In this document: piece after piece, positions 1 through 64,000 of the stretch
How positions within the stretch are numbered: position 1 is the first letter of the stretch
Layout: each line of letters begins with the position of its first letter
NCBI GenBank assembly: GCA_002269645.1
Contig: NIVC01003140.1
Coordinates: forward strand, 53,528-117,527
Reading direction: 5' to 3'
DNA length: 64,000 nucleotides
From: Macrostomum lignano
Lineage: Eukaryota
The notes under the pieces: generated by a model
Database searches by the model: none
What the model saw: only the letters and a program-made list of their open reading frames with translations
Told to the model about the DNA's origin: nothing
Program-made: the position numbers and the translations under genes

Positions 1-362
1 AAACAACTCAACCTGTTGTCTCTGTCAGTCACTGGGTCTCCCAGTTGAGGATTCTGCGAGCTGAGCTCGGACACCAAGCGATCTTCAAACTGGTCAAACT
101 CAGCAGCATCGTCAACTGGCATCAAGCGAAGGCTATCTTCAGACAGCTTGAATAGGGTGCCAAAGCTGTGGCCAGACAGGTCGGACAAACTCATTCGCAT
201 TCCTTTCAGCAATACACTAGCATTGCTCTGCAGCACCTCCATACGGTAGTAGAACCTGCGACCCTTGATCAGCTTGCGAAGCAATACAGTGCAACCCTCT
301 TGCATAGTTAAGGCACTATTTGTATTTTGCAATGACAAGGCATTTTCTGACTGTGCAGCCAT
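1..362 (-). CDS. TRMT6: 5' coding exon of a tRNA (adenine-58-N1)-methyltransferase non-catalytic subunit (TRM6/Gcd10-like); runs off the window start
   Basis: Manual minus-strand translation, open from ATG at 362 to the window edge: MAAQSENALSLQNTNSALTMQEGCTVLLRKLIKGRRFYYRMEVLQSNASVLLKGMRMSLSDLSGHSFGTLFKL...TDRDNRL. GHSFGTLF and DNR resemble TRM6 GHSYGTAF...TDNRNI. The ATG directly follows a tttcag acceptor. Confidence 0.65.
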   Translation of the reverse strand, partial: MAAQSENALSLQNTNSALTMQEGCTVLLRKLIKGRRFYYRMEVLQSNASVLLKGMRMSLSDLSGHSFGTLFKLSEDSLRLMPVDDAAEFDQFEDRLVSELSSQNPQLGDPVTDRDNRLSC

Positions 363-1218
363 CTGAAATAAAACAGTGCAATATTGAAAAAGTCTAAAGG
401 TATGATATTATAATAACAGCATATGAAGCTCAAAAAAAATTTGTAGTGTAATTTCAGCAGTGCATTACAACTTTATGATAAGACAAATCTTAAGACAATG
501 TGTCAGAAGTTGCACGAGAAACTAAATCAGACAATCCATTTTTATTAAGATTTTTGCCTTTTGCCTTTCAATTAATTGCTGGAAGATTAATTGTTCAGTT
601 AGAACCCTATGGATGTGATTATTTCTAAAATTTTATAGGCCTAGATAAAGATATTATTAGTAACAAAGCATTAAGCTACATTGTGCAAACCCACAAAGCA
701 AGAAAAACAATGAAAACTAGATTTCAATGTCCCACCCTACCTACCTTATTCACCTTTCACCTATTGCTATGTTATACTATATAGGATAGTCCATTTAAGT
801 TGGGACTAATTTTAAGACTCCATAGATCAGTTTATATCAAATCTTATGTTTTTTAACTTTGCAAAAATTTCAATAAGCTTTATTAGGTTGTTTAGCAGCA
901 GTATCAAAGTTGTAAATGTTGAAAAGTATAACTATCAATGTATACTATGAATAGGCCTACCCTGGGTTTTTTGCCTAATACAAAGTGCAAAATTGCACCT
1001 GTGCATAATTTCAAAGTGCAATTTTTAGCTCTAAGTGCATTTTCTATTTTTTTTCTTATGTTAAGGCAATGCAAATGCCAGAATAACCACACCTAAACCA
1101 CACCTACTTTTTCAATTTCAGGGTGCAATTTCAAAATTTAGGGTGCATACGCACACTTTGCACACAAAAAACCCAGGGCCTACCTGCCTTTTTATAGATC
1201 ATACATAGAATATTATTG

Positions 1219-1524
1219 ACTTAGGGCCTACTTTATTAGAAAATCCAGAAGGTCGGATTTTTCCAATAAGCGCTAGTGTATTCAGTACACCCCTGTGCGC
1301 CAATCAGCACTGCGCCTTAGTGCAGCCTTGCCAAGTCTGACCAAATTTCATGTGTAGCATCATACACTAGAATATTGGAGCTGAACAGGTGGCACTTAGG
1401 GCCTACTTTATTAGAAAATCCAGAAGGTCGGATTTTTCCCATAAGCGCTAGTGTATTCAGTACACCCCTGTGCGCCAATCAGCACTGCGCCTTAGTGCAG
1501 CCTTGCCAAGTCTCCAAATTTCAT
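1219..1524. repeat. Direct duplication of about 130 bp (1219-1351 vs 1394-1524) overlapping the left arm of the foldback-like element
   Basis: acttagggcctactttattagaaaatccagaaggtcgg...ccaagtc occurs twice. Confidence 0.85.
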
Positions 1525-2319
1525 CAGCACGTCGACCACATGTGTCTGCATCAGCTCTGACTTCGTTGGTCACTAGCCTTCACCCAGGTGGAGCTTCTGG
1601 ACCCTCAACAGGTGGCACCAGGTGACTATGGACACCCTGATGCGGATTTCTCTAGTTTATAGTCACCTGGTGTAATCTGTTGAAGATGCCGATGGCATCC
1701 GGGTGATGGCTGAATGTTTGACTGACTAGCTGAGGATGTCCTGCAGTTGATTTTTGCCCACTGTCGAGGCTTGATCAGCGAAACTAGAGAAATTCTTATC
1801 AGGCTGTCCATAGTCACTTGGTGTAATCTGTTGAAGGACCGACGGCGTCGGGATGATGACGGAATGCTTGAGAGACTAGCTGAGAATGTCTGGTGGTTGA
1901 TTCTTGCCCACTGTCGAGGCCTGATTGGCGAAACTAGAGAAATCAGCATCAGGCTGTCCATAGTCACTTGGTGTAATCTGTTGAAGGAGCCGACGGCGTC
2001 AGGATGATGACGGAATGCTTGAGAGACTAGCTGAGAATGTCTGGCGGTTGATTCTTGCCCACTGTCGAGGCTTGTTCGCGAAACTAGAGAAATCCACATC
2101 AGGGTGTCCATAGTCACCTGGTGCCACCTGTTGAGGGTCCAGAAGCTCCACCTGGGTGAAGGCTAGTGACCAACGAAGTCAGAGCTGATGCAGACACATG
2201 TGGTCGATGTGCTGATGAAATTTGGAGACTTGGCAAGGCTGCACTAAGGCGCAGTGCTGATTGGCGCACAGGGGTGTACTGAATACACTAGCGCTTATGG
2301 GAAAAATCCAACCTTCTGG
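1420..2319. mobile_element. Foldback/MITE-like non-autonomous element: about 239-bp inverted arms around 150-bp tandem units
   Basis: 1420-1658 is the near-perfect reverse complement of 2081-2319. Internal units start with aaactagagaaat at 1781, 1931 and 2081. No coding capacity; no TSD found. Confidence 0.6.
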
Positions 2320-3279
2320 CAGAATCGTCATATATCTCGACGGTCCGGGGGCTGGCAACTTGATTCTTGTTTGAGAAGGTGTGCAACAAAAAGTTAGCCC
2401 GTGATCTTAAATTTTGTGGGCCTGCATTGCTCCATTCCAGCATAGCAAAAAAATTGTCAGGGGGGGGGGGAAATTCCCTGACAATTCGAATTTGTCAGGG
2501 AGGGGGGAAATTCCCCCCCCCTCTTGGTAGTTCTACTGTTAAGTAATAGGCAATTGTAAAGAAAAAATTGTATCATCTACAAAAGAAACATTTGACTGCT
2601 CTAAGTGCTTATGTATACATTTCTAGTTATATTAAGAAAGAGTAAGATGGGATATTATATTAACCTTCTTAATTAAAGACCAAACTATCAAATATTCATC
2701 TAAATATTCTCTAGTTAGAAATGTATCTATGCCCATAGATTGCTTGAATGTCTATTAGACAACAATATGTTTTAGCAAGATAAAGCATTAGCATATAACA
2801 TTTTGATTTTTTATTATTTAATCTATTAGAACCCAGTGAAATAGACCCTAAGCATTCTGATATCTCCATTTATAAAATTTGGTCAAGTAGGCAAATAATA
2901 AACTTATAGTAGTTTTAGTGTCCTCATTTTTATTTAATGTTTTATATCAGATGGTGATTTTTCAAAGCAAAATAACAACAGAGCCTTATGCATAGAAAAA
3001 ATATATTACTAGACAAACTAAGATAGGCTTAGTGTATCAATAAATAGAGTACTACAAGCTGTTGAAACCCGCAGATTTTGAACCCAGGGAATTCCAATAC
3101 CTGGAACTACTTTTGCATGTATTCTGAAATCTAAGGCCATACACAAACAAAAACTTGTTAATAGTTAGTAGGATAGAGGTAGACATAAAAGGGAGCACAT
3201 TCGTGTAAAATTAGGGTTTGAGACTTTGTTGGCTGGGGTACTGTGCAGAATGTCATGAAAAGTTCATGAAAAGAATTTG

Positions 3280-4140
3280 ATGAAGTTCTGTTTCACGGAG
3301 ACGATTTCGATGGCTTTGAGTTTCCCAAAGAGAATTTTGATAGATTTCTATTTTATGGAGAGAATTTTTATGGATGTCTGTTTGGCAGAGAGGACTTCAA
3401 TGGCTGTCAGCTTCATGGAAAGGACTTTGATTTTGTTCTGACTTCTGTTTAATGAAGAGGCTTTTGATGGGGCTTTGTTCAACGGAGAGGACTTCAAAGT
3501 ATTTCTGTTTGACAGAGAGGATTTTGATGGATTTGGCACCTTTAGTCAGTCAGAGAAAAGAGAGAAAAGAGAAGAGGGATGATAGGAAAGAGAGTAGATA
3601 TGAAAGAGGAAAGATTAGAGATGACAGATGGGAGAGAAGAGGGGAGTAAAGCGGGAATGAAGAGGGAGAGAGAAGAGAAGAGAAGAGAGGAGATGAGAGG
3701 GGAGATATGAGATAGCAGAGGAAGACAGGCAAGATGAGAAGAGAGAAGAGAGGAGGGATAAGACTAAGAACGTACAGAGGAAATAGAAGAGAGGAAAGAA
3801 TAGAGGAGAAATAAGAGTGAGATAAGGGAAGAAGGATGAGAAATGAGAGTAGAAGAGAGAGGAGAGAGAAGAGATGAGAAAAGAGGGGAGAAAAGAAGAG
3901 AGAGGGTAGAGTAGAGGAGAGACAATAGATATGAGGAGATATGAGAAAGGAGAGAAGAGGATGAGTTAAGAGGGGAGAGATAAGAGAAAAAAGAGGAGAC
4001 AAAAAAGGGTATAGACGATAGACAAGGGAGAAGAGATAAATAGAGGAGTATGGGTAGAGATGAGATGAGAGACAGGAGAGAAAAGAGTCACAATAATAGC
4101 AAAGAGAGGAGAGAGGAGATATGAAAGATGTGAGAGTCTT
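3280..4140. repeat. Degenerate short repeats followed by a GA-rich polypurine tract
   Basis: ggactttgatgg-like units at 3280-3540, then an almost purely A/G tract at 3541-4140. Confidence 0.85.
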
Positions 4141-7019
4141 TGAGCTATGGTCTTTAAAAGGTTTTGAAAAGAATTTGGAGACGATTTGGAAGATAGGGTT
4201 TAAGACATGGAATTTTAGTTGATAGATATTTCAGGAAATGGAATTCCAGTAATGGCAGTTCTTCCCCTTTCTCCTCCAAAGGAGGAGTTCCACATGTAAA
4301 ATATAAAAAAATAATGCAAAACCTATAAAACAAATTTATTTTTTAATTAAAAAATATATAGTAAGGGAGTCCAGTGAGATTTTAATTTTTTTATTTGTCT
4401 TCTTTTTGATACCATGTAACAGACATTTGTTGTATGAGTAAAATGACACCTTACTTTTGAATTTTGGTCAAGTAATAAAAAAGTTATAACACTTATTGTG
4501 TTATATTTTTTGACACTTCCGTAATATGGCGTAATGCAATTTTCCCATACGCATAAGGCACTGTGATCATTTTTGCTGGCCTAAAAGAACTGATTTTCTG
4601 AGTTATAAATGATATAGCTTTTGAACTATTCAATAGATTTTCATTCCTTATATGTCAATTTTTAGCTTTTATCTTGTAGATTATTTTGCATTAGGCCCCC
4701 CCTAGTGCTTTGCAAAGTACAACTAATTAATTCCCAATTTTTTTTATTCTCAAAATAATATTAAGCCATTTATAGAATTTTAATCCTTACACCATAATTA
4801 AGCCACTTTTGTCCTTATATAGATCATCCAGATGTAAAACCAAGCCGATTCAGCTGGCTGGCAAGGGGCCCAGGCCCAGCCAATGTAAGCTGCAAAAATT
4901 CACATTCAAAACATTATTAAAAAAGTAGTACTAATTAGCTGATGAGGCATTTAGCCCTTATAAAACAGTTATAATTACTCCTGCCGTTTAGCCAAACATC
5001 GGTGCCATTACTGGAGTTGCGGGAAGAGCTGACAATGAGATCATTGTTTCGTCTTGTTTGTATGCCAGTTTAGATAATAAAACAGAAGAAAAAAACACCA
5101 AACACCATCGATGCATATTTGAAAAAAATTGCCCAACATTTTTTTATTTTAAATGGAAGTTTACATGCATTTTGGCTCTAACTTTGAATTAATATTGTGT
5201 AAATGCGGGAATACTATGCGAGTTTTCTATATTGGAAACAATATTGTAGCCTTTTACAAAGCATCATTTAAAAGTTCCATAGGTGCTTTTTCAAAGAACA
5301 AAAACTCAATAACAAAACTTTGCTGGCCCCTATAAGGGTGTATAAATTTTTTTTACTTTTCAAGTTTACTGTAGTTAAATATGTACATATTTTATAGTAT
5401 ATATAACCTTTTGTTATATTCCTTTAATTTTGCAATGGTTTTTAATTTTCTAGAAGCATATATTTTTTCCATTTTTCGGCTTCATTTTATAGATTTATGA
5501 AAAAATGCGGGAAGTTTGACCAAGTGTAACTTTTTTTGTACTTGCATGATTTAAACAGATAGACACTCACCAGAAAGAAAAAATTATCAGCTTTTTAGTT
5601 TATATTGTGACTTCTTTATACTGTTTATAGTTTTTATTTTATTCATTTTTAAACTTGATACCTTAAAACTAGTGGAATTTGCAGTTCATTCCACAATTTA
5701 CTATTCTGCTACAGCTTCCCCTTTTATTGTGCTATCCTATTTCAATTCTGTTGCAGTTACCACATTTTAATTGATACCCTAAAATTATGGCATTGTCCTA
5801 CATTTCTTGAATTAATTTTTTTTTACTAATTGTTCTTCTGTTTTAGGCTAGTGTAAATCATTGCATATGTTTGGGCTATTTCTATTTAGGCTAGGCCTAT
5901 ATCTAGGAATTCATCCAGCTGTTTCTATCGGCAACACAAACATCATATGTAAACCATAGACTAGGCCTAGGTGCCTAGTTAGGAAGAAATCAAGTAGATC
6001 AAGAAATTTGGCATAGGCCAGGCCCAGGCCTAGGCCTATATGAATAATTATGAATGTTGGCATACAAAATACAGAATAATCCATTAGTAAATTGTGCCAT
6101 CATAGAGTTAGCATATGGTGAAGCTATTGATATGCAGATTGATATCATAATGCTAACTTTATTGTCCCTAAAAAACAACTTTTTATATTCTAAGTTGTGT
6201 CTACTACAAACAACAGGAAAAAGACTTAAAGGTACAAGTTACAGCAAAAATGGCAAAAAGTTGTCTATCATTCTATTAGGACTAAAACTGACTTTTTAAA
6301 GCTTTACTGCAAAAAGATTGTTGCCATTCTGGCTATGTTAGATTTGTCAATAGATAAAGGATAAAAAAGCAAAAAATAATATAGTATTATTATATATAGT
6401 TTGGCCTAAGCTAAATGAAATAGTTCTATAAAAATATTAATAAGAAAGCATCAAATTATTACAACAAATATTAAAATTTGATCAATTAGACAAATATTCA
6501 ATTTAAAAAAGTGCTTTGAACTCTAAATTATAGAGATAAGATAAAGAGACATGAGATACTAAGCCTATATAGTTTTTAGGCAAAATGTTCATAGTGTCTA
6601 ATAAGCAAATATATTATGAAAAAATAAAAAATTAAGATGTAAAAAGTTTTGTATATATGTTTAGATTTAAAAAATACTTAGGTCCTTGCTAAATTTTAAT
6701 GTTAAAACCTTAGTTTGTATAGTTTTTTATTATTATATTTAATTGATTTTTTTACTATATCCTTTGCCAATAACATAACATAAGCTTTATGATTGTATAT
6801 ACAAATAAGGTCTTTTATTATAACAACTAAATTTCTAACAACTAAATTAATAACTTTGTTGTTACAAAGTTATTATAACAACTAAATACTTCTCCTACTA
6901 GCTATATAATGGGCCAAGAAATGTAGAAAAGTCAAAGAATGTGTTTTTGGGCCATAGCCCTCAAAAAGTCATACCCTAAGCTTGATTTAAGGCACTAGCA
7001 TCAATCAAAAGCAAGTTAA

Positions 7020-7450
7020 AATATCTCACCATTCACCCTTGGCCAAGCTTATAGAGCCCCTGCGGCTGCAGGCTGTAGCTTGAGCAGCAGCACTTCATAT
7101 AGTGGGTGAGGTCTAAGTTGTTGTTTGTGCAACAAGTCAGAAGGTTACATCAGGCGTACCCTTGTGTAGAGCATGGCATTGGTCTTGCTGCTTGGACTGC
7201 TGCACACTGAATGAGCAACAACTAGTTCCATGTGTAGAATCCAGCTGCCTCTCCAAGGTGTTTATGTCTGTCAAAGTCCAGGTCTCAGTGTTGTACAATA
7301 AGACATTTTCAATGGCTGCCTGAAACAGCTAAGCCTTAAGTCTGTTATCTAGGGCCTCAGAATGGAGTACAGAGTATACAGAACAACAGAGCAGCTTAAG
7401 TCAGTCCTTGTTGTCTCACCTAAGGCCAAATAGGGCATAGGCCAAAATAA
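7020..7450 (-). mobile_element. Decayed RTE-like non-LTR retrotransposon fragment (region after the RT core)
   Basis: Minus strand reads LKA*LFQAAIENVLLYNTETWTLT...LERQLDSTH, homologous to LKMRLFRAAVEPIFLYGLE of the RTE-like ORF at 18811-20082. Contains stops. Confidence 0.6.
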
Positions 7451-7539
7451 CTAAAATGGTGCATAATTATTTCATTTGCCATCTTTTTGTCTACTGGCAG
7501 ACAAAATAACTAATTGAAAATAAGCAGTAAGAGTTTATT

Positions 7540-7900
7540 TATACTATACCATATCCCCCAGGATGTCTCAAAGCTGCAAGTTGAACTCGTTGTGTTGCCA
7601 CATTTGCAAGTGATGTTAGTGATCCCCTATGTCATGCTCCCCAAGGGCATCAAGTGGCTGGTGGCACTCGTGCACTCCAGGTGCTACAGTTTGCAAACCA
7701 AGCGCAAGCTGACAGTGATGGACAGCTTGATGCCCAAGAGGTGCATGCCCTCGTGGCTACTCGGCAGACTGGTAAAGAAGGCGGCTGACTGTGGGGTGAG
7801 GGCAGAGTGCTGCCTGGCCACATCCCTGGGCTCCAAGAGGCTGGCAGACAGCGCCTGATGGCAGGCACAGAAAAGCAGCTCTTGTCAGGAGTAGGTGGCA
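7540..7900 (-). mobile_element. Decayed fragment resembling the C-terminal region of CRE-type (restriction-like endonuclease) non-LTR elements
   Basis: Minus frame reads DVARQHSALTPQSAAFFTSLPSSHEGMHLLGIKLSITVSLRL...CKCG, like the remembered ARLLS..P.SGAWL.ALP...G..L.....IAV.LRLG...C.CG pattern. Contains stops. Confidence 0.4.
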
Positions 7901-8654
7901 GGGGGCCCGCAGGTTCTGTGCTGCTCAAGTGCTTTTGAGTTATAAAATATAACTATATATTATAAAGCCTGCCTTATCTTAAGCCAAGCCTTAACTGTTA
8001 GGAACAAATCCTGGATAACATTATATTAAAGTTTGTTGAGCTGATCGGCAAGAATGCTAAACACCCAATTTAGCATATGCTCACCATCAGCATTACCATG
8101 CAGAATATACTGTACACTCTAGACAATACTTGTTTAGCTTTAGATGCCTATAATCAGATAGATGACAGCAAAGACCAGAAAGTCTAGGAGTTGTGTTTCT
8201 TGAGGGAAGAGGTTCAGCAGAGCAATTTAAGCAATGTTTTAAAAGTCTCAATTTTGAAATGTACTAGTTGCTTATATAATATCATTCCTGAGGTACCAAA
8301 ACATGAGTAAGCTTTCAAGTATTAAGCTCACCTCTTCATAGTCAATTTTAGTCTGTACTTTGCTATTTTAAAAAAATATTTCAACCTTCAATTTTAAGCT
8401 CATGCTTTTCAGCACATATTTTGGATGAAAATGACAAATAAAAGAGGCCAGGAGTTTGTTGACAACAGGCCCATTTTTGGTAAATTTTTTCTATCAAATG
8501 CACAGCATTTTTGCCCACCAGTTAATGCATTTTATTCCTTAAATCATTAACAGTTAATTTTTAGTATGATAGGATTACAGAATTAAGCCAATATTTTCAA
8601 AGATGTTGGTAATACACTTGTGTACGAGCGTATACCTATCTATTGCATGAGACA

Positions 8655-11600
8655 ATGACAGTGGAAACCCAAGCGCTAACAAATGGAGACGATCAATCTC
8701 CACAGCAGCATGCTGAACCGCAGCCGCAGCAGCAGCAGCGAAAGCGGGACAAACAGAAGCGCAAGAAGGAGCGCAGAAAGCAGTCCAGGCAGCAGAGGCG
8801 ACAGCAGCAGGGCGGTCAGCACGAGAAGCAGCAGGAAGGCAGCGGTTCCGATGGAGAGGACATCGAAGTGGAGTATGTTTTTGAAGATCCACCTGAGCTG
8901 ACAGATGTCAAGTTTCGACATTTTAGAAAGATCTTCCAGGTGAGACAGTTTAATGGCTGTTATTTCGTTAGCAGCCATTTTCCATGACCCTTCACACCTG
9001 ATCAGCCATTTCCCATCAGCCTCAACACCTGAGCAGCCATTTCCCATCAGCCTTGACACCTGAGCAGCCATTTCCCATCAGCCTTGACACCTGAGCAGCC
9101 ATTTCCTATCAGCCTTAACACCTGAGCAGCCATTTCCCATTAGCCTTGACACCTTAGAGGCTTTCGATTTACCACAGAAATCGGAGCCTCCATTTACCGC
9201 AAGTATCGCCAGTAACGGTGCACCTTAATGCATCCGTGCTTATCGCAACCTGGCAGAATCATTTTAAAACTGAGGCTCTCCCTAATTAATCTTTCAAACT
9301 AACATTTCAAGGCTTTCAGACCCGTCAGCGAGGACTCGGCAGCTGCCTCCGCCTCGGTCAGCCAGGCCAAGCTCAGCGGCTCGGACACCAACGGTGCTCC
9401 TGATACTCTCTCTTCAGCCAATTCTCTGAGCAGCAACCTTGCTCTGCTGAAAGCTCGAGCAGCTGGCATGATGCAGCAAGATCAAGATGACGATGAGGAT
9501 GAGATTGCGGCTGCTGCCAAACGCGAGGAGGAGGACGTGCAGAAGATGTCGAAACGGAAGCTGAAGAAGCTAACCCGAATGAGCGTTGCGGAGCTCAAGC
9601 AGAGCGTGGACCGGCCTGAAGTAGTTGAGATGCACGATGTCTGCTCCAAGGACCCCAAGCTGCTCTGCCTGCTCAAGGCTTACCGGAATGCCGTGGCCGT
9701 TCCTAGGCACTGGTGCGCTAAGCGCAAGTACCTACAGGGCAAGCGCGGCATAGAGAAGCCACCGTTCCAGCTGCCCGACTTCATCAAGGCCACGGGCATT
9801 ATGGAGATGCGCGAGACTGGTCAAGAGAAAGACGACGCCAAGACTATGAAGCAGAAGATGCGGGAGCGAGTCCGCCCGAAAGTGGGCAAGATTGACATCG
9901 ACTACCAGAAGCTGCACGACGCCTTCTTCAAATACCAGGTCAAGCCGCATCTCACCAGTGAGTTTTTGTCTCGCAACTATTCCTGTCTTTACTTCTGCAG
10001 TCCTTGGAGGGCAGAGCAGCTCACCCGTTGAATACTTTAGCGGGACAAGAATCGCTAGAGTCATTGCAAACAGCTCACCAGTGACTCTAGCGCTTTAGAG
10101 GCAACTCGGTAATTCTACAGCGACTCTGGCACGCCTCAGAGTACAGGGGGCCCGCAGGTTCTGTGCTGCTCAAGTGCTTTTGAGTTATAAAATATAACTA
10201 TATAAAAAGCCCCTATCTTAAGCCTGCCTTAAACTGTTAGGAACAAATCCTGGATAACGTTATATTAAAGTTTGTTGAGCTGATCGGCAAGAATGCTAAA
10301 CACCCAATTTAGCATATGCTCACCATCAGCATTACCATGCAGAATATACTGTACACTCTAGACAATACTTGTTTAGCTTTAGATGCCTATAATCAGATAG
10401 ATGACAGCGAAGACCAGAAAGTCTAGGAGTTGTGTTTCTTGAAGGGAGAGGTTCAGCAGAGCAATTTAAGCAATGTTTTAAAAGTCTCAATTTTGAAATG
10501 TACTAGTTGCTTATATAATATCATTCCTGAGGTACCAAAATATGAGTAAGCTTTCAAGTATTAAGCTCACCTCTTCATAGTCAATTTTCGTCTGTACTTT
10601 GCTATTTTAAAAAAATATTTCAACCTTCAATTTTAAGCTCATGCTTTTCAGCACATATTTTGGATTTTGTATGTGTTGAAAATGACAAATAAAAGAGGCC
10701 AGGAGTTTGTTGACAACAGGCCCATTTTTGGTTAATTTTTTCTATCAAATGCACAGCATTTTTGCCCACCAGTTAATGCATTTTAAATCCTTAAATCATT
10801 AACATGTTTACTTTTTAGTTTCAAAGATTTGGTAATATTGTGTAAGCGTATGTTGGTATCTATGTAGAGCGTGACTGGAGACTGAAGTGGAAATGGCCAA
10901 CGGAGACAATCTCCACAGCAGCATGCTGAACCGCAGCCGCAGCAGCAGCAGCGAAAGCGGGACAAACAGAAGCGCAAGAAGGAGCGCAGAAAGCAGTCCA
11001 GGCAGCAGAGGCGACAGCAGCAGGGCGGTCAGCACGAGAAGCAGCAGGAAGGCAGCGGTTCCGATGGAGAGGACATCGAAGTGGAGTATGTTTTTGAATC
11101 CATGACCTGACTGAAGATGTCAAGTTTCGACATTTTAGAAAGATCTTCCAGGTGAGACAGTTTTATGGCTGTTATTTCGTTAGCAGCCATTTTCCATGAC
11201 CCTTGACACCTGAGCAGCCATTTCCCATCAGCCTCAACACCTGAGCAGCCATTTCCCACCAGCCATGACACCTGAGCAGTCATTTCCCATGACCCGTGAC
11301 ACCTAAGCAGCCATTTCCATGATCCTTGACACCTGAGCAGCCATTTCCCTCCAGCCTTGACACCTGAGCAGCCATTTCCTATCAGCCTTGACACCTGAGC
11401 AGCCATTTTCCATCAGCCTCAACACCTGAGCAGCCATTTCCCATCAGCCTCAACACCTGAGCAGCCATTTCCCATCAGCCTCAACACCTGAGCAGCCATT
11501 TCCCATCAGCCTCAACACCTGAGCAGCCATTTCCCACCAGCCATGACACCTGAGCAGTCATTTCCCATGACCCGTGACACCTAAGCAGCCATTTCCATGA

Positions 11601-14600
11601 TCCTTGACACCTGAGCAGCCATTTCCCTCCAGCCTTGACACCTGAGCAGCCATTTCCTATCAGCCTTGACACCTGAGCAGCCATTTCCCATGACCCTTCC
11701 CACCTGAGCAGCCATTTCCCATCAGCCTTGACACCTGAGCAGCCATTTCCCATGACCCTTCACACCTGAGCAGCCATTTCCCATCAGCCTTGACACCTGA
11801 ACAGCCATTTCCCATCAGCCTCAACACCTGAGCAGCCATTTCCTATCAGCCTTGACACCTAAGCAGCCGTTTCCCATCAGCCTTGACACCTGAGCAGCCA
11901 TTTCCTATCAGCCTTGACACCTGAGCAGCCATTTCCCATCAGCCTTGACACCTGAGCAGCCATTTCCTATCAGCCTTGACACCTGAGCAGCCATTTCCCA
12001 TCAGCCTTGACACCTGAGCAGCCATTTCCCATCAGCCTTGACACCTTAGAGGCTTTCGATTTACCACAGAAATCGGAGCCTCCATTTACCGCAAGTATCG
12101 CCAGTAACGGTGCACCTTAATGCATCCGTGCTTATCGCAACCTGGCAGAATCATTTGAAAACTGAGGCTCTCCCTAATTAATCTTTCAAACTAACATTTC
12201 AAGGCTTTCAGACCCGTCAGCGAGGACTCGGCAGCTGCCTCCGCCTCGGTCAGCCAGGCCAAGCTCAGCGGCTCGGACACCAACGGTGCTCCTGATACTC
12301 TCTCTTCAGCCAATTCTCTGAGCAACAACCTTGCTCTGCTGAAAGCTCGAGCAGCTGGCATGATGCAGCAAGATCAAGATGACGATGAGGATGAGATTGC
12401 GGCTGCTGCCAAACGCGAGGAGGAGGACGTGCAGAAGATGTCGAAACGGAAGCTGAAGAAGCTAACCCGAATGAACGTTGCGGAGCTCAAGCAGAGCGTG
12501 GACCGGCCTGAAGTAGTTGAGATGCACGATGTCTGCTCCAAGGACCCCAAGCTGCTCTGCCTGCTCAAGGCTTACCGGAATGCCGTGGCCGTTCCTAGGC
12601 ACTGGTGCGCTAAGCGCAAGTACCTACAGGGCAAGCGCGGCATAGAGAAGCCACCGTTCCAGCTGCCCGACTTCATCAAGGCCACGGGCATTATGGAGAT
12701 GCGCGAGACTGGTCAAGAGAAAGACGACGCCAAGACTATGAAGCAGAAGATGCGGGAGCGAGTCCGCCCGAAAGTGGGCAAGATTGACATCGACTACCAG
12801 AAGCTGCACGACGCCTTCTTCAAATACCAGGTCAAGCCGCATCTCACCAGTGAGTTTTTGTCTCGCAACTATTCCTGTCTTTACTTCTGCAGTCCTTGGA
12901 GGGCAGAGCAGCTCACCTGTTGAATACTTTAGCGGGACAAGAATCGCTAGAGTCATTGCAAACAGCTCACTAGTGACTCTAGCGCTTTAGAGGCAACTCG
13001 GTGATTCTACAGCGACTCTGGCACGCCTCAGATACAAGCCCAGAGACATTACAAAAGCGCCCCAGAGTCTTTTCAGACTCACAGACAAAAAACGCCCCAA
13101 ATAGACTAGGCGACTCTTTGATAACTTTTTGGCGGAATCTAGAATCACTTCTTTCCTATTTTACTTCTATTGACTGCAACGACTCTGGGGCGTCGCAAGT
13201 GACTCTGGGACCGGAACGCTTCTTAGCCTAGCTACCGTTTTCATCGGAAAACCCCTGAGGGCCAATCCCCAAATCACGAGGAGAATACATGCCTGACAAT
13301 TAAAAAGTCAGGGTCGCTTTACACCCTGTGTGAGCGTGTGGCAGTGTACATATCTCGTGTGCGTGCTCAGGGGTCAGCGGTTGTCGCCTTGAGTTGCGGC
13401 TTGTTGTCCACAGCCCTCAAATAACCATCTGGCAGTTATTGTAATCAATCCACTACCGTTTCTCTTTTTTATAGCCCACGGCGACTTGTACTACGAAGGT
13501 CGCGAGTTCGAGACCCGGCTGAGGGCGAAGAAGCCCGGCGCTCTATCTGACGAGCTCCGCACCGCGCTTGGCATGCCTGTCGGCCCCGGCAGCGACAGGT
13601 ACCCGCCGCCCTGGCTCATCGCCATGCAGCGCTACGGCCCGCCGCCTGCGTTTCCCCGGCTGCGCATACCCGGCCTAAATGCTCCCATACCTGAAGGCTG
13701 CTCTTTTGGCTATCACGCAGGTTTGTACTTGTATTAATGACTGCGACTACTCTTCAATTGCATGTCTTGACTGTCTCTTGTGTTTCGGCACAAAATTTGG
13801 GCATGCTTATGTAACTGCTAAACTGTTGTAGTCTAGTGGTTAGAGCGTCGGACTGCGACTGGAAGGTCGGGGGTTCGATTCTCGGCCAACTCGGAACAAT
13901 TTGTGTTTTTTTATCAAGACACTTAACTTTGCATTGCTTCAGTTCACCCAGCTGTAAAATGGGAGCCAGCATTAGCTGGGGTAATTGAGGGTTTGTGTGG
14001 CGACCCGATGCGCCGAGCAGTCATATGCAGCTGAACAGTCGTATGCAGCCTTCCAATGCGCCGCGCAATAGCTACGGCTGAGCTGTCGGTTGCACAATAT
14101 ATATTATTTATTATTGTTAATATACTAAATACTATTATAGTGTTATAAAGTTAAGAATCCAGCCAGTACTATATCAGGTCGCATCGATTAATCGGTAAAT
14201 TTTTTTGCAAAATTTGCTATATATAAAAACAGCATTTCTCTTCAAAATTGGACCATTTTGGGTAAAATGCAACTATGATTAGGAAATAGAAAATTCAGCC
14301 GATCCACTTCCAGGCCACTGCTGCTGGCGTCATTAGGTGATCGCAGAATGCTCACTGCTCCCCCTATCCTTATTTCAGGCGGCTGGGGCAAGCCACCAGT
14401 TGATGCTCACGGCCGCCCAGTCTACGGCGATGTGTTCGGCTACGCCACCCAGCAGCAGCTGGCTGCCCCTGCCGAGACTCCCAGCCAGCCAGTTGAGAGG
14501 CGCCTGTGGGGCGAGCTGGAGTCCGAGTCCTCGGAGGAAGAAGAGGAAGACGACGACGATGACGATGATGAAGATGGCAACGAGGAGGCGGGCGATGACG

Positions 14601-15003
14601 AAGACGGCGCGGTCGCAGCGGCCCTGGCCGGAGCGGCCACCCAAGCGGCGCGCTGTCGTCGGCCACGCCGGCCGGGCTGGAGACGCCCGACATGATCGAG
14701 CTGCGGAAACAGCGAACCGCTGCCGCAGTGGAAGCTGCCATGGAAGGCGACGGCGAAGAGCCTCTGGCCTACCGTGTGTTGCCCGAGATGCAGACCAATG
14801 TTGGCGACGCATTCATGGGCAGTTCCAAGGTTTATGCTGTTGGCGGCGCCGCGAGCGGTCCAGGCGTTGCTTCTTCTGGCGCCGGCGGCGCTGCATCAAC
14901 TGGCTCCAGGAAGCGGCCTCCTCCGCGCGCCGGTCAGCAGGAGCCAGCGCCGCAGGCTAGCGTATCTGCGGCTAAGAAGTACCAGAAGGACTACAAGTTC
15001 TAG
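8655..15003 (+). CDS. SF3B2: Splicing factor 3B subunit 2 (SAP145). Exons 8655-8939, 9312-9957 (or duplicate 12204-12849), 13475-13720, 14379-15003; one apparent 1-nt frameshift at about 14640
   Basis: Hallmark motifs SVAELKQ..RPEVVEMHDV..KDPKLL, VPRHWCAKRKYLQGKRGIEKPPF, THGDLYYEGREFE, PPPWLIAMQRYGPPP, GWGKPPVD, WGELE, KKYQKDYKF. Introns are GT-AG and phase-consistent (0, 1, 1). Confidence 0.95.
8966..9152. repeat. 31-bp intronic minisatellite, about 6 units
   Basis: Unit cctgagcagccatttcccatcagccttgaca; starts at 9028 and 9059 give a 31-bp period. Confidence 0.9.
10880..11151 (+). pseudogene. SF3B2: Defective duplicate of SF3B2 exon 1
   Basis: Relative to copy 1 there is a 4-nt loss (ggagacgatcaatct to ggagacaatct) and 17 vs 18 nt between TTTGAA and GATGTC, with an in-frame TGA. 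The gtgaga donor is retained. Confidence 0.7.
11176..12046. repeat. 31-bp intronic minisatellite, about 28 units (expanded copy)
   Basis: Same unit as 8966-9152, with variant units. Confidence 0.92.
13259..13335 (+). repeat. Dispersed ~77-bp element with two hairpins; second copy at 54309-54385
   Basis: tacatgcctgacaattaaaaagtcagggtcgctttacaccctgtgtgagc vs tacatgcctgacgattagaaagtcagggtcactgtgcaccctgtgtgagc. Confidence 0.7.
13823..14115 (+). mobile_element. tRNA-derived SINE with a CORE-like central domain, in SF3B2 intron 3
   Basis: A box tagtctagtgg and B box ggttcgattct. Body caagacacttaac...gcttcagttcacccagctgtaaaatggg resembles the CORE domain. AT-rich tail; no proper acceptor stem. Confidence 0.75.
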
Positions 15004-15973
15004 TTCGCCTTCTATTTAGGGTTGCAGGCTTGTAAAATTCGATTAAACTGTCTGACTTTTCATACTGTATCTTCAAGACAATTTACATCATTGTGCTTAG
15101 CATTTGGGCAACTCATTAGGGCTTAGAAAGGCGTGTAATTTGGCCCGAATTCTGCAGTTGGAACATCTACCTACATTGATGGATACATAGGGGTCAATAA
15201 AAGGTCATTAAGCGTGTGGGTAAATACAACGCAAGTTGCCATACCTCACTTTACGTGCTGTTTTTTAATAAGATCAGATTGTGAAGTAACATTATCTAAC
15301 AGGAGTTATAGTTAGCATACACAGGGTTCCGGAAAACATTCTCCGCTATACCTTAATATGTAATGGCAGTTCATTTGATGTTTAAATCTGTTTAAGAAAC
15401 TCCTTACTAAGAACAAAAAAAGTTACTCTGAATGTACGAATAAGTGAATCTGGAGTAAAATTTCTTTGTATATGTTTAATTATCTTTATTAGCAAACCCA
15501 TGCATCAGACCCCATGAATGGCAACTTAATTTTCGTGTTCACGCTGAATTTGCTGTTGCAAAACGCATTGTTTGTAGCAAGTGAATTATTTCTATAGCCG
15601 TCTCAACTGTCGATCTGACTGTTGCTTCAAAGGAAATAAAGCTTGTCATTAGTGTCGGCTATATGTTATTAAAGTTGCACTTATATACATATTACTCTGC
15701 ATTTTTGTACTTCTGGTCCTTTCTGAATCAGTTAAGACAAAGTTCGAGTATACCAGGGGTCCGATCCATCAGCTGCTTTGTTGCCAAAGTATTGGCAGAT
15801 GATTGCGAAGATTGATAGCTTACATAACTAACTAAAGCCACCCGAGGAATGTCAATTTGTCATTGATGAGATTATCAGTTGTTATTATAATCTAGCAACT
15901 CTGCGGGGTAGCAGACCATAGAAATATGCATTCCCGCATAAAAATGATTGGTCGCAAATCTCGTATTTCGTAA

Positions 15974-16111
15974 AACAATATTATCGCAATCAAAGGTGAC
16001 TGACAGTAAAATCAAACTGATCGACTTCGGCCTTTCTGTGCAGCTGAATCATCGGTCAGCTACTATCAGCCTATACTTCAACGCCGAAGGGCACGCTGTA
16101 CTTTCTGGCAC
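15974..16111 (+). pseudogene. Captured fragment of the kinase exon (homologous to 29122-29257; region around DFG)
   Basis: aaatcaaactgatcgacttcggcctttctgtgcagctgaa and ccgaagggcacgctgtactttctggcac are identical to the kinase exon, with indels elsewhere. Flanked by the direct repeats attggtcgcaaatctcg. Confidence 0.9.
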
Positions 16112-16219
16112 AAAAATTATTGGTCGCAAATCTCGACTTTAAGACCAATATGCGACCAAGATGGTCATGCGATCATGTAATCGACCATTCCTGCGACCAT
16201 GTCAGGCTTAGTTTTCTAA

Positions 16220-17604
16220 CGACCATTCATCCTAACCCCTCCACCCTCTTATGAGCGACCATCTCCCGACCATTATAGCGACCATCCATCCTAACCCCTC
16301 CACCCTCTTATGAGCGACCATCTCCCGAACATTATAGCGACCATCCATCCTAACCCCTCCACCCTCTTATGAGCGGCCATCTCCTGACCATTATAGCGAC
16401 CATCCATCCTAACTCCTCCTCCCTCTTATAAGCGACCATCTCCCGACCATTATAGCGACCATTCATCCTAACCCCTCCACCCTCTTATGAGCGACCATTT
16501 CCCGACCATTATAGCGACCATCCATCCTAACCCCTCCACCCTCTTATGAGCGACCATCTCCCGACCATTATAGCGACCATCCATCCTAACCCTCTCCACC
16601 CTCTTATGAGCGGCCATCTCCTGACCATTATAGCGACAATCCATCCTAACCCCCTCCACCCTCTTATGAGCGACCATCTCCCGACCATTATAGCGACCCT
16701 CCATCCTAACCCCTTCACCCTTTTATGAGCGGCCATCTCCCGACCATTATAGCGACCCTCAATCCTAACCCCCTCCACCCTTTTATGAGCGACCATCTCC
16801 CGACCATTATAGCCACCATCCATCCTAACCCTCTCCACCCTCTTATTAGCGGCCATCTCCCGACCATTATAGCGACCATCCATCCTAACCCCCTCCACCC
16901 TTTTATGAGCGACCATCTCCCGACCATTATAGCGACCATCCATCCTAACCCTCTCCACCCTCTTATGAGCGGCCATCTCCCGACCATTATAGCGACCATC
17001 CATCCTAACCCTCTCCACCCTCTTATGAGCGGCCATCTCCTGACCATTATAGCGACCATCCATCCTAACCCCTTCACCCTTTTATGAGCGACCATCTCCC
17101 GACCATTATAGCGACCATCCATCCTAACCCTCTCCACCCTCTTATGAGCGGCCATCTCCTGACCATTATAGCGACCATCCATCCTAACCCCTTCACCCTT
17201 TTATGAGCGACCATCTCCCGACCATTATAGCGACCATCCATCCTAACCCTCTCCACCCTCTTATGAGTGACTATCTCGCGACCATTATAGCGACCATCCA
17301 TCCTAACCCTCTCCACCCTCTTATGAGCGACTATCACCCTCTTATGAGTGACCATCCATGCGACCATCTCCCGACCATTATAGCGACCATCCATCCTAAC
17401 CCTCTCCACCCGCTTATGAGCGACTATCACCCTCTTATGAGTGACCATTCATGCGACCATCTCCCGACCATTATAGCGACCATCCATCCTAACCCTCTCC
17501 ACCTTCTTATGAGCAACCATAGCCCTCTTATGAGTGACCATTCATGCGACCATCTCCCGACCATTATAGCGACCATCCATCCTAACCCTCTCCACCCTCT
17601 TATG
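16220..17604. repeat. 59-bp satellite array; further blocks at 20126-20641 and 23161-23378
   Basis: Unit ccctccaccctcttatgagcgaccatctcccgaccattatagcgaccatccatcctaac; cctaac at 16231 and 16290. Confidence 0.95.
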
Positions 17605-20093
17605 GCTGCAATCTGCTCTGTTGTCGAGCGACCGGGCCTGAAGCCACTTTGGAGGCTCAGGATCATTTGGTTGAGGCCAGGCAGCAGCCGATTACGCAGT
17701 ATAGCATTGAGCAGCTTAGCCAGAGTGCATTCCAGAGCGATGCCGCGTTGGTTGTCCAGACTGGTGGATGCGCCCTTCTTGGGGATGGAGACGATCTTAG
17801 AGGTGCGCCAGCTGTCAGCAGCAGTAGCACCTGGGTTGCCTCCAAGCGGACAGTGCTTGTTGAGCACAGCTGTGATGTCCTGTGTCAGCTCTGGCAGCTT
17901 GAGCACCCTGGGTGGAATGCCATCTACTCCGGCGGCAGCGTCGGGGCGCATGGTTCTGAGCGCTCGGTTCACCTCGTAGGCAGTCAGCGGGCCGGAGTTA
18001 AAAGCCGAGGGCTCGGCCGGGGTAAAGTTTTCGATCGGTAGCAAATCAGCAGAGGGTGGTGAGGCGTTGAGCACATTGTGGTAGTGAGTGGCCAGCAGGG
18101 CTTTGCGATGGTGTATAGACTCAGCACCTACAGCGGCATTGGGCCTCTGCTTCCTGTCAGTCAGGCGGTTGATGGCGCGCCAGGCCGCTGTGTGCCGGCA
18201 GTTGTCTGTTGCTAGTTGAATCTCAGCAACAGCCTCCTGGACAAAGGCTTCGGTCCTCCGGGCATGCGTGTCGCGAAGATGGGCCCGGGCTGTTTCAGCC
18301 TGCTCACTGTCTTGGCCAAAGACTGCGGTTGTTCTTTGCACGTCGCGCCTAGCGATGGAGATCTCCTCGTTGGAGTCTCAGGCGGCTTTTGGCTGGTGCG
18401 GTGTTCGTTTTGGTAGGGTCGAGGCAGCTTTCTCAACAGCTCTGGTGAAGGCGTCCGCCGATTCATTCAGGGCCGGAGTAGCATTTTGCAGCTTTTCAAT
18501 GAACGCACTGCGCGTGTCTGGGTTTCTCAGATCTGCCCAGAGGGGGTGCGGTGGGCCAGCCTTGAACTTTTTCCAACGGCAGTCGATGTCGCAGGCCAGC
18601 AGAGAATGGTCGGACCTCACGCAGCTGGGGCGGATATTGACCACTTTGCGCAGTCGAGACCTGATTGCCGTTGGGCACAAAATCCAGTCCAGCCTGGTGG
18701 TCCGTCCATTTGGGCCGAAGAAGGTGGGTAGCTTGTTGTACTGCTGCCGCATGACACCATTGGCTGCAATCAGGTCTTGAGAGTGAATGAAAGTTGACAG
18801 GTAGTCCGAGTTGGTGTTGGTGGAGCCGCAGTTGTTCTTCACTAGACGGCCGTCAGGGGACAGTGGCGCGTTGAAGTCTCCAGCCACAAAAAGCAGGTCG
18901 CGATCAGGGACCGAGTTGATGACGAAGTGGCTTCAGAGTCGTCGAGCAGTCGTCGAGGCCTGTAAAACTCACCAAAGAGCTGTGTCAATTGTCTTTGTGG
19001 ACTTCCGCAAAGCTTTTGACTCAGTGTGCCGGCGCGCGATCGCGTGGCTGCTCGAACACTATGGCGTTCCTCCGGCTCTTATCGTTGCAGTGATGGACCT
19101 CTACAACAACAGCAAAGCCTTTGTCCAAACCAGCGATGGCCCAACTGAGGACTTCTGCACCAGCTCTGGAGTCCTCCAAGGTGACACGTTGGCTCCACTG
19201 CTCTTCATCCTTGTCGTCGACTACGTGCTGCGCCGAAGCCTCACAGAGGAGGACAGCTACCTGCTGGCGTCACGCCGGAGCTCCCGCCGCGGTGCTGCCC
19301 CTCTGCCCGCCCTCGCGTACGCCGACGACATCGCCCTGCTGTGCCACAGTCTGACTGCCGCCCAGAGAGCGCTCTCGAGACTCTATGAGGAGAGCGCCCG
19401 AGTCGGACTGCAAATCAACGCACGCAAGACGGAAGTGCTGCACGTGGGCACCGATGCAGCACCAATCCTGACCCTACCAGATGGACAAGTCATTTCAGCC
19501 TGCAGAGACTTCCGGTACCTGGGCTCCCTCGTGATGAGCCCTGACTCCATCATCGCCGACCGGAGGTCACAGGCCTGGCGCGCGGCTCATCTCCTCAGGG
19601 AGGTCTTCAGCTCAGCTGCCAACGACGACCTGAAGATGCGCCTGTTCCGCGCTGCCGTAGAGCCAATCTTCCTGTACGGACTGGAGGCAGTGCCAACGAC
19701 CGACTCGAGGTCCCGAGCCCTGGACGCTGCCTACCGATCGCTGCTGCGGTTCGCCCTTGGCATCCATTATCCAGAGCGGCTGCCGACGGACCAGCTGATG
19801 GCGAGAGCCCGTGTGCCTCAGCTCAGTGCCACTCTCCAGCGGCGCCGGCTAATGCTCGTCGGCCACTGCCTCCGCAGCTACGGCAGAGGGGAGCAAAACC
19901 CGCTGGCGCTAACCCTGCTGCATCAGCCAACCGAGCGTCTCCGACGGGGCCAAGGCCGGACCGCCACGCTGACCGCCACGCTTGAGTCTGACCTTCAAGC
20001 CATTAACCTGACCCCACAATCTGCCACAAACTGTCCTTCTCGTCTCTTCTGCGAGCGCGTGCGCGCAAGACGCCCACCATAATATATTTGCGT

Positions 20094-20125
<32 letters not shown>
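17605..20125 (+). mobile_element. 5'-truncated, 5'-inverted RTE-like LINE (APE end to RT N-terminus inverted at 17605-~18920; rest of RT sense at ~18925-20082), (TA)15 tail, 11-bp TSD accctcttatg
   Basis: Minus ORFs carry APE motifs (AGDFNA, RLDWIL, SDH) and the RT start up to QSGFRPGRSTTEQIAAI. The plus ORF resumes at RAVVEACK...VDFRKAFDSV...GVLQGD...YADD. TSD at 17594-17604 and 20126-20136. Confidence 0.9.
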
Positions 20126-20128
<3 letters not shown>

Positions 20129-20641
20129 CTCTTATGAGCGACTATCTATGCGACCATCTCCCAGCCATTATAGCGACCATCCATCCTAACCCTCTTATAA
20201 GCGACCATCCATCCTAACCATCTTATGAGCGACCATCCATGATGCGACCATCTCCCAACCATTATAGCGACCATCCATCCTAACCCTCTCCACCCTCTTA
20301 TGAGTGACTATCTCGCGACCATTATAGCGACCATCCATCCTAACCCTCTCCACCCTCTTATGAGCGACTATCACCCTCTTATGAGTGACCATCCATGCGA
20401 CCATCTCCCGACCATTATAGCGACCATCCATCCTAACCCTCTCCACCCGCTTATGAGCGACTATCACCCTCTTATGAGTGACCATTCATGCGACCATCTC
20501 CCGACCATTATAGCGACCATCCATCCTAACCCTCTCCACCTTCTTATGAGCAACCATAGCCCTCTTATGAGTGACCATTCATGCGACCATCTCCCGACCA
20601 TTATAGCGACCATCCATCCTAACCCTCTCCACCCTCTTATG

Positions 20642-23130
20642 GCTGCAATCTGCTCTGTTGTCGAGCGACCGGGCCTGAAGCCACTTTGGAGGCTCAGGAT
20701 CATTTGGTTGAGGCCAGGCAGCAGCCGATTACGCAGTATAGCATTGAGCAGCTTAGCCAGAGTGCATTCCAGAGCGATGCCGCGTTGGTTGTCCAGACTG
20801 GTGGATGCGCCCTTCTTGGGGATGGAGACGATCTTAGAGGTGCGCCAGCTGTCAGCAGCAGTAGCACCTGGGTTGCCTCCAAGCGGACAGTGCTTGTTGA
20901 GCACAGCTGTGATGTCCTGTGTCAGCTCTGGCAGCTTGAGCACCCTGGGTGGAATGCCATCTACTCCGGCGGCAGCGTCGGGGCGCATGGTTCTGAGCGC
21001 TCGGTTCACCTCGTAGGCAGTCAGCGGGCCGGAGTTAAAAGCCGAGGGCTCGGCCGGGGTAAAGTTTTCGATCGGTAGCAAATCAGCAGAGGGTGGTGAG
21101 GCGTTGAGCACATTGTGGTAGTGAGTGGCCAGCAGGGCTTTGCGATGGTGTATAGACTCAGCACCTACAGCGGCATTGGGCCTCTGCTTCCTGTCAGTCA
21201 GGCGGTTGATGGCGCGCCAGGCCGCTGTGTGCCGGCAGTTGTCTGTTGCTAGTTGAATCTCAGCAACAGCCTCCTGGACAAAGGCTTCGGTCCTCCGGGC
21301 ATGCGTGTCGCGAAGATGGGCCCGGGCTGTTTCAGCCTGCTCACTGTCTTGGCCAAAGACTGCGGTTGTTCTTTGCACGTCGCGCCTAGCGATGGAGATC
21401 TCCTCGTTGGAGTCTCAGGCGGCTTTTGGCTGGTGCGGTGTTCGTTTTGGTAGGGTCGAGGCAGCTTTCTCAACAGCTCTGGTGAAGGCGTCCGCCGATT
21501 CATTCAGGGCCGGAGTAGCATTTTGCAGCTTTTCAATGAACGCACTGCGCGTGTCTGGGTTTCTCAGATCTGCCCAGAGGGGGTGCGGTGGGCCAGCCTT
21601 GAACTTTTTCCAACGGCAGTCGATGTCGCAGGCCAGCAGAGAATGGTCGGACCTCACGCAGCTGGGGCGGATATTGACCACTTTGCGCAGTCGAGACCTG
21701 ATTGCCGTTGGGCACAAAATCCAGTCCAGCCTGGTGGTCCGTCCATTTGGGCCGAAGAAGGTGGGTAGCTTGTTGTACTGCTGCCGCATGACACCATTGG
21801 CTGCAATCAGGTCTTGAGAGTGAATGAAAGTTGACAGGTAGTCCGAGTTGGTGTTGGTGGAGCCGCAGTTGTTCTTCACTAGACGGCCGTCAGGGGACAG
21901 TGGCGCGTTGAAGTCTCCAGCCACAAAAAGCAGGTCGCGATCAGGGACCGAGTTGATGACGAAGTGGCTTCAGAGTCGTCGAGCAGTCGTCGAGGCCTGT
22001 AAAACTCACCAAAGAGCTGTGTCAATTGTCTTTGTGGACTTCCGCAAAGCTTTTGACTCAGTGTGCCGGCGCGCGATCGCGTGGCTGCTCGAACACTATG
22101 GCGTTCCTCCGGCTCTTATCGTTGCAGTGATGGACCTCTACAACAACAGCAAAGCCTTTGTCCAAACCAGCGATGGCCCAACTGAGGACTTCTGCACCAG
22201 CTCTGGAGTCCTCCAAGGTGACACGTTGGCTCCACTGCTCTTCATCCTTGTCGTCGACTACGTGCTGCGCCGAAGCCTCACAGAGGAGGACAGCTACCTG
22301 CTGGCGTCACGCCGGAGCTCCCGCCGCGGTGCTGCCCCTCTGCCCGCCCTCGCGTACGCCGACGACATCGCCCTGCTGTGCCACAGTCTGACTGCCGCCC
22401 AGAGAGCGCTCTCGAGACTCTATGAGGAGAGCGCCCGAGTCGGACTGCAAATCAACGCACGCAAGACGGAAGTGCTGCACGTGGGCACCGATGCAGCACC
22501 AATCCTGACCCTACCAGATGGACAAGTCATTTCAGCCTGCAGAGACTTCCGGTACCTGGGCTCCCTCGTGATGAGCCCTGACTCCATCATCGCCGACCGG
22601 AGGTCACAGGCCTGGCGCGCGGCTCATCTCCTCAGGGAGGTCTTCAGCTCAGCTGCCAACGACGACCTGAAGATGCGCCTGTTCCGCGCTGCCGTAGAGC
22701 CAATCTTCCTGTACGGACTGGAGGCAGTGCCAACGACCGACTCGAGGTCCCGAGCCCTGGACGCTGCCTACCGATCGCTGCTGCGGTTCGCCCTTGGCAT
22801 CCATTATCCAGAGCGGCTGCCGACGGACCAGCTGATGGCGAGAGCCCGTGTGCCTCAGCTCAGTGCCACTCTCCAGCGGCGCCGGCTAATGCTCGTCGGC
22901 CACTGCCTCCGCAGCTACGGCAGAGGGGAGCAAAACCCGCTGGCGCTAACCCTGCTGCATCAGCCAACCGAGCGTCTCCGACGGGGCCAAGGCCGGACCG
23001 CCACGCTGACCGCCACGCTTGAGTCTGACCTTCAAGCCATTAACCTGACCCCACAATCTGCCACAAACTGTCCTTCTCGTCTCTTCTGCGAGCGCGTGCG
23101 CGCAAGACGCCCACCATAATATATTTGCGT

Positions 23131-23160
<30 letters not shown>
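20642..23160 (+). mobile_element. Second copy of the same inverted RTE-like insertion (3037-bp offset), (TA)14 tail
   Basis: ORFs at 20464, 21415 and 21848 are identical in translation to those at 17427, 18378 and 18811. Confidence 0.9.
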
Positions 23161-23161
<1 letters not shown>

Positions 23162-24164
23162 CCCTCTTATGAGCGACTATCTATGCGACCATCTCCCAGC
23201 CATTATAGCGACCATCCATCCTAACCCTCTTATAAGCGACCATCCATCCTAACCATCTTATGAGCGACCATCCATGATGCGACCATCTCCCAACCATTAT
23301 AGCGACCATCCATCCTAACCCTCTCCACCCTCTTATGAGCGACCATCCATGTGACCATCTCCCGACCATTATAGCGACAGGGAGGATGGTCGCTATATGA
23401 TGTCACAGCGTGACAGGTCAATGGTCGCTGAAGGATGGTCGCTGAAGGATGGTCGCTCATCCATTTAGCGACCGATTTTTATGCGGAATTTTTATGGCTG
23501 AACATTTGAAAGATCGAGATTTTTCTACTTAAAGTAGTTCAAAATATATCCTCCTTGCCAGCAGATTTTCTTGTTTAGACAGCACCCGAGAAAGGGATTT
23601 AAACATCGTTTTGTAGAGTACGTTCGAAATTTCTCCTGTAAGGGTTAGCTAGTTTCTTCAGTTGTACTAATAGGCTGAAGCTTTCTGTACAATACTTTAT
23701 CGTGTTTACCCCAGAGTTTGCAATATCCAGCTCTGTTCAGCGCTTTAAGTAAATTTACTAAGTGCCAGGACATACATTTTTGTATGAAATATGCATGCAA
23801 GCACGATAGCGTTTCCAGCAGAGTTTATGCTATCTCTGGGTAGTGACACAGTGCATGTACATGCGTAACTACATGTGTTTTGAACTGTTCGCTGATTTCA
23901 CATTCTGCTATAAAGAAATTCAAACATTTTATGATTCTTTAAGAACTTTTCATGCAACCGCAGGCTTATATGTAACACAGCAGACATGTACATCTACATG
24001 TAGCACTGCTGCGCATGGATCCACGGTAGGCCTCTCTGACCGTGGAAGCAATCTTATTTGTACGAGTATCTGTATATCAGAGTGAAAACCCAAGCCTATT
24101 TTCCTGCCTCAGACACCTCCGGTTAAACTAATAAACGGTTTAAATTAAGCTGCTGTTGGTAACA

Positions 24165-27100
24165 ATGTCTTCGTTAACAAATCACCAAGACTCGATCGAT
24201 ATGAACAGTCAGTCAATCCAGGTAGATCTGAAATGTGACTTTCTCAATAACATGTACGGATATATGTGTATCAGTGAATTCTAAAAGGTTCCATTTAAGA
24301 TTTGACTATTAGTATTAAATTTATGTTATTGCATTAACCGTGAAGTTGTATCGGATCCTATTCTTTCTTTACTTACATGCTGATGCAGTGTTGATGTACT
24401 GCAAGCAAATATTGATGTATAGTATATGAAACATGTAAAGAGTAGTTGCACTGCTAAACAGATTGGTTTCTAAATTTCCAAATGAGATGGCCGTACATCG
24501 CACGCGCGCAAGGTTCTGCATGAACATGCACATGCACTTTGCTGCATTCTCTAAAATAATAGCTCGAGGTATTATGGCAATTTTCGAGTAATACAGAATA
24601 CTTGCCTGTTTCACAGCAAATCGCTCGACTAGCTTTTCAAGGCGACTTCGACCAGATTCGCTCACTGGCCTCGCCTGAACTGGTGACGTGTAAAGACCAA
24701 AATGGTCGGACAGTTCTCATGCTGACTGCTGACACCGAATTCCCAAGCCCCTGGCAGTCGGCAAAGTGCATCGAGTACTTGCTACACCTCGGCGCCGACC
24801 CGTTCGAGACCACAGCAGGTGGCGACACGGCTGCTCATTTTGCGGCCAGGCGGGACAATGTGCGGCTGCTGGCACTGCTGCCGTTCGACACGAAGTGGCT
24901 TCAAAATGTGGAGGGCGGCTCACCTCTGACGGAGGCGATCAGGAGCGGAAGCTGGCGGTGCGCGAAGCATCTCCTGCACCTGCTGCGCCTGCGAGATCGA
25001 AGCAGTGATAAGAAAAAGATACTCAACGCTGAGAGCAGGAGCATTTTGAGTCCCGCTCGGAAGGAGGGCAGATCTGGTTTTGCTGAAATCATTGAACGGT
25101 AAGAGGATGGACTAAAACATTTTTTCATTGCCAATTGTCCCAATACCTAGAGAACTTGGTTTGTTTTTGTTTCAGTGAAACTCGCTTGGTTACATCTGGA
25201 TACCTCACCCTGACCGTCACTGGTCTCACGGAGATGGTGAGACACTTTTTCATATTTATTCCAGCCTACGTAATATGTTTGCAAGTTGAAGTTGGGTTTG
25301 CAACGTCTTTGACTGTCAGGAATAGTAGACGACTTATGGTGGATGAGTGGAATGAGTAGAACGGCTTTCTAGGAAATCTCGTTTTTCAGAAAGCTCGTTA
25401 TTTAGGGGCTGGTTTGAGCTGCGCGAAAAAGACTACGGAGTTTTAAAAATCCAATGTCAACACAAATACGAGCAGATTAAAAAGCTATCTTTTAGTGCAT
25501 GCCGACATGCATACATACCTCATACATGCATTTTTCCTATTATTCGATAAATATGTTCCGAACCAAAAATTTCCAAAATAACAAAGAAGCTTTGATTTAA
25601 TTTCTTCTTACTGTTAAGCAATATTGTTGTCAAAATTTTCAGGAAAAATTGGACTCAGCATCTTTCATTTTAATAAAACTTCACGCTAGTTTTGCTAGTA
25701 AAAAGACACAAGTGTACGTACTGTAGTTCTTTACAGTTCTTAATGCATAAGATGCGTTTATTATAATTGAATTGATAAAGAATAACTAAACGAGGAACCA
25801 AATAAAAGGCCACTGAGGTCATTTTTAGACTACTTGGTTTTATACGCACGTATTTCAGCATATGCACAAAACTATAAAAAATTATACATCTAGATAAATT
25901 GCTAATTCCTGCAAATAAAGCTTTGTAGGAATCCATTGAGCAATCAGACATGAATGTTATATTGAAGTACTAATTAAACAATGAGCATTCGAACTGTCAA
26001 TAAAAAGCTATCACTATTTTTGAGCCGAAAAAAGAGAACTCCTCGTCGGTTTTAATGTATTTCCCGTCATGGCCATTCCACGCTCGTGAAGGGACAAATT
26101 TCTGTTATCATGCGATTCACTGCTGCCATCGCCGCTCACCGATCCGCAGGAAAAGGCACTGCGAAGGACTTTGATATGCGCAGCGATGAGGGGCGATGTG
26201 GAAGAGTTCCAAAGGCTGGCAAGCTGCAGCAACTGCGACATTCCATCCAGCACTGGCTCCACGGTGCTGATGGATTTTGTGGAAGTGTGCGACACCGGTA
26301 GCGACCCAGAACTCCATGCAAGCATCCGCCAGCGACTCATTGAACTCTCGGATGTCACAGCGGTCGATGTGCTGGGCAACTCGTGCCTGCACAAGGCTGC
26401 TGCTGATCTGGGCTCGCCAGCCGACTGCGAGGCTCTGATAGCGGCTGGGGCCTCTGTCAACAGCCTGAACAGCCTGCACCAGACCCCGCTGATGCTCGCA
26501 GTGAGGCGGCCGCAGGTTGTGGAGCAGCTGCTGCGGCTCGGAGCCGACTGGACGCGGCAGAACTGCTACGGCGATGATGCGCTGGATTTGGCTGACGGAC
26601 TCGGGTGCCGCGAGACCAGCGCTCTGCTCTCCAGGTGGCCTGCTGAAACTCTTCAATTTCATTTACCTCATTCAACCCCTATTACTACGGTCAGTTTAGT
26701 TTTTCCCAGCGGCAGTATTCCCCCACCGAGATTTCCCCACTGAGATTTTTTAGACTAGCTTCCTCCCACTATTTTCCTGATTCGTCTTTACTGCCCAAGG
26801 TTTTGCAGCTGCGATTTTCCAAATGGCTCCCCACTGAGCGTTTTTTTAAAGCTGTCCAAAGCGCTAAATCTGGCAATAAATCGCAGTATGGCTTCCTACA
26901 CAATCACGAGATGAACTACATATGTAACTAGTCTCGTGACGAATGCGAACTTTTGCATGAAAATTCACAACGAGCTTTTTCTTGCGGGAAAACCCTGCGG
27001 GAAAAACCTGCGGGAAAACCTGCGGGAAAACCCTGCGGGAAAACCCTGCGGGAAAACCCTGCGGGAAAACCCTGCGGGAAAACCCTGCGGGAAAACCCTG

Positions 27101-30100
27101 CGGGAAAACCCTGCGGGAAAACCCTGCGGGAAAACCCTGCGGGAAAACCCTGCGGGAAAACCCTGCGGGAAAACCCTGCGGGAAAACCCTGCGGGAAAAC
27201 CCTGCGGGAAAACCCTGCGGGAAAACCCTGCGGGAAAACCCTGCGGGAAAACCCTGCGGGAAAACCCTGCGGGAAAACCCTGCGGGAAAACCCTGCGGGA
27301 AAACCCTGCGGGAAAACCCTGCGGGAAAACCCTGCGGGAAAACCCTGCGGGAAAACCCTGCGGGAAAACCCTGCGGGAAAACCCTGCGGGAAAACCCTGC
27401 GGGAAAACCCTGCGGGAAAACCCTGCGGGAAAACCCTGCGGGAAAACCCTGCGGGAAAACCCTGCGGGAAAACCCTGCGGGAAAACCCTGCGGGAAAACC
27501 CTGCGGGAAAACCCTGCGGGAAAACCCTGCGGGAAAACCCTGCAGGAAAACCCTGCGGGAAAACCCTGCAGGAAAACCCTGCGGGAAAACCCTTCGATCG
27601 AAAACCCTGCGGAAAAACCCTGCGGGAAAACCCTTCGATTGAAAACCCTGCGGAAAAACCCTGCGGGAAAACCCTGCGGGAAAACCCTGCGGGAAAACCC
27701 TGCGGAAGAACCCTGCGGGAAAACCCTTTGATTGAAAACCCTGCGGAAGAACCCTGCGGGAAAACCCTTCGATTAAAAACCCTGCGGAAAAACCCTGCGG
27801 GAAAACCCTTCGATTGAAAACCCTGCGGGAAGATCCAGTGCTTTTGCAACTACGTACAGGCAGCTTCATATTATCCCATATATGCTTAGCTGCAATTTCA
27901 GTGACAGAAACCGAAACTTCTCCGTTCTTTCAGCTATCTGACTCGGCGCTCGCTTCAACTCCCAATTTTTACTACGGCATCGTATAGGAATTTTTTTGAA
28001 GAACGAATTGAGCTATCGTAAGTTACACTTGGATTTACTAAAGGCATTAAAAATACAGTTTTTTCCTACAATAACAGTAAAATAACTGTTCGTAGAACAA
28101 GTACGCGCAGTCGCAGTAACCAAAGTATATACATACAAGCATATATTGTCCCTAAATCATGGCTTCAGATCTCTATGCTCACCATTCCTCAAGACCTGGA
28201 CATGCATTCGTCTGCTGGGCAGGGGCGGAATTGGCGAAGTTCACGAGGTAGAGACAGACCGAGGGGTGAAGTGCGCAGTCAAGACCATCAAACTGCCCAT
28301 GCAAGGAGGGAACGCACAAAGCGATCTGATATCCAATATCGACACCATTGTGCAGGGCGAGCGGAATCTCTGCTTTCTCAGGCACCGGAATATTGTCAAG
28401 TTCATCGAGATCTGCCACTCGGAACCCTTCACGGTCGTGCTATTCATGGAGCTCTTAGACGGTCAGTCTCTGACAGACTTCATTAATGGTAAACCGCTGG
28501 ACGAACTATTTATTCAACGCTTCACGGGTCAGGTAAAGTGCTTTGAATGCCCATATTTTATGTTATTTTTCTTTGAAATCCGAATTCCAAATTCAGAATT
28601 CAAGATTACGTAGATATGCTTCTTATCCAAGCTGCAAACTTCATTGTGTCCGCAATGAGTCTTAAAGAGTGAGATGAACTAATGTCAATAAATACGTAAC
28701 AAAACTATTTATCCAATGGAAAGTTAGACGTATCCAATACGTTATTATTAGGTCGTAGTTCTACGAGTAAAATTAATAGTAAATAAATAGTGTTTCTATT
28801 AATATTTATTATTGATTCACCATTTTTTCGAAACAAGCTTCTTGGAGGATCATAAATGAAACGTCTCATGGGCGTTTCTACGATTACAAAAAAGTTTTGA
28901 AGACGTCTAGTCTATCCGATTCGAAATTTCGTTATACGGAAGAGCACTAATCACCGAAAAGTCTCTCATGCACTTTGTCTTCTCTTTCTGCTTCTACGAA
29001 CTAATATTTCTCTGCCTGCAAACATGGTGAATAACCCACGGCTTGTTCCAAACAGATTTGCAGTGCTCTCAGCTACATGCACAGCAGAAAGCCACCGGTG
29101 CTGCACAGAGACATCAATTGCAACAATATCATCGTACTCAGAGGGGACAGTGAAATCAAACTGATCGACTTCGGCCTTTCTGTGCAGCTGAACCGGTCGG
29201 TCAGCCACGTATCAGCCTATACTCCAACTCCGAAGGGCACGCTGTACTTTCTGGCACCCGAGCTGTTGGGAGCAGATGAATCGGACACTGTGAAATACAG
29301 CCCAGAGTCAGACGTCTGGGCGATGGGCTGCACAGTTTATCAAATGGTTACAGGCACTTTGCCACACGGCCATTGCTCGAATATGCTGGCCCTGGCCAAC
29401 TGCCTGAGCTTACAGGGTGCCCCAAAGCTGACTCGTCCAGTCAGCAGGAAGCTGGTTAATTTCTATGCAGACTGCGTTGCCCAAAACCGCAGACTGAGAA
29501 AGTCAGCTGCAGAATTGCTGCGGCACGAGTTTCTGCTCAATACGTAAGCAGATCAGATTTTGGTGAACTTGCTTTAATAGAGCTAGTTGATACTAGAAAC
29601 TCCAAATCTACCTTAGATGATTCAAATCAAATCAATATCTTGAAAGTACTCGTACAAATTCATCGAACATTGAATGCGTGCTGACACTCAGGTAAACAAG
29701 CATTTTATGAAAATTGATGTAGATTTGCCTTGCCTACTCTTGCAGCGAACCTGATACCTCACCTGTCGCAGCTGAGGATGCTGAGAACCAGCCAGCAGCG
29801 CTGCGTGTGGAGCCGGTTTATGGAGCAGCTCCACCGCAGGGTGCCTGCCTGCTGTTCTGCATCGGCGGTGACGAGCCAAGTCTGCTCGCGGACGTCAGTC
29901 TGGCGCAAACTGTCTTCGCTAGACTGAGATTCACCGTCAAAGTTTCTATGGACCCCACGTGCGACGAGCTGGTTGACGCGCTCAACCAGACTGCCTTCAG
30001 CCAGGAGCTCTCGGATCACCAATGCTTCGTGTGCTGCGTTCTAGCAGCCAAAGCTGGCACCGATGGCGCGATCTGCACCAGCGACGGCGAGCAGCTGGAG

Positions 30101-30433
30101 CTCGGGGACATCATCGGCAGGTTCAAGCCAAACCAGTGTCGCGGTCTGCGGGGCAAGCCGAAGCTCTTCTTCTTTCACACCCTGGCGAATTTAGCAGGCT
30201 CAACGGCCGAGAATATTCAAATGAAGGACGCGGACTTCTTGGTTGTCAGCTACAGCGGAACTCGAAGGCCTTCGCCGATGCAGGAGATGCTCTCACTAAT
30301 TGACAAGCGACACACCGAGTGCAGCATTGCTGAGCTGGTTGGTATGACAGCCACGGCAGAAGACAGCAACCTGAAGTTTGTTTCGACGCTATCTAAGCCG
30401 CTTTTTCTCAACCCAACAGTTGCTTCTGGCTGA
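24165..30433 (+). CDS. Predicted 874-aa ankyrin-repeat / Ser-Thr kinase / inactive caspase-like protein. Exons 24165-24221, 24617-25098, 25176-25236, 26150-26634, 28169-28532, 29056-29543, 29746-30433
   Basis: All six introns are GT-AG with matching phases (0, 2, 0, 2, 0, 2); the 2625-nt total is divisible by 3 with no internal stop. The weakest link is the gtggcc donor at 26635. Confidence 0.7.
24617..25098 (+). CDS. Ankyrin-repeat exon (block 1)
   Basis: KDQNGRTVLML, LLHLGADP, GGDTAAHFAA, GGSPLTEAIRSG; tcacag acceptor and gtaaga donor. Confidence 0.85.
26150..26634 (+). CDS. Ankyrin-repeat exon (block 2)
   Basis: DVLGNSCLHKAA, LIAAGASVN, HQTPLMLAV, LLRLGAD, YGDDALDLA. Confidence 0.85.
26983..27829. 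repeat. 13-bp satellite (ccctgcgggaaaa)n, about 65 units, within the predicted ankyrin-kinase intron
   Basis: Visible 13-bp periodicity; 13-aa period in all frames; degenerate at the 3' end. Confidence 0.97.
28169..29543 (+). CDS. Protein kinase domain, two exons (28169-28532, 29056-29543), STE/MAP3K-like
   Basis: GRGGIGEV, CAVK, alphaC Glu (QGERN), LRHRNIV, HRDINCNN, DFG, GTLYFLAPE, SDVWAMGC, and R..AAELLRHEFL. Confidence 0.92.
29746..30433 (+). CDS. Caspase-fold (peptidase C14-like) domain lacking catalytic His and Cys
   Basis: CFVCCVLAAKAG in place of ..SHG; DGEQLELGDIIGRF..NQCRGLRGKPKLFFFHTLAN in place of KPKLFFIQACRG; DADFLV; STLSKPLFL at the C-terminus. Confidence 0.8.
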
Positions 30434-31869
30434 TTTTATTTAGCAAGTGCACATTCAGTAACGCTATTTAAAGTAATTAAAGTAATTAATTCACTCCTTG
30501 AGTTGAGTAGATGATTTGTTGTATCGTGTACTTTAGTCGCATACAAATCTACGAGATCTCCGTTCATTTTTGTCACTGCAAATACGAGCGTACCAAGTAA
30601 TGACAATACTAGCTCGTTTCTATGAATTAATTTTGTTATAACCTTTCAGACCTCCTCGCATAGCGGAGAATTGTCTTGGTAGCTGTTTTGGTGCCCGAGC
30701 TGTAGGGCACTGATTAAGCTGCTTTTTTAGATCCCACAACGCTGCTTGTTTACTAAGTCTGATTAGGGCTGTAGAGCGTCAAGGTTGGTTGTGACGCTTT
30801 ACTTTTCTCTAATGACTTTAAATTCTGTAATTTACTACTACTATCACGAAGTTATTGCTCAACTTGTCTCACTGCCAATACGGCTTTCCTCTTTCTCTCT
30901 AATGACTAACCCGACTGAACTAGGAAATTTTTGGAATGATTCTTACCCAATGATTGTACAGTTGAGATCGACATCTAGCAAGAGAACCAGAGCGTCCAAG
31001 ATCCCAAAGTTGGGGAAATTCGTAGCGTATTTATATGGCAGAGTGCGGAAGGTGGGAAGGGTGTGTGTGGGGCAGTCAAAGTATAGTTAAAACAAAATCA
31101 CTCATTTAAACAAAGTATTATTTATCCAAGCAAAATTTACCTAAAGTAAATGGCGGTAATTCAAACATATGGTAAAGTACGACCTGTCTCACTACAACGT
31201 AAACTTCTATTTAAAAAAGATGTTCCTCAACCGGATTTCTGTGTATGTAAAGCACATACGGAGAACACATGTATGAGGTAATAAACGCTATTATAATCTC
31301 TATTACGCATCTAGCAGTACTTACATGCATACACACAGTTTTGATTTACGATGCACTTACTCACGTATACGCTTATTTTATGATTTTTCAACATTATGCT
31401 TTTGTGCCTAGTAGAAATGTGTCGGGAAAAGTGTCCATAGTCACTATAACAATGTACGAAGTATCAGAACTGAGCTTCATGATTTCCTGATGTTCGGCAT
31501 GTAAAATTTTTAGCTGCATGTAAAATGCTTCGTTCATCCCTTGCTCCTCAATTTCTACTTGCGATGTGAGCATTGTGTCAAATGATTGCTGCGCGCTTGA
31601 AATTATTTTTTCTGATTCTATTTTCATTGGTTTTCATTTTGCTGTTGCACTACCTACGGTCCTACGGTGTCTCAAGTTGGACACATCTGCTGTGTACATC
31701 AACTGTATCATTTTTGAAGACATGCAATTCTAAAATTTATGAGTTTGTTCGAGCCGCCGACGGGATTCTTATTTTAGAATGAGCTGAAATTCGTTTGTAT
31801 GAGTTTAAAAAATCTTCTAAGTACTTCTCGCTAAATTAACAATATCAACTGCAGCAACAAAACAAACCA

Positions 31870-32967
31870 TCAGTCAGTGACGTAATCTCCTTGGCATTGA
31901 ATAACAGCGTCGCAGTGATCCCAAAGTCGATGCAACTCCTGCTGCAGGCTCTCAATCTCCAGACCCCTTGCCCACTGCAACGTCGCTTCTTGCACTTCAG
32001 CATGGTTCCCAAACTGGCGATGCTCGAAGTCTCGCTTCAGCCAAGAAAACAAAAAAAAACGGTCACAAAGATTAAAATCTGGACTGTACGGTGCCTGTTG
32101 CAGCAATCGGATGCCTCGCTTCTCCATGAAATGTTGAGTTGCTGCAGCTGTGTGAGGCCGGGCGTTGTCCCACTGCCAGATCACCTGATCAAAATGAATC
32201 GGTTGACTTCTTAAAGATTGCCAGAGATTCCCGGTTCGCTGAACGAAGTTGACAATGAACTCCGCATCCACTGACTGTCTTGGTTTGGTTGTTTCAAATG
32301 AAAACCTTTCGCTGGGGGTGAAGGCAGCAACAAGCAGAGTCTTCTTGTTTGTCATGCATCTTCTCACCACCTGGGGCCTGGGCTCCCCCTTCGACAGCCA
32401 GCATCTGTTGCTCATCTTGCAGGGCTGGCCTTCAAAGAAGATCAAGGACTCATCTTGGGTGACCAACTTGTCCATGATGTTGTTGATTCCTTCACTCTGA
32501 AACACGCTACGGATGTTTCTGGCACATGCCACCCTAGCCTGTTTGTTGGCCTCGGTGAGGTACGAGTAATGGGGCACCACGTCTTCTCTCAAAATTCGAT
32601 GCACCGTTGACTTGTCAACCTCCAGCCAGTCAGCAAGGGTCCGTACTGACACTTTTGGATCGTCTTCAATCAGAACACGCGCATCGCTGATCAGCTCTGG
32701 TGTTCGAGTTGATCGAGGTCTCCCGGCACCGCTGGCACTCGGGCAGTCGCCTGCTCCTTTAGTGGGGCTGGTCTTAGCATCAGCGGTGGCTGCCTTGAAA
32801 TAATTAAATACAGTTGCACGGCATGCAGCTCCACTGCCATACACGGAAGACAACTCTTCAAAGCACTGTTGAGCACTGATTCCAAGCTGCTGCCGCGTCC
32901 ATGCGTAAAATCTAAAGTTTTCTTTGCTTGGCTCCATTCGTTTTTGCACTGGCGTTGCAGTAGGCAA
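31870..32967 (-). mobile_element. Tc1/mariner DD34D transposase, 365-aa open ORF; TIRs not confidently located
   Basis: N-terminal HTH, then TQDES, WDNARPH and PYSPDFNLCD, with 34 residues between the second and third Asp. Confidence 0.9.
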
Positions 32968-33570
32968 AACTGAGCTATAAAAATCTATTAGTGATGCGCA
33001 AGAGAGGGTGCAGTGATACTTAAATCTCTTGTGCGTCTTCGGTACTGTCTATTGTAGCATGTGGTGCGCTGACAGCTGTAGCTATAGTTCACTCTTCAAA
33101 TAGCAGCAGTAATCTAAATAAATTTGGGACACCTGAAGTAGGTGTAGTAAAATAAAATTTTATTCTCTAAATACCTTTAGTTAAACACCTTTTTGATTCC
33201 AATACTCGTAATTACTCAGAACTGTCTTTATTCTACGAGGGTGTATGTTTGTGAAGCTTTGTTAAAAATCCAGATCAAGAAAATAAAAATCATGAGTTGC
33301 GCATGCTTCTGTACCTCTAACGATAAATTTTATTGTTGATTCTAGATACATACGAGCGTACATGTACATGAAGACAGCTACTTGCTGGTCATGTATCCCA
33401 AGGTTGACAATTTTGGTGAAGTTTTTAACGTTTTTCTCTGGTAAAGCGTTATAACAGTGAATGATTTTCCTTTGTATAGTAGTATCTTGTCCTCAGTATT
33501 AACCAACAAGTTTAATTTTGAGCAGTGCTACTGAGCGAGAAGTGGAAGCTCTTTCTGGCAGTAGCCATTC

Positions 33571-34023
33571 TCATTTCCTCCTGACAGTAGTATTCGGTCG
33601 CCAGGGCACCATCACGCGTTGCCCTTCCGACTTTGCAGACTCCTCTTCGTGATCATCCTTTTTCGCACACCACTCCTCGTAGCGCAATCGGGCTGATTCT
33701 CGCTTTCGTTCTTCAGCCTGGCGCTTTTCTTCTGCAGCCAGCTGCTCCGCCTCCAGTCTTGACTGGCGCTTCCGCTGCAACTCCTGCTTTTTTCTCTTCT
33801 CCCAGGCATCGCGTTTGCTTGCGCTGAGCGATCTCCGGTCCTCCTCTTCTGCCTCTTTCGCTGCCTTTGCTTCGCTCTCTTGTGCCAGCCTAATTCTGCG
33901 CTGCTCGATCTGCTGGGTAGTCTTCTCGCTGCGCCACTTTTCGATTGCGGCTTCGTTGGCAGCCTTCTTTTTTTCAGCCTCTTCCTGTCCATTATAGGCT
34001 GTCTGCGTGTTCTTTGTTTTGCT
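33571..34023 (-). CDS. Last exon of a MAP9/ASAP-like coiled-coil microtubule-associated protein; a probable upstream exon lies near 35037-35135 (EEGQSAYQSWIQQKRK)
   Basis: Frame reads AANEAAIEKWRSEK...DAWEKRKK...ARLRYEEWCAKKD...VPWRPNTTVRRK*: spaced E/K-rich EKW/EEW motifs and a terminal PW.P as in MAP9/CCDC34-type proteins. Confidence 0.55.
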   Translation of the reverse strand, partial: SKTKNTQTAYNGQEEAEKKKAANEAAIEKWRSEKTTQQIEQRRIRLAQESEAKAAKEAEEEDRRSLSASKRDAWEKRKKQELQRKRQSRLEAEQLAAEEKRQAEERKRESARLRYEEWCAKKDDHEEESAKSEGQRVMVPWRPNTTVRRK

Positions 34024-34073
34024 CTACACAGTGAAAATAATTAGGCAAAATGTCACAGACAGTAACAATTTAC

Positions 34074-34728
34074 TCGCTTTGCCATAGACAGCCATCATTG
34101 ACAAATGCTTCATGCCATAGACAGCCATCATTGACAAATGCTTCATACCATAGACAGCCATCATTGACAAATGCTTCATGCCATAGACAGCCATCATTGA
34201 TAAATGCTTCATGCCATGGACAGCCATCATTGATAAATGCTTCATGCCATTGACAGCCATCATTGAAAAATGCTTCATGCCATAGACAGCCATCATTGAA
34301 AAATGCTTCATGCCATAGACAGCCATCATTGACAAATGCTTCATGCCATAGACAGCCATCATTGACAAATGCTTCATGCCATAGACAGCCATCATTGATA
34401 AATGCTCCATGCCATAGACAGCCATCATTGAAAAATGCTTCATGCCATAGACAGCCATCATTGATAAATGCTTCATGCCATAGACAGCCATCATTGATAA
34501 ATGCTTCATGCCATAGACAGCCATCATTGACAAATGCTTCATGCCATAGACAGCCATCATTGAAAAATGCTTCATGCCATAGACAGCCATCATTGACAAA
34601 TGCTTCATGCCATAGACAGCCATCATTGACAAATGCTTCATGCCATAGACAGCCATCATTGATAAATGCTTCATGCCATAGACAGCCATCATTGACAAAT
34701 GCTTCATGCCATAGACAGCCATCATTGA
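34074..34728. repeat. 33-bp intronic minisatellite, about 20 units
   Basis: Unit gcttcatgccatagacagccatcattgacaaat; 11-aa period in translation. Confidence 0.95.
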
Positions 34729-35229
34729 CACTTGCATTGCCATAGCCTCTGCATTGCATTGTCTAGCAATTTGACGATCATTATTCACATTTTTATTGCA
34801 GAACAATTCATTACTACAAACAATGCATTGTCTTTAGGATCTTCAGAAAAACAATGCAAAGAATCAGCGGTCACTGCATTTGACAACGACTGTCTGGCGA
34901 GCGCCGTTATCCATTGCATTGCATTGAAAGTCTCATCAAACCAATATCGGTTTTGATGACTGTCTATGGCGCAGTTGAAAAAAATTGTTGGTAGCAAAGG
35001 GAAAAGTGATTGGAAAATTTTCCTTCCCATCCTGACTTTCTCTTTTGCTGTATCCAGCTCTGGTAGGCGGACTGACCTTCCTCGGTTTTCTTTTGGTCGG
35101 CCTCACTTCGTTTAGCTTCGTTCTGTAGAGTATTCTGCCTCCCGCAAAAATTGATAAAATTGTTAACGTACTACTTACATAGTAGTAAAACAAGTAGCAT
35201 GTATAAGAATAAGCGTTGAATAACATATA

Positions 35230-36140
35230 TATTTTAGTCAACCAATAACACGACCGAAAAGTCGGACATGTTATTTTTAGCAACCAACCAATCACGTGTG
35301 CCCTACAATTGTCAGTACAAACCCCATCTGCGATTCATCATTGGTCACGTGCAACCTACATTTGTCAGTTCAAACCCCACCTACGATTCATCATTCGGCT
35401 TGTACCCGGATGAACCAATCAAAGTATCTAAAAATAGCTCACCTACGGTAACCAATCATGCGCGCTTACACTAGACTAGTTGCTTAACTCTACCCTGACA
35501 TGCTTGACAGCCAACGAATCGTGACCCTTTGACATTTACGAAAAAGGTGATGAACGACCTCCCGAGGGGTCTGTTTCTCTATAAATACAAGCGGTCCAAA
35601 GCGGACCCGGAGCCAACTCCCGACGATAGGAGAAGCTCCGAAGAGGAAGCCTTAGGAGGACTTCCTGGTCACCAAGTCAATCGAGACTCGGTCGAGTTAT
35701 TGCGGTAAGCCTTTCTCATTTGCGCCAGTTGTTGTTGAGTCGACTCACTATTGTTATAGTGTTAGAGTCTGTTGAGACTCTTGAGTCCATTTGAGACTCC
35801 ATTGACAGTAGTCGTCCGAATGACTACCCTACTAGATCTTAGAGGATCTATTAGAGATTACCGGAGCATTACCTAGAGTGCATAGAGGCACTACTAGAAG
35901 GAGAAGGCTAAGGAGAAACCGCTGTTCGGCGCAGGGTACCCATTGTTGATACGAGGCCTCTGATTGGTCCTGACTGCAGATAACGGCCGGAAGGAGCTTC
36001 ATCGGAAGTCCAAGAAGAACCAGGACCAGAACCAAAGAAGAGACAAGGCGCCTGATCTACGGATCATCTAAGACCAGAACTACTGGTGACTAGACCTACC
36101 GCAAGATCTAAGAAGAGTACTCAACTGAGGATACAAATAA
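35230..36140 (+). mobile_element. Possible solo-LTR-like sequence
   Basis: Several ccaat boxes, ctataaata at about 35580, a gtaagc donor and aataaa at about 36136. No paired LTR or TSD found. Confidence 0.25.
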
Positions 36141-37199
36141 AGGTAAGTGATACCTTTATCTGATAACTGGGTTGCCTAGCTACAGAGCTAGAAGTGATTG
36201 TTCCTTGAGTACAGAGAAAGTCTGGTAATAAGGAACACATCAGTTCTCCCGCTTCTCTTGAGCTGATGAGGCTCGATTCGCCTTGAGTTCGGCTGCCCTT
36301 CTTGCATTCCAACCGTCCAGGGACTCCTGCCTCATACGCTGCCTGCTAGCATCGCTCGAGTCCTCATCTTTGAGCGGCTTCGATGCTTGCCTCGATGACG
36401 AGATTCTCGACGTCGCCGCCCTTCTTTCACTGAGTCATCTGAAGTTACGTTTAGTCTCTGAAGTGAAAGACGCGAAAAAAACTACATGACTAATAAGATC
36501 GATGCATTAAATATGAGACTCCATAGCCTAAACACGTAGTAACACCGCTGAGGCTTTCGCTGCCAAAACTGCTCGATGCGCTGATGATCGAACTGCGCTC
36601 TCTTTGACGCCAGTGGCTGGGACCGCCGCAGTGAGCCTTGCAGCACGGGCACACGGCTGTTTCTGTCGAATCCAACGTCGAAGCACTGAACTCAGAGTTG
36701 ATTTGGCACCGCAGATATCCTCTCCAAAGCTGACAGGATGGCATCAGTAGGCTGCATAATTGGTGGGTGAACTCGAAATTGCTCATGTCGATGTCGGTTT
36801 GAAACGCAAGAACTTCATTAAACTATTGCCGCCCGTAATATGCCTTTCTCCCTTGCTATTCATATTTTTCTATTTTAAATAATGCATGCTTCCATTGACA
36901 ACTCTTGTTGGACAGAAGGGTTATGCGCGATGTGCACGCATTATAGACACTGATGAAGCATATATTCGGTCTTTATAGCGTTCTGCAATCCCGCACTAGC
37001 TAACTCAAACACAGCGGGGCCAATTATGCAGTTATGCTGCTTCAGTGTTAAGGCATAGTGTGATGGATATGTGTGAATGCAGTATACATAGCAGTATATT
37101 TTGTATGCCAAAAGCCGGTCAAATTCCTACCAGAGAAGCATTTTTTCGCTTTTATTAAAATTGTAGATTCATATATTAATTTTTTTGTGGCGTCTTGGC

Positions 37200-37400
37200 A
37201 TTTCTTAGTTGAGCAATCCACTCTGGCTAAAAGACGACACCGGCGCAGGGTAAGCGCTGAGGGGCGGAGCTCCAGCGCAGGATATCAGAGCGTTAGTCGG
37301 CGGGCGTTCCGGGTAGTGCATGGCCAGCGCGTAGCGCAGCAACGATCGGTAGAGCGCGTCCATGCCTCGCTCTCGCGTCTGGGTCAGCGGCACAGCGGCG
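37200..37400 (-). mobile_element. Decayed RTE-like fragment related to the 18811-20082 family
   Basis: MDALYRSLLRYALAMHYPERPPTNAL vs LDAAYRSLLRFALGIHYPERLPTDQL. Confidence 0.75.
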
Positions 37401-38832
37401 AGTTGAGTGCCTCATCTAAGAAATTTAAGACTCTGGTTGTGACCAGGGGCAGAGTAGCACGGTCCGACTCTCGCGCCAAAGGCTCCGGGACGATTGCGTA
37501 CGCTGCGAAAAAGGTTTTTTTGCTTCCTCAAAGAAACTAATGCTAGACGATCGAGTAATAAATTTTGCTTATATTTCCACTGAAGTCATTCGTACAGTAT
37601 ACATAAAAGGCTATAAAACATTAGTGTAAAAATCGCCAGAACAAGTAATAATTGTCGAACAAGTTTTGACATGATAAACGAGAGTAGCGCAACAAAGACC
37701 AACAAGCAACGATAACACCAAGTAGCAGTCATACGCACAACGGCAAGGTAAGTCACAATGTAACAAATAGTTTGGATTAATTTTGATTGGCATTGTGGCA
37801 CTCACAACGTCTATACAAGGATTATAAAGAATGAGTAATTTAAGTCTACAAATACATTTAATTCAAATTCATTTGTAAGCTTTAAAACTTGCAGCGACTC
37901 TCCAGTGTGATTAGCCAAATCAGCCAAATCAGCTCGAACTTAAGTCGAATATTTGGATATCATACTCGCATGTGGTACAGCAGAAACTCAATTTCCAATA
38001 TGTCATCTACGTAGTGGAATGATACGGAGGTATTGCTGATACACGTGACGCACTGAAATGAAGAATAGAATCATGCATTGTCATTGTGAAAACTGCAGGA
38101 AAGAAATCTATACTGAATTCATTATCCAGTTACATCTACTGCTGACCTTCTCAAACGGATGATAGTTGTACTGCTTCATCCAGCTCATCACGTGCCTTGG
38201 ATTCACCATAGTCTCGGGTCGCAGAGGGTGAAAGCGCTCTCGCTTTTGTTCGTCCAAGCTGTGCCCAAACTTCACACCCAAAAGCTTCAAACAGCGACCT
38301 GGAATTATCGAAAATCCGGGTTAATTCTGCTTTAATTAATTAAGGCTGCACATTTATCAGATCTTAACTTGGCTGAATTTTCACTAGCTTAAGCCATTTT
38401 ATATGAAATTTTTATAGGTAGAGATGATGGAAGTCAAACTAATTCTAACATGTAATGATAGCCTTCTGCAAGCCAATCCAATTTACTCAGGAGCTCCGGC
38501 ACTATCCAAAAAACATTTGTCAAAACATTTTTATCAGTATAAAACCTTCATTGGTGAGCAATAAGTTAAAGAAAATGAACGGGAAGTCGGCTTTTACCCA
38601 TGAGATAGTCCTCAACAGAGATGTAGTCGATATTGCAGTAGTCTGTGACACCCGGAGCCCTTGTGCTGCCGAAGCCGGTGCCAACAAGAAGCTGCAGAGC
38701 CCGCCGGGACAATACGTAGCCCGCTCCGCCTGACATGTACTGCTGCCGCAAATCTCCTTGGTAGGCGAACCTGCGTCCAAAGATGGTCGCCTCATTGGGA
38801 TCGTGCCCGCTTAAGAAACTTCGCAGATTCTC

Positions 38833-39151
38833 TTCTTCTTCTTCTTCTTCTCGCTTTTTGTCGCCTTTCGGCATAGCTCACCGGGAGTCCCTTACTCCAG
38901 CTCTTACGCTTCGCATTGCCGATCTTGTCTCTCTCGCCTGCTCTCTCCGGTGATTCACGATGGTTTTGTTTAAAGAGGTCCCACGGTTCGTTATGCCGTG
39001 GTCACTCTGCCGGGTGCGGTTTTGCCCGCGGGACGTGGTTTTCAAATCACGGCCGCGGGCCTCACCGCCCCCCCGGTTCCTTATTTGCCAGACTGGCACG
39101 CCAGTCTGCCCGCTTGGCACCAATCGTGGAGGTTGGGAACCATCGCCAAGC
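38833..39151 (-). mobile_element. 319-bp retro-insertion (5'-truncated LINE end or SINE) with (GAA)n tail and 15-bp TSD inside the C1GALT1-like exon
   Basis: acttcgcagattctc at 38818-38832 and 39152-39166; the (ctt)n tract on the plus strand abuts the left copy. Confidence 0.88.
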
Positions 39152-39960
39152 ACTTCGCAGATTCTCCATGACGACGAAGGTGTCGTCATCTGCTTTTAGG
39201 AAGTAATCGAAGTCTTCAATATGCTCCTGGTCGTGCACCGCTTGAAATGCCATGCGCACTTTTTTCCAGAGAATTTGACGGCTCTCTCTGAGTGGAAGGA
39301 CTGGAAAATCGGAAAAATGCTGGATTTACTTCTCATCTTAACTCATCATATTTAGTGCGACAGTACAGCAGCTATTGAACAAGCACGCACGTATTAGCGG
39401 TATGCTTGTATTTGTGGACTGGCTGCCAATAAAGTAGTACTTGTTGCACCGCCTAGCCCATGTATTGTTCACTTGTACAGCAATGCTAGCATATTGCTTT
39501 GGGTGGGTGAGGATCATGCAGAATATTCTCGGATAGCCAAATCCGGTCCTCTGACTTGCCTGAGGAAGTGTGCGACCTGTAAAATAGAAGTAAAGTTTGC
39601 AGTTTCGGATTCAATATCACGAATATACGCTTTAATGATCGCGTGCAGCAAAGAGCTCACTTAGTCCAGGATCTTGCTACCCGTATATTGCCATGCTGAC
39701 AAGAAGCAGCTGTTGCTACATTTAATAGCTAGAGGAATAAGATGCATATATTTACATGCATAACTTGCAGAACTGACTAGAAAGCTGCTGCTTAATTTCC
39801 GGAGAGGAGAGCCAGCAAGCATTTTCGAGACATTTGCGAGCTGGAGCACTTCAGCAGGATACAATGCTATACTGATCGACAGGTAAATTTCCCTTCTTGT
39901 GGGAAAGCCCCGAAAAAGTGCTTGGTAGAGTCAATTTAGACTTCAAATTGAAAATTGCTG

Positions 39961-40490
39961 GGAGGGCGAGTGGTTTCAAACTAAAAGCCAGACAACTATA
40001 GCTGGGAGGGTGGTTGGATTCAAACTAAAAGCCAGACAACTATAGCTGGGAGGGCGGTTGGATTCAAACTAAAAGACAGACAAATAGCTAAGAGTAGGAG
40101 GGCGGTTGGATTCAAACTAAAAGCCAGACAACTATAGCTGGGAGGGCGGTTGGATTCAAACTAAAAGACAGACAAATAGCTAAGAGTAGGAGGGTGGTTG
40201 GATTCAAACTAAAAGACAGACAACTATAGCTGGGAGGGCGGTTGGATTCAAACTAAAAGACAGACAAATAGCTAAGAGTAGGAGGGCGGTTGGATTCAAA
40301 CTTAAAGCCAGACAACTATAGCTGGGAGGGCGATTGGATTCAAACTAAAAGACAGACAAATAGCTAAGAGTAGGAGGGCGGTTGGATTCAAACTAAAAGA
40401 CAGACAAATAGCTAAGAGTAGGAGGGCGGTTGGATTCAAACTAAAAGCCATACAAATAGCTAAGAGTAGGACGGCGGTTGGATTCAAACT
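39961..40490. repeat. Two-variant minisatellite (about 44 and 48 bp units) in C1GALT1-like intron 1
   Basis: Shared core ggagggcggttggattcaaactaaaa followed by gccagacaactatagctg or gacagacaaatagctaagagta. Confidence 0.9.
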
Positions 40491-41833
40491 AGTAGCCACA
40501 TCGATATCGATGCAGTTAAAGATTCGACAGTTTGATGACTACATGACTACCTTTTGGTGGCGAACTGCTGACCTTAGCGCTGCTGAGGGTATTAGGCTGA
40601 GAAAGTCTGGGCAAAATCAGCTGGCAAGTGCACAGGCCTGACAGAAGGCCTGCCACCCGGATGAGCGCAGGCTTCCACTGCATACGCATTTGTCGAGAGA
40701 ATTCACTGCAGTCACTTGAACAGGAGCCCAAATAGCATGGACACGCTGAATGCATGGCTTCTTATATCCTCAAGGTAAGATCCTGTAGGCTTCTAGAAAT
40801 CCTTCAACCTGTTTGTTGATCGGTGCTTCTGCATTTCGCCAGCTGTCGCATTTAAGCCGCGACGAGATTTTTATGATTCATGTGGGCGGAATATTATATA
40901 CTTCGTAGGAATAATAAAGCTCTGTAATTCGTTTATTAAATGCGGTTTATTAACTAGTAGCTTTGTACAGTAACTATAGCTCAAATCTTACACACACATG
41001 TACTGTTTATATTTACAATATCTGTATACAAAATGCCTAGCCAATCAATATTTTATTCAACAAGATATAATAAAAAGTGAAAATTAACCAGAAATCGGGA
41101 AAGATGAGAGATTTGTCAACTTATGCACAAAATCCTGAAGTTTTCAAGCATGTACTCAGCAACATTAAAAAGTCTCCACCTTATGCGCCTGTGAAAAATT
41201 TCTCTTGGACTATTCTGAAATAAAAGATACGAGAAAACTGATCTGGGTAGCTTTAATCCGTCCAACCCTCGCACACCGCTCCCCCCACTTTATTCCTCAG
41301 AATCGGCCTGGACCCCGGGCGCGTGGCCGAAATCTACGAAATCTACCGAAAGTAGCGCGAAATCTACCAGGCCTGAGAGCACACCGCGGCTCCAGTGCAA
41401 ATAGAATTACTACTGACCGGCCAGCCAGACACCCACCAACTGGCTTGGACTCTTTGGAGAGACTATATATAGAACTTTGTTTTTGGCAGTCAGATCTAAC
41501 CTTCTTTTCCGGGCCGCGCCGCTTTTCATCTTCCGGCCGTTCTACCACCAGCCGTAGAACCACTACAGGCGCTTAGAACTTAGGGCGCTTTAGTTCGAGT
41601 CCCTGACTATATCATTTTCCCGTGCCCGACCGCAGTAGCCTTGCCGGCGGAACATTCGCGGCGACCTCGTTTAAGTTTATTGCCGCGGCAAGCGCGGTCT
41701 GGATAGGAGCTCTCGGTTTGGACTCAGTACGCGACCTCGATCCCACGAGGACCCCGGTGTTTCACCGAAAGGTATACCTGGTAGGATTTGGCCAGGGATT
41801 CGCTGAACTGTCAAGCCGTGAGTGTCCTAGGCC

Positions 41834-43682
<1,849 letters not shown>

Positions 43683-46600
43683 GTCCTAGGCCAGAACTTA
43701 TAGAAGCTTCTGCGTTAGTCAATTCAGTCGATTCACGTGTTCCTTCCTGTTCTGGTTATTTTCATCTTTCTTTTTCCGCGTCTGTCTCATTAAGATCTGC
43801 TTGCCAATTGCGTTGAACTATTTACTTGTATTTTGCATTTAATTTGCGAACCGAATTTTCTAATCCTGAGTAAAATTTTATCGAGAGGCAAGTATACAAA
43901 TCCAAAGCCCATTTTAGCTCTTATTAATCAGCAGTTACTATCAGAATCGAGCTATCACTCAATCTAAATCTATCTGGACTTGTCTTATTCCGCGCTGTTC
44001 ATTTACTTGTACCGTACATGTACCTGCGACTATTGGAGAAAGTCTGGTAGGACTCGCCGACCGTCGATAGGCAAATAGGCATTAATAGTTTTTAAAACCT
44101 CCGATCGCGCTCCAATAGGTTTGTCTAGGGCCTAAACTACGAGTATTTGCCGTATCGCAATATTTTATTTAATTACACCAAGCTGCTGCATGATTTCATG
44201 TACATTTAGGAGTCCAGCAATGGCTAAAAGTGTTGCAATAGTGGCCGTATATAGTACGTACTATACACGGACGTATGTGCCGCAGTTCGATCCGCCGCTG
44301 AACAGGCATTCTCACTGATTAGCCCAGCTGTCCATCTGGTGTGAATGAGCCCATTTAACGGCCGTTTCTCTGCCACTCGCTGGGCCCGATGTCGCGGAGA
44401 GCGGCGCAATGCGCTGAACCTAACAAGGCGCAGTAATAAAACGAGTTCTTCACCACTATTGTGAACGCGCCGTCGACCCCGCTGCCAGACATGCAAACTG
44501 ACGCTGCCACTGGGGACGTCATTGCCGGAGGAGATCGAGTTTCAGCTTACAGCAGTAGTCAGCACAGTCGATGTTATGAAGCTCGCTGGGCAGTAAAGCG
44601 CTGGGTTCGGACGAGGCGCCCTAGCTATCGTATCATTACGCTTTCACTGTATGTCCAGTGTGAGGTTTCCAGAGTGATGAACCGCGAGCTTTTCGGTGAC
44701 AGGCACCCAACAAATGACCACTTTTTTCTATTCCTAGAAGCCGGGCAACAATTGTTGCAATAAAATAGTAGATAAAAATATATAATATATATAAAAGCAC
44801 CGTAAGGCAATTGTAGAGCAGAAGCATCTGGATCGTGTGCTCTCAACGCGGTGCTGTGCCCGTTCCTGTTTTCGTGGGAGTACGCCAACCGCGGAGATCG
44901 TGGCTCAGCGCGTGATTTTCTCCGCCGACGACGTTCTCGCCACTGTTGTCTTCAACCATCCAGGGGTACCCTTCAGCGACAGCTGGAAAAGCTCGTCTGG
45001 TGATCAACACGCAAAAAATGTCAAGCCCTGTAACCAGGACGACATTAAGGCTGCAATTGTGTGCCGAAGAAGTTATAAAAAGGATGCAGAGGCGATGGAG
45101 CTTTCGCAATGTCAGCCACGTCCGCGAGAATCGATCGGCACTGTGTCGCCGCTCGCTTGACGATGATCGACCAACTCACTCGAACAGAAAGTTGACGGGG
45201 CGCATATCGGTCTGCTGTACGCCGCTTTAAATTTTGTTAAGAGTAAATTAACAACGCAGCACCATGCTGCACTGTATCATCATCACCGTGCTGGCCTGAT
45301 CCTTCCAAGCAAACACGCTGTTGCGCCGTGAGCGATTACGTTAGCAGGCATCGCCGAGTCGACTCAGCCGGTGCTTGATGCTGATCCATTCTTTCTTAAC
45401 TGCTGTTTAATTGTTTTTGCTGTTGGACAGAAAAATCGTCGCCAATAACAACTGTTTCAATATTTTTTCGACAACTTGTTGATCATTTCTAAAAACACCG
45501 AAACAGCATCTCTTTTATCCTAATGTCTGTGGTTCGCGCCGTTGAAAGTAAAAGTATCTTTGAATAACATTGTAGGACACAAACCCGAAATAAGCGAAAA
45601 TTGATGGGAAAGGAATAACAGAAATTTGTTTATATGTATAACACAACAGAACACGAAGTATTGAAGAAAAATTATATTGTGTCTAAACTTATCTAATAAA
45701 ATAGACAGGACGACATTATAGACAAATTTCATTAAGACGCACAGTTGTTTTGTTTTCTTGAATTTTAAAATAAAGTTTAGTTTGTTTCAACAGTTAAAAA
45801 GCAGAACAAAATTTAAAACCGAGCGAAAATAGAAATTCCACTTAAATCATTTAATTCGCGCACCGCGCGTGTACCGTCCGTACCCACAGGCCACAGATAC
45901 CTGCAACACTGCTGATGCAGTCAACTGTAATTTGGTTGATTTTTTCAGCAAATTTTGGCTAGAATAGATCCTTTACAAGCTATCATAATTTTAATTTTAT
46001 GGGAAAACCTTAGGTTTAGTCACGTCAAGCTCAGTGTGTTCAAGTACATGCAGCATGCTATGCTATATACTAAATAGGCCTAAAATAAAGGCATTTCTTA
46101 GATTTTTTAAAATAATATTTTCTGGGTTGTGAAGGAAAGAAGTTGTGCATAATTCTCTAAATTTTGTTTGACTCCTGTCTACTATATAATGTTAGTTTTT
46201 TACTTTTTTCCTTAAGTTCAATATTAGAACAATGAAAGCCTAATTAAACTTAAAATTGCTAGCATGCAATCCCTATAAAAATGATTTTGGTATATAGATA
46301 TTACCAAATATTGTATTTGGTATACTTGTTATGGTTTTTTATAGTTTGATTCCCAAAATCAAGACTATATTATTGGCTTTTAAATATCTACTAAAAAACT
46401 TTTATTACCCTTATTAAAATGATTTTCATGTCAAAAATTTACAGAATGAATAATTAGAAGAATACAATTTTGTCTGTCTAGAAGACAATATTAATGCAAC
46501 TTTTACTTATAGCTTATTCAGTTGTCATTATTTTTAATTTTATGTAAATATATAAAAGTAGTTCAACTATCATTATATTTGACTATGGCCAACTGATAGC

Positions 46601-47321
46601 ATTTATAAAATATATCTAAATGTTTATATCTAAATAGGAATAGATCATTCATATTACCATTATGCATTATATATATATATCAAAGCATTAGCATTAGAAC
46701 ATAGAACATATATATATTACTAATAAAACAAACTTTAATATAATAGTATTAATACTTATTATATGTTTTGTGTTCTTTGACTTTAATTATGAAATCTATG
46801 TTTTAAGCATTGATATAGTTCTAAAAGTCAATTGACATCAATAAAAAATATCTCTTTGTCTCAAACATAAATGACCCAATGTTTATGTATTTATATTTAC
46901 TTAGCTTGTAAATTGTAATTTTTACTTAGTAATTTCTATTGTGTATAAATAGGGGACATTGATTATCAATAGCTAGAGCATAAAAACTATGTTGCATAAT
47001 TGTTTTAAAACTAGGGTACAAAAACACAAATAAGTAATATGCTATGCTGATTCATAACCTCAATTATAATTTCTAAACCTATTTTTACCCCTAATTATAC
47101 AAGGGTTTCATGATATGCTTTATTCAATATCAATGATAGGTTACTGCTATAATTATGCTTTCATGACCAAAAAAGCCTATAATATTTAGGAATATTATAC
47201 CATTGTTTTGAATAATGCACAATGTTGTGGGCTATAATAATCTATTTAGATCTATCGTATTTTTCATCATCACCTGTTCACATTTCATGAGAGGCTCAGG
47301 TGTTGCCAGGAGAAGGCAACA

Positions 47322-49992
47322 ATGGACAATGTAGTGAGCATTCCAGTCAGTTTATTCACATACTCGCGCTTCATCGAGTCCAAGCAGCAGCTGAACATGC
47401 CAGACTCCACTAATGATGAGTTCATGCTGATGCTGCTGGATCACATAACCAGCTGCGACATTCACATGAATGGCTCTGCGCAATCCCACAGTGGCGCCGC
47501 CTCAATGGCGTCCGGGACCGGCGCTGGCGCTGCGTCCGATGCGAAGCAGCCAGACGATGCGCCGGCATCCGAAGCGGCATCGACTGCAGCCCAGCAGACC
47601 GGTGCCATCGCCCTGGTGAGTCCCTTCAGTGGGAGTTCTGCTGTTGCCCCTCCGCCAGCCAAGCAAAACGAGGGCGCCGATGCTGGCAGCAACCTCACCT
47701 GCCAGATGTGCGGCTACACCTGCGCTGAAGAAAAAGATTTCAATTTGCACATTGCCAATCATATTAGCCAGCTGAGCTCCATCATGGCTGCGCAGACGCC
47801 GCAGCAGCCACAGTTGGATCAGCAGGCAGCGGCCAGGCCACCAGCACAGCAGTCTGCTCAGCCTGTCAGCGCATCCATGGTAGAGCGCAAATATCAGTGC
47901 AATATCTGCGGCGCCAGGTTTAAACAGCAGCGAATTCTCGAGCAGCACATTGACGGCATGCACTCCACTACTGGCAAATACGCCTGCGATTCCTGCGGCC
48001 AGACGTTTAAGTGGCCAGGAAAGTTCTATTCTCATAAGCGGGTCTGCAATGGCCAACAGCAACAGCAGCCTCCCCCGCCGCCGCCACCTTTGGCTGTATC
48101 AACTGGCTCAGTAGTTAACGGCCTTCCACCGCTGCACCGGTGTCAGAAGTGTGATACCTTGTTTGTTAGCTTGGCCAGCCTTGGCCAGCACGCTTGCGCC
48201 GGTTCAGCAGTGCCACCACAGCAGCAGCAACAGCAGCTGAATTTGCATCCCCATCGTCAGCAGCAACAGCAACAGTCCATTGTTCTTGTGCCACCAAGAG
48301 ATGCCGCTGATGCTACCTTGAAGCAACATCCTTGTCCTGAGTGCAGTAAGCGGTTCCGCACCAAGACTCTGCTTGACCAGCACATGCACTTGCACAGGCC
48401 GCCAGCTTATCAGTGCCGCTATTGCAGCAGGAAGTTTCGTTGGCCGCCTGTGTTTTATCAGCACCAGCGACAGTGCAAGCTGAACCCTAGTGTTGTTGCC
48501 GCCTCTGCCGCTGGCGGCAATGGCAACAGCCGATCCCATGGGAACAATAGTCGGCGCAAGTCTTATACGCCGGTGAAAGCCCCCGAGCCTGCTGCACCAA
48601 TGAGACCGCCAGTTTCCCTTTCTGCAGCGGCTGTCACGCCAGAATCCGAGTCAGCTGGTCTAAGCCTACTTCGTGACGCATCCAGCGACAACAGCACTGG
48701 CGGGGTTGTCAGCAATGCCGCCAATTACAGGTGAGCTTTTCTTCGGTTTCCTGCTGTTTGTCATGCACCTCACTAGCCAAGTGGGTTGAGCATAGTTGGT
48801 CGTGGTTGCAGGTCATTCTTACTGTGATAGGATAGCAGCTCTGAGCTGCGGTAGAAATGCAGGTTGAGAGTTGCCTACCGTGATAGGATAGCAGCTCTGA
48901 GCTGCGGTAGAAATGCAGGTTGAGAGTTGCCTACCGTGATAGGATAGCAGCTCTGAGCTGCAGTAGAAATGCAGGGTGAGAGTTGCCTACCGTGATAGGA
49001 TAGCAGCTCTGAGCTGCGGTAGAAATGCAGGTTGAGAGTTGCCTACCGTGATAGGATAGCAGCTCTGAGCTGCGGTAGAAATGCAGGTGAGAGTGGCCTT
49101 TCAGAACAGCCCGTTGATATGGTCACCTTGTCAGGCGAATGTGATCAGCTGCTGCTAGGAGCGGGTGCGCCTGCAGAAAGCCTGCGACTAGCACAGCGGC
49201 CGAGCCAGCAGCAGCTGGAGCAGCAGCAACACAGGCTCAGGTAGGCAGCATCGAAGCATCGCTCAGCCAGCTGGCCCCATCTGTCGCAGGCGTTATGTCC
49301 GCAGTGCAACAACACGTACAGTTCAAGACCTGCTACCATGCCTACAACTAAACCACCTTAGGTGCGCCTGCACTGCTGTGTTCGCCTCTGTGAAAGCCTA
49401 TCTAAATCATTGCGACTCTTGTCCTGAGCACAGCGGCCGAGGCCAGCAGCAGCTGGAGCAGCAGCAACAACAGGCTCAGGTAGGCAGCATCGTTGATGCA
49501 GCATCGCTCAGCCAGCTGGCCCCATCTGTCGCAGGCGGTTACACCTGTCCGCAGTGCAACAACACGTACAGTTCAAGACTGTCTCTCAAGCAGCATATTG
49601 AAGGCATGCACAGTATCGAGGCCAGGTACGAGTGCGACGGCTGTAGGAAGCGATTCCGTTGGGGAGCCTCCTACTATTGCCACAAGAAGACCTGCTCCGC
49701 CTACAAGGCTATGCAGGGCGCTGGCGGAGCCGACTCTCAGCATCTTCCTCTGCATCAGCTGCAGCCGCCCCCGCTGCAGTTCTCTCTAGTGCAGCAGTCT
49801 GCGGCCGCGCCTGCGGATGCCGAGCTCGACAACGGTGAGGACGATGATGAGGAGGAAGAAGAAGAAGACTACGACGATGAGGCGGCAGTGGTTGAAGACG
49901 CCGACATGGCCATCGACTTGACGGAGTCGGCGGAGCGGCGGCAGCGGCATCAGGTGGAGTTTGACGGCTCCTCGGCCGAGCTGCAGGCGTGA
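47322..49992 (+). CDS. Multi-zinc-finger, polyQ-rich transcription factor-like protein, 679 aa; exons 47322-48730 and 49362-49992
   Basis: Several C2H2 and C2HC fingers. The phase-2 donor (TACAG|gtgagc) joined to the ccttag acceptor rebuilds the finger YRCACTAVF...H...C. Total 2040 nt. The 5' start is uncertain. Confidence 0.85.
48820..49090. repeat. 56-bp intronic minisatellite, about 5 units
   Basis: Unit ctaccgtgataggatagcagctctgagctgcggtagaaatgcaggttgagagttgc. Confidence 0.9.
49162..49330 (+). pseudogene. Deletion-riddled intronic duplicate of the start of zinc-finger exon 2
   Basis: Blocks ggtgcgcctgca / gaaagcct / gcgact / agcacagcggccga... are colinear with 49361-49580. Confidence 0.8.
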
Positions 49993-52900
49993 CGCTTTGG
50001 CCACGACTGAGGGGCATCATGGTGCGCTTGAAGCAGGCCCCTGATTTGTAAAGATATGCGATGAGAATATGTTGAAACTCTAACTCTACCTACTTGAGCA
50101 CCTGTGTAATTAAACTTAATTTTTTTGTTCAGAAAGATCACCAATAGCTTTTCTGCTTTCATTATTGCACTTTGATTTCCCGAATTATCATAATTCTTTT
50201 CTTCTTGTTACTAATTAATAAGGCATTACAAATTGCATTGCAAGTATTAAAAATGTTTAATAATTAAGATTTAGAATGAAAAATTATGAGAATTTATTGA
50301 TGTAGAAGATTTTTTGAGCCTCTAGCAATTACTGTTTTCTAGTTTGTTGTTTATTGTCTCCAGTCGGTAATGTTTAGATAGTGGCAGTTGTCGGGCTGCC
50401 GAGGCGTGTTTCAATTTTATACGAACAAAACACAATGTAGAAATTGCAACCAATGTTGTGGTCACAAGTTTTCTCCTATTTCTTGTACAATATATTTACA
50501 CGTAGATTTATTATAATTTATACTTTGCTCTGCAACTGCTTGACTTGGCTGCAAAGCTCCTGTTCTCTTCTACTGCCCAGGGATTAACGAATCTTGCGTG
50601 TAATAACTATGAATATTTATCCTTAGCACTGTTGATTTTTAGTCCACGGCATTCAAATTTTTGCGCTGTAATGTCTCATGGCTTTTGGAATTCTCTTGTC
50701 AGTCATTTTCTGTAGTCTAATACCGTAATTCTGCTATTCTCAACCAATGCTAATCTATGCGCCCATGCATTAAGTATTATCCGTCTTAGGTATTTGTTAA
50801 TGCATGCATTGCTAAAACTCGTCCATTTGTATTTTTCTCTAATTAACCATTTTTTGAGCATCTACTCAAGATTCTGAGCTGCATCTTTCCTAACTCAGTC
50901 TAATTAGCCGCGTGTTCGTCAGGCCTGGATTAAAATTCAAGATAGCATAGCAAGACTAAGATGCTGCCTCGTCTCCCCAGCCCACTATCTGATCGAACAG
51001 CGATGACTAACGCACTATTCAATGCTAATCTTTACCGTAATGCTTGCTTACTGTGCACTGAATATGGAGTATGGAGTCCTTGGCCCGCTCCTGCGTACAC
51101 GTTACTTCCTCAGCCCGTTTTTATCTGTATCTCAAATCCCCTGTCCCTTAAATTCCTTCCTGTACACAATAATCCTAATATCCATGTAGCGTTTGCCCTG
51201 CAGGCTCCCCGCCTCTCTTACCCCCCCCCTCTCTCTCTACATTTCCTTCAATTCAGTTTTTAACTTTTCTCTCCCCTGGCTAACAGCAGCCTGGCTGGAT
51301 AGGGATTTATGTAGGAAAGGATTTGAAAGGGGCGCAGAGATGCCCGCAACTGATGGCAGATGCAAGGCAAGTGAAAGAAGAGTTTACAGAAGGAGAGGAG
51401 CGTAGCAGGCGGGGTGAGGTGGCTGCTCTGAACATTTCGGCTATTCTCTCTTCCCCACTGAATAATCATTTTTCCTTTCCCACCCAAATACGGCTCGGCC
51501 TCTTCTAAAATTCTTTTTCTACGCTTTTCCTTTTAATGGGCCTATGCGCACAGGGAGAGAAGTAAGAGAGGCCCGCATGATAATATGACATGCCGCGCAT
51601 TCATATTCATTTTTGCTTGCTCTGCATTTCTCCTCCCTCTGCCCGATTCGTCTCCCAGAAAGCTATTGGATTATAATATTGCTAATGCTGCATGTTTTAT
51701 GCCCCTGGCATTAAGTATATTATTCAGAGCTAGTCTACTCTGCACTAAAGAAATTTGCATAGTTTTTATTATGGCGCTCCCTTTAGGGAAAGAGAATTAT
51801 AATTCAGTAGAATCATGATTTGGATTAATGCAGGCTGTATTCTATGTATGTCATGCCATAATCTGAAGTTTGCAGTTTAGCCGTATTCCAAAGTTAGAGT
51901 TAGGTGGGCATTTCAATTGACAAATTTGCCGAAGCACAAGTTTTGTTTTAATTATTTTTATATCTGCCTGCCAGCGTTTGTGTAAAATAAGCGCAAATGG
52001 CAGCAATTAATTATTAAAGCACTAATGTACACGGCAGTACAACAATTGTATGTTGAACTCCAATGCGATAGTAAGCTCAGGTGCGGGCAGGAGGCTATTA
52101 GTGTGAATATATATTTTACAGTATTATACAACTCTGCAGCAAAACCCAGCTAGTGCCATATTTTACTGTGTGCGTTACCCGACCATGCAGTAAGCTTGGG
52201 GGGGTCGTTTAGTTTTAACAAATTGTGCCTCTGCAGCTATGGCATTTTTCAGTCCCACCCACCCCAAGTCCCTATATAAAACTACTAACTACAATCTATA
52301 TGACATACACAACCTATTAACTGTGTGACCTTGGGTGCACTTTGTATTCATTAGTTGTATACCGGGGTATGCAGTAACTAGAGATAGAAAAGGGACAGAG
52401 AGATTCTAAGTTGTTTCCATGTGTAGAGGGGGGGGCAGTTCTTACCAAAGCCTCTCTCACTCCGTGCGGAGCGCCGCTGCCAAGTGTATGTAAGGCGCTC
52501 ACGCACGGCCATTCAAAAACATATGAAAGAATCGAATGCATATTCCTTAGCGTTATAGTGTATGTAGTCAGCTAAATTTATACTGCTGCATAGTAGGGGG
52601 TTTAAATGCATCAATTTGTGTGTACAGCTTGATGTTTTCTATCCCTTTGTTGAAGAGCAGGATTGCTACTCATAGCCTCATATGAGCTTGTAAGAGTCTC
52701 TCTGAACTCAGTCCCATTATATTTCACTGTGATACCTGTGTATGCTTTTAAACTAGAATCTATAATGAAATAAAACGCGTTGAAGGAAATTGCGGCAACA
52801 TTTTGCCTAGGGAAGAAATTGCATTGCAGAATCACGGGTGCCAGCCCCCAAATTCTAGATTAATTTTTTGCTTTTAATTTTCGAAAATTTCCTGTTTCTC

Positions 52901-55900
52901 TCTTTGTTTTCTCTTTCCTCCATACGCATCGCTTTGTGCTTGAATTTCAGTCCTCTCTCCCCTTCCCACCGGCTGGCTCTGTTCTAGCAGTAACCTATCT
53001 AAATGCCCTTCGTTTCTCTCCGTTATTGGCATAGATTTTCTAGCCTAAATGTAGTATGAATGCTTTTAGTGTGCATTAAAACATTCGGGAATACTTGGGC
53101 ATTGCTGATGTAGCAAACTGTCTCAACTGTACTGAGTCACCATTTAGTTTAGCGAGTCTGTTGCCTGTTTAATGTTTGTCACTATAATATTACTCTTATT
53201 ACCTCAGTGCGTGATGCGTCTAATCTCCCACTCCCCTAATGATTTTGGTCTGTTTGTTTGTATTTTTGCGGACGATTGCTCTCAGGTTTTATTAGTCACG
53301 TGACTCACAAGCGAGCGCATTACTCGCCAATCGCGTATATAGTACTCACCTCTGCCGTGTTGTTGCGCTGCATTAGATTGCTGCACTTCTTTACTTACCC
53401 CTCGATTCCCAGTAGTATTGTGCGTACATTGCCTGCCATTGCTGCGGCGGCCACATCCCTCGCCGATTGAATGTTTAAAAAAATATTTGAGAGCTGGTCC
53501 CTTTGTTACAGAATTATTGATTTCCCAACTATTGATTTTCCCATAGTTAATCAATAACACGCAACTTACACATGTCTGCTTGTGCAGATTGATTGCTAAC
53601 ACATCTTTTCTCTTAGTTTTACATTCTATTTATATTACACATTTGCTGTTTAGTCTGTCCATCTGTAATTACTGTTGTTCTATCCGTCAGTTAGCGCTCC
53701 GCGATATAATACAGAGGCCAGACAGAAGGCACTACTATAAGTATAGCTTACTGCTAATTTCATCGCAGTTGCTTTGTTTACATGAATATGTGTTGCTTTT
53801 GTTGTTATCGCTATCTCTGTGCCACCTTTCACAGCTCTACCTGCTGCTGAATGAACACTTTCTATCTCTATAGAGAAATCATAGTGTGTTGTTCTTAAGC
53901 GTCTTTTTACAGGTCGTATTTTAGTTGCTATCTGCGATTTTCATGTCTAGCTGTGTAAATCTTCGCTTGATATGTTCTGATTTTCTAACTTTATCTTTTC
54001 TTGTCAGCCCTCCGTTAATGCGCAACTCTGTTTTGGTCAGTTCTTTTCTACTCTGCATAAGTTTGTTTATTATATATATACACATACTATCTGACAAATA
54101 CATTGATGTTCTTCTGGCGTCTATCAGTCAGTATGTTTGCGTGCTGTGTGCTAATCAAAGTTCTCATTCAACCTTACTGAGAACGCCATTTCGGTGTAAA
54201 AATTCTGAAGCTTTGACTCCTCTGTTGGTTCCATTCCGTGCCGGCCACATTCGTATGAGTTTTGTGCACAAAAAATGGTCCCGTGGGTTGTGCGATTTAC
54301 AGTCGTAAGGGTCAACCCCCAAGGCACACAGAGCGTACATGCCTGACGATTAGAAAGTCAGGGTCACTGTGCACCCTGTGTGAGCTTCTGCATATGGGGC
54401 ATATGGAGCAGTCAATTCTGACATGCTGAGATGATCAGATCTCTTTTTTCGTTGGTAATCATCGCGTACCAGCAGCGAGCCACATTGGGCATGAGTTCAA
54501 ATATCGATTTACGCTCGTATTCAATTCGACTTGATTTCAAATAAGTGTTTTGTCTGGCCATAGACTAATTTTGCTGCCGGTCAAGAAGGCCCGGTTGTTT
54601 CAACTATCGAGTCAGCGACAATGGTCAGTCAATCAATACATGTACCGGCTGCCACAGCTGTTACCATGGATTCGTCTACCATTGGCAATTGAACCATTGT
54701 GTTTTTATCTGCGATCTGCCACTCGTGCCAAGACCATTTTAGTCACGCGACATCGATATATTAATCTTCCATTCTTTCAAGCAGATTTGTGCGTCTACTC
54801 TATATGGCAAGAAGCTAAAAACGTAGCCTGTGAAACCTCTGGATGGCCGTCACCTATAGACAACTCTTTTCTTTCACACTGACTGAACCCGCTTTCATCG
54901 ATTAGCCTGATACCAGATTCTTGCCATCGGATTGCAGCGACAGCGACAGACTGTGATATTTGCCGCATCTCGGCATCTTGTCGACTGCCAAATCGAAGGT
55001 ACCGATCGACGGTCCTTTTGAGTGGGCTCCATTCTAAAATTCTATTTGCTATCTCGATCTGGATTACTCCTTTACTTGTTTATAGTCTTACAGTCAGCGT
55101 GAAGAAAATTGCCTATGGGTGACGGCCATCCTGCAGTTCAGTGTGTTAGAAACGCAGCTGTCTTATATGAAATATACTATTGAGATCCAATGGCACTAGT
55201 ATATCGATGCCGTGATAAAATGGTCTTGGCACAAGTGTGCTGAGCGCACGAGTGCCATAGACTATTTTATAACAAGGCATCGATATGTTAATATTCCATT
55301 TATTTTGGTCAGCGTGTATTCGACGCACTTTTCTATGGTCCAAACACTGCGTTACTTACACGCTGACCTGCGTTTTTTCACGCTGCCCGCGCTTCGTTTA
55401 ATCTGCTCAAACCATAGACAACTGCGTTTCTTACTCGTACACTCGTGCGAAGCCACACGAGTGTCATACACATTTAAGCAAGAAAAACCAAGTATTGAGT
55501 AGTATTGTAACAGCAATTCAATTCTGGAGTCTCGACCATAGACTATGCATTTAATGCACGCTTTTATCATTTAATGTACGCTTTTTGACTGGCGCGAGAT
55601 GGGGAGTGACCATAGACTATATGATTTAATGCACGCTTTTCGACATTGCAATCGTGTTACATTGTTTTTGCTTGCACTCTCCATCCTTGTACTTGTACAT
55701 AGAATAAAATAATTACATATTTTTAGTCCACATGTATATATTTAGATATTCGGAGTTACATGTACATGTACCAGTGAAAAGCTCATCTATGCACTGGCAA
55801 AAGACTTGCACAGTTGTTTATGCTCTCTATGCGAATTATATCCAGTTATCTAAAGGTATAGCCACGAAATGAGATTGCAACCCCGTGAACTCTCATGTAA

Positions 55901-56935
55901 CTTTATCAGTAGCTATATATAAAATCTCAGTTGTATCGCTCAGGTGCATCGCGCTTTGGCGGGCACTTCTGCATCGCGCGGGATGCTGCCGCAGTTGCAC
56001 AGCCGCGGGCATCGGGAAGCCGTCCACCCGCAGCCTGTCCTCCGCGACCTCCTCAGGACGGTCGAGGAAGTCAGTAGCCGAGGTGCCAAAACCGGCGTCT
56101 CCATAGTGACATCTGCTTGTCAGCCGGCCTGTGAGTGGCCGCTGGCGCTGCTTCCAATGCTGATGCTGATTGTTGTTGCCTTGCTTACTTGAAGCAGCGG
56201 CTGCTTCACTGCAGTTGATAGGACTGGCTGCTGGCATTCTGCACGAATCAGGAAAGAGCACGCAACTGTTTGTTGCATTCTAAATGTGGAAAAAACTGCA
56301 GTAGTAAATATATAAACTCATCCAATGGCGGATCAAGTGGGGTCAAGGTTGTCTGCTGACGCCTGGGAAAAATCCTAGATCCGTCTCTGATCTCATCGAA
56401 ACTAATTTTATCTTTTCCCACTGCCATTAGTTGACCCACAGGTACCACGACTATTTAATAGAGCTGCGAGAACTTCTGTGCGTGCGTGCCGTGTGCTCCC
56501 GCAGGAGCTGGCCTCGTTTGATGGCGGTGTTGCCTGCAGATAGTCTATGGTCGACACTCGATAACTGGTTGGATTCTGGTTGGCCAAACGAGCCTTTAGT
56601 GTTAATAATTCACCCTGGCTTGTACGAGTACTGTACACTGTGGCGAATGAAGATTTGTCTCTTGTGGCTGTCTTGGAAGATCACCATGCAACACATCTTA
56701 TGAAGGGATGCACACAACAGCTGACAGATGCTAATATTGGCATATTGGCACCGATTGGTCCTTTAGGATGTCATGTACATGTAAGTTGTCAATGCTGCCA
56801 TGTCTTGTGCCTTGTGTGGCACTTCATATCTGATGGTATTTTTACTGACGCCGACAAACTTTGCGCAAAAAAAGCCAATTATTGATTTTGCTGCAAGGCT
56901 TTGAATACATAGGAAATGCGCTGTCATCAGCTCAC

Positions 56936-58454
56936 CTGGCTGAAGCTGAGGGTGGCCTGCCAACTAACTGACTGCCAGCCAGGCCGCTGTTGCGAAAGTC
57001 CGGCGTTGGCAGCCGCACAAAGTCTTCAGGAAACCGTTTGATGAGGCTGGCCAGGCTCACCACGGATCTCTGCTGCTGCTGCTGCTGCTGTTGTTCGCGC
57101 TGGAATTGCTGCTGCAGCTGATGTTGCTCTCTGTTTATGACAAAGCTCTTGGAACTGACGATGGGCCTGGCAGTGGCCGGTCTGGAGGGAACCGTTGGAT
57201 CTGCAGTGCAAAGAAATCATTGTTTTATATGTTTTTAGTTTCACTAGAGCATTAATATTAAAATTTAAATAATCAAAAAGATGCTGCAAAACAACCCGCA
57301 GGCAACCCACGCGCTGGCCAGTAGGGCTCGCCGAGAACCTGCAGCTGCTGGCCGCGCCTCGTGTTCCGCAGCGCCCACCTCCGCCGCTCCAGGTTGGCCC
57401 GTTCGCCTAGCCTTGGGGTCACCAGAAAGTAGCCCGGTGGCTGAGGGTACAAGGAATGTTCAATGCGTTGTCTAACTTAATTAATTATAATATAACTTAA
57501 ATTATCCTATAATTGTCTATATCTTCAAGGAGTGGTGCGTTTTACGACGTAAAACTACAGTCAACCATTCCGTCAAAAACTCACCCTGCTCACTTGGCTG
57601 CCGAACCCCAGCCCCAGAGAACTCACCCTGCTCACTTGGCTGCCGAACCCCAGCCCCAGAGAACTCACCCTGCTCACTTGGCTGCCGAACCCCAGCCCCA
57701 GAGAACTCACCCTGCTCACTTGGCTGCCGAACCCCAGCCCCAGAGAACTCACCCTGCTCACTTGGCTGCCGAACCCCAGCCCCAGAGAACTCACCCTGCT
57801 CACTTGGCTGCCGAACCCCAGCCCCAGAGAACTCACCCTGCTCACTTGGCTGCCGAACCCCAGCCCCAGAGAACTCACCATGCTCAATTGGCTGCCGAAC
57901 CCCAGCCCCAAAGAACTCACCCTGCTCACTTGGCTGCCGAACCCCAGCCCCAGAGAACTCACCCTGCTCACTTGGCTGCCGAACCCCAGCCCCAGAGAAC
58001 TCACCCTGCTCACTTGGCTGCCGAACCCCAGCCCCAGAGAACTCACCCTGCTCATGTGGTCGCTGGACCCCAGCGCAGGGTCGAACAGGGTGGCCATCAG
58101 CGGCATCCCCTGAGTCTGTCGCCACGATGCCGAAGCCATCGCCGCTGATGGAGCTTCAGGCTGCAGTGGCTTTCCCTGTCGCGGCTTCCTGGGCTGCCTC
58201 GATCGCCGCTGATGAGCACCGCGCCCCGGTTTCCCACCTGCCGGCTGCTTGGCTCTGCAAACGGCTGCCGCATCCTCTGGTTCTTCCTCGCTATTCGCGC
58301 CGTACAGTAGAAGTCGCTCGCGGTAGCTCCGAGTCAGAGACTCCAGCGTGACCTCCTGTCGCTGCATCGCCCCCTCCGCCGCTGGCAGCTTCACCACAAG
58401 CGATGAGACGGACGCAGATCCGAGCGCTTCCTCTGCTGCAGCCCGCGTTGACAT
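56936..58454 (-). CDS. Unidentified spliced gene: exons 58047-58454, 57311-57440, 56936-57200; further exon(s) probably near 55893-56240
   Basis: ATG at 58454 with an upstream in-frame stop. Junction phases 0 and 1 are consistent and the last donor (gtgagc) is phase 2. Reads ...DHMSR|PPGYFLVTPRLGERANLERRRW...|PTVPSRPATAR...QQQQ. No family recognised. Confidence 0.6.
57579..58052 (-). repeat. 42-bp tandem array, each unit carrying a 5' splice site (AGG|gtgagt); 12 donors
   Basis: Plus-strand unit actcaccctgctcacttggctgccgaaccccagccccagaga; donor positions step from 58046 to 57584 by 42. Confidence 0.92.
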
Positions 58455-59850
58455 CGCGACTCAACTGCCCTTTTTAGGCTTGGATTCTTGTCTGCATTAT
58501 TTATGCTTTTTGAGCGGTGGATGGATACATGAATGCACAGAAGCTGGTGCTGCACTACACAAGCATAAGGAGAATGCAAAGAGTCTGCACCTGCTGTGCT
58601 TCTGTTGCTCTAGTAGACCTTCTCAGCAGCAGTGCACAAAAGCGCGCAAACACCAGACCCAGCAGACCCTTCCTATCCCATCTCTCTTATGCCATAATTG
58701 CCAGGCACTAGCGGTGCTTATCTCTGTCCCCATTCATTCACTGCATTGTAATTCCAGCGCGCACCCGACTCAGTTGGAGTCCTGAGTCTGGCAACTGACG
58801 CGCAATTCTTTGCCTCAGCCGCGCTCATGTAAGGGGGGCGCACAGGGGGAATGTGCTTTTAGCAGTCTTGAAGTTGCTGAACTTCTTTTGAATTTTACCG
58901 TAGTAGACCGGAAATTCCAAAAAACATGGGCTTGTAAAATTATGCATTCTACTCGTAGACCGTATAGACCGATTTATCAGCTACTCACTTGCTTGTAGGT
59001 ACGCTCGTATATGCTTTAGCAGGACTTGCATTCGCGAAATTCAGCCCAATAGTGAATGAAGCTGTAGCGATCAGGCATGACAATCATCATCATACATGTA
59101 TGTCAGCGATTTCAGCCGAACACAAACAAAGGATTAACTATTTTAATGCATGTATTCTATAGATGAAATTCAGATCAATGATAATAAGTAAACCGTGTAG
59201 GTTCGTTCACACAATGGTACGCTCGTAGTAGTTTACTTTGTCTATAGAGTACACAGAGAATAGATAATCAAGCAAGTTATTCACTCCTGAAGCGAAAAAG
59301 CTGCATTGTGTGCGCTTGCATTTTAGCGAGTTAACTGGAGCTGGAGGTCCACAGTTTGCTATCACCTCAGGCGGTGTTTGAAAAAGCGGAAATGTGTACA
59401 CATCATTTTTATGCATCCTACAGTATCATTTAAGGTCGAGTATTGAAATAAAATGGCTGCATTTTCATGCATTAAAGCTTTCTACACAAAATTTAGGCCA
59501 TGGATCACTAAAGCGCGAACTAAAAAGCGGAATAGACACCTCACCCTGGTGCATCATCAGCGGCCAAATGATAACTGTACATTAAAAATAATTAAGCAGT
59601 TGCAGTGTACAAATACATGATTTTGTGGGTCACGAAAACTGTTCGATAATATTGTACTTGATAACGACTGATTATTGATTTTTTCGCATTTACCTAAGAC
59701 ACAGGATTGTGACTTCAAATACTGCCTTAAGTCAGCTTTTAGCTTTGCAGTATACATTTCAGTAACGAATTCAATTTTAGTAAACGCAATCTCTGCCGTG
59801 CCCCTTACAGTAGAACAGTCAGCATGTTTCTGCGTAGAGAGCCGTGCCAG

Positions 59851-61553
59851 TCACACAAAGCTGCTGGACTTTGAATCCGCCGTGGCCCCCAAATATCGGG
59901 CATTTCCGCCAGGACTTCCTCCGCCATCGCCGTTGTGGCCCGCAGCAGCCCGCTGGCGCTGCAGCAGGGACTGTTGACCGCCCTGAAGGTGCCTTGGCAG
60001 CGTGCAGCTGCCGTTGTGGGCCGGCGCCACCCTGCCATCCATGCCGACTTCTCCCGCCGACCACTGCTTGAAGTGCACTGTGTTGTGTGCCGCATTGGAC
60101 CTCTTTCCGACGGCGCTGCTGCAACGCAGGCTCTGGTAGGGACTGCCGGAGCCCCGATGCTGCAAGTCGTATCTGAATGTGCTCATGGACTGCTGGGCCC
60201 CCTTGCGGTCGATTCCGATCGGCTCTGCGACAGTTGAATTTTAATTTCGGACTGGAATTTTGACTCACTTTGTTGAGCATCTTTAAGAATCGACGGAAAT
60301 TGTCTATTACTCTTTGGGACTATTCGGGCCTTTTGGCCATAGACAAAACCGATTTCTCGAGAGAGATACTATCCTCATGTACCGTATCGGCCTCCAGCTC
60401 ATTTTTAAGAAAATCGAGTGTAGACGTCCTTCTACTTTGGTTGTCCACCATGGATCACATGGAGTCCCTGGATCGGACAGGGTTACTCAGAATTATTTTC
60501 CTGCTTGTACTTTGTTCCTAAGACATTATACCGGCTCAGCCTAACTTTCATCAAAAAGTCTGCACTTTAACCCACTTTATGGTGTGTCTGTGTGAAATCT
60601 TTAACTGCAACCTTAAGCGTTTCATACTGTGTTTTGCGGTTATCAGCATTTCTACTTAAATTTTGCATTAAGTTTCGCTTACAGATAGAAAAAAGAATTA
60701 GTCAGTTATGGGAGAACTTCGCTGCTCAATAAACATCTGAATAAGTCTTCTCTAGCAAGAGAGCACTCACTGCAGAGCAACAGAGAACATACCTATTCAA
60801 TCTAGGAGCTGAAACTGCCTCAGTTCATTTCAAGTCTTCTCAACTATGTTGAGCATCATGACATGAGATTGCCCACTCGAGCTCCTATCTATTCACTTCC
60901 ATCCCGTTTAACGAGACCGTCAATGCATGCGGTTGCACACTTTTTACTTTAGTTGTTTTTGACATGATGTTAGGGTATTCCAGCCTAACATAGCCTAAAA
61001 ATAGAAGCTAACTATTTTTCTAGTGGCCCTATTGTTCACAACGCAGGCTCTGCTTTTCTCAACTGCGACCAGATGTATAGAAGGAGCAGCCGATCTCCAC
61101 GGCTTTTATCCAAATTCCCCATCGACAATTATGGCCTGCCCACCTGCTGAGAGCCTTCCCCACCTTGATTGCGCAATCTGCGCACAAATATTTGAACTGC
61201 AGGGGAAAAGGGAGTAAATCTCTTCTCCTTATGAAAGGAACCGGCCCAATCGCACTCGTGTACAGTGCTATAATGTTGTGAGAACCTTGACTGGCATAAA
61301 ACACCAGCTGAAAGGTTTAATAAACACACGAATATTAACTAGTACAAGCATAAAAACTATCTGCAACTGAAACAAATCAGTTAATAAATATGAAATAAGT
61401 TTCACTCACCTTTAACAGAGCGGGCAGTTCTGCTTCCATTGTCGCTGCTGCAGCCTTTGCCGCTGTCCAGACTATCGGCATCTTCGCCAGCTGTCAGCAG
61501 ATGCAGCTTGCCCTGCAGAGGGGTTGCCGTCATTCGCGTGATTTGATACTCAA
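59851..61553 (-). CDS. Last two candidate exons (61410-61553, 59851-60224) of an unidentified gene
   Basis: The phase-1 gtgagt donor joins the tcgcag acceptor: ...EDADSLDSGKGCSSDNGSRTARSVK|EPIGIDRK...SKSSSFV*. Upstream exons not resolved. Confidence 0.45.
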
Positions 61554-63134
61554 CTGCTCAACAATAGAGTCCCGATTCTAGTCTATGCAGGCATCAGGAA
61601 ATAAATCTGTGAGCAAGCAAAATTATTTTGCATTTGCATCTGACAAATTCCAGGAGCCCCGACTTCGGGCTTCACTATAATCTTCTTGATGGGATCTTAG
61701 TAGCTCACCGACAGCTTCACTTCCTTCCCTCGCTACTCAGCCTCAAAGCGAAGCTCGAGCGGGCAATTTGCGCAGATTAGCAGGCCTGAAAGGTGCTGCC
61801 TCGCATTAGCAACGGATTGTCTGACTGTTTCTTACTCAGCCACTACCTGTTTCCCAGTCTCTTTCGCTTCATCATCTTCACCATAACGGGCGATATTTGC
61901 TTCACAAAACTTGCCTAGCATAAAAGCTTTTAGAGAGCTCGTTCTGAGTTGCGAGCTGTGACAGAGTTGTCAATGCAGGGCTGACTGCAACTCCGCACAA
62001 GAGAGCGTAAACAGAAAATGCCTTTGATGTCTGCATCACCTGTTTTTCTGCCCGGCTTCACACCTTTGTTTCCTGGTTCTCATTTTCCCAATTAGAGAGC
62101 CAATTATTTCTTGATGGTTCATAGTTCACTGCTCGAATATTTTAGCTAGATATTTTCAGCAAAGCACAGAAGGAAAACTCCCTAATTCATCTTTACTTTT
62201 CTCTATTTTGAAATTACCAAACTGGTGACTTCGCATGCTGTTCAGACAGCCAACAATTGAACGATATGAAAATTTTACTAATTAACGGTTTCAGGTAAGT
62301 CCGGTTTTAGCGACGCAAAGCGGCTTAGTGTGGAATGCACAACTTGTGGGCCCGGACAGCCGCGGCTGGAGCAACGGGCCTGTGACTCAATCCCATTCTC
62401 TAATTAGCAGTGGGAGAATTCTATCCCGTCTCCCCCCCCCCCCCTATCTTATTTCCAACGCTTCCCCCTACTTTCCCGCCTCGCCCTCCAAGTAAAATTG
62501 AAAGTGGAAAGGCGAACAGGCGGTTTGGGAGTTCCGGTGTCGCATTTCGTGTGGCATTTATTCCTCAGCTGAGCTCCTTGCCGCAGGTATAAATGGGGAG
62601 TGATAAGAAAGGAGGCAGCCCCGCCCCGCCCCCCGTGATAAGAGCTGGAAGGCCGCAACAAGGAAGATACAGAATGCATATGAAGGAGGGGGGGTATCTG
62701 TGCCTGTTTCAAGACTCCACTTGCCGCAATGTGGGAAAGAGAGACAAGAGAGAGCCACTAATGAGGAGCCTGGGAAACAGTGGCATGACCGTGCATTTCG
62801 CTAATAACGGCTTCTGCCTGCCACCTTGATAACTATTGCATTACTCAGTCTGTGGCTACCCCTCTCAAATGACCATATACAGATTTCGCATTTTGAATAC
62901 TCATAATAGCTCTTTATGTTGGCATGCGGCCGGCTCGCATTAAAATAATGCAGTCACAATTACCTGTGTGTGTGCGTGTTGTCACTTATCATATAGGTAA
63001 GAAAACTGGGGTGCAGAAACCTTAAATTATAGGAAAAGAAATTATTTCACTAACTATTTCACTATTTCACCAACTACGAGTATTTCAATTATTTCACTAA
63101 GAATCCAGCTTATGGCCGCGGGCCGGATGAGAAA

Positions 63135-63275
63135 GAATTTAAGAGAGGGAATTGATGATGATGAGAGAAGCAAAGAGTAGAGAGGGAAGAAAAGGGAGAG
63201 AAAAGAGAAGAGAAAAGAAGAGAAAAGAGAGATTAGAGATTAGAGAAGAGAGAGAAGAGAAGAGAGACAAAACTT
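63135..63275. repeat. GA-rich low-complexity tract
   Basis: Purine-rich gagaag-type repeats. Confidence 0.8.
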
Positions 63276-64000
63276 GAGCGGGCCGGATTGCTATTGTGAA
63301 GTTTCAAAGGACCCGAGAGGGCCTGATAGAGAGGCTTCGCGGGCTTCAGTTAGATTTGCAATGACTTAAACTGTTAATCTGTTAATTCAGCAGTGAATCT
63401 CATAGCGTAGCTTACATCAGCAACTGGCAGGTAACTTCTGCCAATCGTCTGGTCTGACTCCATTGGACTCAACGTCAGGGCCACCTGGTAGTGGTGCGGA
63501 TCGCCTGCTTCACAGTCCGCGCTCTAACAGCGAGGGTAGAGCCTGTGGCAGCTGAACCATCTGGTAAGCAGGTTGTATTGTAAAGCAATTCAGAAAGTAC
63601 AGCAGCAAGTTTGGGCAGGTCAATGTTGGAATATTCTCTTTTGTCTGCTTTGCTTAACAATGATTTCCTACCGAACCAATTAATGCTAACTGCTCATTTT
63701 TATATTTGTGATGCCTATTTTGCACCTGAGAAATGCGAATTATATTCTGAGTATTCTGCATAGTACCTGAGAGGCACCAAAATGAGTGAGAGCTATGACG
63801 CTGAATCGAGTGTTTAAGATCCTGAATGGCACTGGAGGCGCCAAAATGAGTGAGAGCTATGACGCTGAATGTCAGATTGATCATCAAAAGTGCCAAAAAG
63901 AACTCTCGGAGAAGCAAATTTTTTAGTAGCACGTGGCTGGAGATTTGCGCTAGCCAAAGATTTCAGAGGATAGGAATGTTACTCTCGAATCTCTACATTC

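Follow-up and report, generated by a model that had tools for sequence, protein, structure and literature searches.

The vertebrate pseudocaspase cFLIP(L) heterodimerises with procaspase-8. Ankyrin repeats precede a kinase or pseudokinase domain in ILK, TNNI3K and RNase L and follow a kinase domain in RIPK4 and ANKK1, and to our knowledge a caspase fold occurs in none of these ankyrin-containing proteins. In flatworms, a caspase of Macrostomum lignano with a kinase pro-domain, sister to the flatworm ANK-caspases, was described in a 2024 paper, which in the portion available also mentions a predicted kinase-caspase of Eisenia andrei and gives platyhelminth ANK-caspases as limited to parasites (PMC11463336). 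That portion treats the kinase-pro-domain caspase as initiator-type and mentions neither loss of the catalytic dyad nor ankyrin repeats nor a family of paralogs.

The M. lignano gene considered here, BOX15_Mlig026099g1, is a real, previously annotated ankyrin-kinase-dead-caspase gene of a flatworm-specific family. Its product, PAA53077.1, comes from the same species and has the same kinase plus caspase architecture as the published protein (PMC11463336), which is either PAA53077.1 itself, its duplicate PAA52966.1 or the paralog PAA89054.1. Like the M. lignano ANK-caspases, the protein has an N-terminal ankyrin pro-domain upstream of a caspase fold (41-49% ankyrin identity), but a complete kinase is inserted between pro-domain and caspase domain, and the latter, having neither the catalytic His nor the Cys, is predicted not to be a protease. 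As in cFLIP(L), a full caspase fold that lost its catalytic Cys appears to be retained under selection, and the fold, as predicted, matches that of procaspase-8. Unlike cFLIP(L), the protein contains no DED (no Pfam match) and carries ankyrin repeats and a kinase in the same chain, while its pseudocaspase is apparently of independent origin, within a flatworm-specific caspase clade, and its heterodimerisation is hypothetical. Ankyrin repeats and a kinase fold occur in one chain and in the same N-to-C order in ILK, TNNI3K and RNase L, whereas the order is reversed relative to RIPK4 and ANKK1, where the kinase is an N-terminal RIP-type (TKL) domain. The kinase of BOX15_Mlig026099g1 also differs from those of the known ankyrin-kinase proteins in being nearest to STE20 kinases (TNIK, MAP4K4, PAK, MST3) and not to TKL/RIPK. 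Thus RNase L, RIPK4 and cFLIP, which a sequence-only reading of this DNA had offered as related designs, are analogies only, given a kinase nearest STE20 and a pro-domain of ANK-caspase rather than DED type.

Gene model and domain organization

The window, a 64,000-nucleotide stretch of contig NIVC01003140.1, contains BOX15_Mlig026099g1 on the + strand, and the annotated range of the gene coincided to the base with positions 24165-30433. The public, transcript-derived model of PAA53077.1 (902 aa) consists of eight exons, and translation of the eight-exon CDS taken from the window was identical to this protein. The Mlig_3_7 annotation was built from RNA-seq (STAR, StringTie, TACO) and cut at sites of trans-splice and poly(A) evidence (PMC5730564). 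The 2625-nt frame of the sequence-only reading was reproduced by joining positions 24165-24221, 24617-25098, 25176-25236, 26150-26634, 28169-28532, 29056-29543 and 29746-30433 (874 codons plus stop, compatible phases, zero internal stops); the count of seven exons did not stand, since exon 5 (27934-28017) had been missed.

The proposed single chain of ankyrin repeats, kinase and caspase fold was confirmed by the match of this CDS to PAA53077.1 and by Pfam matches to Ank (E 1e-24), Pkinase (E 5e-47, covering profile positions 4-263 of 263) and Peptidase_C14 (E 1e-12). In order, the protein contains two ankyrin-repeat blocks, a predicted disordered linker, a STE20-like Ser/Thr kinase domain and a caspase-fold domain. 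The design is unusual, but the novelty implied by the earlier reading was not upheld: the GenBank and UniProt entries for PAA53077.1 already showed the three Pfam domains, and a kinase-caspase had been noticed in the literature (PMC11463336). A literature search found no paper that named Mlig026099 and none that brought together a pseudocaspase, a kinase domain and ankyrin repeats.

Exon 1 (24165..24221; donor gtagat) contains the start codon, which is the annotated start of PAA53077.1, and encodes residues 1-19. The first ankyrin block (aa 20-180; Pfam Ank_4/Ank_2; pLDDT ~85) is encoded by exon 2 (24617..25098) and the second (aa 201-362; Pfam Ank_2 at residues 261-338) by exon 4 (26150..26634), the frame between them being restored by exon 3 (25176..25236; 61 nt, aa 180-200), which is identical in a second gene copy, g2. 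The exon 4 donor, gtggcc, is weak, yet is kept in g2. Exon 5 (27934..28017; 84 nt, in-frame, aa 362-390, YLTRRSLQLPIFTTASYRNFFEERIEL; acceptor tctttcag, donor gtaagt) corresponds to a predicted disordered linker between the ankyrin and kinase exons (pLDDT ~33) and was found in PAA53077.1, PAA52966.1 and model P0122 but is missing from model P0002. Within intron 4 lies a microsatellite of 64.6 copies of the 13-nt unit TGCGGGAAAACCC (26983..27831, no strand assigned), which gives rise to long spurious open reading frames on both strands and is not of equal length in the two gene copies.

The kinase N-lobe is encoded by exon 6 (28169..28532) and the C-lobe by exon 7 (29056..29543; donor gtaagc), and the linker and complete pseudocaspase domain (aa 674-902, TGA stop) by exon 8 (29746..30433). 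As the earlier reading had stated, the kinase exon at 28169 contains zero in-frame ATG codons upstream of the beta3 Lys, and the strong gtaagc donor and cttgcag acceptor described for the kinase-to-caspase junction are present. This junction (AATAC/gtaagc ... ctcttgcag/C) spans a 202-nt GT-AG intron of compatible phase in both copies, and retention of this intron, intron 7, leads to an immediate in-frame stop (TAA 29545-29547).

Kinase domain

Exon 6, which gave the Pkinase match in Pfam and STE20-group matches in PDB, encodes a Gly-rich loop, GRGGIGEV (28218-28241), the beta3 Lys428 (CAVK428; 28281-28283) and the alphaC Glu, and exon 7 encodes HRD Asp530, DFG (DFG549; 29167-29175) and APE (APE578). 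The Lys of the HRDxKxxN motif is missing. Thus, in the loop HRDINCNN (29104-29127), Asp530 is retained and Asn532 occupies the Lys position. Nearly all of the M. lignano paralogs that were examined share this replacement (HRDINCSN, HRDVNCRT, HRDLNCSN), and with Asn in place of the catalytic-loop Lys family-wide, kinase activity is not assured.

The best PDB matches were TNIK, MAP4K4, MAP3K2, PAK1 and MST3 (E ~1e-27 to 1e-23), with WNK1 and ASK1 next (1e-20), so that, by its nearest PDB matches, the kinase appears STE20-like. Membership in the RIPK type was rejected, no RIPK being found among the 60 best PDB kinase matches listed. A homolog search for the ANK-kinase unit found nothing closely related outside M. 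lignano.

Pseudocaspase domain

The caspase-like domain scored 48.2 bits against PF00656 (Peptidase_C14; cut-off 21.4) and matched caspase-3/6/7 and caspase-8 in PDB (E 1e-12 to 1e-10). Structure prediction, proposed earlier as a check, bore out a caspase fold. Thus, the AF2 model of the domain (pLDDT 85, pTM 0.85) contained six strands with flanking helices and was aligned by Foldseek across its full length with procaspase-8, -6, -3 and -7 (TM 0.77-0.82, i.e., ~0.8), and the matches included the procaspase-8 chain of the caspase-8:cFLIP complex 3h11. As modelled, the exon 8 domain is a complete caspase/hemoglobinase fold. In contrast with this domain model, full-length AF2 had a mean pLDDT of 57, was poor beyond the ankyrin region and was below 30 in the caspase part, the family alignment being without caspase rows, and was left out of inter-domain inference.

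The loss of both catalytic residues, also claimed earlier, was evident from alignment. The His site is Ala777 (30053-30055), with a 2-residue insertion (LAAKAG, vs SHG in caspases), and the QAC motif is HTL, with Leu820 (30182-30184) at the Cys position, where KPKLFFFHTLAN replaces KPKLFFIQACRG. The active-site loops are shortened and the beta6 strand, STLSKPLFL, is retained. By these features, the domain is taken to be a caspase homolog by descent and not an active caspase, and it would be unable to cleave substrates. Relatives of the caspase-like region (244 aa) were recovered by an exhaustive representative search; a word-index search missed even the query protein.

Second copy and exon 8

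The second genomic copy, g2 (PAA52966.1, locus L002), is ~2% divergent, with all splice sites intact, introns that are GT-AG (7/7) as in the first copy and one 3-nt in-frame indel relative to it. Such agreement of the introns, like that of the annotated gene range with 24165-30433, far exceeds chance. Between the copies, the pseudocaspase exon contained 7 nonsynonymous and 9 synonymous differences, which corresponds to a dN/dS of 0.24 (P = 0.006 against neutrality) from 16 substitutions in two copies that are possibly alleles or recent duplicates. The comparison shows apparent purifying selection on this exon. The first in-frame Met of exon 8 is residue 68 of 228, and the spliced-leader ATG, when joined to exon 8, is out of frame, with a stop at codon 4 (spliced-leader sequence from PMC8629364); an operon/trans-splicing reading of exon 8 was rejected on account of this wrong frame. 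The fusion was judged real because the second copy keeps the splice sites, dN/dS is 0.24, exon 8 has no usable start and paralogs keep the domain order; by these sequence comparisons, an artefactual ANK-kinase-pseudocaspase fusion is unlikely, the support for the junctions being indirect and coming from the origin of the annotation, from conservation and from selection.

Ankyrin region and related genes

In tblastn, the exon 2 ankyrin block was 49% identical to the pro-domain of ANK-caspase P0021 and 41% identical to that of P0140, similarity that marks it as a homolog of the pro-domain of M. lignano ANK-caspases. The ankyrin repeats (aa 20-362) are upstream of Peptidase_C14, as expected for an ANK-caspase-type pro-domain, with the kinase in between. 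In a neighbor-joining tree, the pseudocaspase was within a clade of M. lignano ANK-caspase domains (P0140, P0293, P0138, P0128; bootstrap 100%), a placement that holds for the ANK-caspases of this species, and the node uniting it with other kinase-adjacent pseudocaspases had a bootstrap below 50%. ANK-caspase P0140 retains QACRG. With P0140 as query for ANK-caspases of parasitic flatworms, matches were dominated by generic ankyrin proteins. P0140, P0293 and P0021 show that ANK-caspases, by sequence, also exist in the free-living flatworm M. lignano, contrary to the restriction to parasites published in PMC11463336.

In paralogs P0123, P0125, P0139, P0150 and PAA89053.1, the kinase precedes a caspase-like domain that is Cys-less (~30% identity in that domain), and in P0123 the kinase domain is likewise followed at once by an intron. 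In some paralogs, one chain or locus contains both the kinase-pseudocaspase unit and an ANK-caspase with intact QACRG; no such ANK-caspase gene was found downstream of BOX15_Mlig026099g1 within the window. Module combinations among paralogs were ANK-kinase, ANK-kinase-kinase, ANK-caspase and kinase-pseudocaspase-ANK-caspase. These comparisons delineate an apparently Macrostomum-specific family of three modules, namely the ANK-caspase ankyrin pro-domain, the HRDxNCxN kinase and caspase or caspase-like domains, for which we infer a history of module assembly. More than 15 ANK-kinase paralogs are without a caspase part. Most have no caspase-like exon within 10 kb downstream, which indicates that the kinase family functions without this domain, and no vestigial caspase exons were found within 10 kb downstream of P0007, P0008 and P0003.

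Other predicted kinase-caspase fusions were found in the fish Alosa pseudoharengus (XP_076138190.1; PYRIN-kinase-caspase) and the snail Batillaria attramentaria (KAG5705283.1). In these and the protein of the annelid Eisenia, the kinase is likewise N-terminal to the caspase in one predicted chain, but the pro-domains are different or absent, and the Alosa and Batillaria proteins, unlike that of M. lignano, retain the catalytic His (Batillaria also QACQG). Since the Alosa and Batillaria caspase domains branched outside the M. lignano clade in the neighbor-joining tree, the fusions are considered independent, and the sequences thus show an apparently separate origin of kinase-caspase fusions in several animal lineages.

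Discussion

By analogy with cFLIP, the pseudocaspase of BOX15_Mlig026099g1 has probably been kept by selection for docking or dimerisation rather than proteolysis, and thereby couples a STE20-like kinase to the ANK-caspase pathway. Its partner, bound by way of the conserved central sheet and the beta6 edge, would be either the protease domain of an ANK-caspase or a second molecule of the pseudocaspase. Since the ankyrin region and the ANK-caspase pro-domain are homologous, this region would carry the protein to the same partner or platform as the ANK-caspases. The kinase would then be activated through induced proximity and would phosphorylate the partner caspase, downstream targets or both, and where intron 7 is retained, the product would be an ANK-kinase that has no caspase-like domain. 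Conservation of the beta6 strand (STLSKPLFL) is suggestive, but no more, of heterodimerisation with an active initiator caspase, and the ankyrin sensor and kinase switch of the earlier reading, as well as a part in cell death or immunity, are putative roles.

Three other explanations bear on this assignment. STE20-like kinases are commonly activated by dimer-driven trans-autophosphorylation, and SARAH or coiled-coil domains occur in other STE20 kinases. The pseudocaspase might similarly serve mainly as a kinase homodimerisation handle in a kinase of stress or MAPK type that is functionally unconnected to caspases or cell death, a role with which the STE20-like kinase, the retained caspase fold and beta6 dimer strand, the shortened active-site loops and the more than 15 ANK-kinase paralogs without a caspase part are all consistent. 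We nevertheless regard it as unlikely in view of the specific homology of the ankyrin region to the ANK-caspase pro-domain and of the paralogs that link the kinase-pseudocaspase unit to an intact-QACRG ANK-caspase in chain or locus, which argues for a shared pathway. The caspase-like exon could instead be a decaying remnant, the functional product being an ANK-kinase such as the intron-7-retained isoform ending at TAA 29545-29547. Loss of both catalytic residues, shortened loops, the immediate stop upon intron retention, termination of the ML2-based models P0002 and P0122 at ...EFLLNT and absence of the domain from most paralogs fit such decay, but a dN/dS of 0.24 (P = 0.006), an in-frame indel, an intact reading frame in both copies and a confident full-fold model make it quite improbable, as does the persistence of Cys-less caspase-like domains beside kinases in paralogs only ~30% identical, which indicates retention long after catalytic death.

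Highly improbable, in our estimate, is an annotation artefact in which an ANK-kinase gene and a separate caspase-like gene, possibly in a spliced-leader operon, were merged by transcript assembly. Polycistronic precursors do account for ~7% of assembled M. lignano transcripts (PMC5730564), some older gene models end after the kinase, and the authors of PMC11463336 caution that chimeric gene prediction may lie behind unusual pro-domains. Merging of separate genes is, however, difficult to reconcile with a phase-compatible 202-nt GT-AG junction intron in both copies, with the lack of a start in exon 8 before residue 68 and the wrong frame of an ATG donated by the spliced leader, with an annotation pipeline that already splits transcripts at spliced-leader and poly(A) evidence, and with the same domain order in divergent paralogs and loci.

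The kinase-pseudocaspase unit, which stands by itself here and is joined to an ANK-caspase in PAA89054.1-type paralogs, might correspond, as a cis fusion in flatworms, to the RIPK1/cFLIP/caspase-8 decision node of vertebrates, such that a kinase and a dead caspase recruited by the shared ankyrin pro-domain would set ANK-caspase firing. This reading is rather unlikely; if true, it would mean that a cell-death or immune checkpoint had evolved independently. If, on the other hand, the pseudocaspase is only a dimerisation handle, interest in the gene would be restricted to lineage-specific domain shuffling.

Domain fusion often marks proteins that work together, and M. lignano is amenable to RNAi and transgenesis, by which the proposed docking role is testable. 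In BOX15_Mlig026099g1, a kinase family is connected with ANK-caspases, a poorly understood branch of cell death in flatworms. Platyhelminths are without FADD and parasitic species without DED caspases, according to PMC11463336. For the way in which flatworm initiator caspases are then recruited and restrained, a kinase tied to an apparently selected, dead caspase domain would provide a concrete hypothesis.

Gene model and existing annotation

An ORF listing and direct reading of positions 24000-30700 brought out four protein-like ORFs on the plus strand: two with ankyrin repeats, a split kinase ORF and a caspase-like ORF. Between them lie AT-rich stretches and a 13-nt microsatellite. The sequence-only reading had joined these ORFs through seven exons into a frame of 2625 nt, and this join proved to be consistent in phase and free of internal stops, with splice signals as described (including AATAC/gtaagc and ctcttgcag/C) and no in-frame ATG upstream of the β3 Lys in the kinase exon. 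Pfam matches were obtained for Ank repeats (E 1e-24), Pkinase (full match, positions 4-263 of 263, E 5e-47) and Peptidase_C14 (48 bits versus a cut-off of 21). The top database match was M. lignano PAA53077.1 (BOX15_Mlig026099g1, 902 aa), to which the same three domains were already assigned. The compared stretch of the window, 14165-40433, is identical to NIVC01003140.1 (GCA_002269645.1), the coordinates of the annotated gene are exactly 24165-30433, and an eight-exon CDS taken from the window gave an exact translation match to PAA53077.1. The feature is real and had been read correctly except for one missed exon of 84 nt (27934-28017), which encodes 28 extra residues in PAA53077.1.

RNA-seq data processed with STAR, StringTie and TACO, plus a de novo transcriptome, underlie the Mlig_3_7 annotation, and its models were cut at trans-splice and poly(A) sites mapped by experiment (PMC5730564); thus, the exon chain of this gene derives from assembled transcripts, not from ab initio prediction. 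The M. lignano spliced leader has an ATG at its end (PMC8629364), and joining this ATG to exon 2 (acceptor 24617) yields a candidate alternative start, in frame as M-QIARLAF. Since two older UniProt models of the same gene family, P0002 and P0122, also have QIARLAF as their very first residues, exon 2 may be a trans-splice acceptor for the leader, alternative to cis-spliced exon 1.

Evidence for a single gene

A second copy, PAA52966.1 (903 aa), was found within a long syntenic duplicate (locus L002). Exons and introns of the two copies are about 2% divergent, GT-AG is kept in seven of seven introns of the L002 copy and the sole coding indel is 3 nt. Nei-Gojobori counts between the copies put dN/dS at 0.56 in the ankyrin part and 0.41 in the kinase. 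For the caspase-like exon (29746-30433) the value was 0.24, from 7 nonsynonymous changes and 9 synonymous ones (P = 0.006 against neutrality for these two copies), and by this comparison the dead caspase-like domain appears to be under selection. The immediate TAA stop met by a retained intron 7 would accord with an alternative in which this exon is a decaying remnant and the functional product is an ANK-kinase isoform arising from intron-7 retention, a reading that we consider improbable.

In the caspase-like exon, no in-frame Met occurs before residue 68 of 228, a point past the first strands of the fold, and the spliced leader ATG is out of frame with this exon and with the kinase exon, reaching a stop at codon 4 in each case. 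In an exhaustive search with the caspase-like domain of PAA53077.1 as query, further M. lignano proteins came up in which a kinase of the same family is followed directly by such a domain: PAA89054.1 (P0123), the P0125 cluster, P0139, P0150 and PAA89053.1. The caspase-like domains of these paralogs are only 26-29% identical to that of PAA53077.1, and in P0123 an intron likewise lies directly after the kinase domain. Taken together, the second copy, selection, the lack of an own start, recurrence in paralogs and the P0123 intron make a chimeric annotation unlikely. Kinase-domain caspase models carry their authors' warning of possible chimeras (PMC11463336); for the present gene, an ankyrin-kinase-caspase fusion created by annotation is highly improbable, and ankyrin repeats, kinase and dead caspase fold form one chain.

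Protein anatomy

The ankyrin region (aa 20-362) was modelled as a continuous repeat solenoid (pLDDT ~85) and the 84-nt exon as a low-confidence linker. The kinase is nearest to STE20-group TNIK, MAP4K4, PAK1 and MST3 (E about 1e-27 to 1e-23) and contains GRGGIGEV, Lys428, HRD Asp530, DFG and APE motifs; the catalytic-loop Lys is replaced by Asn (HRDINCNN), a replacement shared by almost every M. lignano paralog examined. Judged from these motifs, kinase activity is plausible, not assured.

The caspase-like domain could be aligned to the caspase-3/6/7 ancestor and caspase-8. Its confident model, from a 12-sequence alignment, is a complete caspase fold (pLDDT 85, pTM 0.85) that matches procaspase-8, -6, -3 and -7 over the full length (TM ~0.8). 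The catalytic dyad is replaced (His by Ala777, Cys by Leu820). Shortened active-site loops contrast with a conserved KPKLFF strand and C-terminal β6 strand. The domain is a pseudocaspase.

The M. lignano family

The family is a lineage-specific expansion in M. lignano. More than 15 ANK-kinase paralogs, including one with two kinase domains, are approximately 45% identical to PAA53077.1; no caspase remnant was found within 10 kb downstream of three of these paralogs (P0007, P0008 and P0003). The expansion also comprises several ANK-caspases (P0140, with QACRG, P0293, P0138 and P0021). The first ankyrin block of the gene (24617-25098) shares 41-49% identity with the pro-domains of ANK-caspases, far above the generic ankyrin level, and the ankyrin pro-domain of the gene is homologous to theirs. 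In a neighbour-joining tree, the pseudocaspase of the gene, other kinase-adjacent pseudocaspases and ANK-caspase domains formed one M. lignano clade with 100% bootstrap, within which the node grouping all pseudocaspases was weak. The catalytic Cys is missing from every kinase-adjacent caspase-like domain of the family, kinase-pseudocaspase-ANK-caspase arrangements with SHG and QACRG in the second caspase domain occur, and the kinase-pseudocaspase unit, judged from sequence, recurs in M. lignano.

Two head-to-head genes of locus L004 (NIVC01000166.1; 3437-9362, minus strand, and 10001-15370, plus strand) each encode a kinase, a Cys-less caspase-like domain and a second caspase domain in that order. 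In PAA89054.1, from the plus-strand gene, an ankyrin block lies between the two caspase domains; in the first, Cys occupies the His position and His the Cys position, and the second keeps SHG and QACRG. The annotation of P0021 (PAA61143.1, 605 aa) is cut short, and the remainder of the caspase domain lies 3' of the annotated stop in the genome (L003, NIVC01002066.1, 12753-13579). A further unusual M. lignano architecture is that of PAA65113.1 (P0126), in which an LRAT domain is fused to a caspase-like domain in which Ser replaces the catalytic Cys. At locus L007 (NIVC01000875.1), the ANK-kinase-kinase gene P0003 has, about 7 kb upstream and in the same orientation, caspase exons (1995-2976) with 42-53% identity to the P0140 protease domain. 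Genes for ANK-caspases and ANK-kinases can thus stand in tandem, a setting that would favour exon shuffling in the family.

Surroundings of the gene

Within the window, no other family member was found but a 130-nt kinase-like relic about 8 kb upstream of the gene (16002-16131, plus strand; KIKLIDFGLSVQLN...). This decayed copy of kinase exon 7 (29056-29543), in sequence common to the duplicate locus, is probably a pseudo-exon relic. A tandem repeat with a unit of roughly 60 nt is expanded at 16.1-17.4 kb. An SF3B2-like gene (DUF382/PSP; 12360-14695, plus strand) is the upstream neighbour and also precedes the duplicate copy, which confirms segmental duplication. Two insertions are absent from L002: one at about 17400-23700, with a tandemly duplicated retroelement bearing two identical RVT_1 ORFs (18811-20082 and 21848-23119), and one at 31039-33136, with a DDE_3/HTH_32 (Tc1/mariner-like) transposase ORF (31870-32967, minus strand). 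Intron 4 contains about 65 copies of the 13-nt microsatellite TGCGGGAAAACCC (26983-27831), which accounts for five spurious ORFs (229-313 aa) across both strands and whose length varies by several hundred bases from one gene copy to the other. A C2H2 zinc-finger ORF lies downstream (47322-48734, plus strand).

Relation to known proteins and proposed role

Platyhelminth ANK-caspases were reported in Genome Biol Evol in 2024, together with a kinase-domain caspase listed for the annelid Eisenia andrei (PMC11463336). The same paper describes an M. lignano caspase whose pro-domain is a kinase and places it as sister to the flatworm ANK-caspases, so that the design had already been flagged in print. 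Kinase-caspase fusions are also predicted in the fish Alosa pseudoharengus (PYRIN-kinase-caspase; P0204, XP_076138190.1) and the snail Batillaria; these are independent, since both branch outside the flatworm clade. Given these fusions, that literature and the three domains already annotated in PAA53077.1, the architecture is neither unannotated nor unreported, and the novelty implied by the sequence-only reading is not supported. No description was found in the literature of the loss of catalysis in this caspase domain together with selection on it, of its membership in a family of such kinase-linked pseudocaspases, of a free-living flatworm with its own ANK-caspases or of functional work on BOX15_Mlig026099g1. 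ANK-caspases have been described as restricted to parasitic platyhelminths (PMC11463336), whereas free-living M. lignano has at least three clusters of ankyrin and Peptidase_C14 proteins (P0140, i.e., PAA56209.1, P0293 and P0021), one with intact QACRG.

The pseudocaspase is probably a cFLIP-like pairing module, with an ANK-caspase or itself as partner; the ankyrin region would recruit the protein to the platform that ANK-caspases use, and the kinase would either be controlled by the complex there or act on it. A pseudocaspase serving purely as a kinase-dimerisation handle is a somewhat doubtful alternative to such pairing. By analogy with RIPK1/cFLIP/caspase-8, the pairing arrangement might even represent an independently evolved kinase/pseudocaspase/caspase checkpoint, an extension that we regard as doubtful. 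The gene product is structurally unusual and functionally uncharacterised. The best classification of the gene is that of a flatworm ANK-caspase derivative into which a kinase has been inserted and whose protease is dead.
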